DNA of 45,054 bases from a virus (taxonomy: Duplodnaviria > Caudoviricetes). The position numbers and the translations under genes are program-made. The stretch's first letter is position 1, and every line of letters begins with the position of its first letter. This document shows, piece after piece, positions 1 through 45,054 of this stretch. Below the pieces are notes generated by a model, which saw only the letters and a program-made list of their open reading frames with translations, was not told the DNA's origin and did not search any database. The stretch spans positions 1 through 45,054 of IMG/VR virus record IMGVR_UViG_3300017747_002686, one strand, 5' to 3'.

Positions 1-123
1 CCAGGTGTCTGCATACCTCAACCGCCTCAAAGAGCTTTCAGGAGTTTAATCAATGGCTAACGTCACCGGTAACCAGAGCCCGATCATTAAGGCTCAGGTG
101 TATTCTGAGTTCATGCTGGAGCA
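1..123. repeat. Terminal overlap identical to 44932-45054 (circular-assembly overlap)
   Basis: First 123 nt (ccaggtgtct...ctggagca) are repeated exactly at the window end and cut through the scaffold/capsid genes, as expected of an assembler overlap rather than a virion terminal repeat. Confidence 0.95.
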
Positions 124-1021
124 GCTGCACGCTGGCTTCCTCCCCGACAACCTGTATCGCAACGTCTCCGACTTCGGCGACGGCGACACCCTCTACGTCC
201 CCGTTCTCGGTGAGACGATCATCCGCGATTACGCGGAAGACACGGGCGTCGTGTTCGATGCAATCGACACCGGCCAGGTCACCCTGACCATCAGCGACTA
301 CGTGAGCGGCGCGTCGTACGTGACCGACAAGCTGAAGGAAGACGCCTACAAGGCGGCGTTCCTCGAAGCTGCGATCCCGCGCGAGCATCTCCGTCTCATC
401 AAGGAACGCTTCGAGTCCGACCTGCTGAACCAGGTCAACAAGCAGACCGCTGCGGACCCGAACAGCATCAACGGCTTCAACCACCGCTGGGTGGCTTCGA
501 GTGGCACGACCAACGGCGTCCTGACTCTGGACGACCTGATGTACGCCAAGCTGGCGCTGGACGAAGTGAACGCGCCCGAGGAAGGTCGCCTGTTCATCGT
601 TCCGCCCATCTGCGAGACGAGCATCAACAAGCAGGTCGGCGCCCAGGCCTACGTCAACAACCCGCAGTTCGAGGGTATCGTGACGACCGGCATGGCGAAG
701 TCCATGAAGTTCGTGCGCAACATCTTCGGCTTCGACATCTGGGTCTCGACCCGCTGCCCGCTGAAGGCAACGTCCGAGCAGATCAACGGCTGGTCGGGTA
801 ACGACACGCTGGCGACCTCGCGCGTCTGCACGTTCGGCGTGTTCGGCAACGACATGCACACCCCGATCATGGGTGCCTGGCGTCAGACCCCGAAGACCGA
901 AGGCGACCGCAACGTCACCTTCAAGCGCGATGAGTACAGCACGACCGCTCGTTGGGGCCTCGGCCTCCAGCGCCGTGACACCATCGGCGCCGTCCTCGTC
1001 AGCCCGAGCGTGTTCCAGTAA
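53..1021 (+). CDS. Major capsid protein
   Basis: 322 aa, strong SD (AGGAG), highly biased codon usage, directly follows portal and scaffold on the circle; N-terminal pattern (VSDFGDGDTLYVP...DY) typical of podovirus HK97-fold capsids. Confidence 0.9.
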   Translation: MANVTGNQSPIIKAQVYSEFMLEQLHAGFLPDNLYRNVSDFGDGDTLYVPVLGETIIRDYAEDTGVVFDAIDTGQVTLTISDYVSGASYVTDKLKEDAYKAAFLEAAIPREHLRLIKERFESDLLNQVNKQTAADPNSINGFNHRWVASSGTTNGVLTLDDLMYAKLALDEVNAPEEGRLFIVPPICETSINKQVGAQAYVNNPQFEGIVTTGMAKSMKFVRNIFGFDIWVSTRCPLKATSEQINGWSGNDTLATSRVCTFGVFGNDMHTPIMGAWRQTPKTEGDRNVTFKRDEYSTTARWGLGLQRRDTIGAVLVSPSVFQ

Positions 1022-1026
1022 TACCG

Positions 1027-1072
1027 CTGAGGCCGCAACCTGTGTTCAACGGGGAGAGCGGCCTCACCTTTC
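1027..1072 (+). promoter_or_regulatory. Intergenic stem-loop after capsid gene (partial terminator or processing site)
   Basis: TGAGGCCGC...GCGGCCTCA perfect 9-bp stem followed by CCTTTC. Confidence 0.5.
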
Positions 1073-1084
1073 AAGGAGAGTAAC

Positions 1085-1627
1085 ATGGGTACTGTTTCTT
1101 ATGACGCTGTAGGCGGCGCTCGTACTTCGTACGGCCCGACCCCCTCGCTGGCGACCAACGCGGTCGGCGCGACGGAGAAGACGTTCGGCAATCGTGTGGA
1201 ACTGGAGTACAACTTCAGCTTCGACTCACTGCCGGCCTGGTCTGCGAAGAACGCGCTCGACGCGCTCATCCCGGTGATCCCGGCATACGCGGTGATTGAG
1301 GACGTGATCCTCCTGGTTCGCACTCCGTTCGCGGGCGGCACCTCGCTCGAAGTTGGCACGTTCCTGGCTTCGGCCGGTACCGCTGTTGACGCGGATGGCC
1401 TGATCCCCGCCGCGGTTGGCGCGCTGGCCAACATCGACGCCGCTGGTGATGCGCTGTACGGCACCGGTGCGCAGGTTGTTCGTCGCCAGGTTGACGAAGG
1501 CGCGGATACCGGTCTGGTCGCAGTGGCCAACACGACCGGCGCCGCCGCTGTTGTGGTGGGCATCGTGGCTGTCGGCACGTTCACCGCTGGCGTGGGCAAG
1601 CTGGTCATCACGTACGTCAAGCGCTAA
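1085..1627 (+). CDS. Virion structural protein, probable capsid decoration/minor capsid protein
   Basis: 180 aa Ala/Gly/Val-rich beta protein right after the capsid gene, SD AAGGAG, followed by a terminator. Confidence 0.65.
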   Translation: MGTVSYDAVGGARTSYGPTPSLATNAVGATEKTFGNRVELEYNFSFDSLPAWSAKNALDALIPVIPAYAVIEDVILLVRTPFAGGTSLEVGTFLASAGTAVDADGLIPAAVGALANIDAAGDALYGTGAQVVRRQVDEGADTGLVAVANTTGAAAVVVGIVAVGTFTAGVGKLVITYVKR

Positions 1628-1642
1628 GGCGCTGTAGCTGGA

Positions 1643-1680
1643 GGGGCTGGTCCTGCGTAGCGGGGCTGGCCCTTTCTCAT
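1643..1680 (+). terminator. Probable rho-independent terminator
   Basis: GGGGCTGGTCCTGC-GTA-GCGGGGCTGGCCCT hairpin (with G:U pairs) followed by a T-rich tail. Confidence 0.6.
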
Positions 1681-1693
1681 TCTGGAGATTCAC

Positions 1694-2281
1694 ATGCCAT
1701 TGCACAGTGCCCTCACCGGGTCAGATGTACATCAGGACAAGCTGATCGGCGCTGCCATTGTCAGCGACGCCGGCAAGGTTACCACGCCCTCGGCTGTGAC
1801 GCCGGGCGTAGGCGTGCTTCGCAAGCCGTTGACCACCGAGACATCAACCGGCCAGCTGATTGCCGACGCCGGTAAGGCGTTCGTTCAGCGGGCGGACACG
1901 GACGGGGTAGGCGAGTTCCGCTTCCTCCGCCCAGGCGACATCGAGACCTACCTCACCACGACTCATCGGGATGTGGTGGACCTGGACACCGCAGGAAGCG
2001 CGTACTCCATCGCCTCCACCGAGGTGACCACAGTGCGTATCCGCGTGGTCCTGTCTGCTGCCATCACGGTGGCTGACGAAGACATCACGGTGACCATCGG
2101 CGGTGCTACGCCGGTCGTTCTCACCGTACCGGTTGCAGGCTCTGGCGCTGGCATCATCACGTCGAGCGCGGAGATTCCCCTCTCAGCCGTTCAGCCTGCC
2201 GGCTCACTTATCACCATCGCTAACGATGGCGCCTGCACCGGCCCAGCCGCTGCCCGCGTGATCGTCGAACTGCGGAGCTAA
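1694..2281 (+). CDS. Virion structural protein (head/neck fibre-like)
   Basis: 195 aa, SD GGAG, internal repeat VSDAGKV/IADAGKA, beta-rich C-terminus, position in structural module. Confidence 0.55.
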   Translation: MPLHSALTGSDVHQDKLIGAAIVSDAGKVTTPSAVTPGVGVLRKPLTTETSTGQLIADAGKAFVQRADTDGVGEFRFLRPGDIETYLTTTHRDVVDLDTAGSAYSIASTEVTTVRIRVVLSAAITVADEDITVTIGGATPVVLTVPVAGSGAGIITSSAEIPLSAVQPAGSLITIANDGACTGPAAARVIVELRS

Positions 2282-2284
2282 CCA

Positions 2285-3034
2285 ATGGCCAAGAACGTGC
2301 TTGCCTACGTGCAGGCCTGCCTGAACGTGATGGACAGCGATCAGGTGGACGACAACAACGACACCAGCGAGAGCTTGCAGGTGGCTGAGCACTTGAAGGA
2401 GGTGTACCTGGAGCTGATGAACCGGCAGGAGTGGCAGCATCTGCACGGCGCCATCACGCTGACGGCAGCTGCTGACGTGAACAGCCCCACGCAGTTCGCC
2501 ATCCCTGAGACGGTGCGCTACATCGACTACCTGGCGTACAATACCAGTGAGCAGGGTGAGTATCGCCGGCAGGAGCTGAAGTACCTGGAGCCGGAGTGCT
2601 TCGTGCAGCGCTTCGCCAACGGCGAGGATGCGACGAACAAGCTGCTGGTCACCGTAGGTACGAAGGAGCAGTTCTACGTCACGCTCGATGCGTGGCCGAT
2701 GTTCTGGACTAGCTTCGATGACCAGACCATCTACATGGACGCGGTGCATCAGGACTTCGACAGCACGCTGGTGGCGACCAAGCTGTCCGCCCGCGGCGTC
2801 ATCGTCCCCACCTTCAGCGTCACCAATTCGCACACGCCGAACATCCCTCTGCACATGGAGCCGCTGCTCCAGGCCGAGCTGAACCGCGAGTGCTTCAAGT
2901 ATTTCAAGCAGGTTGAGAGCACATCCGATGAAAAGAAAGCAAAGCGCCAGCTCGCTCGAGCCCGTCGAGAGTCCAGCAAAATCGAGCGAGAGTCTGACCG
3001 ATTCTACGTCAACCGATTCGGCCGCAACCGCTGA
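2285..3034 (+). CDS. Head-tail adaptor / tail tubular protein A
   Basis: 249 aa; N-terminal V..CL..MDSD.V....DT.ES.QVA pattern and position just before the nozzle gene. Confidence 0.75.
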   Translation: MAKNVLAYVQACLNVMDSDQVDDNNDTSESLQVAEHLKEVYLELMNRQEWQHLHGAITLTAAADVNSPTQFAIPETVRYIDYLAYNTSEQGEYRRQELKYLEPECFVQRFANGEDATNKLLVTVGTKEQFYVTLDAWPMFWTSFDDQTIYMDAVHQDFDSTLVATKLSARGVIVPTFSVTNSHTPNIPLHMEPLLQAELNRECFKYFKQVESTSDEKKAKRQLARARRESSKIERESDRFYVNRFGRNR

Positions 3035-3209
3035 GGCCAGCGAGGTAGTCGCTACCACGGCGTTCGGCAAGAAGATCAGGGTGGAGCAGGTGCCCAACTC
3101 CAGCTTCTGGCGCTGCCACTGCGAGGGCGGAGGCACGCAGCCGATCCCCGGTGTGTTCACGCGGCGCCAGTATGCACTGGACGCAGCCGCCATCTACGAG
3201 CAGGAGTAA
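2928..3209 (+). CDS. Small hypothetical protein overlapping the adaptor gene by 107 nt
   Basis: Only ATG in this frame is at 2928, preceded by GAGAG; C-terminal half (GGGTQPIPGVFTRRQYALDAAAIY) has phage-like codon usage and fills the gap to the nozzle gene. Confidence 0.6.
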   Translation: MKRKQSASSLEPVESPAKSSESLTDSTSTDSAATAEASEVVATTAFGKKIRVEQVPNSSFWRCHCEGGGTQPIPGVFTRRQYALDAAAIYEQE

Positions 3210-3212
3210 GTT

Positions 3213-6200
3213 ATGCCGCGAGGCCAGCGAGACGACACGACCCGCCTGAAGCTGAAGAAGGAGTATCGCTCCTTCCAGCGCGGGCTCATCACCGAGGCAT
3301 CTGGCCTCACCTACCCCGAGAACAGCTGCCGTGACCTGGACAACGTGGACATCGAAGTCAACGGGTCCATCCGTCGCCGCCTTGGCATCAGCCAGGAGCG
3401 TGACGGCCAGCTGATCGGTGGCGGGGTGCTGTCTGACACCCTGTTCACCAACACCGGTGGTGGCCCGCTCTCGCAGGCTCCGTCTGTCCTCGCTGCCTCT
3501 GAGTCCTACAGCTATGACGCGGTGACCGGCAACGGTGACTGGACGTATGGCGGTTTGAACCCCGGCATCGTGACCGGTGCCTTCGAGCTGCCGGCGCAGA
3601 CCGGCAATCCGTCGTGGATGCAGCAGGACTTGAACATCACCGACTTCGACCGCGTGTACGTGCAGTGGGAATACCAGGAAGACTCCAGCCACGAGCCCAA
3701 GGGCGCGGCGCTGTTCGGAGCAGATGGCAGTGGCGGCGGGCAGGGCTTCGTCTGGGGTGATGACGGGCTGCGCCTGCTGACCTCGGCTACCCACACCACG
3801 GGCTACGTCAAGACGCTGCTGGAAGGCGGCAACTACGAGGCCCCGCACCGCTTCACCTTCGAGATGGTCAAGACCAGCCCCGGCTCCTTCCTGGGCACAC
3901 TTCAGGTGCGCCGCATCAGCGACAACGTGCTGCGCTACAGCGGCAGCAACATCGTGATTGGTGCGTCGGGTGACTTCATCACCTTCCGTGGCCAGGACGG
4001 CCAGGGCCACCGCGGCTTCCCGCGCTTCGACAACATCGAGATCGAGCTGGAGACGTTCGGCGTTGAGACTGATTTGCCTGACACCACTGTCCCGCAGAAC
4101 GAGTTCGCCGTCAGCACCCACCTGTGGTCCACGCCTAACGGCGACGGCCGTAAGAACTTCCAGGTGTTCCAGGTCGGCAACACGCTGTTCTTCCGTGACC
4201 TGGAGCAGGAGGCGGTGAGCAACCCGCTCGACACCGCTGTGCCTGTGCTGTTCCAGACGCTTAGCTTCGATGGTGTGGGCACCGGCTTCATCTACAACAC
4301 CACGGCCGCGCTGGCTGCGCGCGTCAAGCTCCAGTCGGCCAGCGGCAACGGCCGCATCTGGTTCACCAGCCAGGCGGTGGTACCATTCTACGCTGAGCTG
4401 TCCTCCGATGGCACGGCGATCCAGCTGAAGGCTGTGGGCGTGAGCGAGTCGGCGGACGGCATTGAGGCCGTGACCGGCGCGCGTCTGATCCGCGATCTGG
4501 CAGGTGTGGACGATGGCCTTGACCCCGAGGAGACTCCGGGCTCGATGTCGCAGGAGCACCTGTACAACCTACTGAACCAAGGCTGGCCTTCCGCCAAGAT
4601 CAACGACTATTTCACCGATCAGGCGAACTACCCAAGCAACAACCAGCAGTGGTTCTTCGGAAAGACAGACCTGGACGTGTTCGACCCTGCCAAGCTGGTG
4701 GAGCAGGACTTCGGCTCGAGCCTGGCACCCAAGGGCCGACTGATCATGGACGCCCTACTGGGCCAGCGCGACGGTATTACGCACGCAGTCAGCGGCGTGG
4801 ACAGCCCGCTGAACTTCAACGATGCGCAGGGCGAGACTTCAAGCACGGGCTGGGAAGCCGTGGCGTTCTTCGCCGGGCGTGTCTGGTTCGCCGGTGATGT
4901 GAATCCCAAGCGACCGGGCTGCGTCTACTTCAGTAAGACCCTACAGGCGGTGACCGATGCAGGAAAGTTCTTCCAGCAGGCAGACCCGAGCAGCGAGCAC
5001 TTCAACGACTTGCTGGCTACGGACGGCGGGTACATCCCGATCCCCGGCGCCGGCAACATGCGCCGGCTGGTCGAGTTTGGGTCCGGTCTACTGGTCATGG
5101 CTGACAACGGCGTGTGGTTCGTGTATGGTCGAGACGGTGGCTTCACCGCCAATAACTTCTCGGTTGAAAAGCTGACCAACACGGGCATCATCGGGCCAGG
5201 CAGCGTGGTGCTGACCGACCAGGGTGTGCTGTTCTGGGCGGACAACTCGGTGCATGCCGTGTCCTTCGGCCAGGAGAGCAACAACCTCCCGTCCGTGACC
5301 GACCTGGGCGAGCAGACCATCTTCAAGTATTACCAGCTGATCCCGCGCGCCTCACGGCTCGCCGCGGCCTCGTGCTACGACACGATCAGCAAGAAGGTAT
5401 TCTGGTTCTGGCTGTCGAGCGAGGAGGATGCGGAGCTGAGCCAGTCGGTGTACGACCGGGCGCTCATCTTCGACACCCGCACTGGCGCGTTCACGACCTA
5501 CAGCTTCCCCATCGGCACCGAGTCTCTGCTTGGTGTGGCGGGTGGCTTCGGCCGGCAGACGCCCACGGTGCCCTCGATCTACGAGCCCGTGTACATCAGC
5601 ACTGGCGAGATTGTGACCGACAACGCACTAGAGGTGGTGACCGCAGCTGACCCGCTGGCTGACCTGACCCAGTCTACCCTGACCAACAGCATCAAGCTGC
5701 TGGTGGTGGTGGGCGACGAGGCAGGCCTACGGGTGGGCGAGTTCTACAACCTGAACTTCACCGACTTCGCCAACTTCAGCGGTATCGACGAGGAGGAGAA
5801 GGATGCCTACCTGGTAACAGGCGACGACACCATTGGCGACCTACAGGTCAACAAGCAGACGCCGTACGTCCACAGCTTCTTCACGCGCACCGAGTCCGGG
5901 TTCTACCCTGACCAGACGCCGAAGCGGGCCAGTGGCTGCACGCTGTATGCACGGTGGGACTGGCACAACTCCGCCGCGGGCAACCGCTGGAGCGTGCCGC
6001 AGAACGCCTACCGCTACCGGCGCCCGTACGCACCAGTGGACCCGCTCACCGACACGTTTGACAACGGCGAGGAGATTGTGTATACTAAGCTCAAGGTCCG
6101 GGGTAAGGGCCGTGCCATCGCGCTCCGCTACAACAGCGTGGCTGGCAAGGACTTCCGGCTGTTGGGCTTCAGCATTCCCTACTCCGCCAACGAGGATTGA
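3213..6200 (+). CDS. Tail nozzle / tail tubular protein B with an inserted beta-sandwich domain
   Basis: 995 aa; N-terminal F.RGLITEAS.L.YPENS..DLDN and C-terminal KLKVRGKGRA..L.Y.S..GKDF.LLG motifs, AFFAGRVWFAG beta-propeller signature. Confidence 0.8.
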   Translation: MPRGQRDDTTRLKLKKEYRSFQRGLITEASGLTYPENSCRDLDNVDIEVNGSIRRRLGISQERDGQLIGGGVLSDTLFTNTGGGPLSQAPSVLAASESYSYDAVTGNGDWTYGGLNPGIVTGAFELPAQTGNPSWMQQDLNITDFDRVYVQWEYQEDSSHEPKGAALFGADGSGGGQGFVWGDDGLRLLTSATHTTGYVKTLLEGGNYEAPHRFTFEMVKTSPGSFLGTLQVRRISDNVLRYSGSNIVIGASGDFITFRGQDGQGHRGFPRFDNIEIELETFGVETDLPDTTVPQNEFAVSTHLWSTPNGDGRKNFQVFQVGNTLFFRDLEQEAVSNPLDTAVPVLFQTLSFDGVGTGFIYNTTAALAARVKLQSASGNGRIWFTSQAVVPFYAELSSDGTAIQLKAVGVSESADGIEAVTGARLIRDLAGVDDGLDPEETPGSMSQEHLYNLLNQGWPSAKINDYFTDQANYPSNNQQWFFGKTDLDVFDPAKLVEQDFGSSLAPKGRLIMDALLGQRDGITHAVSGVDSPLNFNDAQGETSSTGWEAVAFFAGRVWFAGDVNPKRPGCVYFSKTLQAVTDAGKFFQQADPSSEHFNDLLATDGGYIPIPGAGNMRRLVEFGSGLLVMADNGVWFVYGRDGGFTANNFSVEKLTNTGIIGPGSVVLTDQGVLFWADNSVHAVSFGQESNNLPSVTDLGEQTIFKYYQLIPRASRLAAASCYDTISKKVFWFWLSSEEDAELSQSVYDRALIFDTRTGAFTTYSFPIGTESLLGVAGGFGRQTPTVPSIYEPVYISTGEIVTDNALEVVTAADPLADLTQSTLTNSIKLLVVVGDEAGLRVGEFYNLNFTDFANFSGIDEEEKDAYLVTGDDTIGDLQVNKQTPYVHSFFTRTESGFYPDQTPKRASGCTLYARWDWHNSAAGNRWSVPQNAYRYRRPYAPVDPLTDTFDNGEEIVYTKLKVRGKGRAIALRYNSVAGKDFRLLGFSIPYSANED

Positions 6201-6202
6201 AC

Positions 6203-6814
6203 ATGAGCATTATCGCAGGAGCAGCACAGGGCGCAGCGGCGGGGTCCGCTGCCGGCCCGTATGGCGCCATCGCAGGTGGCGTCCTGGGCGGTATCAGCGG
6301 GGCGTTCGGCGCGAGCGGTAAGCGCGCCGCCCGCCGCGCGGCCAAGGCCCAGCGCCGGATCGAAGCACTCACCGCCTTCCGCGAGCGGGTGCAGGCTGTC
6401 CGGCAGAGCCGCATGCAGTCGGCTGAGATCGCCGCTCGAGCCGGCAACGAGGGCCTACTGGGTGCCTCGTCCGTTCAAGGCACGCTAGGTGGTATCACCA
6501 GCCAGCTGGGCGCGGCCTTCAGCTTCGCCAACCAGGTGGACAAGCAGAACGCCATCATCCGCAAGAACAGCGAGAAGGCTGCCAAGCAGGCGGACATCGC
6601 TGGTGGGGTGATGAGCCTGGCCAGCATGACCTCCAACCTGCCGGCCGGGTTCGGCGGTGACACAGCATCGAGCTTCTTCGCCGGCGCCAAGGAACTAGGC
6701 CAGAACGCGGGAGGTGCGGTGCTCAGCTTCTTCGCCCCTCGCGCTGCCGGCCAGTCGCAGAGCTTCAACCAGACGAGCGGCATCCAGACCTTCGCCTACC
6801 CTGAATTCAAGTAA
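6203..6814 (+). CDS. Internal virion (ejection) protein, T7 gp14-like position
   Basis: Gly/Ala-rich hydrophobic N-terminus then helical coiled region, immediately after nozzle. Confidence 0.6.
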   Translation: MSIIAGAAQGAAAGSAAGPYGAIAGGVLGGISGAFGASGKRAARRAAKAQRRIEALTAFRERVQAVRQSRMQSAEIAARAGNEGLLGASSVQGTLGGITSQLGAAFSFANQVDKQNAIIRKNSEKAAKQADIAGGVMSLASMTSNLPAGFGGDTASSFFAGAKELGQNAGGAVLSFFAPRAAGQSQSFNQTSGIQTFAYPEFK

Positions 6815-6822
6815 GGAGCTTC

Positions 6823-9800
6823 ATGGATATTACCAGCATCCTCCCCACCCAAGGGGCCAACCCGCGTGACGACCTGTTCGCCCCGCCCCCGAAGGCCCCG
6901 GTCAGCACCGAGATCGACGACATGGTCGAGCTGGCCATTGGGATCGACCCGGAGGCACGCAAGACCTTGGCCAACCAGGCGCTAGAGAAGGAAGTCAACG
7001 CTGGCTTGGAAGATGGCACCCTGGACCGCCCGAAGGTGGACGCCCTGGCTGCCCGCTACAACCAGGAAGACGAGGATGATGTGCTGGCTGGCGTGGTGCA
7101 TGGCCTGGCTGACGACGGAGACTCGGTGAAGGACATCACCGGCGACCAGATCAAGGCCAACCGCCGCGCCGTGGGCCAGCTGGCAATCCAGGCGCTGGAA
7201 GCATCGCGCACCGACTTCGCCAACGCTGGCGCGGACGCCGTGGCGGCGCCTGTCACGACGTTTGTGACCAAGGTGCTACCCGACATCGCCGGTAACGTCC
7301 TCTCGCTCAGCACGAGCCAGCGGGCGCTGTCCGCGATGCGCTCCGTGTTCCCCGAGATTGGGAGCCGGCTGGGCGTAGGCCAATCTGTGACCAAGATGCA
7401 GGAGCTGATCGCTGGCATGCAGCCGGCCGAGGCTCAGGTGAAGATCGACCAGCTGGTCCAGGCTGCCCGCGACCAGGGCAACGACGGCCTGTGGGAGTCA
7501 GACACCCAGACCCAGTGGATCACCAGCATCCTACTGGGCAGCTTGACTGATCTTGCGGCCGATCCTACGGCGCCGATCAGCAACAAGATGAACGCCGCCG
7601 CTGCCTACCTGGAGATGGCGGGCGTACCGGTGGCCGCGCTTCGCGGTGCAATGGCCGGCTTCCAGGCGGTCAAGGGCGTGGCCTCAATCACCGCACCTTT
7701 CCGCGCTGCTGGCCTGAACGCCGGTTCAGCTGCTGAGGTGGTGAGCAGCACCAAGGCTGGCGCCGAGCGCATGTGGGAGCTGTTCACTGGCCGGGCGACC
7801 GGCAAGGTGGACCCGCGCTTCGCCCCTGGCACGTCCAGCGAGGACATCCTCGACACCCTGGCCCTGCCGAAGCTGCTCAAAGAGGCGACACAGGACGGTC
7901 CCTTCATCGCTACGGCCCTGGTGCCGGAAGCAACCCGCGCCACCCTGGCTGCTGACCCGGCCTGGCTGTTCGGTGCTGCGCTTGTGCCACGCATGAACGG
8001 CACCTATGCCGGTGCCCAGCTGCTGGACGGCGGGTTGACCGCCACGGTGCAGGTAGGGACTAAGGCTGGACGCGGGTTCAATAGCGAAGCTGCCGCCAAG
8101 GCTGCCGCTACCCGCGAATTCCCTGGTGCTCCGAACGTCTCTGTCGCCCAGAACGGCAACAGCTGGTTCATTGAGGTGTCCAAGACGCGCCAGTTTGGCC
8201 TGTCGGACATCAACGAAGCCCCGAACATGACCGGTCGTGGCTACTCCTGGTGGCGCCGGTTCGGTAAGGCTGCCTCCAGCGGCTCCGACTATGCCAACTT
8301 CAGCTCCAACAACGCGGCCCGCACCGGTGAGCAGGTGGCCACAGCTGCCCGCGACCTGACCAAGCCCTACTGGGACTTGCCGGCCGGCAGCCAGCGCCGC
8401 GTTGCGGCCGTGCTGGATGAAGGTGACGAGACGAAGACGCTGTTCGACCTGAAGGCGCTGCGCGAGAAGGGCCTGCGGGACAAGGAGATCGCCGGATACT
8501 TCGCTGTGCGCAAGCTGGCGCAGGTGAATCGGCAGATCAAGAACATCAACCTGCACCACAAGTGGACCGCCAAGGGCTACCGTGGTGTGACGCTGGCAGG
8601 TATTGGCCAAACCGGCATCAAGCCTGTCACCATGACCGCGGACGAGAGCGTGACAGCGGCGGTGATGCAGATGGAAGGCATCCCGGCTGCCTCGATCCGC
8701 GCCTGGGACGGCACGGCGGGCGTACCTACCACCCTGGCTGCGGTTGCACCCAACCAGCGCGTGGTTCGCCTGATGTCACCCGGCCCTGGTGGCGAGAAGT
8801 TCGCCATCATGGACGTGCGCGACATGACCAAGCACACGGACCTACCGCTCGACTTCATCCCTGACGTGGCGGGCTACCTGCCGCGGCCGTACAAGTACCC
8901 GGCCTACGTCAAGGCGTTCGACGCCAGCGGCCGTGCAACCACCCTGCGCCCTGCGCGCTCGATGGCCGAGGCCGAGAGCCTGGCTGTGGAGCTGAAGGCC
9001 GGTAACCCTGGCCAGCGCGTAGAGGCAGTGATCGCCAGCGAGCTTCGCGTGGTGAGCGACGAGGATGAACTGGCTGAGCTGTTCGATGCGGGCCTGCTGT
9101 ACAACTCCACCCGCGGGCCTTCGCGCCTGCTGGACGCGGTTGGCGGCACCCGTATGCCCACGGTGGGCGACCGTATCCAGTCGATGATGACGGACACGGC
9201 GTTCCGCACCGGCCTGGCACGCTGGTCTGAGGTGCAGAAGCTGGCCTGGCACAACCGGTGGGGCAAGCTGTTCGAGGGGCGCTTCAACCCTGGTATGAAC
9301 CCGGCTGAGCTGGTGGTCAAGGGCAACGCGAACGCCAAGGATGTGGCCCAGGCCCGGCACGAGGCGATGTTCATCAACAACACGTCCGGCGTGGGCGAGG
9401 TGGCCAAGGCTGGCATGCTGAGCGAGTCCAGCTCCACGGTGGCTGAGTGGTTCTACCGCGGTGCGGTGAAAGCGGACGAGATTGCCAGCAAGCTGCGCGG
9501 TGATAAGGCCGGCAGCAAGATCGGCAGCGACCTTCGTGCGCTGGCGGACAACATCGTCGGCCTGGATGGCCGGCTGCTGGGCAACATCAAGACCGTGCCG
9601 TACGTCATGTTCCTGTCAGGCAACCCTGCCCGGCAGCTGCCGCTTCAGATGTCCACCATCCCGATGCACTTCGGGGTGACCGGTGGCACCACCTACGGTA
9701 TCAAGGGTGGGTTCAGCCGGGACATTACCGGCATCCTGCTCAACACAGTGAGCCCTGGCGCCGGCGAGAAGTGGATCAAGACGATGGGCGGCGACCCGGA

Positions 9801-11289
9801 GCTGCTGGCGCGCTTCCAGCGCAGCGGCGTGTTCGAGTCGGTGGACCATCACACGTTCTCAGCTGGTACCATCGGTGACATCAGCCGGGCAGGTGGTGGC
9901 GGGCGCTTCTCGAGCGCTGCGTCGAACACCCATCTGGCCCTACGGTCGGTTGGTATCGACGCGGGTATCCGCATGGAGAAGGCCTCGGCCTGGCTCCTGG
10001 CGCACAACCGCTTCAAGGTGATGAACCCCGGCAAGCCCATCGGCCCGGCTGAGGAGAAGCAGATCGCCAACTTCGCGGAGAACATGAGCAACAACCCGAA
10101 CGCCAGCGACGTGCTGCCGTTCCAGCGCGGTCTGGCTGGCTTCCTCACGCAGTTCATGTGGCAGCAGGTGAAGATGGTGGGCCGCATGGCTTCCGTCATT
10201 CCCGGCGCACCTCAGCAGGGCTTCACCAAGGCGGAGAACCGCAAGATGGCGGGCATCCTGTTCCTCACCTACGGCCTTCGTGGCTTCGGGATCGAGAGGT
10301 GGGCGCGTAGCCTGGCTGCCAGCCCGACGATGCAGGCCTTGCCGGAGCTGATCCGCGAGGAAGCAGTGCAGACGCTGACCGATGGCGTGGCCAACATGCT
10401 GGCGGACCAGTACCTGGGTGAGTGGGTCACAGATGACGCGGACACCAAGCCGACCAACCTGGCGATCACCGAGTCCTTCAGCCCTGCCTCGCACATCGGC
10501 GGCACCGTAGCGCTGCCTCTCAAGGTGGCCCAGGTGTTTGCCACCGGTGACTGGGAGATGCTGGCACAGGCCCGCTGGCAGGCGCCTGGACTGGGCGTAG
10601 CTAAGGCAATGGTCGAGACGCTGGACTTCGCTGCATCGGTCATCGGCGCACCGCCGCTGCCGAGCGAGGATAGCTCACGCATCAAGACGGCTGCCGTGGT
10701 CCGCAAGGTCATGCAGAAGTTCCCTGGACTAAGCAACGCCATGAAGATGGAGATGGGGCTCGAGTGGCGGCGGAAGTACAACACGGCGGGCGACCCGCTG
10801 GCTGAAGCCACCAAGCTGGAAGGTTACATGGCGTTCATCGGCGTGAAGAACCGGGAGGAGATGCTGGCCTATGAGCTGAGCACCGCCACATCCGGTCGGC
10901 AGATGACCGACGCGATGAAGACGCAGAGCATCCGTGACCTGGCATACGAGACCAGCCAGTGGATGTTCCCGCTTCTGGACGAGCTGGTCGAAGGCCGGGT
11001 GAACTACCAGGTGGCCCGTCAGTACATCGACGAGAACATCACCGTGCTGTCGGAGGGCCTACCCACCGAGCTGTACGCCGAGTATGGCAACGCGCTCAAG
11101 GCGCTGGTTGACAAGCGCGGTGAGTCACGGTATGCTAAGGTGTTGGAGCGGGTGATGGAGCAGGCCGGAACGGGCCGGGCGCCGTACACCCAGGACTACA
11201 TCGAGTACCTGAAGAACCTGCCACTTGAGCCGGCAGCCAAAGAGGCCCTAGTTTCTGACATGAACCGCAAGCTGAACGGAGTGCAATAA
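6823..11289 (+). CDS. Large internal virion (DNA ejection) protein
   Basis: 1488 aa Ala-rich helical protein, SD AAGGAG, in ejectosome position; no enzyme motif recognised. Confidence 0.6.
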   Translation: MDITSILPTQGANPRDDLFAPPPKAPVSTEIDDMVELAIGIDPEARKTLANQALEKEVNAGLEDGTLDRPKVDALAARYNQEDEDDVLAGVVHGLADDGDSVKDITGDQIKANRRAVGQLAIQALEASRTDFANAGADAVAAPVTTFVTKVLPDIAGNVLSLSTSQRALSAMRSVFPEIGSRLGVGQSVTKMQELIAGMQPAEAQVKIDQLVQAARDQGNDGLWESDTQTQWITSILLGSLTDLAADPTAPISNKMNAAAAYLEMAGVPVAALRGAMAGFQAVKGVASITAPFRAAGLNAGSAAEVVSSTKAGAERMWELFTGRATGKVDPRFAPGTSSEDILDTLALPKLLKEATQDGPFIATALVPEATRATLAADPAWLFGAALVPRMNGTYAGAQLLDGGLTATVQVGTKAGRGFNSEAAAKAAATREFPGAPNVSVAQNGNSWFIEVSKTRQFGLSDINEAPNMTGRGYSWWRRFGKAASSGSDYANFSSNNAARTGEQVATAARDLTKPYWDLPAGSQRRVAAVLDEGDETKTLFDLKALREKGLRDKEIAGYFAVRKLAQVNRQIKNINLHHKWTAKGYRGVTLAGIGQTGIKPVTMTADESVTAAVMQMEGIPAASIRAWDGTAGVPTTLAAVAPNQRVVRLMSPGPGGEKFAIMDVRDMTKHTDLPLDFIPDVAGYLPRPYKYPAYVKAFDASGRATTLRPARSMAEAESLAVELKAGNPGQRVEAVIASELRVVSDEDELAELFDAGLLYNSTRGPSRLLDAVGGTRMPTVGDRIQSMMTDTAFRTGLARWSEVQKLAWHNRWGKLFEGRFNPGMNPAELVVKGNANAKDVAQARHEAMFINNTSGVGEVAKAGMLSESSSTVAEWFYRGAVKADEIASKLRGDKAGSKIGSDLRALADNIVGLDGRLLGNIKTVPYVMFLSGNPARQLPLQMSTIPMHFGVTGGTTYGIKGGFSRDITGILLNTVSPGAGEKWIKTMGGDPELLARFQRSGVFESVDHHTFSAGTIGDISRAGGGGRFSSAASNTHLALRSVGIDAGIRMEKASAWLLAHNRFKVMNPGKPIGPAEEKQIANFAENMSNNPNASDVLPFQRGLAGFLTQFMWQQVKMVGRMASVIPGAPQQGFTKAENRKMAGILFLTYGLRGFGIERWARSLAASPTMQALPELIREEAVQTLTDGVANMLADQYLGEWVTDDADTKPTNLAITESFSPASHIGGTVALPLKVAQVFATGDWEMLAQARWQAPGLGVAKAMVETLDFAASVIGAPPLPSEDSSRIKTAAVVRKVMQKFPGLSNAMKMEMGLEWRRKYNTAGDPLAEATKLEGYMAFIGVKNREEMLAYELSTATSGRQMTDAMKTQSIRDLAYETSQWMFPLLDELVEGRVNYQVARQYIDENITVLSEGLPTELYAEYGNALKALVDKRGESRYAKVLERVMEQAGTGRAPYTQDYIEYLKNLPLEPAAKEALVSDMNRKLNGVQ

Positions 11290-13151
11290 TGGTAGACCTG
11301 ACCCGCGTACAAGCCCCTGTCGTGCAGCCCACGACGGGGAGCAACCCGCTGGCCCCTGACGCTGGCTATGCCCGAGCTGCACAGGGCATCGCCGCTGGCG
11401 TGGACAACAGCCTGACCCAGAAGGCGGCGCGCGACAAGGCGTCCGCCATCAAGGAGGGCGACATCGCCCTTGGGCAGCAGGTGGGCGAGATCATCGCCAT
11501 GCAGGAGGGCTTCCTGGTTGAGGAGGCCGAAGCCCGCATGGCCCGCGAGGCTGGCGAGATGGCTGCCGCTGAGGGTGTGCAGCTGGGCGAGAGCGGCCAA
11601 GAGGTGCTGTCGCAGGCCGGCCGTCTCCGACGCAGTGGTGCCTACCTACAGGCGACCGGGCAGGCAGCCACCCGCAACCAGCTGGTCACCATGACCAAAC
11701 TGCGTGGGCTGGTGGCGCAGCGCCCTGACCTGGCCAAGGAGCTGGTGACGGTGACGAACGCGGTCAGCGCGGACATCAACGCCATCCTCAAGACCGAGCA
11801 GGACAATGCGAACAGCCTGGCGGCAGCGCAGCGTACCGCCGAGGTGAGCGCAGTGCGCGGCATCCTGGTGCAGGCCAACCTGTGGAACCCGGACATGTCG
11901 TACGAGGCCCAGGTGCAGTTGGCCAAGCAGGCGCAGCACTACAACTACGGCATCGCGCAGGACAAGGACCGCTTCACGGCGCTCGAGCAGAACGCCGGCG
12001 CGGATCGCCTTCGGTTTGAAGGCCAGCAGCGCGAGGTAGGCCGGATCGAGCTGGAGCTGAAGCGGGATGCACTCGAAGTGCTGAACAGCAGTTACCTGCC
12101 GAACACCACCCTGTCGATCAACGCCGAGGTGACGCAGCAGATGGGCGAGCCGGACGCCAACAAGCGCCTGACCAACCTGGAGCAGCTGCGTGCCAACCGC
12201 ATCGCAGACGCCCAGGCCACGCTGTCTCGGTTCCCCGACCAGCTGGCCAGCGCCATGTCGCAGATCAACGCGCAGTATGACCGCGCCATCCCTCGCCTGA
12301 GCGGCAAGCAGGAGGAGGACACGGTGACCACGGCCAACCGCGTGCAGACGGCGAACGCCTGGGCCACCCTGCTGGACCTGAACCCCGACCTGGCTCACCA
12401 GGAGGTGCTGGTGCAGAAGCTGGGACCGCTGATCGAGGTGGCCTTTGGCCGAGAGAAGACCAGCGAGATTCTGTCCAGCTCCATCATCCCCAAGCTGACC
12501 GCTTCGATGGGCCAGTCTGGTATCCTGGTGGATACACGCAGCGAGGAGCGCAAGCGCAGCGACCGCAAGGCCGGCATCCCCGACCCCGTGGCCAGCTCGA
12601 TTGCCGTCCTGCCTGGCCAGCGGCCGAAGGACGTACAGCCCCAGCAGAAGCGCCAGGCGGCGCGAGACGCGGCGGCGGTGCTGTCGGGTGCCTCACAGCC
12701 CGACGCGGCCGTGGTGACCCCGGAGATGCAGCCGTTGGCGGTTCAGACCGTGTTGTCTACGCTAGATGACCCGATCATGCAGTCGGATACCGCGGCGCAG
12801 AACCTGTTCGTCGGTCAGCTGGCCCGGCCGGAGACGGTCAACGCCTTCGCCGGCAACCCGAACGCCGGCCTGGCTCGAGACTCGGGGCTCAAGCACCACC
12901 GTCGCAACGAGCGGGACGTGATCGCAGCGCTGGAAGCGCAATATGGCGCCGGCATTGCCTCCCTCACCCGCATCCGCGTGCTGCCTGACGGCGTGGTGCA
13001 GGTGCTGCCGGCCGCTGGTAGCTCCATCCCACCGCACGTAGCAGGTCGAATCGAGGCTGAGATGAACAGCAACATCCGCGCTCTGGCGCACGTGAGTGGC
13101 GGTCAGGACTACCTGGCTGCGGCCCGCACCCTGCTGGGGAACGGGCAATGA
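11289..13151 (+). CDS. Internal virion protein
   Basis: 620 aa Ala/Gln-rich helical protein, TAATG coupling to upstream gene. Confidence 0.55.
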   Translation: MVDLTRVQAPVVQPTTGSNPLAPDAGYARAAQGIAAGVDNSLTQKAARDKASAIKEGDIALGQQVGEIIAMQEGFLVEEAEARMAREAGEMAAAEGVQLGESGQEVLSQAGRLRRSGAYLQATGQAATRNQLVTMTKLRGLVAQRPDLAKELVTVTNAVSADINAILKTEQDNANSLAAAQRTAEVSAVRGILVQANLWNPDMSYEAQVQLAKQAQHYNYGIAQDKDRFTALEQNAGADRLRFEGQQREVGRIELELKRDALEVLNSSYLPNTTLSINAEVTQQMGEPDANKRLTNLEQLRANRIADAQATLSRFPDQLASAMSQINAQYDRAIPRLSGKQEEDTVTTANRVQTANAWATLLDLNPDLAHQEVLVQKLGPLIEVAFGREKTSEILSSSIIPKLTASMGQSGILVDTRSEERKRSDRKAGIPDPVASSIAVLPGQRPKDVQPQQKRQAARDAAAVLSGASQPDAAVVTPEMQPLAVQTVLSTLDDPIMQSDTAAQNLFVGQLARPETVNAFAGNPNAGLARDSGLKHHRRNERDVIAALEAQYGAGIASLTRIRVLPDGVVQVLPAAGSSIPPHVAGRIEAEMNSNIRALAHVSGGQDYLAAARTLLGNGQ

Positions 13152-14401
13152 TGCCGGCCAGCCCGTTCTCGAAGCTGGTCGAATGGGTTGGCGAAGCGCC
13201 GGCTGCCGCGAAGTCTGCGGTGGCTGGGGCTGCTGCCAGTATGGACGCAGGAGATAAGGCCGCGCTGGCCCTCTCCACTGTCCCTGTAGTGGGCGACGTG
13301 GCTGGCGTGGCTAACGACGTGCGCAACTACATCACCGGCCGAGAGGAGACCACCCCGTTTAACGTAGGCATGACCCTGGCGGACGCGCTGATCCCGTTCG
13401 TCCCGAAGGGCACCATCCCGAACGCCTTGGGCATTATCGTCGGTCGCAAGTCGAAGAAGTGGGACCGCAGGGCCGAGGAGCGGGCGCAGATTCTTCTGGA
13501 CGATCTGAGCACAGGTGGCGGTATCAACCCGAACACCGGCAAGATCGACCCGGCTGACGCCCAGGCTATCTACGAGAAGCGCGGCATCTACTTCTCGGAC
13601 AAGGACCAGCCGATGTCTATGATCAGCGACAAGGACTCGAAGCTGGATGTCGGCAAGGTGGTGAACGGCGCGAAGATGAAGCTGTCTGAGCTGTTTGAGC
13701 ACCCTGAGCTGTACGACCACTACCCTGAGCTGCGTGACCTGGCCGTCCGAATCGTCCCCAAAGACTCGCGCTACCACGGCGCTGCCTGGTACGACCCGAA
13801 GGAGGGAATGCCGACCGCGTATGTGGAGATCGCGGAAGGGCACACCCCACGCTCCCTGAAGAACACGCTACTGCACGAGGTGAACCACATCATCCAAGGT
13901 GTGGAGAATTTCTCCCTGGGCTCAGCCCCTGGATCAGCGGACTCGATCAAGCGGTGGGTGAACAGCCTGCCTCCGGGTACCAAGACCGCACCGGTGAAGA
14001 ACGCCGGCCTGGACGTGTGGGAGGAATTCGAGCGGCTAGACGGTAACGCCCAGCTTGAAGACCTGTACGGCCTACGGGGCGCACGCGCCATCTCCCGTGA
14101 GATGCGGCAGGGGTATGCCACCGTGGATTCTGTGACCCAGCTGGAGGAATTCTCCCGCAACCTGGGCGCAGTGGGCGGCTTCCCGACACTGAAGAAGCGC
14201 ATCGACGCGGCCGTGGTCGAGGCGAAGAAGCTGCCGTTGGAGACAGACCACCAGATTTACGAGCGGATGGGTGGTGAGGCGCGGAGCCGGCAGGTGGAGG
14301 AAGTGTCTCACATCGGGTCAGACAAGATTCGCACCGTTGATATGAGCAAGATGCGCCGCACCAACGGCGATGAGCTTACCGAAGCGGACATCATCCCATG
14401 A
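13148..14401 (+). CDS. Polyvalent-protein-like zincin metallopeptidase, probably virion-delivered
   Basis: 417 aa; ISDKDSKL...KLSELFEHPELYDHYPEL and LLHEVNHIIQGVENF (HExxH) plus Y..MGGEARSR.VE; N-terminal PVVGDVAG...LIPFVP segment. Confidence 0.65.
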   Translation: MMPASPFSKLVEWVGEAPAAAKSAVAGAAASMDAGDKAALALSTVPVVGDVAGVANDVRNYITGREETTPFNVGMTLADALIPFVPKGTIPNALGIIVGRKSKKWDRRAEERAQILLDDLSTGGGINPNTGKIDPADAQAIYEKRGIYFSDKDQPMSMISDKDSKLDVGKVVNGAKMKLSELFEHPELYDHYPELRDLAVRIVPKDSRYHGAAWYDPKEGMPTAYVEIAEGHTPRSLKNTLLHEVNHIIQGVENFSLGSAPGSADSIKRWVNSLPPGTKTAPVKNAGLDVWEEFERLDGNAQLEDLYGLRGARAISREMRQGYATVDSVTQLEEFSRNLGAVGGFPTLKKRIDAAVVEAKKLPLETDHQIYERMGGEARSRQVEEVSHIGSDKIRTVDMSKMRRTNGDELTEADIIP

Positions 14402-15048
14402 GCACGTGGCCGGTCGAGTACCTGGCTGATACCGCCTTCGGCGAGCAGGACAACAGCGCTGATCTTGGCGCTGTTGCCTTCGGCGCACCCACCCGCAGCA
14501 ATGCAGGGTGGGCGGTGGAGTGGTCACAATCTGACGTAGCAACCATCACACAGGAGACACCCGTGAAGAACACCAGTGCAGAGTTCCGGCCCGCACTTGA
14601 GGGCCTGGCCAGCCGGCTGAACATCAAGCCTGAATGGCTCATCTCCGCTATCAACTTCGAGACAGGCGGCAGCTTCAGCCCCTCGGTACGCAACAAGGCG
14701 AGCGGCGCAACTGGCTTGATCCAATTCATGCCGACCACAGCCAAGGCGCTGGGCACCAGCACCGACGAGCTGGCGAAGATGACCGACGTACAGCAGCTGG
14801 AATATGTGGAGAAATACTTCCGTCAGTTCAACAAGCCGCTGCTCAACCTGGGAGACGTGTACTCCACCATCCTGTGGCCCAAGGCGGTTGGCAAACCGGA
14901 CGACTTCGTGTTGTTCAAGCAAGGCACGATGGCCTACCGCCAGAACAGCGGGCTCGATGTCGGCAAGAAAGGCTACGTCACGCGCGGTGACGCGGTCAGC
15001 TATGTGGAGAAGCGCGCGAAGGCAATGGAGGCGAGGAATGGACAGTAA
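14398..15048 (+). CDS. Lytic transglycosylase (SLT family)
   Basis: L...I.FETGGSFSPSVRN..SGATGLIQFMPTTA..LG: catalytic Glu and GLMQ-type motif. Confidence 0.9.
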   Translation: MSTWPVEYLADTAFGEQDNSADLGAVAFGAPTRSNAGWAVEWSQSDVATITQETPVKNTSAEFRPALEGLASRLNIKPEWLISAINFETGGSFSPSVRNKASGATGLIQFMPTTAKALGTSTDELAKMTDVQQLEYVEKYFRQFNKPLLNLGDVYSTILWPKAVGKPDDFVLFKQGTMAYRQNSGLDVGKKGYVTRGDAVSYVEKRAKAMEARNGQ

Positions 15049-15205
15049 CACAGCGAAGTGGGGATTGGTAGGCAAGCTATTCATGGGTCCGAAGGAACCG
15101 GAGCCGAGCAAGCCTGATGCCGCTGACGTGGGCAAGGCCGCTGGGAAGGGCCTGCACGGCGCGTCCGCAGCGCTGAAGGCAGCGCGCGAGAAGCGCAAGA
15201 AGTAG
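15038..15205 (+). CDS. Small basic hypothetical protein (55 aa)
   Basis: ATG with GAGG SD overlapping the SLT end; last gene before the terminator. Confidence 0.55.
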   Translation: MDSNTAKWGLVGKLFMGPKEPEPSKPDAADVGKAAGKGLHGASAALKAAREKRKK

Positions 15206-15210
15206 AACGC

Positions 15211-15253
15211 AAAAGAGCCCCGCTCTCCGATGTTCTGGAGGCGGGGCTTTGTT
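15211..15253. terminator. Bidirectional rho-independent terminator where the two arms converge
   Basis: AAAAGAGCCCCGC...GCGGGGCTTTGTT: GC stem with an A-tract on one side and T-rich tail on the other, between convergent genes. Confidence 0.85.
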
Positions 15254-15297
15254 GTGTCAGATGTACGTCACCACGATGACAAGGATCAGCAGCGTTA

Positions 15298-16206
15298 TCA
15301 CGTCATGTCCTCCAGGGTGCGGAAGCTGACGAACGTAGGGAAGCGAGGCGCATCCTTGGCGCCGTATGCGAAGTGCTTGTACGTCACCGTGAGGCCGGGA
15401 AGGTTGGATCGTTCAGCCCACAGCGAGCGTCGCTGCTCTGCCGTGAAACCAGACCCGATGCCGAAGACCACACCGTCCGGTCTCCGACACACAAGCGAAC
15501 CGAGCACGCCGGCAGGCACAAGACCAGCAGCAGCAGTGCTGCGCTCTGTGTGACCGCACTCGTTGCAGTGGGCCTCGTTCTCATTGCGCATCATCTCCTC
15601 GACGCCGATCACCTCGGCCTCATCTGTCTGGAACAGCTTGACCTTGATCAGGCCCTGCTCCTTCACCGTGCTGCGGCCCTGTTTGTACAGGCCGTTCGGA
15701 TCGCGGGTCATAATGCCCTCGTACCCTTCAGCGATGTACTGGTCCACTGCCGCCTTCAGCTCCTCCAGAGTGGAGATCATGCGGTGGGGAACCACGACGG
15801 TACGCATCCCTGGGCACTGGTACAGCTCCTCCACGCCGGCCAGTCTTCCTGCGAACGGATACTTAGGGAATTCTGTATCATCGAACACGTAGAAGGTGAA
15901 GTCCGGGGTGCCATCCTTCCGCATCACGCCGCTCATGGTGCGAGACATGACGCTCTCCTCTCCCGGCTTTTCAACAGGAGGGCCTACAATCAGCGCACCG
16001 TCAAGCCCTTCCAACTCAGGGCTGAACTCCTGTGCCCATTGCTGGATGTAGGCGTTAGGGATCGGCTTGAGGCTGCGGCTCAGTGCTACGCCGTCCTTGA
16101 TGATGCACCGCACGCCGTCCAGCTTGGGGCTAACCAGGCACGGCAGTTTGATCAGGCCCAGGTCGCCCTTGCAATCAGCGGCCAGCATCGGCTTGAACGT
16201 GCTCAC
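15298..16206 (-). CDS. ATP-dependent DNA ligase (motif III reads DGA instead of DGE)
   Basis: Motif I SPKLDGVR, FYVFD, motif IV GYEGIM, motif V LIKVK, C-terminal IGSGF and PRFPTF. Confidence 0.9.
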   Translation of the reverse strand: MSTFKPMLAADCKGDLGLIKLPCLVSPKLDGVRCIIKDGVALSRSLKPIPNAYIQQWAQEFSPELEGLDGALIVGPPVEKPGEESVMSRTMSGVMRKDGTPDFTFYVFDDTEFPKYPFAGRLAGVEELYQCPGMRTVVVPHRMISTLEELKAAVDQYIAEGYEGIMTRDPNGLYKQGRSTVKEQGLIKVKLFQTDEAEVIGVEEMMRNENEAHCNECGHTERSTAAAGLVPAGVLGSLVCRRPDGVVFGIGSGFTAEQRRSLWAERSNLPGLTVTYKHFAYGAKDAPRFPTFVSFRTLEDMT

Positions 16207-16406
16207 TTGAACGCCTCGATGTGCTTCACCAACTCGGCGGTCAGTGTTGGGTCGAGGTAGATGTCCACCGCGGGCTCCAGATACCCTTCGTCGGCGTGCT
16301 GTGAGCGACGTATCTGGATGGATGGGTGATTGTTACCGTACTTGCGGAGGGTCACGGTGACAAAGTGGTTGGCACCAAGGCCGTGGGTCTGGACAGCGTG
16401 GCTCAT
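16203..16406 (-). CDS. Hypothetical protein
   Basis: 67 aa ORF with 4-nt overlaps to both neighbours. Confidence 0.6.
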   Translation of the reverse strand: MSHAVQTHGLGANHFVTVTLRKYGNNHPSIQIRRSQHADEGYLEPAVDIYLDPTLTAELVKHIEAFK

Positions 16407-16609
16407 CGCTTACCTCGAATGGCGGACAGCTTCTGGGAATACTGCTTGCGTGCCTCGCTCAAGACGAGCGGCTGCACCAGCATGTTGAACGCGGCAGCGT
16501 CCTGCTTCAGCTGCCGCTCACCGGGTGCCACCGGGCTGAGCACCGCGACACGAAGTCGGATGGTCAGCTCGATGGTGTCCGTGTGCTCTAATACCGGGTC
16601 AGCTAACAC
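16403..16609 (-). CDS. Hypothetical protein
   Basis: 68 aa ORF filling the gap in a tightly packed operon. Confidence 0.5.
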   Translation of the reverse strand: MLADPVLEHTDTIELTIRLRVAVLSPVAPGERQLKQDAAAFNMLVQPLVLSEARKQYSQKLSAIRGKR

Positions 16610-17159
16610 GGATGAAGCGGCGACGGCTGAAGCCGTTGATGGCCGGGCACTCGGCTAGGACCACCGTCTCGTCCGACACCCGGATCACTGTGTACGGCAG
16701 GCCGGCCGTGAGGTTGAACTGCGAGCTTACGGTGGAGAAGGCTGTCTCAGATGTCACGGTCACCTTGTCACCGACACGGATGTCAGAGGCTGGCCGGTAT
16801 GCCGGCACCGGTGCTTGAGGCAGCGGCTTGACATCAGCATCCACAACCGGCGCCGGCTTGCGGTAGCGGTTGTCCTCACCCAGGCCCTGCTTCTGGTACG
16901 TGGTGAGGAAGGCCAGGCAGCACGCCGCATGGTCGAGGTGAGGTAGCCCGCTCTCCGGGTCGGTGTCCTCGCCATCGTTGAAGGCGGTGAGGTGGCGCAG
17001 CGCAGCGTCGATCAGACGGCTCCACTGCATACCGCCTCGCCAGTTGTGGGCGGCGTACTTCTTGGCGCCGAAGCCGAGCACGGCGGCGACACCTTCGATG
17101 GACTCACGGGGGATGAGGCTGATGGGCGCCTTGCCGGCGTCGGCTTTCACTGCTGACAT
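16599..17159 (-). CDS. dATP/dGTP diphosphohydrolase domain protein (DUF5664-like) with extra C-terminal beta-barrel
   Basis: K.D.GK.P.SL.P...V..VL.FGAKKY..HNW..G..WSR..DA..RHL.....GED.DPESGLPHL.HAAC signature. Confidence 0.85.
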   Translation of the reverse strand: MSAVKADAGKAPISLIPRESIEGVAAVLGFGAKKYAAHNWRGGMQWSRLIDAALRHLTAFNDGEDTDPESGLPHLDHAACCLAFLTTYQKQGLGEDNRYRKPAPVVDADVKPLPQAPVPAYRPASDIRVGDKVTVTSETAFSTVSSQFNLTAGLPYTVIRVSDETVVLAECPAINGFSRRRFIRVS

Positions 17160-17419
17160 GCTTGCTTCTCCTTACGCTTGAAGTGACGGTCGATGAGGAA
17201 CACAGACGTGCAGGCCCCAGATGCACCACCCAGGCCGATGGCCAGGGCGATGCTCATGGTGCTATCCACGATCAGGTTGATCATGTAGAAGTCGCTGATC
17301 GCCATCAACATCGAGACTGGCGGAATCCACGCATACCGCTTGTTGGTTACGCTGATCTGCTGCGTGGATCGCAGGCCAACGTACAGCATGCTGATGCTGA
17401 AGGCGATCAGGTAGTTCAC
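17147..17419 (-). CDS. Small membrane protein
   Basis: 90 aa with three hydrophobic segments. Confidence 0.65.
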   Translation of the reverse strand: MNYLIAFSISMLYVGLRSTQQISVTNKRYAWIPPVSMLMAISDFYMINLIVDSTMSIALAIGLGGASGACTSVFLIDRHFKRKEKQACQQ

Positions 17420-17580
17420 TCGGTGATTACCAGTCTCGTGTCGAACAGCGACTCGAACAGCGCCTTGAGCAGCAGCTCCGTGGCCTTGCTGCTAGCCGGG
17501 CTGACGCACTCGGTCGGGATGCCGTACGAGGTGGCGACCAGCTGGTTGAGGAACGGTCGGGTGAGGGTTACCTGCTTCAT
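17416..17580 (-). CDS. Hypothetical protein
   Basis: ATG overlapping upstream stop (ATGA). Confidence 0.5.
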   Translation of the reverse strand: MKQVTLTRPFLNQLVATSYGIPTECVSPASSKATELLLKALFESLFDTRLVITE

Positions 17581-18347
17581 GAGAACTTCGCCTTCACGTA
17601 GGACGTGCTGTACCACGCCGGTTCAAACTGCCCATCGTGGCACTCGTGCAACATGACCAGGCCGGACCACCAGTTCTGCTGCGTCGCCGCGGCATACTCG
17701 TGACCACCCTCGTCGTAGCAGCCGACGACCAGACCTTGCAGCTTCTGCCCGTCAGCACGGGTCATCTCGAAGAAGTCGCGCTGATGGCTGTGGCCTACGA
17801 CCACCGACATCATGCCCTTCAGGACGAGAGACCGAGCGTGGTTCACACCACCGGTGGGCTTGCCCATCGCACCGGACGGGAGGTAGTGCTGGAAGCACAC
17901 GCCGTCGATGATCAAGGGCTTGAGGAACGGGTGAACCTTCCACCCAGCCTGCTCGAAGCGGAGGTCGCTGATCTGCAACTTGCCGTGCAGCTCAGGCTGC
18001 AAGGTAGCGGCGCGGTCGATGCGGTTCTCGTGGTTGCCCAGCGTGATGTGGAACTCAGGCAGCTTGCGCTTCATTGCCTTGTAGGCGGCACGCACCGGGG
18101 TCATTGTGCGCTGCACAGCGTCAAGGCTGGCCACGATGTCTTCCTGGTAGCGTCGCCCCTCGGCGTTCTTGCTGCCCTTGTCGTAGCTGCACAGGCTGCC
18201 CATGTCGGCCCAGTCGCCAACGCTGATGACTACGTCTGGGCGCTTCTCAGCGATGAAGTTGCCGAGTGCATCGAAGCGGCTGTTGTCCTGGTCAGGACGA
18301 GCGTGTGCATCAGGTACTACTAGAATCTTGCGGCCGAGCTTGCTCAT
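17577..18347 (-). CDS. Calcineurin-like metallophosphoesterase
   Basis: PDAH, GDWAD, GNHE, QHY, GHSH motifs; SD AAGGA before ATG 18347. Confidence 0.9.
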   Translation of the reverse strand: MSKLGRKILVVPDAHARPDQDNSRFDALGNFIAEKRPDVVISVGDWADMGSLCSYDKGSKNAEGRRYQEDIVASLDAVQRTMTPVRAAYKAMKRKLPEFHITLGNHENRIDRAATLQPELHGKLQISDLRFEQAGWKVHPFLKPLIIDGVCFQHYLPSGAMGKPTGGVNHARSLVLKGMMSVVVGHSHQRDFFEMTRADGQKLQGLVVGCYDEGGHEYAAATQQNWWSGLVMLHECHDGQFEPAWYSTSYVKAKFS

Positions 18348-18729
18348 TGCGTTCCTTTTGTGTGATGACATGGTGACACTCGCGGCAGAGACAACGAAGC
18401 CCGTCCGCCTCGCACAGCATGCGGAGGATGAACGGGCCGGCGTCGTGTTCGATGTCAACCAGCGTGCCGCAGGGCACGATGTGGTCAACGTCGATGAACT
18501 TCTCAGGGAAGTAGTGCTGACAGATGGCGCACTGGAACACCCACTTGAGGCGGTTGCCCCACTGCTCCCTGTCTGCGGCTGTGACAGCCCGCCTTGCTCT
18601 GCGCTTACACTCGTAGATCGGCTTCCACCGCTGAGACATGCGCCGGAGGGAGGAGTGAATCCACCCCCTGAACGCAGCCTCAGTCATGGTACCGGCGTTA
18701 CGAGTGCGGGCTACGAGAACCCGTGGCAC
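18310..18729 (-). CDS. HNH endonuclease
   Basis: CAIC...DVDHIVP...LCRECH zinc-binding HNH pattern. Confidence 0.85.
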   Translation of the reverse strand: MPRVLVARTRNAGTMTEAAFRGWIHSSLRRMSQRWKPIYECKRRARRAVTAADREQWGNRLKWVFQCAICQHYFPEKFIDVDHIVPCGTLVDIEHDAGPFILRMLCEADGLRCLCRECHHVITQKERNEQARPQDSSST

Positions 18730-19421
18730 TAGATGATCGAGTCAGCCAGCCCTGCCTGGAGCGACTGCTTCGCGCTGAACCACTGGTCCTTGCGGGCCGT
18801 GAACAGCGTGTCGAAGTCGCTGGCCGGTCGGCCGGAAGCGTCAGCGAAGATGTCCTTGATGCGTGCTTCCAGCATCTTCACGAACTCCAGCTCGTCCTCG
18901 ATCTCGTACGCCTTGCCCATCGCCCCGAAGGCAGCGCGGTGGATCATGACGAAGGCGGACGGACCTACCTCACGCTTGCTCGCAGCCTGGAGGATCACCG
19001 CACCCATGCTGGCAGCCATGCCACGCACTCGGATGGTGATGAAGTGGCCTTCCTTGCGGAAGCGCAGCAGCTCGTCGAACAGGCGGAAGCCTTCGATGAT
19101 GCTGCCGCCACCTGTGTTCATCTCGATGGTGATGTCGGCCTTGGGGTAGAGACGGCTGTACACTCGCAGGCTGCCGAGTAGCGAGCCCACCGACAGGCTG
19201 TTCACATCATCGTCGAACTCGAAGTAGCCGCGGTTGAAGTCGTACTCCGCCTTCTGCTTGTAGGCAGCGGCGTTGGCGGCGCGGTTCAGCTCCGAGACCG
19301 CCGCATCCTTGCGGGCTTCCTCGATACTGATCCGTGTCTGATCGGCCTTGGCTTCGTTGAGGCGAGCCTCAGCCAGGTACGCCGTGTCTTCCGCAGTGGT
19401 TGATACTTTCTTTGCGACCAT
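18729..19421 (-). CDS. clpP: ClpP-like serine protease
   Basis: NTGGG, GMAASMG (catalytic Ser), MIH (His), DQWFSA.Q.L..GLAD.I C-terminus. Confidence 0.85.
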   Translation of the reverse strand: MVAKKVSTTAEDTAYLAEARLNEAKADQTRISIEEARKDAAVSELNRAANAAAYKQKAEYDFNRGYFEFDDDVNSLSVGSLLGSLRVYSRLYPKADITIEMNTGGGSIIEGFRLFDELLRFRKEGHFITIRVRGMAASMGAVILQAASKREVGPSAFVMIHRAAFGAMGKAYEIEDELEFVKMLEARIKDIFADASGRPASDFDTLFTARKDQWFSAKQSLQAGLADSII

Positions 19422-19424
19422 GCA

Positions 19425-20276
19425 CTACTCCTTCATTGTGCCGGCGAGGTAGTCTTGGAAGTTCCAAGCCTGGCCTACGGCACGGCGAATCCACAACAGC
19501 TGTCCCACTTCCTGTAGCGTGGCTTCCCAAGCGCTACCGTACGTGGCTTTGTACTTCTCTACCACTATGTTCGCACGATCCTTCCGTGTGGTCAAGTGGT
19601 CGATCAGCTTGTGCGCTGTCTTGTCCCCGATCTTCGGGATGCCGGGGATGTTGTCAGCGGTGTCACCCATCAGCATCTGAAGCCAGAACCAGCGGTCACT
19701 CGCATCGGGGCTGATGCGGAACTTGATGTCCTTGCCCCAGTTGTAGTGGTTGCCGTGTATCTGCATCAAGTCCTTGTCGATGGAGCAGACAATGCCTTCA
19801 CCCTTCATGTTCGTCTGGGTGATGCCGATCACGTCGTCCGCCTCCTCGCCGCTGCTGATGTTGGCAGCTGGCAGGCCCTCGAACCACTGCCTACAGGCAG
19901 CGAAGTGGACCGGCTTCTCAACGCTGGTGCGGTTGCCCTTGTACGGGGTGATGGTGGCCACCTCCTCGCGGAAGTTGCCCTTGCCGGTGAGGAACAGCTG
20001 GTAGCTGGTGGCCTCCATCTTCTCGACCAGCGCGTCGAGCTTGCGCTGGCAGATGAGGAGGGCCAGCCCCTCGTCGAGCACGTCAAGGTGCTTGGTGCAG
20101 GTGTAGTCCTCGGGGCGTTCCTTCAGCCCCATCTCCTTCAGCCACACGTCGCGGTCCTTGGCGTTCTCGAAGGTGCGTTCCCCTTCCGGGTAGGTGATGG
20201 TGTACCGGTTACGCTGCGCCCCGAAGGACGACTCGTAGACCAGCACGTCACCGTCAATCAGGAGGTGACGGCTCAC
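19425..20276 (-). CDS. 5'-3' exonuclease (T7 gp6/T5 D15 family)
   Basis: LLIDGD, NFR....PYKGNR, EADD, SIDKDL.QI.G, GDTADNIPGIPKIG.KTA motifs. Confidence 0.92.
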   Translation of the reverse strand: MSRHLLIDGDVLVYESSFGAQRNRYTITYPEGERTFENAKDRDVWLKEMGLKERPEDYTCTKHLDVLDEGLALLICQRKLDALVEKMEATSYQLFLTGKGNFREEVATITPYKGNRTSVEKPVHFAACRQWFEGLPAANISSGEEADDVIGITQTNMKGEGIVCSIDKDLMQIHGNHYNWGKDIKFRISPDASDRWFWLQMLMGDTADNIPGIPKIGDKTAHKLIDHLTTRKDRANIVVEKYKATYGSAWEATLQEVGQLLWIRRAVGQAWNFQDYLAGTMKE

Positions 20277-20422
20277 GACGCCGCGGCGATGATGGCGTCG
20301 AGCAGCACGCCACCCAGCGTCACACCTATCAGCACCAGCGCTGTCACCACCGCAATCGGCAGGGTGACGGGCAACGTGGCGAGCAGGAGGAGAACGGTTG
20401 CAGCCTTGCGTCCGCTACCCAT
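20273..20422 (-). CDS. Small membrane protein (49 aa)
   Basis: MGSGRKAATVLLLLATLPVTLPIAVV...; below the ORF-track cutoff, overlaps both neighbours. Confidence 0.55.
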   Translation of the reverse strand: MGSGRKAATVLLLLATLPVTLPIAVVTALVLIGVTLGGVLLDAIIAAAS

Positions 20423-20925
20423 TAGACCACCTCGTGCTTGATGATGGTGACCGTCTTCAGCACACGGTAGGCACCAGCGGTGCGGCCGATCTGGCCGGGG
20501 CGGCGGTGGTTTGTGACCTTGGAGGATAGCTCCTTGGCTGCCAGCTTCGCCTTGGAGTAGGTGGACCAGGTGCTGACCATGCTGCCGCCGATGTCAACCA
20601 CCGTGTAGCACGTCTTCGTCTCACCAGGGAACATGTCGAGAACCTGCTGGTTGACCTGGTAGGTCTTCTGGTTGCGGGTCTTCAACAGGCTGGGCGACTT
20701 GGCCTTCGGGGTGGAGGCGATGATTTCCTCCTGGGTGGCAGGGCGGAAGCGGCCGGAGTAGAGGCCGACATCATACCCTTCGATGCGGATGATGGTGGAG
20801 CCGTACGCGGTGTCCACCTCTCGAACCGTGACAACCTGGGCCATCGGGATACGAGGGCTGCTGAGGGATTTATCACCGTCAGCACTGATGCGGACGACCT
20901 TGTCACCCACTTGGAACTTGCTCAT
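20422..20925 (-). CDS. Hypothetical protein with N-terminal SH3/KOW-like domain
   Basis: MSKFQVGDKVVR...RFRPA pattern; SD AGGAG. Confidence 0.65.
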   Translation of the reverse strand: MSKFQVGDKVVRISADGDKSLSSPRIPMAQVVTVREVDTAYGSTIIRIEGYDVGLYSGRFRPATQEEIIASTPKAKSPSLLKTRNQKTYQVNQQVLDMFPGETKTCYTVVDIGGSMVSTWSTYSKAKLAAKELSSKVTNHRRPGQIGRTAGAYRVLKTVTIIKHEVV

Positions 20926-20934
20926 GTGTATCTC

Positions 20935-21081
20935 CTATCTTGATGCGGCGATCATCGCCACGTTGGCTACGGCATAGCAGACGTAGGCACATGCCCACGC
21001 CGGCTTGCCTTCCATCCAGAACGCAATGGCGGCGCCACCGTACAGCAGGGTGGCACCCCACAACACGATGGCGCTGACCAT
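20935..21081 (-). CDS. Small membrane protein (48 aa)
   Basis: MVSAIVLWGATLLYGGAAIAFW...YAVANVAM; two hydrophobic segments, TAATG coupling to SSB. Confidence 0.6.
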   Translation of the reverse strand: MVSAIVLWGATLLYGGAAIAFWMEGKPAWACAYVCYAVANVAMIAASR

Positions 21082-21773
21082 TAGAACGGGATGTCGTCTT
21101 CGTTGAACTCTACGGCTGGCGCAGCAACAGGTGCAGCGACCGGCTGAGGCGCAGCGGGCTGCGGTGCCGGGGTCTGCACAGGAGCCGGAGCAGCTGCTGC
21201 CGGGAGGTTCGTGGAAGGCGGGGTGCCAGCATACAGCGCCGCGTAGTTCTCATCGGCGTAGCGCTCCAGCTTGATGGCCAGGGCCAGGGCCTTGGTCAAC
21301 GTCTCCGCACCGGTGACGCCAACAACGTGTAGGCTCACCGCGTTGTTCACCGCACGACCAGCCTTGATCTCCGTGTTGCGATCAGAGGGACCGGTGGATG
21401 CAGGACGTGGTGCGCTGGCTGCCGGGGATGCAGGGGCAGCCCGCTGAGCCGGCGCAGCGGATTGCGCAGGGGCTGCTCCGTTTCCCTTGGCCACCAACTT
21501 GATCGGGCCATCCTTGTCCCAGTAGGTCTTTCCTGCCTTCTCACGACCCTTGGCGAAGAATTGCACCGTGTCGCCGGCTTCCAGCGTGACCCAGTCCTTG
21601 CCGTTCTGGACTCGAATCTGGAGGTCGCCCTGCGGGGAGGGCTTGATGCCGCCGCAGTCGTAGTACGTACCGCCGACCTTCAGCTGGGAGAAGTGCGTCT
21701 TGCCCCACTGATCAGGCGCCGGCTTCTCGCGGAAGGATACTGCTTCGATTACACCTTGGACTGCTTGGCTCAT
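21081..21773 (-). CDS. ssb: Single-stranded DNA-binding protein
   Basis: N-terminal OB-like beta domain, Pro/Ala linker, acidic tail ending EFNEDDIPF. Confidence 0.75.
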   Translation of the reverse strand: MSQAVQGVIEAVSFREKPAPDQWGKTHFSQLKVGGTYYDCGGIKPSPQGDLQIRVQNGKDWVTLEAGDTVQFFAKGREKAGKTYWDKDGPIKLVAKGNGAAPAQSAAPAQRAAPASPAASAPRPASTGPSDRNTEIKAGRAVNNAVSLHVVGVTGAETLTKALALAIKLERYADENYAALYAGTPPSTNLPAAAAPAPVQTPAPQPAAPQPVAAPVAAPAVEFNEDDIPF

Positions 21774-22030
21774 GAAGACTCCTTGTTGCAACGATCCTCT
21801 ACTTCCTCGTTATCGTCCTCGGACCCGGTGATGCCAAGGTCTTCAGCGATTTGCTCTAGCTCCTCCTGCACAAACACTTCGAGGATGTCGGCGCCGTGCC
21901 CATCGTCGGTCTGAATGACCAGCGACTCGAGCGCAGCGAGGGCTCCGATCTTGCTGTACTCCACCGTGCAGAAGCGTGAGAACTCCACGCCTCCGACAAC
22001 GATGGTGACTTCCGTTTCCACCTTGCTCAC
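21770..22030 (-). CDS. Small acidic hypothetical protein
   Basis: 86 aa, very Glu/Asp-rich, overlapping starts/stops. Confidence 0.6.
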   Translation of the reverse strand: MSKVETEVTIVVGGVEFSRFCTVEYSKIGALAALESLVIQTDDGHGADILEVFVQEELEQIAEDLGITGSEDDNEEVEDRCNKESS

Positions 22031-22197
22031 TTGAAATACTCCGGTGCTGGCCCGCCGTCAGGCTCCCAGTTGGTGACGTGTACCACATAGTAGTCATCCC
22101 CGAAGGTCTGACGCAGCGCATCCATCTCGCTGCGTTCCTCCAGGGCGCACCACATATGGCTGGGCCAGATGGCCACAGGTATCGGGTCGCTCGTCAT
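22027..22197 (-). CDS. Hypothetical protein (56 aa)
   Basis: MTSDPIPVAIWPSHMWC...EYFK; TGATG coupling to polymerase stop. Confidence 0.55.
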   Translation of the reverse strand: MTSDPIPVAIWPSHMWCALEERSEMDALRQTFGDDYYVVHVTNWEPDGGPAPEYFK

Positions 22198-24095
22198 CAG
22201 TGGCACTCCATCCAGTTGCGTCCCATCTTGTAGTCGCCAGCCAGTGGGCAGCGTACCTTGAAGCGCTTCTCAGCCCAGCGCATAGCCTCGTCGAAGGTCT
22301 CGCCAATGATCTTGGCGTTGGCTTCGGTCGTGGTCTCGAACTGTGCTTCGTCGTGCATGTGGATGATCTGCTCGAAGGGGATGCCCAGTCGGCGCAGTTT
22401 CTTGTGGGTGTAGCTGGTCGCTGCCTTGACCAGGATGGAGCCGGCGCTCTGCATGAGGGTGTTGAGACCGGCGTGGTTGTGACGGACGTACAGCTTGCGG
22501 CCGTCGAGCCCCATCAGCCACTTCTTCTTGATACCCTGCTCGATCCTTTCCATTAGTTTACCGTACTTCGGCAGACCTGTAAAGAACCGCTGACGCAGCA
22601 GCGCACCATCAGCCTCGGTGCCACTGAAGCCGGGCAGCCCAGCCACCACGCTACCAATCTTCGCATCACCAGCGCCGTAGATCAGGGCGTAGATGAACGT
22701 CTTGGCCACGTTGCGGAAGGCATCGTGCTGCTCATGCCCTGGCCCTTCCTTGATTCGCTTCGTGCCCTTGGGAACCAGGCCCATCAGCTGCACGTTGAAC
22801 CAGTGGATGTCGCCGCTGAGAATCTGCCGGGTGTACTCCTCGTCACCCATGTAGTGTGCCAACATGCGCAGCTCCAGACCGGCAGCGTCGCAACCCACCT
22901 GCACCTTACCCTCTGGCACACAGAACAGGGCGCGCATCTCCTTGCCCCACATGGTACCAGGGCGAGGTACGTTGACCACCACACTGTGCCGCATACGGCC
23001 GGTAGGTGTGGCGTTGGCGAACGCACGGGCTTCGATGCGCCCATCCTCTCGCACCTTGCTGAGCCAGCCACGCACCTGGCCAAGCCGGGTGATGGCGACG
23101 AAGCGCTCAGCCAGCGCCTTGCCGATGCCGCCAAGCTGCGCCGTGATGCTGTCCTCGGTGAACTTCGGGTTGCCCTTCTCGGTCCACTCGGTCGGCGTCC
23201 AGCCATGCAGCATGAGCAGTTGGATGACCTGGTGCCTGGAGTCGAGGTCATACTCGCTGAAGCTGACCCGGTCGAACTCGCCGCCGATGGTCACACCGTT
23301 GACAGAGTGCGACATGCCCCAGTCACCGCAGTCGATGAGGACGTTGGCATCCTTCTCGCCCGGCTCCAGACCTAGCGCCTTCCATGCAACAGCAGACGGT
23401 GCGCCGTTCTTCTTGAACGCCTTGGCGACGGGCTCACCCTGTACACACTTCGGCTTGATGAAGCCAGCGCAGTAGGTGGTGCGCTCAGCGATGTAATCCG
23501 TCAGCTGCTGGACTAACTTGTTAGCTGCGTCGAGGTCGAAGCGCACGCCGACGTACGCCTGCCGTGCCATGATGGCAGCGATGTCGTGCTCAAGCAGCAG
23601 GCTGGTGGACCAGTCATGTGTGCTCAGGTACTTGTGGTGCAGGTAGCGGTCGATCTTGCGCAGGGTGTCCACGTCCTGGTCGCAGTAGGTGCCCATCTCC
23701 TCGGTGTACTCAGCCCACGGGTCGATGCCCGCTGCCTCACAGCGCTCTTGGTAGTCGTCCTTCGGCGCATTGACACGCACACCCCAGTCCTTCAGGGAGT
23801 GGGTGCCGCTGTACTCCGGGTCCACCACTGAGCACACCACCTTGGTGTCGAACAGGATGTGGCCTCGCGCCTTCAGGTCCATGCCGAATCGCTTGAGGAC
23901 CGGGGCGTCGAAGCCTACCTCGTTGTGTGCGATGCACATGGTGGCAGGTAGAAGCTGATCGACTACCGCCTTCACCGCGGCCAAACCTACAGCGCGCTGG
24001 ACAGGCTGGTCATCGAAGGCGTAGGACATGCAGTGGATGAACAGGCCCTGCTTGCGCAGGAGCCCGTTGGTTTCCAAGTCGTAGTAGAACTTCAC
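22197..24095 (-). CDS. polA: DNA polymerase family A (T7-like) with 3'-5' exonuclease
   Basis: Exo motifs YDLETNG, HN.VGFD, YC.QDV; polymerase motif A DAAGLELR, motif B R..AKTFIYALIYG, motif C HDE. Confidence 0.96.
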   Translation of the reverse strand: MKFYYDLETNGLLRKQGLFIHCMSYAFDDQPVQRAVGLAAVKAVVDQLLPATMCIAHNEVGFDAPVLKRFGMDLKARGHILFDTKVVCSVVDPEYSGTHSLKDWGVRVNAPKDDYQERCEAAGIDPWAEYTEEMGTYCDQDVDTLRKIDRYLHHKYLSTHDWSTSLLLEHDIAAIMARQAYVGVRFDLDAANKLVQQLTDYIAERTTYCAGFIKPKCVQGEPVAKAFKKNGAPSAVAWKALGLEPGEKDANVLIDCGDWGMSHSVNGVTIGGEFDRVSFSEYDLDSRHQVIQLLMLHGWTPTEWTEKGNPKFTEDSITAQLGGIGKALAERFVAITRLGQVRGWLSKVREDGRIEARAFANATPTGRMRHSVVVNVPRPGTMWGKEMRALFCVPEGKVQVGCDAAGLELRMLAHYMGDEEYTRQILSGDIHWFNVQLMGLVPKGTKRIKEGPGHEQHDAFRNVAKTFIYALIYGAGDAKIGSVVAGLPGFSGTEADGALLRQRFFTGLPKYGKLMERIEQGIKKKWLMGLDGRKLYVRHNHAGLNTLMQSAGSILVKAATSYTHKKLRRLGIPFEQIIHMHDEAQFETTTEANAKIIGETFDEAMRWAEKRFKVRCPLAGDYKMGRNWMECH

Positions 24096-25735
24096 AGTGG
24101 CTCGTCTCCTGATCCATCGTCCTCGGGTGGCTCGGCTGCCTGCACCAGGCGGCTGGCCTCGTGGTCCCAGTACATGCGGTCAGCTGGCCCAGTGTCGCCA
24201 GTCTCACGGCATTTGAGCACATGTATCTGTGACACGTTCCGCTAGTAGTCATCCTCGTGCTGCTTGTTGCGGGACACGCCGAAGATGTCGAAGCTGATCT
24301 GGTACAGCGAACCGCTGCCCTTCATGTCCTCCTCGGTAGGTACAGCACCCTGCGACCAGCTCTTGGTGCCACCGGGTGGCTTGCGCAGATGGCTGATCAG
24401 ACAGACGTGAGACTTGGTGGTCTCAGCGAAGTCGAGCAGCTCCTCCATCATGGTGTCCTGGTCGCCCAGGCTACCGCCCTTGTCACCGAACTCACGCACA
24501 CCAAGGGTGACGTGGTCGAGGAAGAACAGGCGGCAGCCCAGCTCGTAGTGCAGGTGCTTGAACTTGCCAAGCAGGCCACCCTTCGCTTCCTTGCTGCGCC
24601 GGCCGTTCTCCATCGTGAAGATGCGGTTGGTGCCGTACGTCTCGTCGTATGCCTGCTTGCGCTCGGCGGCGGTCATGTCGTACCACCGCTTGCCCATATG
24701 AAACTGCATCAGGCCACGCCACGTCTTCTCGGGCGCTTCCTCCAGCTCCACCTCACCGATCTTCCAGTCGCTGGTGAGCAGCGCATGCTGCTTGAGGCGG
24801 CGGATGTACGAGGTCTTGCCGACTGACGAGCCGGCGATCCACGTGCTGATCTCTGCCTCACGCATGCCCAGCGTCTTGCGGGCCATCATGTCGAACTCGG
24901 CAGGGTAGGGGATGAAGTCGGGCTGGACGTACGACTCCATCCGACGCCACACTTCCTCGCCGTAGATGATGCCGGTCGGGGTGTAAGCTCGTGCGTTCCA
25001 CAGGCAGTCGAGGAACTGCTTGGCCTGCCCGTCGATCAGCATCTGGTTGGGATCGGACGGCAAGGTGAGAAGCACCGGCTTGCCGTGCGACAGCGCAGCG
25101 GCGAACTCGTCAGCCTGTGACCGACCGCCCTCGTCGGGGTCGTAGGCAATGGCGATCTTCTCGAAGCCCTCGAAGTATTCCAGGTTGCGGCGCCAGTTCT
25201 CTGCGCCCAGGTTGGCCACCACACGGTAGCCCTTGCCCTGCGATGCGAGCATCTGGTGGACAGCGAGGCAATCCTCGGCGCCCTCTACAACGATGAGCAT
25301 CTTGCCGCCGTTGCCGGCTACATGTGAACCGAAGGGCAGGTTGCCTGCGGTCTCACCGATGCGGCTGGTGTCTGTCTTCTGCCGATGGCCAGGGGCACGG
25401 GTGAGTTTCTTCTGGTACCCTACGTGGGCACCATCCTTGTACAGCGGGAAGTAGTAGGCCAGCTCGCTGCGGTCGGTGGTGCTGTACTCGATACGCACAC
25501 CGAACAGCGCCGCCGTCTTGGCGTCGATCCCTCGGGCTAACATGTTACCCGGTGAGAGTTGGTTGATCTGTTGCAAGGTACCTCTCCAGTCGCGTTCGCT
25601 TAGGGCCTCGGCCTTGCCGCTCCCTCCTGTGTTGTGGCTGCACACGAAGCAGTGAGTGCTACCGTTGTCGTACACCGCAGCGCCATCACTGCTGCCGCAC
25701 TTCTGGCAAGCCTGATGCCTGATGAATCTGCCCAT
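24092..25735 (-). CDS. T7 gp4-like primase-helicase, interrupted by an in-frame TAG at 24242-24244
   Basis: Zn finger C..CGSSD...HCFVC, TOPRIM VEG.ED and D.D..G, Walker A GSSVGKT, LFFLDH, SHL, KGSG; frame continues after TAG with VLKCRETGDTG to TGA at 24092. Confidence 0.9.
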
Positions 25736-25843
25736 CTGATTCTCCTGTTAGAGCGGTAGTAGGGTAGCGGGTTAGCAGGGGGGGGGTAGCGGGTTATCTC
25801 ACTACCCTGCTAACAGCTACTGCTACTAGAAGCTGTTAACAGT

Positions 25844-25872
25844 AGTGTATCAACAGCCCGCGTCGGTGTCAA
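25844..25872 (-). promoter_or_regulatory. Sigma70-type promoter for the replication operon
   Basis: Minus strand TTGACA (25872-25867), 17-nt spacer, TACACT (25849-25844), ~110 nt upstream of the primase start. Confidence 0.75.
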
Positions 25873-26026
25873 CCAGCAAGTCCTGCGCATCCGGTGCTGC
25901 CTTGTACACCTCACCCTTGATGGTGTCACGGCACGGGAAGCAGATGTCCCAATACTCCTGGCAGATCGGCATCTTCGCTCGGGCTGCTGCCTCGGTCAGC
26001 TCGCAGTTGCAAGCACGGCACCTCAT
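25850..26026 (-). CDS. Small zinc-finger protein (58 aa)
   Basis: MRCRACNCEL...DICFPC, two CxxC pairs; ATGA overlap with upstream gene. Confidence 0.7.
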   Translation of the reverse strand: MRCRACNCELTEAAARAKMPICQEYWDICFPCRDTIKGEVYKAAPDAQDLLVDTDAGC

Positions 26027-26451
26027 CCGCCCACCACCTTCTCCAACTTCTGGAACAGATCCATCATGGCAGAGTTACAACCCGGCAAGCGGTGATTCTC
26101 AAACAGCTTGATCGCCGGCTCCTTGATGTAGTCGTAACTCAGGGTGTTCTTCAATGCGTGCTCCCATTCATTCCGGCCGCAAGTTCCGACCAGGATGCGG
26201 AGTACACACAGCTCGTCGTAGGTGAAGGACACCACCTGGCCAGGCAGTACCTGCTGCCAGTGGCTGGATTTGAAGTCACGGGCCGACATGAAGTGAACAT
26301 CACCGGCTGCATCAGCAGGGCAGCGCCAGTCACGGGTATTAGTGTAGGCAAACGAGTAGGTGACGCCGGCCTTAAAGCCGACGCTCTTGTCCTCCATCAT
26401 GAAGTCTTTGATGCAGAGCATCTTGATGTGGTCAGCGTGTTTAATTTTCAC
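26023..26451 (-). CDS. Hypothetical early protein
   Basis: 142 aa ORF overlapping both neighbours; N-terminal domain resembles 30647-30823. Confidence 0.7.
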   Translation of the reverse strand: MKIKHADHIKMLCIKDFMMEDKSVGFKAGVTYSFAYTNTRDWRCPADAAGDVHFMSARDFKSSHWQQVLPGQVVSFTYDELCVLRILVGTCGRNEWEHALKNTLSYDYIKEPAIKLFENHRLPGCNSAMMDLFQKLEKVVGG

Positions 26452-26777
26452 AGTACCTCCGTGGTCTTGATGAAGCGGTAAGGTCGGCGGTGGGCGTAGC
26501 GCTCCAGTCGATCAGGGTTGTTGAACCACTTGACGCGGCTGGCTGCCTGCGCCTCGTTCTTGTAGCCGGTGACCAGGTCGTCGTACTTGTCGAGCACCAC
26601 CCACACCGTGAGCGGCTGCGGCTTGCGGCGGAACTTGTTGAACACTCGGTCGGTCAGCAGGTGAGCGCTGTGCTGATCAAGCGGCGCCCAGGTAAAGCCG
26701 GTGTTCCACTCCAGCTCCACACCTTCAGCGTAAAGCTTCAACCACTCAGCGTTGTGTGGTAGATTCTTTGCGGTCAT
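26448..26777 (-). CDS. Hypothetical early protein
   Basis: SD AGGAG before ATG 26777. Confidence 0.7.
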   Translation of the reverse strand: MTAKNLPHNAEWLKLYAEGVELEWNTGFTWAPLDQHSAHLLTDRVFNKFRRKPQPLTVWVVLDKYDDLVTGYKNEAQAASRVKWFNNPDRLERYAHRRPYRFIKTTEVL

Positions 26778-26925
26778 TCGGTTTCTCCTGTAGTGCAAGG
26801 GTTTCAATACGGATGCGCTCAGCGTCGGCACATTGCAGACGCTTCGGTACTTGGTTCACGTTGGACCAGCGCTGGTCTAGTATCAGGCGCTGGGTGTATG
26901 TCAGGGTACCACCGACTGCGGCCAT
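26746..26925 (-). CDS. Hypothetical early protein
   Basis: TGATG coupling to upstream gene, 59 aa. Confidence 0.45.
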   Translation of the reverse strand: MAAVGGTLTYTQRLILDQRWSNVNQVPKRLQCADAERIRIETLALQEKPNDRKESTTQR

Positions 26926-27494
26926 CAGAACTCCAGGCTCATCTGTGATGTGCGAAGCACGGCTGTCTCCAGTGTGCCAGGTGTAACACCCCAGCTGCGG
27001 CACACGCCGGCCCACACTGCGGCCTGCGCATCCCGTACACTGATGCCGTTGCGGTTAGCAACCTCGGTCATCAGCTTCAGGGCGACTAACATGTTAGCCT
27101 TGGTGGTGACACGCGAGTGCGGCACGTCGAGGGCACGGGCCATCCACGTATCCAGCACCAGCGCAGTGGTGTCACCATGCAGGGCACGAGCGAAGGCGCT
27201 CGTCTTCGGGCCACGTATCTCGCCCGTCTTGCGGTAGTGGGCCAGCGCCACACGGGTGGACTTGATGACGCCACCACGAGGCAGCTTGCCCGTCTCGAAG
27301 TAGGCCACCGTTAAGTCCCAGTTGCGCTTCACCGACATGCGAGGGCTAATGACGGCGAGCACGTTGATGAAGTCGTCGTGATCCCAGCCATGCCGCTCGC
27401 ACTCGGTGATGATGAACTCACGAGCGTCATCGTACCAGTTCACCCAGCCGTTGCCCCACTGGCACAGCTGATCCAATCGCTCGATCATGTTCAT
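26925..27494 (-). CDS. Helix-hairpin-helix DNA-glycosylase-like protein (DUF7178-like)
   Basis: WY..A....LAVISP...V.RN, GPKT.AF..AL.GD...LV.DTW..RA and QA.VW pattern. Confidence 0.6.
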   Translation of the reverse strand: MNMIERLDQLCQWGNGWVNWYDDAREFIITECERHGWDHDDFINVLAVISPRMSVKRNWDLTVAYFETGKLPRGGVIKSTRVALAHYRKTGEIRGPKTSAFARALHGDTTALVLDTWMARALDVPHSRVTTKANMLVALKLMTEVANRNGISVRDAQAAVWAGVCRSWGVTPGTLETAVLRTSQMSLEF

Positions 27495-28270
27495 CAGAAG
27501 GGTGTCCCGTGGTATAGAACATTGGGTGGGTTGCGCAACGGCACAGCGTTCGGCATCTTCACGATCCAAGGGTTGGCGTGCGCTGCATCCACCACGTTGA
27601 TCCGGGGACGCACCGATGGCGCCGGTACCTTGTAGTCGTTCGGCGGTGTGGCCCTGGTCTGCGTGACGTGCAGCTTGTTGTCCACCTTCTCCACAGTGGA
27701 GCGACCCGACGTGTAGCCGTAGTCGTACACCACCATGCGAGGGCGTGACCAGTGATGCTGCGTCTCACCTAACAGGCCGACGTTGTGGATCGAGTATTGG
27801 TTCTTGCCCAGGTACCGAACATCCACATCCAGATCACCGCCGAAGTAGGACCGTAGCACTGCCATGAACTCATCGCACTCCGCCTCGGCGGCGGTGAACA
27901 GGCGAGAGTTGCTGTCTACCTGCTGCTGCACCCCGTAGAACACACCGTCCACCTCACCCCACGCATGGTAGGGCAGCAGCTTGCCTTGCACATACTCCGG
28001 TGCGTCATGATACACACCCAGCTCACGCTGAATGTCCCACATCAGGTCCAAGCGGTCACGATGCAGCGAGCTAGCGTCATGCTTGCTGGCCTTGAGCACC
28101 CACTTCTGATGGTTGGCATATACCCCGTGCGTTGCCTTGTAGCACCCGCTCCCGATGAGGTGCGCGTTGCCACGCTTCAGCTGCTGCACCAACTCCTGCA
28201 CTAGCGGGAGGTTACGCTCTGCGTCGATGACTGTCACCATCGTGCGCCGATCTTGCTGTTCCGAATCCAT
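27494..28270 (-). CDS. Protein kinase-like protein (T7 gp0.7-like position)
   Basis: Gly loop IGSGCYK, VLK, alphaC Glu (QREL), catalytic D...HNVG, VVYDYG (DFG equivalent); SD GGAGG. Confidence 0.7.
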   Translation of the reverse strand: MDSEQQDRRTMVTVIDAERNLPLVQELVQQLKRGNAHLIGSGCYKATHGVYANHQKWVLKASKHDASSLHRDRLDLMWDIQRELGVYHDAPEYVQGKLLPYHAWGEVDGVFYGVQQQVDSNSRLFTAAEAECDEFMAVLRSYFGGDLDVDVRYLGKNQYSIHNVGLLGETQHHWSRPRMVVYDYGYTSGRSTVEKVDNKLHVTQTRATPPNDYKVPAPSVRPRINVVDAAHANPWIVKMPNAVPLRNPPNVLYHGTPF

Positions 28271-28271
28271 T

Positions 28272-28376
28272 CTACCCTCCGTGCATGAAGCGTGTGACCA
28301 GCCCAAGATATACCGCGAGGCCGGCGAGTAAGGTGATAGCGACACCGATGATCACTCCGACCAGGAAGGCTAACAT
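28272..28376 (-). CDS. Single-pass membrane peptide (34 aa)
   Basis: Starts at the ATG inside palindrome 28371; MLAFLVGVIIGVAITLLAGLAVYLG. Confidence 0.6.
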   Translation of the reverse strand: MLAFLVGVIIGVAITLLAGLAVYLGLVTRFMHGG

Positions 28377-28377
28377 G

Positions 28378-28593
28378 TTAGCCAGCGTTGGACCAGAACG
28401 CATCCAGGTAGTCAGGCTCCAGGCCCAGGTTGTCAGCGATGATGCCTTCCAATTCTTCGAGCGGGCCATCGCAGGCCAACACACTGGTGATCTGCTCCTG
28501 CGTCTCACGCACCGCCTCCTCCGCATCGAAGCGGCTGATGCCGTCGCGCTTGATCAGGATGTTCACGATGGCTAGCTTGCTTACGTCGGTCAT
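28378..28593 (-). CDS. Small acidic hypothetical protein
   Basis: 71 aa; IL.KRDGIS..DAEE and E.II...LGLEPDY pattern; stop lies in palindrome 28371. Confidence 0.75.
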   Translation of the reverse strand: MTDVSKLAIVNILIKRDGISRFDAEEAVRETQEQITSVLACDGPLEELEGIIADNLGLEPDYLDAFWSNAG

Positions 28594-28793
28594 GTTTCTT
28601 CTCCTCGCTTGTTGAAGTCGGTGATGTGTACTAGGAAGGTGCCGCCGTTGCCGTCAGGCTCACGGCTGTAGAGGGCGAGGCGTAGCTCGCCGGCCAGTGC
28701 ATCAGCAGCACGGCGTGCCATCCCTCGGTCATCGAGACGGTAGGATTCCACGCCCATGCTGGTGGTCACTGCAACGCGCAGCTCAAACGGCAT
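28590..28793 (-). CDS. Hypothetical early protein
   Basis: ATG with GAGG SD, ATGA overlap with downstream gene. Confidence 0.55.
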   Translation of the reverse strand: MPFELRVAVTTSMGVESYRLDDRGMARRAADALAGELRLALYSREPDGNGGTFLVHITDFNKRGEET

Positions 28794-29136
28794 GACACGC
28801 CTCGGTGTACACGCAGTGCTCGGTGCCGTCCACGTAGATGACACCGATGGCATCCTGCTTGTACTCGTAGGCCACGGTCAGCATCGAACGCTTCACGTCA
28901 TGCCGAGCGGAGCGGTTGGGCGTGAAGCCCACGAAGGTAGCCGCACCCTCGATGTCACCACCCCAGATACCCAGCTGCCCAGCTGGACCGCGGGTCATGT
29001 TCGGTTGCTGGATAATCTGCACGCCGTTAGAGATCAGCGCCAGCTGCACCGCACGGCGGAAGCCCAGCCACTGCTCATCATCCATCGGTGCGCCGCTGAT
29101 GTTGCGGCCGATGGTCACCACTATGGTACCACGCAT
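28783..29136 (-). CDS. Possible SAM lyase-like (ferredoxin/PII fold) protein
   Basis: G.W...E....A.EY.QDAI pattern reminiscent of T3 SAMase; SD AAGGAG. Confidence 0.4.
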   Translation of the reverse strand: MRGTIVVTIGRNISGAPMDDEQWLGFRRAVQLALISNGVQIIQQPNMTRGPAGQLGIWGGDIEGAATFVGFTPNRSARHDVKRSMLTVAYEYKQDAIGVIYVDGTEHCVYTEACHAV

Positions 29137-29296
29137 AGGCTTCTCCTTGTAGGGACAATCAGAACAGGTTGGGTTGCACGGTACACCGTGGATGCCAGCG
29201 CCGTAGCATACGCACTCGTTCACGACGGCCACCGATGCTCAAGCCACACCATCACCACGATGGCGGCAGCCCACAGTGCAGCCATGTCGGCGCCGC

Positions 29297-29590
29297 TCAC
29301 AGCATCACGCTGCGGTCGAGCACCTGCACTGCGCCATCGGCCAGCTCGGTCCACGAGGTGGTGATGCGGCCACGTACCTGCACCACACCGCAGCGGTCCT
29401 TGATGCAGCGGAACAACCCGTCGTTGGACTCAGGGTGCTGCGGTTGGTAGTCGATGCTGGCGATCAGCGTCCACCCACCCCGCATGAAGTACACACCCTG
29501 GTCCGTGTACCCGATGCCAGTGAGTGCAGTGTACGCTTGGCGTAGGTTCTTGGCGATGATGCCAGAGTGCGAGAGCGGAGCGACTAACAT
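29297..29590 (-). CDS. Hypothetical early protein
   Basis: Starts at the ATG in palindrome 29585, GAGG upstream. Confidence 0.6.
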   Translation of the reverse strand: MLVAPLSHSGIIAKNLRQAYTALTGIGYTDQGVYFMRGGWTLIASIDYQPQHPESNDGLFRCIKDRCGVVQVRGRITTSWTELADGAVQVLDRSVML

Positions 29591-29591
29591 G

Positions 29592-29936
29592 TTAGCCCGT
29601 CCTCGTGATGCACACACGCCACTCGTTCGGTAGGCGAGGGTCAGCGATGCGTTCAACTGAGAAGTTGCGGTCGGTTCTGCTGACCAGGTGGGATCGGATA
29701 GAGTGCAGCCGTTGCTCCAGCCTCCAACACGGAGGCAAGTCCGTGTAGAACTCAGCACCGAACGTGTGCGACTCACCAATCTGCAACCCACGCAGCACTG
29801 CGGTTGGGCTCACCTCGGACAGCGTACTCTTAACGCTGGGGATGACACGAAGGGCAGGTCCGCCGCTCGGCATGCGCTTCGCACCAGTGGCAGCGCGGAT
29901 CATCGCATCGACTTCAACTTGCGTGTACCTCTTCAT
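29592..29936 (-). CDS. Possible small DNA-binding protein
   Basis: C-terminal L.IGES..F ... F.V.R......RV.ITR pattern resembles small phage winged-helix-like proteins; stop in palindrome 29585. Confidence 0.45.
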   Translation of the reverse strand: MKRYTQVEVDAMIRAATGAKRMPSGGPALRVIPSVKSTLSEVSPTAVLRGLQIGESHTFGAEFYTDLPPCWRLEQRLHSIRSHLVSRTDRNFSVERIADPRLPNEWRVCITRTG

Positions 29937-29937
29937 C

Positions 29938-30078
29938 TCAGGTATCTCCGAAGCACATGACATCCAGCTCGGCCATCGAGTGGACATGGTGGGTGTGAAT
30001 GGCGTAGCAGGCGGTGCCGAACACGCTGAAGACCAGCGACAGCACCAGCCCGATCACGATGTAGTCATCGTGCCTCAT
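29938..30078 (-). CDS. Small membrane protein (46 aa)
   Basis: MRHDDYIVIGLVLSLVFSVFGTACY; ATGA overlap with upstream gene. Confidence 0.55.
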   Translation of the reverse strand: MRHDDYIVIGLVLSLVFSVFGTACYAIHTHHVHSMAELDVMCFGDT

Positions 30079-30434
30079 GACTTCGCCGCCAGGCGGTAGG
30101 CGGTAGACAGGTCACGCAGCTTGATCAGCTGATCCTCGGCCAGGGCGTACGTCTCGTGCTCGGACACACCCTTGAAGCCGGACTCGTAGTTCACGACACG
30201 CCACATGGTGTTGCCGTAGTCACCGATAAAGGGCTGCACTGACCACGGGTAGTGATCGCCCACGCTGTGGCCACGCAGGCCAGAGGTGTCACCGATGTGC
30301 GGCTTGGCCTCGACACCAGCCACGGCTAGCCCACCAGGCACATGGCCTGTGGTTCCGACCGCTTCACCTGCCTTCATGATGCCAAGTTCTTCGGCGCGCT
30401 TGTTCTGTGCCACGATGGATTCCAAATCGTACAT
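30075..30434 (-). CDS. Hypothetical early protein
   Basis: 119 aa, SD AAGGAG. Confidence 0.7.
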   Translation of the reverse strand: MYDLESIVAQNKRAEELGIMKAGEAVGTTGHVPGGLAVAGVEAKPHIGDTSGLRGHSVGDHYPWSVQPFIGDYGNTMWRVVNYESGFKGVSEHETYALAEDQLIKLRDLSTAYRLAAKS

Positions 30435-30437
30435 GTA

Positions 30438-30650
30438 CTACTCCTTGTTGTGTGATAGTTCGTCGGGCGTCATCAACCACGGGCTGGTTGGGTCAGGCCC
30501 GTCCTTCACCAGCCCACGCACCGGGTATGCGGTGAAGTAGGCAGGGTCAAGCACGTCGGTGACGGTGAAGGCCAGCCCGCGGCTAGCCTCGGCAGGGTAC
30601 AGATGGTTGATGAAGTAGGTGCTGCCTGCCTTGATGTCGGTGATGTTCAT
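30438..30650 (-). CDS. Hypothetical early protein
   Basis: 70 aa, ATGA overlap with upstream gene. Confidence 0.65.
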   Translation of the reverse strand: MNITDIKAGSTYFINHLYPAEASRGLAFTVTDVLDPAYFTAYPVRGLVKDGPDPTSPWLMTPDELSHNKE

Positions 30651-30823
30651 TGCGGTACCAGGGTGAAGTGATCGAGCCAGCCAGGGCTGGTGATGTAGTG
30701 CGGCATGCCTTGCTCGTTCGTGAACGCCAGCCCATCCGCTCGGTCGAGCGGCAGGTAGTAGCGGCCAGCGATGAAGCCCACGTCCCCACTCAGCAGACGC
30801 AGCGTCTTGTTGCAGCGGTACAT
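30647..30823 (-). CDS. Hypothetical early protein (paralogue of the 26023-26451 N-terminus)
   Basis: Starts at a TAACATG junction (palindrome variant 30818), GAGG SD. Confidence 0.6.
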   Translation of the reverse strand: MYRCNKTLRLLSGDVGFIAGRYYLPLDRADGLAFTNEQGMPHYITSPGWLDHFTLVPQ

Positions 30824-30824
30824 G

Positions 30825-31076
30825 TTACACCTCAGTGGTGCAGGTGACACGGTAGCTGATGACTTCCTTCGCACCCGGCAGCACACCGGCATGCTGAAGC
30901 CACTTCAGGTACTCGTTGGCCACGTACTCGCACTCGCTACGATCACCGCTTGCATGCGGCACGTTGCTGATGCTGCGTGGTTCGCAGAACTTGTAGCTGT
31001 GCCACTCGTGATCCACACGCTGGAGCATGGGATCAGGGAGGGACACGAGGATGGTGAGTGCGAGGCAGGCTAACAT
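30825..31076 (-). CDS. Hypothetical early protein with hydrophobic N-terminus
   Basis: Starts in palindrome 31071 directly after SD AAGGAG. Confidence 0.6.
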   Translation of the reverse strand: MLACLALTILVSLPDPMLQRVDHEWHSYKFCEPRSISNVPHASGDRSECEYVANEYLKWLQHAGVLPGAKEVISYRVTCTTEV

Positions 31077-31390
31077 GTTAGCTCCTTCTTGAGGTGCGTG
31101 ATCATCTGGTCGAGCAGCGCCCATCGTGCCTTGCCGTACTCGCTGTCATCCCACATGTCATCCTGATTGATGAACGCTCGGAACGCAGACTCGTTAGGAT
31201 CAGGCGACGGAACAGGGTACCCGGCATTTAGCCCCAGCTCATCGAAGATGTCGCTGCAATCTGTGATGTCCAAGCCGGCGTCGCTAGCCATATCGTTGAT
31301 GTTGTCGCAGATGCCTGTCTCTCGTACGTTAGGACCATCTGATTGCAGCTGACGCAGCAGGCCCAGCAGATTGTAGCGGGAGGATAACAT
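31070..31390 (-). CDS. Hypothetical early protein
   Basis: 106 aa; GIC...YPVP...W..SEYG..RW.LL..MI; starts in palindrome 31385 and stops in palindrome 31071. Confidence 0.75.
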   Translation of the reverse strand: MLSSRYNLLGLLRQLQSDGPNVRETGICDNINDMASDAGLDITDCSDIFDELGLNAGYPVPSPDPNESAFRAFINQDDMWDDSEYGKARWALLDQMITHLKKELTC

Positions 31391-31391
31391 G

Positions 31392-31546
31392 TTAGTTCTC
31401 CTTGATGACGAAGTGATAGCGCAGCACGTCCAGCGAAGCGCTGCTCAGGTAGCTGGTGTTGAACGCCTCACACAAGGCGTCAGCCATTGGGTTGTCCGGG
31501 TAGTGCCGGCCATCCACGTTGCGGAAGCACAGCGTGACGGCGTGCA
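31392..31546 (-). pseudogene. Frameshifted small gene (or single-base sequencing error)
   Basis: SD GAGGA + MHAVTLCFRNVDAG continues as HYPDNPMADALCEAFN...KEN-stop only in another frame; span is 155 nt, one short of a whole number of codons. Confidence 0.45.
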
Positions 31547-31750
31547 TCACGCAGTCCTCAGATGGTTATCCTTGTGCGCCGCAGCGTACGCCAACTGCTC
31601 GCTGCTGTAGGTGCGGGGACGGTAGCTGATCTCATCCGAGGTGATGCGTGCCCAGGCCCAGCGGCCAGGCTTCTTGGGGTTGCGGGTGAGGTTGATGATC
31701 TTGATGCCGCTCGCATCAACGACACGACGGATGAAGGCTTGGTTGGACAT
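31547..31750 (-). CDS. Hypothetical basic early protein
   Basis: SD AAGGAG before ATG. Confidence 0.65.
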   Translation of the reverse strand: MSNQAFIRRVVDASGIKIINLTRNPKKPGRWAWARITSDEISYRPRTYSSEQLAYAAAHKDNHLRTA

Positions 31751-31760
31751 GATGCTCTCC

Positions 31761-31997
31761 TTACTTGGTGGACAGGCGGGCCAGCTTGGAGCCGACGACA
31801 CGGCGGCGCAGCGTGCGCTTCAGCTCGTTGCTGCCGAGGCGCAGCGTCACGCCGGGGTTCTCGATGGTGAACGTCTGCTCCAGCTTGGTCAGCGGGTTGA
31901 TGAACGTCTGCTGACGGTAGGTCTTGGACTCGTGAACCATGCGCGGCACTTGCTTGGTGGCGGTGTGGTTCGGGCTGTTGGTGCGGGTCTTGCTCAT
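31761..31997 (-). CDS. Hypothetical basic early protein
   Basis: 78 aa, SD AGGAG. Confidence 0.7.
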   Translation of the reverse strand: MSKTRTNSPNHTATKQVPRMVHESKTYRQQTFINPLTKLEQTFTIENPGVTLRLGSNELKRTLRRRVVGSKLARLSTK

Positions 31998-32069
31998 AAC
32001 GTACTGCTCCTACGTGGGTTGGATGATGCGCCCTGTTACCAAGGCGCATGGTGCAACCAGACTAACATG

Positions 32070-32576
32070 TTAGCCTGCTCTCGGCACACCACGCATGTGA
32101 TGCTGGATGATGCGGGCCATCTTCGGTATCTGCCGGCGATTGAACTGCCGGTTCCACCCTCGTGCGCCGGCCAGTGCCGACAGCTCAGCGACCGACAGCT
32201 CACCCTGCTGCACGACGAGGCTGTAGTTCTCGCTCCACTGGAAGTGCCTACCTGCTGGCACCTGTAGCTTGGCATCGAACATGATCTGCTCGGTGCCCAG
32301 GTCCAGCTGAAGCACGACGTGCATCAACGAAAGGCCGTACTCCTCCACGTCCCTGATGTGGTGGATGCGACGAATGGCTCCGATCTCAGCGCGCGTCTCA
32401 TCCAGCTCGTTCTTCCCGCTATCCCACCCAGCCAGGCTACGGCCTGTCACACGGTAGCCCTTGCGCTGGAGCGCACCGCCTACCAGCGCAGCGTACACGC
32501 AGCACCCACCCTGGTTCAGGAAGGGCACAGCCTGCATCACCTCACGTCCCATCTCCTCCAACTTCTGAGCTAACAT
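32070..32576 (-). CDS. Hypothetical early protein with GGC...H motif
   Basis: Starts in palindrome 32571 after GGAGG and stops in palindrome 32063; N.GGCC..A and H..L motifs. Confidence 0.7.
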   Translation of the reverse strand: MLAQKLEEMGREVMQAVPFLNQGGCCVYAALVGGALQRKGYRVTGRSLAGWDSGKNELDETRAEIGAIRRIHHIRDVEEYGLSLMHVVLQLDLGTEQIMFDAKLQVPAGRHFQWSENYSLVVQQGELSVAELSALAGARGWNRQFNRRQIPKMARIIQHHMRGVPRAG

Positions 32577-32577
32577 G

Positions 32578-32742
32578 TTAGCCTCCAGCACGACGGCGCA
32601 TGGCCTCGATGGACTTCCGCTCACGCCTACCACGGGCGGTGTAATGCCCGATGGGATTGCGCTGCTCGCACTTCATCACGTACCACAGCAGGCCGCATGC
32701 CACCAGCCCGCTGAGCAGGCACAGCCAGAGCAGCGCGCTCAT
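32578..32742 (-). CDS. Small membrane protein
   Basis: MSALLWLCLLSGLVACGLLWYV plus basic tail; stop in palindrome 32571. Confidence 0.6.
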   Translation of the reverse strand: MSALLWLCLLSGLVACGLLWYVMKCEQRNPIGHYTARGRRERKSIEAMRRRAGG

Positions 32743-32903
32743 GACACGTTCGCCAGCTTGTGCAGCTGCGGCCACATCTTGGCCAGCTCAGCGCGCATCT
32801 CACCCACCACGCTCGGCTTCTGCGTCATGCCGATGTGCTGGTGCAGCGCACGGTACTCAGCCACGGTCAGCGACACGCGGCCAGGCTTCTGATACCTGTC
32901 CAT
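32739..32903 (-). CDS. Hypothetical early protein (54 aa)
   Basis: SD AAGGAG; MDRYQKPGRVSLTVAEYRALH; ATGA overlap downstream. Confidence 0.6.
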   Translation of the reverse strand: MDRYQKPGRVSLTVAEYRALHQHIGMTQKPSVVGEMRAELAKMWPQLHKLANVS

Positions 32904-32963
32904 CACCTTCTCCTTGCTCGAATGTTATAGCTGCACCCTGTTGCCAAGGTGCAGACTAACATG

Positions 32964-33269
32964 TTAGCCCGGCGTTCGGCCTGTCAGCCTACGCCCAGCA
33001 CTCTCCGCCGTGTCGCGGAACATGAACGGCACCACCACCGTGGTACCGAACCGGCTCGGGTCACGCCACACCGTGTGGCACAGGTGACGCAGCCCTGCCG
33101 CCTCGATCTCCTCGTCCGGCACCTCCTCGCCGCAGTAGAGGAACAGATACTGCAAGCCAGCAGACCAGCCACCTACCCGCTGCATCGCCTCGTGCCCAGT
33201 CTCGCCGGCATCAAGGTGCTGCTTGGTGACCACGCTGCTGAACACCAGCGCCTCGTGAAAGACTGACAT
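32964..33269 (-). CDS. Hypothetical early protein
   Basis: 101 aa; start in palindrome variant 33264, stop in palindrome 32957. Confidence 0.7.
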   Translation of the reverse strand: MSVFHEALVFSSVVTKQHLDAGETGHEAMQRVGGWSAGLQYLFLYCGEEVPDEEIEAAGLRHLCHTVWRDPSRFGTTVVVPFMFRDTAESAGRRLTGRTPG

Positions 33270-33270
33270 G

Positions 33271-33780
33271 TTAGCTCTCCAGCTCAGCGAGCAGCGCCTT
33301 CAGGGCGGCGATCACCACCGGGTTCTTGCCAGTGCGGCGGATGATCGTGAGCGCAGTCTTCCACGCATCGTCGCCACCGCCCATGTCCAAGCTGCCACCC
33401 GTGTCGCCGTCACCCTCACCAACGTCGCCCTGCCCATCGGACACAGCGCCAGCCGACTTGTCGGACTTGACAGCCTTCGCCCTGACGGCCTGCCACGCAG
33501 CCTTCACCTTGTCGCCGTCCACCTCAAAGCTGACACGCATGGTGCCCGCCTCGTTCGTGGTACGGTTGCAGCCCACCTTCCATGCTGCCAAGGCGTTCTT
33601 GCGCTTGCCGGCATCCTTCACGCCAGCAGCCACGCCGATGGCAGCGTCCAGCAGGTGCAGCTGGTCCGTCGCAGCGGCAGCCCGGATCAGCGCCGTCGTC
33701 TCACCGTAGGTGCCGACCGCGGTGACAAACCGCTTGCCAATGGCAACGGCCTGCTCGGTCGAGTATGTCTTGATGCTCAT
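33271..33780 (-). CDS. First clear early gene, Ala-rich hypothetical protein
   Basis: SD AGGAG before ATG 33780; biased codon usage. Confidence 0.75.
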   Translation of the reverse strand: MSIKTYSTEQAVAIGKRFVTAVGTYGETTALIRAAAATDQLHLLDAAIGVAAGVKDAGKRKNALAAWKVGCNRTTNEAGTMRVSFEVDGDKVKAAWQAVRAKAVKSDKSAGAVSDGQGDVGEGDGDTGGSLDMGGGDDAWKTALTIIRRTGKNPVVIAALKALLAELES

Positions 33781-34146
33781 GTGTTCGTTCTCCTGAGTGG
33801 TTGGGGAAGGGTAACATGTTAGCCCGGCCAGCAGGCAGCAGTGTATCCCTTCATGAACCACTCGCGTTATCGACTGCGGCAGGGTTAAGCCCCGACGCCA
33901 TCTCACGCTCAGACGGAGCTTGCCTGCTCCGTGCGTTCATCATAGCCGGCCTTTTCTTTGCCGACTACGCTCTGATTCCGGTCACGTCTAGCGTGCCTTG
34001 TCCTAGAGTCCGACCATATGCGGGGCCGTTCCTCGGGCGCTATTCGCCCGCTGTCATCAGACCAAGGGTCCGAGCCTTGCTCATGTTCATGCGTGCCGTA
34101 GCTCGCACCGGGCCTGTAGCGTGTCGCCCTTGTTATGCTGGATCGA

Positions 34147-34176
34147 AGCCTAGCGCAAGCCTTCGCATCCTGTCAA
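34147..34176 (-). promoter_or_regulatory. Candidate early sigma70 promoter
   Basis: Minus strand TTGACA-18 nt-TAGGCT. Confidence 0.5.
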
Positions 34177-34269
34177 CCGCGGTCGCTTGGCCACCTACAG
34201 ACAAGCCGCCCCGCTTGTCGGTGAGGGAGAGGCGCTATCTGTTAGCCGCTTCACCGTACCGACGATGCC

Positions 34270-34298
34270 ATGTTGCCTGACTCATTCGGCCCTGTCAA
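34270..34298 (-). promoter_or_regulatory. Candidate second early promoter
   Basis: Minus strand TTGACA-17 nt-CAACAT (weak -10). Confidence 0.35.
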
Positions 34299-34428
34299 GT
34301 CGCCACGATTCGGCGCCTGTAAACCTGACTCCAGCCTAGCCGCTGATCCCGGTTTCCCGTGGATCGGTGCGGCATGGGGTGAACTATACGCACCGAACCT
34401 GAACGGCAGCTGAACGAACCTGAACGGG

Positions 34429-34457
34429 TTATCCACATATCCACAGGGTTGTCCACA
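34429..34457 (+). promoter_or_regulatory. Cluster of three co-oriented DnaA-box-like 9-mers
   Basis: TTATCCACA (34429-34437), ATATCCACA (34437-34445), TTGTCCACA (34449-34457). Confidence 0.65.
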
Positions 34458-34832
34458 GGACGCGGTGCAGTGGACGAGAGGACCGCGCGCGTGCGCAGGC
34501 AGCGTGACGTGGCCACCAAGGAACCGGGCGCATGACGCGGGCGCGAGGAGAGAACGCGAGCGCGCTCAGGCACGTAGGCGCTGTGAGGGCGACAGGAGGA
34601 ACCGCGCGCACGCACACACGATCCCGCGCGTCCACACAGGCGAGCGCTGGCGGGCGCAGGCGGGCACGCGCGTCGCACCGGGCATGCCAGCACCAGCGAG
34701 CGGCGGAAGCGCGCAGGGGCCACCCAGGGGTGCCGGGGTGCCTCAGTGTGTACTTCCCGCGTGCCTCCAAAATCTCGCCAAAACCCTCGACCTGGGCCGG
34801 GCTGGCTCCTGGGCCAAGCGCGTTAGCAGGGC

Positions 34833-34860
34833 TTGACAAGCTGGAGGAACGTGCTATACT
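34833..34860 (+). promoter_or_regulatory. Sigma70-type promoter at the start of the structural arm
   Basis: TTGACA-16 nt-TATACT with extended -10 TG. Confidence 0.8.
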
Positions 34861-34866
34861 TAGGGT

Positions 34867-35445
34867 ATGGAGCGAGAAGAAGCTCCTGTCCCACCTGCCC
34901 CGGTGGGCCGGACCTGGCACCCTATCGCCAACCGGCTAAACAGGCATGCGGTAAGAGCTACGCCGGCTTCCCCTACAGACACAGTAGTGTGGGAGACGGG
35001 AGGGTGCGCAGGAAGCTACGGCTGGCCCGCACCGCGACCGAAGGCTAGCCTCCTCACTACGATCTCGACAGCCAAGCGCGCTGCCGACCAGACAAGCAGT
35101 GGCCCCACCCCCACTAGAAATTGGGTGGCCTGATAAAGACGGATAGGGATGCACGCTGGTGGGAGTAGCAGGAAGCCACCAGCCTCTGCATTGCGTACTC
35201 TAAGTGGACTCGTTGCTCGGTACTCGGGACTCGGACATGCTGGTATAGGTGCTGGTTAGAGAACAGGGGTGGAGGGATCATGAAGGACGCTAGGGGGATA
35301 GGTGTAAGCAGATTCTGGAATATGGAATATGAGCGTAGCGAATCAGTGCTAGGCTCCAAGTAGCCAGGTGCCGGTAGCGGGCAGGGAGGACCACCTCAAG
35401 CCTGCTGCCTCCGCCTGGCTTTGCTGTTTCACCCTTTGACAGGAG
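34867..35445 (+). ncRNA. Candidate long structured non-coding RNA or leader
   Basis: ~580 nt directly downstream of the promoter, no convincing CDS, many nested inverted repeats and many GGA motifs. Confidence 0.4.
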
Positions 35446-35451
35446 AGCCAC

Positions 35452-35538
35452 ATGGCTGCCAAGAAGAAAGCTGCGAAGAAGGAGCTGCCCAAGGGCTTCA
35501 TCCCCTTCGGCAAGAAGAAGGCTGGCAAGAAGAAGTAA
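35452..35538 (+). CDS. Lys-rich 28-aa micro-protein
   Basis: SD AGGAGAG; MAAKKKAAKKELPKGFIPFGKKKAGKKK; preferred AAG codons. Confidence 0.75.
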   Translation: MAAKKKAAKKELPKGFIPFGKKKAGKKK

Positions 35539-35545
35539 GCTGTAC

Positions 35546-35618
35546 GGGAGGATGGTGTAAAGGCTGCACGTCGGAATGTGAATCCGCAAGTAGGGGTTCG
35601 AGTCCCCACCTCCCTCCA
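35546..35618 (+). tRNA. Degenerate tRNA-like gene with GTG (His) anticodon
   Basis: Acceptor GGGAGG/CCTCCC, D arm GTGT/GCAC, anticodon arm CGGA-ATGTGAA-TCCG, T loop GGTTCGAGTCC, encoded CCA; several stem mismatches. Confidence 0.6.
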
Positions 35619-35673
35619 TCATGTTGTACCCAGATGCACCACGACATAGAGCATACATCGCCCGGAGATTGAC

Positions 35674-35955
35674 ATGGCACAAACCTACAAGACTGACCGC
35701 TTCAACATCCCGCAGCTGCCGGCTCACGCCGTCGCCGTTGCCACCCTCACTGGCCTGGCCCGCGACGACGCAGCCAAGCCGGACGGCTTCTCGGTCTACG
35801 TGACCAGCGCCGGCACCATCGTGGGCACACCGCTGGGCAAGGATGGGGTGAGCATCACGCTGACCTTCACCGATGTCCACATTGGCCACGTGATCCCGTT
35901 CCGCTTCAAGCTGGTGGCCGCGTCGCACACCGCCACCTTCGTGGCCCTGTACTAA
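35674..35955 (+). CDS. Head spike base protein (RcGTA Rcc01079-like)
   Basis: 93 aa; PAHAVAV...VYV..AG.I.......TF..V..G...P.RFK.V.A..TA..VALY matches the spike-base family pattern. Confidence 0.65.
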   Translation: MAQTYKTDRFNIPQLPAHAVAVATLTGLARDDAAKPDGFSVYVTSAGTIVGTPLGKDGVSITLTFTDVHIGHVIPFRFKLVAASHTATFVALY

Positions 35956-35958
35956 GCC

Positions 35959-37302
35959 ATGTCCCTCAACCTCTCCCTCAGCCTCCCGGCACTCCTGTTC
36001 CGACAGGCGCTGGGAGGGGCTGGTGCTCCGGCTGCGTTCACCGAGCTGACCAAGAGCGGCAACCAGGCCGTAGCGGCGAACACCGCGATCCTGTCCTTCG
36101 ACACTGCTGACCGTGACCCGCTGGGCGCGTACAGCGCTGGCGCTCCGACCCGGTTGACGGTTGGACCTGGCATCAGCTGGGTGCAACTGGCTGGCGCGAT
36201 CAACACCTCCAGCCTGGGTAGCACCACCGCGGTGATGGGCATGTCGCTGCTGAAGAACGGCGCGGTTGTGGCCGGTGGCTTCCAGCACTGCCTCCGCCTG
36301 GTGACCGGCGTGCAAAGCATCTGCGTCAAGAGCGCACCGCTTCAGGTGGTTGAGGGCGACTACTTCGAGCTGCGCATCGACAGCCCGGATGACGCTGCCT
36401 TCACCATCATCCCGCAGAACCTGACCACACTGAGCCGTACCCGCTTCACCATGCGAGACCTGGTGGATGTGGAAGGCGCCCTGGTCGAGCTGACCACCAG
36501 CCCGGCTCAGGTCAACTCGCAGCCGCTGACGTACGACGCTGAGCGCTACGATACGGACGGTATGTTCACCGCACCGGGTACTAGCATCAACATCCCGGCA
36601 GGCTGGACACGCGCTGAAGCAATGGCGTATGTGGACTTCGTGAGCACAGGTAGTACGAACCCCACCGGCCCGGTCATCAACTACAGCCTGGCGGCAGCAA
36701 GCGCTCGCATCTATGGTCTGTTCGGCTCTGGTCCTAACATCACGTTGACGACAGGCTCAATGGGTGTGGCGGAGGCGCAGTTCTACTCCTTCACTTCCCA
36801 GACAACTGACACCTCATACAACCAGGGTGCGGGAAGCTGGGCGTCGGTGGTCAACACGACCGACCGAGTCGGAGCACGTGCGCGGATCAACGGAGATCAA
36901 GCTCTGAACCTTAGCCTATCGGCTGCCATTGTGTTCAACACGGAGGTGTACGACGACGCAGGTTGCTTCGATGCAGCGGGAACAGGTCGCATGACGATCC
37001 CGGCTGACTACAGCGCCGCGGAAGTGTCGTGGGGCTTATCCACCACTGGCACGGGAATCTCTGGCACGCTGGGCAGCTGGTGTGAACACCGCAATGCAGC
37101 TGGCACCTTGAAGGAGACCTTCCAGTCGAGCACAGGGGCCGGCAACAACGTCGGGCTATTCACCGCTGGCTGCACCGGTCCCATTGTGGTGGAAGAAGGC
37201 GACTACTTCACCGTCCACCCGATCTCTGATGACACGTCCGCTACCGTGACCAACACGGTGAGTACGTTCTTCGCCCTTGAACTATTCGGAGCTGCTGAAT
37301 GA
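35959..37302 (+). CDS. Head spike fibre with three tandem C1q/TNF-like domains
   Basis: N-terminal MSLNLSLSL alternating-Leu peptide; three repeats of (F/Y)D...D..G.F......T.P.G ... V.EGDYF. Confidence 0.6.
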   Translation: MSLNLSLSLPALLFRQALGGAGAPAAFTELTKSGNQAVAANTAILSFDTADRDPLGAYSAGAPTRLTVGPGISWVQLAGAINTSSLGSTTAVMGMSLLKNGAVVAGGFQHCLRLVTGVQSICVKSAPLQVVEGDYFELRIDSPDDAAFTIIPQNLTTLSRTRFTMRDLVDVEGALVELTTSPAQVNSQPLTYDAERYDTDGMFTAPGTSINIPAGWTRAEAMAYVDFVSTGSTNPTGPVINYSLAAASARIYGLFGSGPNITLTTGSMGVAEAQFYSFTSQTTDTSYNQGAGSWASVVNTTDRVGARARINGDQALNLSLSAAIVFNTEVYDDAGCFDAAGTGRMTIPADYSAAEVSWGLSTTGTGISGTLGSWCEHRNAAGTLKETFQSSTGAGNNVGLFTAGCTGPIVVEEGDYFTVHPISDDTSATVTNTVSTFFALELFGAAE

Positions 37303-37508
37303 ACCTAGTACCTGATTGGAAGAAGTCGTGGCGCTGGTTCAGCATCCACGCGCTAGCGTTGCAGACTGCTGCGACGCTGGCCTGGCTGCAAGTCCCTGCT
37401 GATCTTCGGGAGGTAATCCCGATGGAGATGCAGGTGGCTGCCGCGGTGGGTATGTTCCTGCTTGGCTGGGTCGGCCGCATCGTTGACCAGCCGGAGAAGA
37501 CAGCATGA
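37299..37508 (+). CDS. Holin
   Basis: 69 aa, two TM segments, L..DWKK.WRWFS N-terminus and GR.VDQP C-terminus. Confidence 0.7.
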   Translation: MNLVPDWKKSWRWFSIHALALQTAATLAWLQVPADLREVIPMEMQVAAAVGMFLLGWVGRIVDQPEKTA

Positions 37509-37837
37509 TCCTGGCGCTGATCCGCCCTTACCTGCAACCGATCCTCGCCGGCGCACTTGCGCTGGCGCTGGTCTTCGGTGGTGTGCAGACCTGGCGCCTA
37601 AAGGGCGCTCAGGCTGACGCAGCCAAGTCTCAGCTCAGCTCTGTCGTCCACGAGGCCAACGCCACCGTGCTCGAGGATGCTGTCGAGACGCAGACCCAAG
37701 CCGTCGAGCAGCTTGCTGAGAAGCAGGCAGCCGACACGACCTCCCGCGCCAAGCGGGCTACCCAGGTTTTGGAACAGAAGCCGGTGCCACACGCACCTGG
37801 AGCTGATGCCCTCAACCGTTGGCTGGAGACACAGTGA
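37505..37837 (+). CDS. Inner-membrane spanin (Rz-like)
   Basis: N-terminal TM ending VQTWRL followed by a helical periplasmic region. Confidence 0.7.
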   Translation: MILALIRPYLQPILAGALALALVFGGVQTWRLKGAQADAAKSQLSSVVHEANATVLEDAVETQTQAVEQLAEKQAADTTSRAKRATQVLEQKPVPHAPGADALNRWLETQ

Positions 37838-38142
37838 TGAATCCGCACTTCACGTGGGTTATGTTCGCGCTTCTGCTGTTGGCCTTTGGGCTCAGCGGTT
37901 GTTCCTCCAAGCCGGCGCTGGTCCGAACCGTTGAGGTGAAGGTGCCAGTGTACATCGTCCCGGCCCCGCCTGCGGCACTCGCCGCATGTGGCGAGATCAA
38001 GCCAGGCTTCCGCTTCTATTCGACTTCTCCGACGAGTAAGGACGTGCTGATTCTCGAGAAGGACCAGCTGGCGTTCCAGCGCTGGGTCGAGGAGAAGAAC
38101 CGCTGCATCAAGGCCTGGAAGGAATGGGGGAAGCCGCAATGA
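37837..38142 (+). CDS. Outer-membrane lipoprotein spanin (Rz1-like)
   Basis: Lipobox LSGC, Pro-rich segment VPAPPAAL, two further Cys. Confidence 0.7.
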   Translation: MNPHFTWVMFALLLLAFGLSGCSSKPALVRTVEVKVPVYIVPAPPAALAACGEIKPGFRFYSTSPTSKDVLILEKDQLAFQRWVEEKNRCIKAWKEWGKPQ

Positions 38143-38390
38143 CGACCGACCGCATCATCGGTGCCTTGCAGGCGGATATGGAGAACGTCAAGGACGACGT
38201 AGCCTACATCCGCGCGCACATGGTCACCCGGCAAGAGTTCGAGCGCACAGCGGCTGAACACTCCGGCTTCCGCCGCGACATCGCCGCGCTTCAGAAGACA
38301 GACGACCGCAGTGAGATTCTGATCAAGTGGGTTGAGCGCGGTGTCTGGGCGCTCGTCGTGCTTGGAGCTGCCACCCTATTCGGAGGTTGA
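38139..38390 (+). CDS. Coiled-coil protein with C-terminal TM helix (lysis-associated?)
   Basis: 83 aa, heptad N-terminus and hydrophobic C-terminus. Confidence 0.55.
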   Translation: MTTDRIIGALQADMENVKDDVAYIRAHMVTRQEFERTAAEHSGFRRDIAALQKTDDRSEILIKWVERGVWALVVLGAATLFGG

Positions 38391-38391
38391 G

Positions 38392-39732
38392 ATGAGCATC
38401 ACGGTACACCCATACACCCTGAGCGGCACCAACCCGCAGTCGTCCAGCTTGACGTATGACCAGGAGACGGGTTTGCTGTGGGGTACCGGCAGCACCTCCG
38501 GCAACTTCGTCGTCGGCATGTCGGCGGTTGCGCCGTATGTTGAGACCTCGCGTCTGACGGTGGACATCGCAGGCGGGCAGGAGTACAGCTACTTCGTCGG
38601 GCGCTACAGCGGCAAGCTGTGGACGCAGACCGGCTCTGGCAACTCCCGACCGCTGATCATGACGGACCCGCTCACCGGTTCAGTGCTAGACACGTTCGGC
38701 TCGAACGGTTCAGGTCTGAGCATGAGCAGCACCAACATCAAGACCTGCAACTGCATCGACGAGGCGCTGGACGGGGAAGGCAACATCTACGTCCTGGGCA
38801 ACGGTGTGCTAGGCGACGCGCTTGTGTTCACGGTGAACGAGGACCGCAACCAGTTTACATACCTCGGGCACAACAACGCCGCGCTGGAGATCGCCAACGC
38901 CTCAACCGGCATCGCTCCCGATCCTGACACTGGCGCCCCGCGCTGGATTTGCATGATCGGTAACGCGGTGTACCTCACTACCGTCGCAGGCACCACGGTA
39001 TCGCAGACGCTGCTGGTGAACATCACAGATGGCGCGGTAGAGCTGGCGCTGTTTGGCGTCAACATCGAGAACGGCGGCTCCCAGGAGCTGGCTGCATCCT
39101 ACGATGTGATCAACGACCGGCTGATCCTGTTCGGCAATTCTGCCATGTGCGCCCTGGACTGGGGTGTGTGGAACGTGGCGGCGTGGAACCGCTCGTTCAC
39201 GGGCTCGATGGGTTCAACCGCTGGCTGGGGCCGCGAGCCTCAGATTCGTGGGGCTGCCAAGCACATCGGCTTCGCCACCCAGGATACGAACACGCTCCGT
39301 GCCTACCTGGTTCGCCTGTCGGATGGTGCGTTGATTGCCTCAGGGTCGCAGCTGTACAGCAACTCGGTTAGCAGCTCGTTCCCGGCGCAGTTGTGGGATG
39401 AGTTTCAGGAACGGGTCTTCATCCGCCTCCCTGAGACGGAGATGATCGCCATTCAGTTCAGCGTGGCCATCTACCCGACTGAGCCGACCGAGGAAGACCC
39501 GTTCGATCCGAACGATCCTGACCTGGGCAACCTGTCTCCGGTGCTGCGGCAAGGCCCGGTGATCCGAACGGTGAACGACAACGCCCTGGCAGTGCAGGAA
39601 GCGCTGACCAAGCTGGCCGACATCGACAACGTGGATGGAGATGTGCTGCAACTCACGCTGGACCTGAACGGCCACCGGCTGATCAACCTACTGGACGACG
39701 GCGCACCGCAATCTATCAAGCTGAGGAGCTGA
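38392..39732 (+). CDS. Putative receptor-binding/tail fibre protein: beta-propeller with C-terminal virion-anchor domain
   Basis: SD GGAGG; blade-like repeats (LTYDQETGLLW, ASYDVINDRL, LWDEFQERVF); C-terminal VNDN...LDLNGHRLINL motif. Confidence 0.6.
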   Translation: MSITVHPYTLSGTNPQSSSLTYDQETGLLWGTGSTSGNFVVGMSAVAPYVETSRLTVDIAGGQEYSYFVGRYSGKLWTQTGSGNSRPLIMTDPLTGSVLDTFGSNGSGLSMSSTNIKTCNCIDEALDGEGNIYVLGNGVLGDALVFTVNEDRNQFTYLGHNNAALEIANASTGIAPDPDTGAPRWICMIGNAVYLTTVAGTTVSQTLLVNITDGAVELALFGVNIENGGSQELAASYDVINDRLILFGNSAMCALDWGVWNVAAWNRSFTGSMGSTAGWGREPQIRGAAKHIGFATQDTNTLRAYLVRLSDGALIASGSQLYSNSVSSSFPAQLWDEFQERVFIRLPETEMIAIQFSVAIYPTEPTEEDPFDPNDPDLGNLSPVLRQGPVIRTVNDNALAVQEALTKLADIDNVDGDVLQLTLDLNGHRLINLLDDGAPQSIKLRS

Positions 39733-39733
39733 C

Positions 39734-39943
39734 ATGGCAACCACCATCGACTACACCGACAAGCCGGATGACTACTTCATCACGGTGGCGCAGATCAACG
39801 CGCTGTTTCAGCAGATCAAGACTGTGCTCGATGGCAAGATGGATGTCCGGGGCTTCACCGCCTCGGAGTCCATCGTGTGTGTCGGCACCACGGTACTCAA
39901 CGTGCCTGAGCCCACTGAGGCCGGCGACCTGGAGCGAATCTGA
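39734..39943 (+). CDS. Stand-alone tail-fibre anchor-domain protein
   Basis: 69 aa; INALFQQIKTVLDGK...VLNVPEP parallels the anchor motif. Confidence 0.6.
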   Translation: MATTIDYTDKPDDYFITVAQINALFQQIKTVLDGKMDVRGFTASESIVCVGTTVLNVPEPTEAGDLERI

Positions 39944-40155
39944 TGGCCCTGACCCTGGTAACTGTCACCGCTGCGAACCTTCACGAGGCTTGCAACGAGA
40001 ACTGGCGGCGCATCTACGAGGAGATTGGCAAGAAGGTGCCACTCACTGGTACCATCCGCCTCGAAGGTGACATTGACTTCGACAATCTGTACACCATCAA
40101 GGGCATCACCCCGGATGGTCCTAACACGGCAATCTCGAATGACTACGAAGCCTGA
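39943..40155 (+). CDS. Second stand-alone tail-fibre anchor-domain protein
   Basis: 70 aa; CNENWRRIYEEIGKK...LEGDIDFDNLYTIKGI parallels the anchor motif. Confidence 0.6.
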   Translation: MALTLVTVTAANLHEACNENWRRIYEEIGKKVPLTGTIRLEGDIDFDNLYTIKGITPDGPNTAISNDYEA

Positions 40156-40654
40156 GTTCAACTACGCGGAGTGGCCTGCCTCTCCGCAGGAAGGCTACCG
40201 CATTGGTACCAACTACCTGACGGTGGGCCTATTCGTTGAGCTGGAGCGCGGCAACACCGGAGACCCGCTCTACAGCCTGGGCGAGACGGATGTGTGGGAT
40301 GAGGCGCGTCAGCGCTGGTTCCCATCCGCCCGCCTAATCTACCTGGCCAGCAAGGGTGAGCACGACGCCATGCAGAAGCTGGTCGGCAGCTTCAAGCAGT
40401 GGGCCAAGCTCAAGGAGCTGGAGTGGTTCCGCAAGGAGCTGGACGGCTGGATGGCTGAGTGGGCCATGAAGAAGGAACAGCACGCGCGAGAGCTGCTAGA
40501 GTTCCACGCCTTCAAGAATCCCAGCGCTGCCAAGACACTGTTCGACGACGCCAAGAAGAAGGCGCCAGGTCGGCCGGTCAAGAGCCGCGCCAAGAAGGAC
40601 AACAGCACCGACGTGGAAGATCACATCAACCGCGTCACCCAACTGAGGAAGTAA
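40139..40654 (+). CDS. terS: Terminase small subunit
   Basis: Immediately upstream of terL; T..LF.E...P.YSL...PS...IYL...E..A...L.GS..W..L pattern, basic C-terminus. Confidence 0.65.
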   Translation: MTTKPEFNYAEWPASPQEGYRIGTNYLTVGLFVELERGNTGDPLYSLGETDVWDEARQRWFPSARLIYLASKGEHDAMQKLVGSFKQWAKLKELEWFRKELDGWMAEWAMKKEQHARELLEFHAFKNPSAAKTLFDDAKKKAPGRPVKSRAKKDNSTDVEDHINRVTQLRK

Positions 40655-40655
40655 C

Positions 40656-42191
40656 GTGGCCAAGCCAACCCGTGACGAGATGCGCAAGATGGCGGAGGTA
40701 GACCTCTACACCTTCGCCGTCCTAACCAACCCCGGCCGGGTGTATGGCGAGGAGCACAAGCGCTGCTTCCAGTGGCTCCAGAACAACGAGCTGTACCAGC
40801 TGCTCCTACTGCCGCGGTCCCACATGAAGTCGCACTGCATCGCGGTGTGGTGCGCCTGGTGGGTGACCAAGCACCCCTGGACCACCGTGATGTACGTGTC
40901 GGCCACCGAGGGCCTGGCGCTCCAGCAGCTGTACGCGATCAAGCTCATCTTCGAGTCGGATGTCTACCGCCTGTTCTGGCCGGAGATGATCCACCCGGAT
41001 GAGGCCAAGCGCGAGAAGTGGGCGGCTGCTGAAATCAAGGTGGACCACCCGATGCGCAAGGAGCGCGGCGTGCGTGACGCCACCGTGCTGGCCAAGTCCA
41101 TCGGCTCGAACACCACCGGCCTCCACTGCGACGTGCTTGTGCTGGACGACATCGTGGTGCCAGACAACGCATACACCGAGGTAGGGCGCAAGGAAGTCAG
41201 CGCCTCCTACTCACAGTTCTCCTCCATCGCCAACCCAGGCGCCGTCGTCAAGGCGGTGGGTACGCGCTACCACCCGAAGGACGTGTACGGCATCTGGCTT
41301 GACACCACATCCGAGACGTTCGATGAGCAAGGTAACATCACAGGGCAAGAGAAGGTGTGGGACGTGCGCGAGCGCCCGGTCCACGACGAGGCCGGCAACT
41401 TCCTGTGGCCCCGTGAGAAGGATACGAAGACTGGACAGTGGTACGGGTTCGACCCCAAGACCTTGGCCCGCATCCGATCCAGCTACTTCAGCATGGGTGA
41501 GCAGGCGCAATACTTCGCACAGTATTTCAACAACCCCAACGAGGCTTCCTCCAACAGGGTGGACAACCAGGCCTTCGTCTATTACAATAGGGAGAAGCTG
41601 GTCTGCATCGGTGGTACGTGGCACTACAACGGCAAGCCCTTGGCAGTGTATCTGGGTGGGGACTTCGCCTACACTACGAACCAGCGAAGCGACTACACGG
41701 CGTACGCTGTCGTCGGGATCACCGAGGATAACTTCCGCCTGATCCTGGACCTGGATCAGTTCAAGACCTCGAAGTATGAGGAGTATTACCAGGCCCTGTT
41801 CCGGCTCTACCGCAAGTGGGGCTTCAAGAAGGGCAAGGTCGAAGTCAACAGCGGCGCTAACGTCATCGCCAACTACATCAAGGACCGCATCCGCGAGGAA
41901 GGTCTGCTGTGTAGCCTGACGGTGCAGAACAGCGTCCAGAACAAGGCAGAGCGCACCGCCGCTGTGCTGGAGCCAGTGTACGCGCAGCAAGCCATCCTCC
42001 ACTACAAGGGCGGCTACATGAACGAGTATGAGGAGCAGATGCTCCTGGCTCGCCCAGCACATGACGACTTGCGAGATGCTGTCACGCTCGCGGTCGAGGT
42101 AGGCAAGCCCGCTACCAAGAACCGTCAATCCACCCACGAAGACCCCCGCGGCAAGGTGGTCAACATCCGCTTCGGCGGACGGAGCCGTTAA
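40656..42191 (+). CDS. terL: Terminase large subunit
   Basis: LLLPRSHMKS Walker A variant, TGLHCDVLVLDD Walker B, GTRYH coupling motif, nuclease DFAY...DYTA and HDDLRDA. Confidence 0.93.
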   Translation: MAKPTRDEMRKMAEVDLYTFAVLTNPGRVYGEEHKRCFQWLQNNELYQLLLLPRSHMKSHCIAVWCAWWVTKHPWTTVMYVSATEGLALQQLYAIKLIFESDVYRLFWPEMIHPDEAKREKWAAAEIKVDHPMRKERGVRDATVLAKSIGSNTTGLHCDVLVLDDIVVPDNAYTEVGRKEVSASYSQFSSIANPGAVVKAVGTRYHPKDVYGIWLDTTSETFDEQGNITGQEKVWDVRERPVHDEAGNFLWPREKDTKTGQWYGFDPKTLARIRSSYFSMGEQAQYFAQYFNNPNEASSNRVDNQAFVYYNREKLVCIGGTWHYNGKPLAVYLGGDFAYTTNQRSDYTAYAVVGITEDNFRLILDLDQFKTSKYEEYYQALFRLYRKWGFKKGKVEVNSGANVIANYIKDRIREEGLLCSLTVQNSVQNKAERTAAVLEPVYAQQAILHYKGGYMNEYEEQMLLARPAHDDLRDAVTLAVEVGKPATKNRQSTHEDPRGKVVNIRFGGRSR

Positions 42192-43957
42192 TGAGCAAAG
42201 CATCTGTCGAGCTGGCCGGCCTTGAGCCCAACCAGCTAGCCGCCCACGTCAGCAGCCTGTACGAGCAGTGGCATACCAGCCGCGTCGAGCACCGCAAGCG
42301 CCTGGCCGAGATCAAGTCGTACATCTACGCCACCAGCACGAAGGAGACCACCAACGTCTCCAACCCCTGGAGCCACACGACCCACATCCCCAAGCTGACG
42401 CAGATCAAGGACAACCTGGGTGCGCAGTATTCGTCCGCGCTGTTTGGCCGTGACGAGATCTTCAGCTTCGAGCCTGGCGACGCTGAGGCTGCGGTGGCCG
42501 GCAAGAAGAAGGCGATCAACGCCTACCTGCTGACCAAGCATAAGTACAGCAAGTTCCGCTCCGTCATGAAGCAGCTGCTGGATGACTGGGTCGAGACAGG
42601 CAACTGCTTCGTCCAGCTCCAGTATGTGCGCGAGATGGGCAAGGATCGGCAGGGCAACGCGGTGGTGGTGTACGAAGTGCCGAAGCCTTTCCGCATCAGC
42701 CCGTACGACATCGAGTTCGACCCGACCGCCATCGACTTCGCCAGCACGCCGAAGGTTGTGCGCCAGGTGATCACGCGCGGCGAGTTCTTCCGCAACGTGG
42801 AGGAGATGCCGGAGCTGATGTACGACCCGGCTGAAGTAGATCGCATGAAGATGTTTCACTCCACCGTCAGCACCATGAAGGCGGATGACATCGAGAAGAT
42901 CAACCAGTCCACGCTGGACGGCTTCGGCTCCTACGGCCAGTACATCACGTCTGGCAAGGTAGAGCTGCTGCACTTCTACGGCGACATCTACGACCCGGTC
43001 GAGATGAAACTGCACAAGGACGCGATGATTACCGTGGTGGACCGCCGCTTCCTGCTGCGCAACGTGTGCGCCTCAGACTTTGGCAACATCGGGCAGATTT
43101 ACCACAGCGGATGGCGCAAGCGCCCCGACAATCTGTGGTCAATGGGTCCGCTGGAGAACCTGGTGGGCATGCAGTACCTGATCGACCACCTGGAGAACGC
43201 TCGAGCGGATGCCTTCGACCAGATGCTCAGCCCAGACGAGGTGTACATCGGCCAGGTAGACACCGTGCAGGATGGCGCCGTGCGCAAGCACTACATCGAC
43301 GATGGTGAGGGCAGTGTCACCCAGCTCCGGCCGGATGCCACCGTGCTCCAGGCCGACTTCCAGATTCAGGTGAAGGAAGCCCAGATGGAGGCCTACGCCG
43401 GCGCACCGCGCGAGGCAATGGGCATCCGGTCACCCGGTGAGAAGACGGCCTTCGAGATCGAGAGCCTTCAGAACGCCGCGGGTCGGCTGTTCCAGGTGAA
43501 GATCGAGGACTTCGAGGTGCTGGTGGAGGACTTGCTGAACGGCGAGATCGAGCTAGGCCAGCGCAACCTCTCGGTCAGCGACCTGGTGGAAGTGATGGAC
43601 GACGACTTCGGCGTGGTGGACTTCATGAAGATCACCCGCGAGGACTTGCTCGCCCGTGGCAAGCTCCGCGCACGCGGCGCCTCCCACTTCGCCCGACGCA
43701 GCCAGCTGGTGCGGGAGCTGTCCCAGTTCGGGCAGACCCTCCAGGCTGATCCTGCCCTGGCTGTCCACTTCCCCGCCCTGGAACGGGCCAAGATGTGGAA
43801 CGAGCTGATGGGCTTCGAGCGCTTCTCGGTGGTGCAGCCCTTCGGCCAGATCGCTGAGGAAGTTGACAAGCAGAAGATGATGCAGAGCGCCCAGGCGCTG
43901 GTCGAGCAGGACCAGGCCGCGGAAGGCGCGGTGGCAGCAGCTGAGCAGGAGGTGTAA
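42191..43957 (+). CDS. Portal protein
   Basis: 588 aa after terL; PKLTQI.DNL, RISPYDI.FDP.A, WRKRPDNLWSMGPL.NL.G.QY.IDHLEN, GIRSPGEKTAFE motifs. Confidence 0.9.
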   Translation: MSKASVELAGLEPNQLAAHVSSLYEQWHTSRVEHRKRLAEIKSYIYATSTKETTNVSNPWSHTTHIPKLTQIKDNLGAQYSSALFGRDEIFSFEPGDAEAAVAGKKKAINAYLLTKHKYSKFRSVMKQLLDDWVETGNCFVQLQYVREMGKDRQGNAVVVYEVPKPFRISPYDIEFDPTAIDFASTPKVVRQVITRGEFFRNVEEMPELMYDPAEVDRMKMFHSTVSTMKADDIEKINQSTLDGFGSYGQYITSGKVELLHFYGDIYDPVEMKLHKDAMITVVDRRFLLRNVCASDFGNIGQIYHSGWRKRPDNLWSMGPLENLVGMQYLIDHLENARADAFDQMLSPDEVYIGQVDTVQDGAVRKHYIDDGEGSVTQLRPDATVLQADFQIQVKEAQMEAYAGAPREAMGIRSPGEKTAFEIESLQNAAGRLFQVKIEDFEVLVEDLLNGEIELGQRNLSVSDLVEVMDDDFGVVDFMKITREDLLARGKLRARGASHFARRSQLVRELSQFGQTLQADPALAVHFPALERAKMWNELMGFERFSVVQPFGQIAEEVDKQKMMQSAQALVEQDQAAEGAVAAAEQEV

Positions 43958-44202
43958 TGGACGCACGACTCGCCCGCGGGCTCAAGCCGGAAGGCCAGGA
44001 GGAGCTGAAGCTGTGGATGGTGAACAACCGCCACCGGCTGGAGCTGTTCACCGACATCCTGTCCAAGTCTGTCGCTACGGCCAATAACCACAGCGACAAG
44101 GCGGAGACATTCGCCGGCCCGAACGCGCTGGCGGAGCTAGCCCACGCGGCCGGCTACCGCCAGGGGCTGCGTGAAGCCATCGCCCTCTTGACAAACCGCT
44201 AG
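43957..44202 (+). CDS. Small hypothetical protein between portal and scaffold
   Basis: 81 aa, TAATG coupling, A...GYRQGL.EAI.LL C-terminus. Confidence 0.7.
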   Translation: MDARLARGLKPEGQEELKLWMVNNRHRLELFTDILSKSVATANNHSDKAETFAGPNALAELAHAAGYRQGLREAIALLTNR

Positions 44203-44215
44203 AAAGTGCTATACT
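44188..44215 (+). promoter_or_regulatory. Sigma70-type promoter for scaffold/capsid genes
   Basis: TTGACA-16 nt-TATACT with extended -10 TG; near copy of the 34833 promoter. Confidence 0.8.
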
Positions 44216-44266
44216 TGGGGTATGAGGCGCTGACCGGTGCCTCTCCCATCCTTGACCGAGGAAATT

Positions 44267-44980
44267 ATGACCAGCTTCAACACAGATGCACCCGCAGGTA
44301 CGCCGACCAGCACGCCAGCGGCCGGAACCCCGAACGCTACGCAGACTCCCGCCCAACCAGGCGTGGTGATTGAGTATAACGGCCGGAAGTTCACCCAGGA
44401 AGACGTTCTCAACAAGCTCGCCAACGCTGACCAGTTCATCGAACAGCTCAAGGCCGAGCGCGCCGAGGATCGACGCTTGCTCACCGAGGCGACCGCCGCG
44501 TTGCGCACCACCGTCGCAGCCAAGGAGCTGTTGCAGACACCGACTCCCGCACCGACTGCCCCGGCAGCCCCTGATGCGCCCGTCTTCGACGTGGCCAGCC
44601 AGGTGGAACAGGTCATCACGGCGCGAGAAGTGAAGCAGACCCAGGACGCCAACTGGAAAGCTGCGCAGGAAGCGATGACGGCAGCGTACGGCGCCAACGC
44701 CGACGCGAAGGCCAAGCAGGTTGCGGCAGAAGTGGGGATGTCAGTGGATGCACTGGTCAGCCTCGCCAAGTCCAGCCCAGCCGCCTTCAAGCGTCTGTTC
44801 CCTGAGCTTTCAACCGCACCCAAGACGCCAGTTGCAGCGGCGCCATCGGGTGGATTCAACCAAGCAGCCCTACCGGTCACCGGCGAAGGTCGCAAGTCCA
44901 GTGGATTCTGGGAAGCGAAGTCGTCCAAGGACCAGGTGTCTGCATACCTCAACCGCCTCAAAGAGCTTTCAGGAGTTTAA
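44267..44980 (+). CDS. Capsid scaffolding protein
   Basis: SD GAGG; G.KF....L..L..AD.FI.QLK.E pattern, helical, directly upstream of the capsid gene. Confidence 0.8.
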   Translation: MTSFNTDAPAGTPTSTPAAGTPNATQTPAQPGVVIEYNGRKFTQEDVLNKLANADQFIEQLKAERAEDRRLLTEATAALRTTVAAKELLQTPTPAPTAPAAPDAPVFDVASQVEQVITAREVKQTQDANWKAAQEAMTAAYGANADAKAKQVAAEVGMSVDALVSLAKSSPAAFKRLFPELSTAPKTPVAAAPSGGFNQAALPVTGEGRKSSGFWEAKSSKDQVSAYLNRLKELSGV

Positions 44981-45054
44981 TCAATGGCTAACGTCACCGG
45001 TAACCAGAGCCCGATCATTAAGGCTCAGGTGTATTCTGAGTTCATGCTGGAGCA
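44932..45054. repeat. Terminal overlap identical to 1-123 (contains the capsid start at 44984)
   Basis: Exact match to window start. Confidence 0.95.

Follow-up and report, generated by a model that had tools for sequence, protein, structure and literature searches.

Arrays with the layout reported here have already been described in other phages, and the closest published case is that of the Cluster O mycobacteriophages (Corndog), in which 34 copies of a 17-bp palindrome, TGTTCGG-N3-CCGAACA, are spread across the genome with a function given as unknown (PMC4351075). Cluster A stoperators (L5 repressor, TipsytheTRex) are asymmetric 13-mers that act in an orientation-dependent manner and are bound by a monomeric HTH repressor maintaining lysogeny (PMC9283540), while Cluster K start-associated sequences are repeated words tied to the translation starts of non-structural genes (PMC4351075). 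The array described below, for which the initial annotation had proposed an undescribed system, therefore has a published parallel in Cluster O, and literature searches located no description of this exact array among the records listed.

As in Cluster O, many copies of one dyad word are found in a phage with no detected integrase, denser toward one end, both between and within genes, mostly off promoters and with a predicted dimeric binder (PMC4351075). The Cluster O word was reported absent from the host genomes checked there, and no enrichment of the present word was seen in the bacterial genomes scanned. In contrast, word, phage family and morphology are different, and here only 9–15 copies are found, almost all in one arm. 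Stop or start codons are often built into them, their spacing is graded in three genomes, and sites lie on either side of one specific candidate gene. Cluster A (PMC9283540) is similar in its many sites in short intergenic spaces, the proposed block to host RNA polymerase elongation and a phage-encoded binder (a candidate here), but the present word is palindromic, and neither an integrase nor an HTH repressor was matched among the proteins scanned. The core is perfectly palindromic with polarity in the flanks only, and asymmetric, transcription-oriented sites of the Cluster A type were not found. The sites also recall those of Cluster K (PMC4351075), although the link to starts is looser since three of 12 copies lie mid-gene and two are stop-only.

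The window, that is, the whole 45,054-nucleotide stretch of DNA analysed, is a complete 45-kb Zobellviridae-like podophage with two converging arms. Terminase, portal and capsid are related to classified members (the terminase is 42–49% identical to Zobellviridae over the 30 best records), the replication genes are T7-like, and neither RNA polymerase nor integrase was matched by the window proteins. These features (terminase, T7-like polymerase and primase, converging arms, no RNA polymerase) are common to ICP2, PA11, RIO-1, VpV262, MEP401 and GX1-k141_326647, whereas the window belongs to its own uncultured clade (support 98/98), as placed by capsid and terminase trees only, the latter in quick mode. 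A TAAC-type array or a homologue of the first early gene product, gp1, was not found in the six GenBank Zobellviridae genomes, and no close cultured relative of the window was found by DNA or by protein search. Scanning of 70 proteins, many of them small and without family, gave no integrase, partition system or recombinase, the last in agreement with the initial annotation, and no repressor family was matched among the 70 (PHROGs) or among 28 (Pfam).

The sole enriched palindrome in the window was TAACATGTTA, with 10 perfect copies against 0.00 expected (100 shuffles) and 12 copies against 0.16 expected when one mismatch was allowed. All 10 perfect copies of the initial annotation, and its estimate of well under one copy by chance, held in the exact count and shuffle test. 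Its list of variants stood only in part: 33264 has one mismatch, 30818 is doubtful with two, and 30429, with four mismatches and just ACATGT retained, is not credible as an array copy, while the one-mismatch copy at 23514 had been overlooked. The extended form is CTAACATGTTAG in seven of the 10 perfect copies and GCTAACATGTTAGC in three.

Table 1. Palindrome sites and associated features, in window coordinates. Gene calls around the sites were curated by hand.
Feature	Position	Strand	Remark
Sigma-70-like promoter match, structural arm (site-free)	34833..34860	+	
Sigma-70-like promoter match, early arm, TTGACA...TAGGCT	34147..34176	-	~330 nt before first site; consensus match only
Perfect site	33812..33821	.	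32 nt upstream of first early gene
gp1 (P0091, 169 aa), the first early gene; putative binding protein of an unannotated family	33271..33780	-	
One-mismatch site	33264..33273	.	gp1 stop and start of next gene
Perfect site	32957..32966	.	Stop only; opens a 19-codon frame
Perfect site	32571..32580	.	Stop and start of 32576-32070; G001 orthologue likewise starts within a site
Perfect site	32063..32072	.	Stop only; opens a 10-codon frame
Perfect site	31385..31394	.	Stop plus start
Perfect site	31071..31080	.	Start; overlaps TAG stop of 31390-31070
Two-mismatch copy, doubtful	30818..30827	.	At junction
Perfect site	29585..29594	.	Stop plus start
Perfect site	28371..28380	.	Stop and start of hydrophobic 34-aa frame
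Perfect site	27087..27096	.	Within DUF7178 gene (27494-26925); matching codons of the G001 orthologue also hold a site
Sigma-70-like promoter match upstream of primase, TTGACA-17-TACACT	25844..25872	-	Consensus match only
Primase leader, six half-sites (TAAC or GTTA)	25737..25845	-	6 observed, 0.76 expected, p 0.0002
Perfect site	25538..25547	.	Within primase/helicase; TTA is codon 65
One-mismatch site	23514..23523	.	Within DNA polymerase; TTA is codon 193

As noted initially, the early/replication arm holds all 10 perfect copies and the structural arm none, and the spacing widens inward, from gaps of 307–678 nt by the genome end to 1214–2024 nt beyond (Spearman 0.82, p 0.002, 11 gaps). Sites occupy six of the first nine gene junctions and two of the next sixteen (p 0.01), and their density declines with distance from the genome end more than junction density accounts for. 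In the window, the perfect sites all lie clear of promoter matches. The palindrome array is non-random, restricted to the early/replication arm and densest toward the genome end.

Stop and start codons are brought together as TAA-C-ATG in four of the 10 perfect copies (32571, 31385, 29585 and 28371) and in variant 33264; the remaining perfect copies are two stop-only, one start with an overlapping TAG, one upstream of the first gene and two in-gene. The earlier statement that most copies form such junctions was thus overstated, while two copies inside genes (27087 and 25538) and two that open only short peptides (32957 and 32063) were found as described. Since the fusion fits just these four perfect copies and the variant, and is missing in the relative G003, it is a means of fitting the site into a gapless operon and not its function. 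TTA accounts for only three of the 10,196 codons in the 25 larger genes, and two of those three lie within sites. Because the in-gene copies force this near-absent codon, selection on the DNA word itself, as the initial annotation held, is supported; in addition, DUF7178 of G001 carries the site at the same codons as its window orthologue.

The array was also kept in both complete relatives, the comparison that had been proposed with the initial annotation, and the three genomes carry 9 to 15 copies almost only along the early genes. G001:C16 has the same word (six perfect and three one-mismatch copies), whereas G003 has 15 copies of TAAC-N-GTTA, 14 of them in the same arm, in which the centre base is any of the four. 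The centre is a single free base in G003, whose word has no ATG, and 2 bp in the window and G001. DNA sites bound by dimers typically combine fixed arms with a variable centre. The spacing gradient is present in all three genomes (rho 0.82, 0.69 and 0.72; p 0.002, 0.058 and 0.006), being weakest in G001.

Beyond these genomes, G008 has four TAAC-N1-2-GTTA words against two in controls, and GX1 and VpV262 carry other palindromes. No array was found in the PA11, RIO-1 and ICP2 genomes or, for four T7-like phages that have a phrog_1448/14737-type first gene, in their first 16 kb. Among the matches listed in motif scans of viral contigs (37/64 and 23/64 parts), no new related array appeared, just G003 and the unrelated G026. 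Scans with the clade-specific primase returned the window's own contig alone in metagenomes and one distant match in viral contigs. In G025, which belongs to another lineage, a different first gene is flanked by five GTCTC-N4-GAGAC sites, and its sister G012, with replication genes 85–90% identical, has an unrelated early module with neither that gene nor the sites. Since the G025 sites lie within the swapped module, the joint loss of gene and sites is partly trivial.

The gp1 family was found in exactly the window, G001 and G003 among 26 genomes. Their 3437 ORFs were searched with a profile from which the window, G001 and G003-type rows had been left out; the three first genes were recovered at E 1e-19, 5e-14 and 6e-37 and nothing else below E 0.36. 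In all three genomes gp1 is bracketed, with one site at its stop and another upstream. The gene and the array co-occur in just three genomes of one clade, so shared ancestry alone explains the match. A profile of the three recovered 11 further family members, known from protein alone.

The predicted gp1 structure (pLDDT 73 and 86) has a domain of four helices, the last of them basic and continuing into a beta-hairpin, followed by a linker and a two-helix tail. No known DNA-binding domain was matched by this fold, Foldseek gave no hit of any kind at E ≤ 0.001, and the best VIA Z, 6.8, was to generic helical bundles. No Pfam or PHROG family was assigned, a word search with gp1 returned itself only, and no cultured homologue was found for two first-gene proteins. 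A winged helix, suggested for gp1 by eye, was not supported, as winged-helix rows reached just E 0.4–1.6. The first genes of PA11, RIO-1 and ICP2 (phrog_1448, 14737) failed as gp1 family members in profile comparison, and the likeness of GX1 ORF61 to the first genes of G018 and G025 was by eye only, with no match in search. In the ESM Atlas, gp1 retrieved unnamed viral clusters at 0.92–0.93 and DUF3102 at 0.82, the latter a lead only.

We give roughly even credence to the proposal, drawn from sequence, that the palindromes are DNA docking sites for gp1, which would bind them, probably as a dimer, and progressively damp transcription of the early arm by host RNA polymerase. Among the options first offered, operators or roadblocks for a dimeric protein would fit best, with gp1 now named as the candidate protein. 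Transcription of the early arm by host sigma-70 polymerase would begin at promoters near 34.2 kb and 25.87 kb; gp1 would be made first and then accumulate, and the sites bound in series would act as roadblocks or operators. The outcome would be negative feedback on gp1 and early-gene shut-off, while the site-free structural arm would stay on. Counting against this proposal, the perfect sites do not coincide with promoter matches, Cluster A stoperators require asymmetry and orientation to stop elongation (PMC9283540), and the Cluster O authors considered transcriptional regulation unlikely for their palindromes (PMC4351075). A small Cys-rich gene (26026-25850), an alternative candidate to gp1, was also common to the three genomes (E 8e-4 and 1e-7).

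The density gradient, steeper than that of the junctions, also suits a phage protein, either gp1 or one ejected from the virion, that coats, protects or organises the first-entering DNA end, for instance against silencing proteins or nucleases of the host, instead of stopping transcription. The sites do not coincide with promoter matches, their spacing is maintained by in-gene copies, and the Cluster O authors favour a role other than initiation control (PMC4351075). This is nevertheless unlikely, since gp1 could presumably act only once the end has entered and been transcribed, and the opposite genome end is array-free. A core virion protein as binder is opposed by G025 and G012, which share core genes while the array is in one only. 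From the initial option of loading sites for the injected DNA, the protection or packaging part survives; pulling-in is unlikely, since if gp1 is the binder the densest sites would already be in the cell when it is made.

A broader proposal, which we regard as rather improbable, is that lytic podophages within this family carry the first gene and its own palindrome as swappable modules, in which a novel DNA-binding protein would coat the first-injected 10–15 kb in a graded way, both shielding the DNA and timing the early-to-late switch without a phage RNA polymerase, protein and word being rewritten together (from 2-bp to 1-bp spacing).

A host DNA-binding protein, either a regulator or a chromosome organiser, may instead be what recognises the word, as a borrowed site or a decoy. 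This phage family seems to borrow host sites, since the relative G017 has near its early end six perfect words that we take to be parS-like. What are presumably DnaA-box-like words lie near the early end also in the window, in G012 and in G025. In addition, three to four copies of the G003-type word occur in G026, an unrelated tailed-phage fragment. We hold this reading to be doubtful: in 251 bacterial genomes of the order where G001 was binned, one candidate host order, the word was not enriched (match in 48, maximum 6, counts similar to a reversed control). All six copies in the 3.8-Mb bin of G001 are on the phage contig and none elsewhere, and inside a single clade the spacing drops from 2 bp to 1 bp.

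Four early genes shared by the window and G001 stand in a different order in the two, and in each genome a site holds the start of the moved gene (32576-32070). This would suit crossover points at which early genes are swapped as cassettes that bring their own stop and start codons. In Cluster O, two deletions were ascribed to recombination between repeats (PMC4351075). This option of the initial annotation is nonetheless poorly supported and has very little likelihood: no recombinase was matched (a host enzyme is possible), sites lie within the primase, polymerase and DUF7178 genes, and the G003 word, with its single centre base, has no ATG. One other assembly showed no joints at the sites, a weak point since it offers contigs only and may be from the same sample. 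Integron attC sites have a long fold-back between core sites. Here no integron integrase was found, the site flanks differ from the integron core pattern, and the TAACATGTTA halves are 2 bp apart, so no such fold-back is present. Occasional recombination at the sites as a by-product is possible.

Most copies sit on a start or a little ahead of one, and in the window a G...U flank pair is present in six of 12 sites and several sites fold at -4 to -8 kcal/mol, as would be seen if the word acted in mRNA, at translation starts, as a small hairpin or as the target of a protein or nuclease. Such RNA-level control, also raised initially, is weak, since the hairpin does not persist in G001, where four of nine sites have A-C as their first flank pair and two variants break the stem, and since three copies are mid-gene. 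The G003 hairpins reach only about -1 to -5 kcal/mol, and there is no start close to the mid-gene copies or to the G003 copy at 35784 in the untranslated end region; we give this option the least credence.

Palindrome arrays of lytic phages were described earlier without a known binder or function (PMC4351075). Offered here are a small candidate protein, three natural protein–word pairs with two spacings and the sister-genome contrast, which make docking of gp1 testable with synthetic genes and oligos, without a cultured phage. If true, it would explain early-gene shut-off by a phage without its own RNA polymerase, add a DNA-binding family unmatched in Pfam, PHROGs or PDB, and supply small orthogonal repressor–operator pairs.

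The palindrome array is a real and conserved feature of the window. All ten perfect copies of the 10-nt word TAACATGTTA reported in the initial annotation were recovered at their positions, where none is expected by chance, and allowing one mismatch gave 12 copies, with those at 33264 and 23514 added. Among the proposed variants, 33264 was kept, 30818 carries two mismatches and 30429, with four, was dropped. All copies are in the early/replication arm, the structural arm being free of sites as claimed. The stop-C-start junction (TAA-C-ATG) attributed to most copies was found at only four of the ten perfect ones; the other six have a stop only (two), a start with an overlapping TAG (one), a position upstream of the first gene (one) or an intragenic position (two). 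The TTA codon is indeed rare (3 of 10,196 codons and 3 of 814 leucines in the 25 larger window genes), and two of its three occurrences fall in sites, those of the primase and the polymerase. Sites occupy 6 of the 9 gene junctions nearest the first gene and 2 of the following 16 (p = 0.01, with gene calls curated by us); therefore, the density gradient exceeds a gene-size effect. In addition, the 109-nt primase leader, a stretch chosen after the data were seen, contains six half-sites (TAAC or GTTA) against 0.76 expected (p = 0.0002).

In capsid and terminase trees, the window groups with G001:C16 (a contig of bin G001), G002:C74, G003, G004 and G006 (98/98 on the capsid tree). Among these, the early arm is present only in G001:C16 and G003, and is missing from G004 and G006. 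G001:C16 (primase 51%) carries the same word as the window, with six perfect and three one-mismatch copies, while G003 (primase 55%, G+C 45%) has TAAC-N-GTTA 15 times, 11 of them as TGATAAC-N-GTTATCA and 14 in the early/replication arm, with all four bases occurring at the centre. The partial G002 shows two perfect TGTAAC-W-GTTACA words ahead of ribosome-binding sites, plus one variant. The widening of spacing away from the genome end held for the window (p = 0.002) and was also seen in G001 (p = 0.058) and G003 (p = 0.006). The array, its arm, the spacing gradient and the TAAC...GTTA core are thus kept in relatives. A site also stands at matching codons in the orthologous DUF7178 genes of G001 and the window (44% identity). 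Conservation does not extend to the stop-start fusion: the G003 word contains no ATG and usually follows a stop codon, before the ribosome-binding site, and also occurs inside the primase and polymerase genes.

The window and G001 have four early genes in common whose order differs, and in both genomes the gene that moved starts in a site, which speaks for crossover points between gene cassettes. This reading is nevertheless very improbable, since no recombinase was matched, sites lie inside essential genes, the centre of the G003 word is a single base, and the single other assembly (contigs, possibly from the same sample) shows no joints at sites. Action at the RNA level through hairpins is the least probable of the readings: G-U-compatible flanks at 6 of the 12 window sites leave it some room, but G001 has A-C flanks and variants that break the stem, and folding is weak in G003.

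Sites flank the first early gene, gp1 in the window, in all three genomes. A search of 1.84 billion proteins with a profile of the three first genes retrieved 15 at E ≤ 0.001, of which 14 were aligned as the family and one, a 790-aa repeat protein, was omitted. When the window, G001 and G003-type rows were removed, the profile, run against 3437 ORFs of 26 genomes, still picked out the three first genes, with no other match below E 0.36; this co-occurrence test is partly circular and concerns a single clade. Structure models of gp1 and one homologue concur in four helices, of which the last is basic, followed by a beta-hairpin, a linker that is acidic in gp1 and two final helices. Since family and fold searches with gp1 gave no match, its candidate role in DNA binding depends on context and charge, not on structure. 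Apart from gp1, just one early gene is common, weakly, to the three genomes: it is small and Cys-rich and precedes the primase promoter. G012, which lacks the array, has a gene that looks similar by eye.

In the most likely reading, at about an even chance, host polymerase would transcribe the early arm and gp1, made first among early products, would bind the dyads as a predicted dimer. Bound sites would attenuate transcription in series, including just downstream of the primase promoter, and the site-free structural arm would remain active. That the sites instead serve a protective coat on the DNA is unlikely.

With ends overlapping by 123 nt, the 45-kb window represents a complete phage assembly (G+C about 62%). 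By PHROG matches, the + strand carries the structural arm; the − strand has the early genes, after which come primase/helicase, family A polymerase, exonuclease and ligase. Among the 70 proteins scanned, none matched an RNA polymerase, sigma factor, integrase or repressor. The best records for terminase and portal are Zobellviridae (e.g., ICP2, CW02 and Lentibacter phages; 40–49%), and no matching cultured phage was found at the DNA level. The promoter scan gave 4 consensus matches against 3.2 expected. From the annotated terminal repeats of RIO-1 and VpV262, the genome end would by analogy be placed near 34.5 kb, in the interval separating the divergent promoters. Three DnaA-box-like words, one a perfect TTATCCACA, are found near the early end at 34429–34458; perfect TTATCCACA also occurs at the early end of G012 (712, 735) and G025 (1706).

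Promoter matches in the window and palindromic words in other genomes
Genome	Feature	Position	Strand	Remark
Window	sigma-70-like promoter match	34176	−	consensus match only
Window	sigma-70-like promoter match (primase)	25872	−	consensus match only
Window	sigma-70-like promoter match	34833	+	consensus match only
G025:C1	GTCTC-N4-GAGAC ×5	1761–5349		early module
G018:C1	TTCYTARGAA ×11, plus variants	16460–29021		10/11 in early/replication arm
GX1 (L215)	intergenic GTTGTCTAGACAAC ×4	41779–45585		before early genes
VpV262 (L216)	AAAGT-W-ACTTT ×6			dispersed over genome
G017:C1	GTTYCACGTGRAAC ×6, parS-like	32092–32991		perfect, clustered at early end
G026:C1	ATCTGATAAC-N-GTTATCAGAT	3437, 5894, 15012		before structural genes

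The wider survey covered the other 22 genomes of the set, some partial. RIO-1, PA11, ICP2, MEP401, G011, G012, G014, G015, G021 and G022 yielded no array, and signals were weak in G007, G008, G020 and G023. Three to four words of the G003 type, with the G003 core, occur in G026, which is a fragment of an unrelated tailed phage (66% G+C). G025 and G018 have a second first-gene family in common and similar word cores; G018 encodes two paralogous first-gene-type proteins, and many of its copies are intragenic in replication genes. The replication genes of the sister genomes G012 and G025 are 85–90% identical, while the early module is wholly replaced (G012:C1 440–3166 against the G025:C1 interval in the table). 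The G012 module is unrelated and has neither the G025 first gene nor its sites. This fits a self-contained module of first gene and palindromes, although the sites lie within the swapped stretch. By eye, repeated sigma-70-like promoters, apparently used, stand between the early genes of G012.

In the Zobellviridae-like phage G017, three of the six GTTYCACGTGRAAC words lie in a 67-bp tandem repeat, and the phage may load host ParB. Such words suggest borrowing of host-type sites in the family, which would suit binding of the array by a host factor. This is quite unlikely, as the phage contig accounts for all six copies in the 3.8-Mb bin G001. Checking candidate host genomes for the word, as initially proposed, gave no enrichment: in the order of bin G001, for which binning is no proof of host, 48 of 251 genomes had a match, at most six, with counts similar to the reversed control.

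Palindrome arrays are of a kind already known but unexplained; what is new is a testable candidate protein family, that of gp1. In Cluster O mycobacteriophages (PMC4351075), which have no integrase, a 17-bp dyad of unexplained function occurs 34 times; the window array appears to work alike but is not a member. Cluster A stoperators (PMC9283540) block elongation, are asymmetric and serve lysogeny; the window array may act alike, but it is not a member, its word being palindromic in a genome with no integrase or repressor match. Literature searches, limited to papers outside subscription, returned no description of the TAACATGTTA word or of such arrays in Zobellviridae.

Other features were observed in these genomes. 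The window primase/helicase has a premature TAG at codon 498 (24242–24244, −), which probably reflects an error in the assembly or variation between strains, since a second assembly of the same phage is open to 547 aa (P0090). A tRNA-His(GUG), not found in G001:C16 or G003, opens the structural arm (35545–35617, +), which ends with two late genes with peptidase or baseplate-hub-like matches (13148–15048, +). A protease gene (PHROG 'head maturation protease'; 18729–19421, −) inside the replication arm is common to all three relatives. In PA11 (L213), early genes at 43400–45200 seem, by eye, to have long imperfect inverted repeats on either side, which may be stems for RNA processing.
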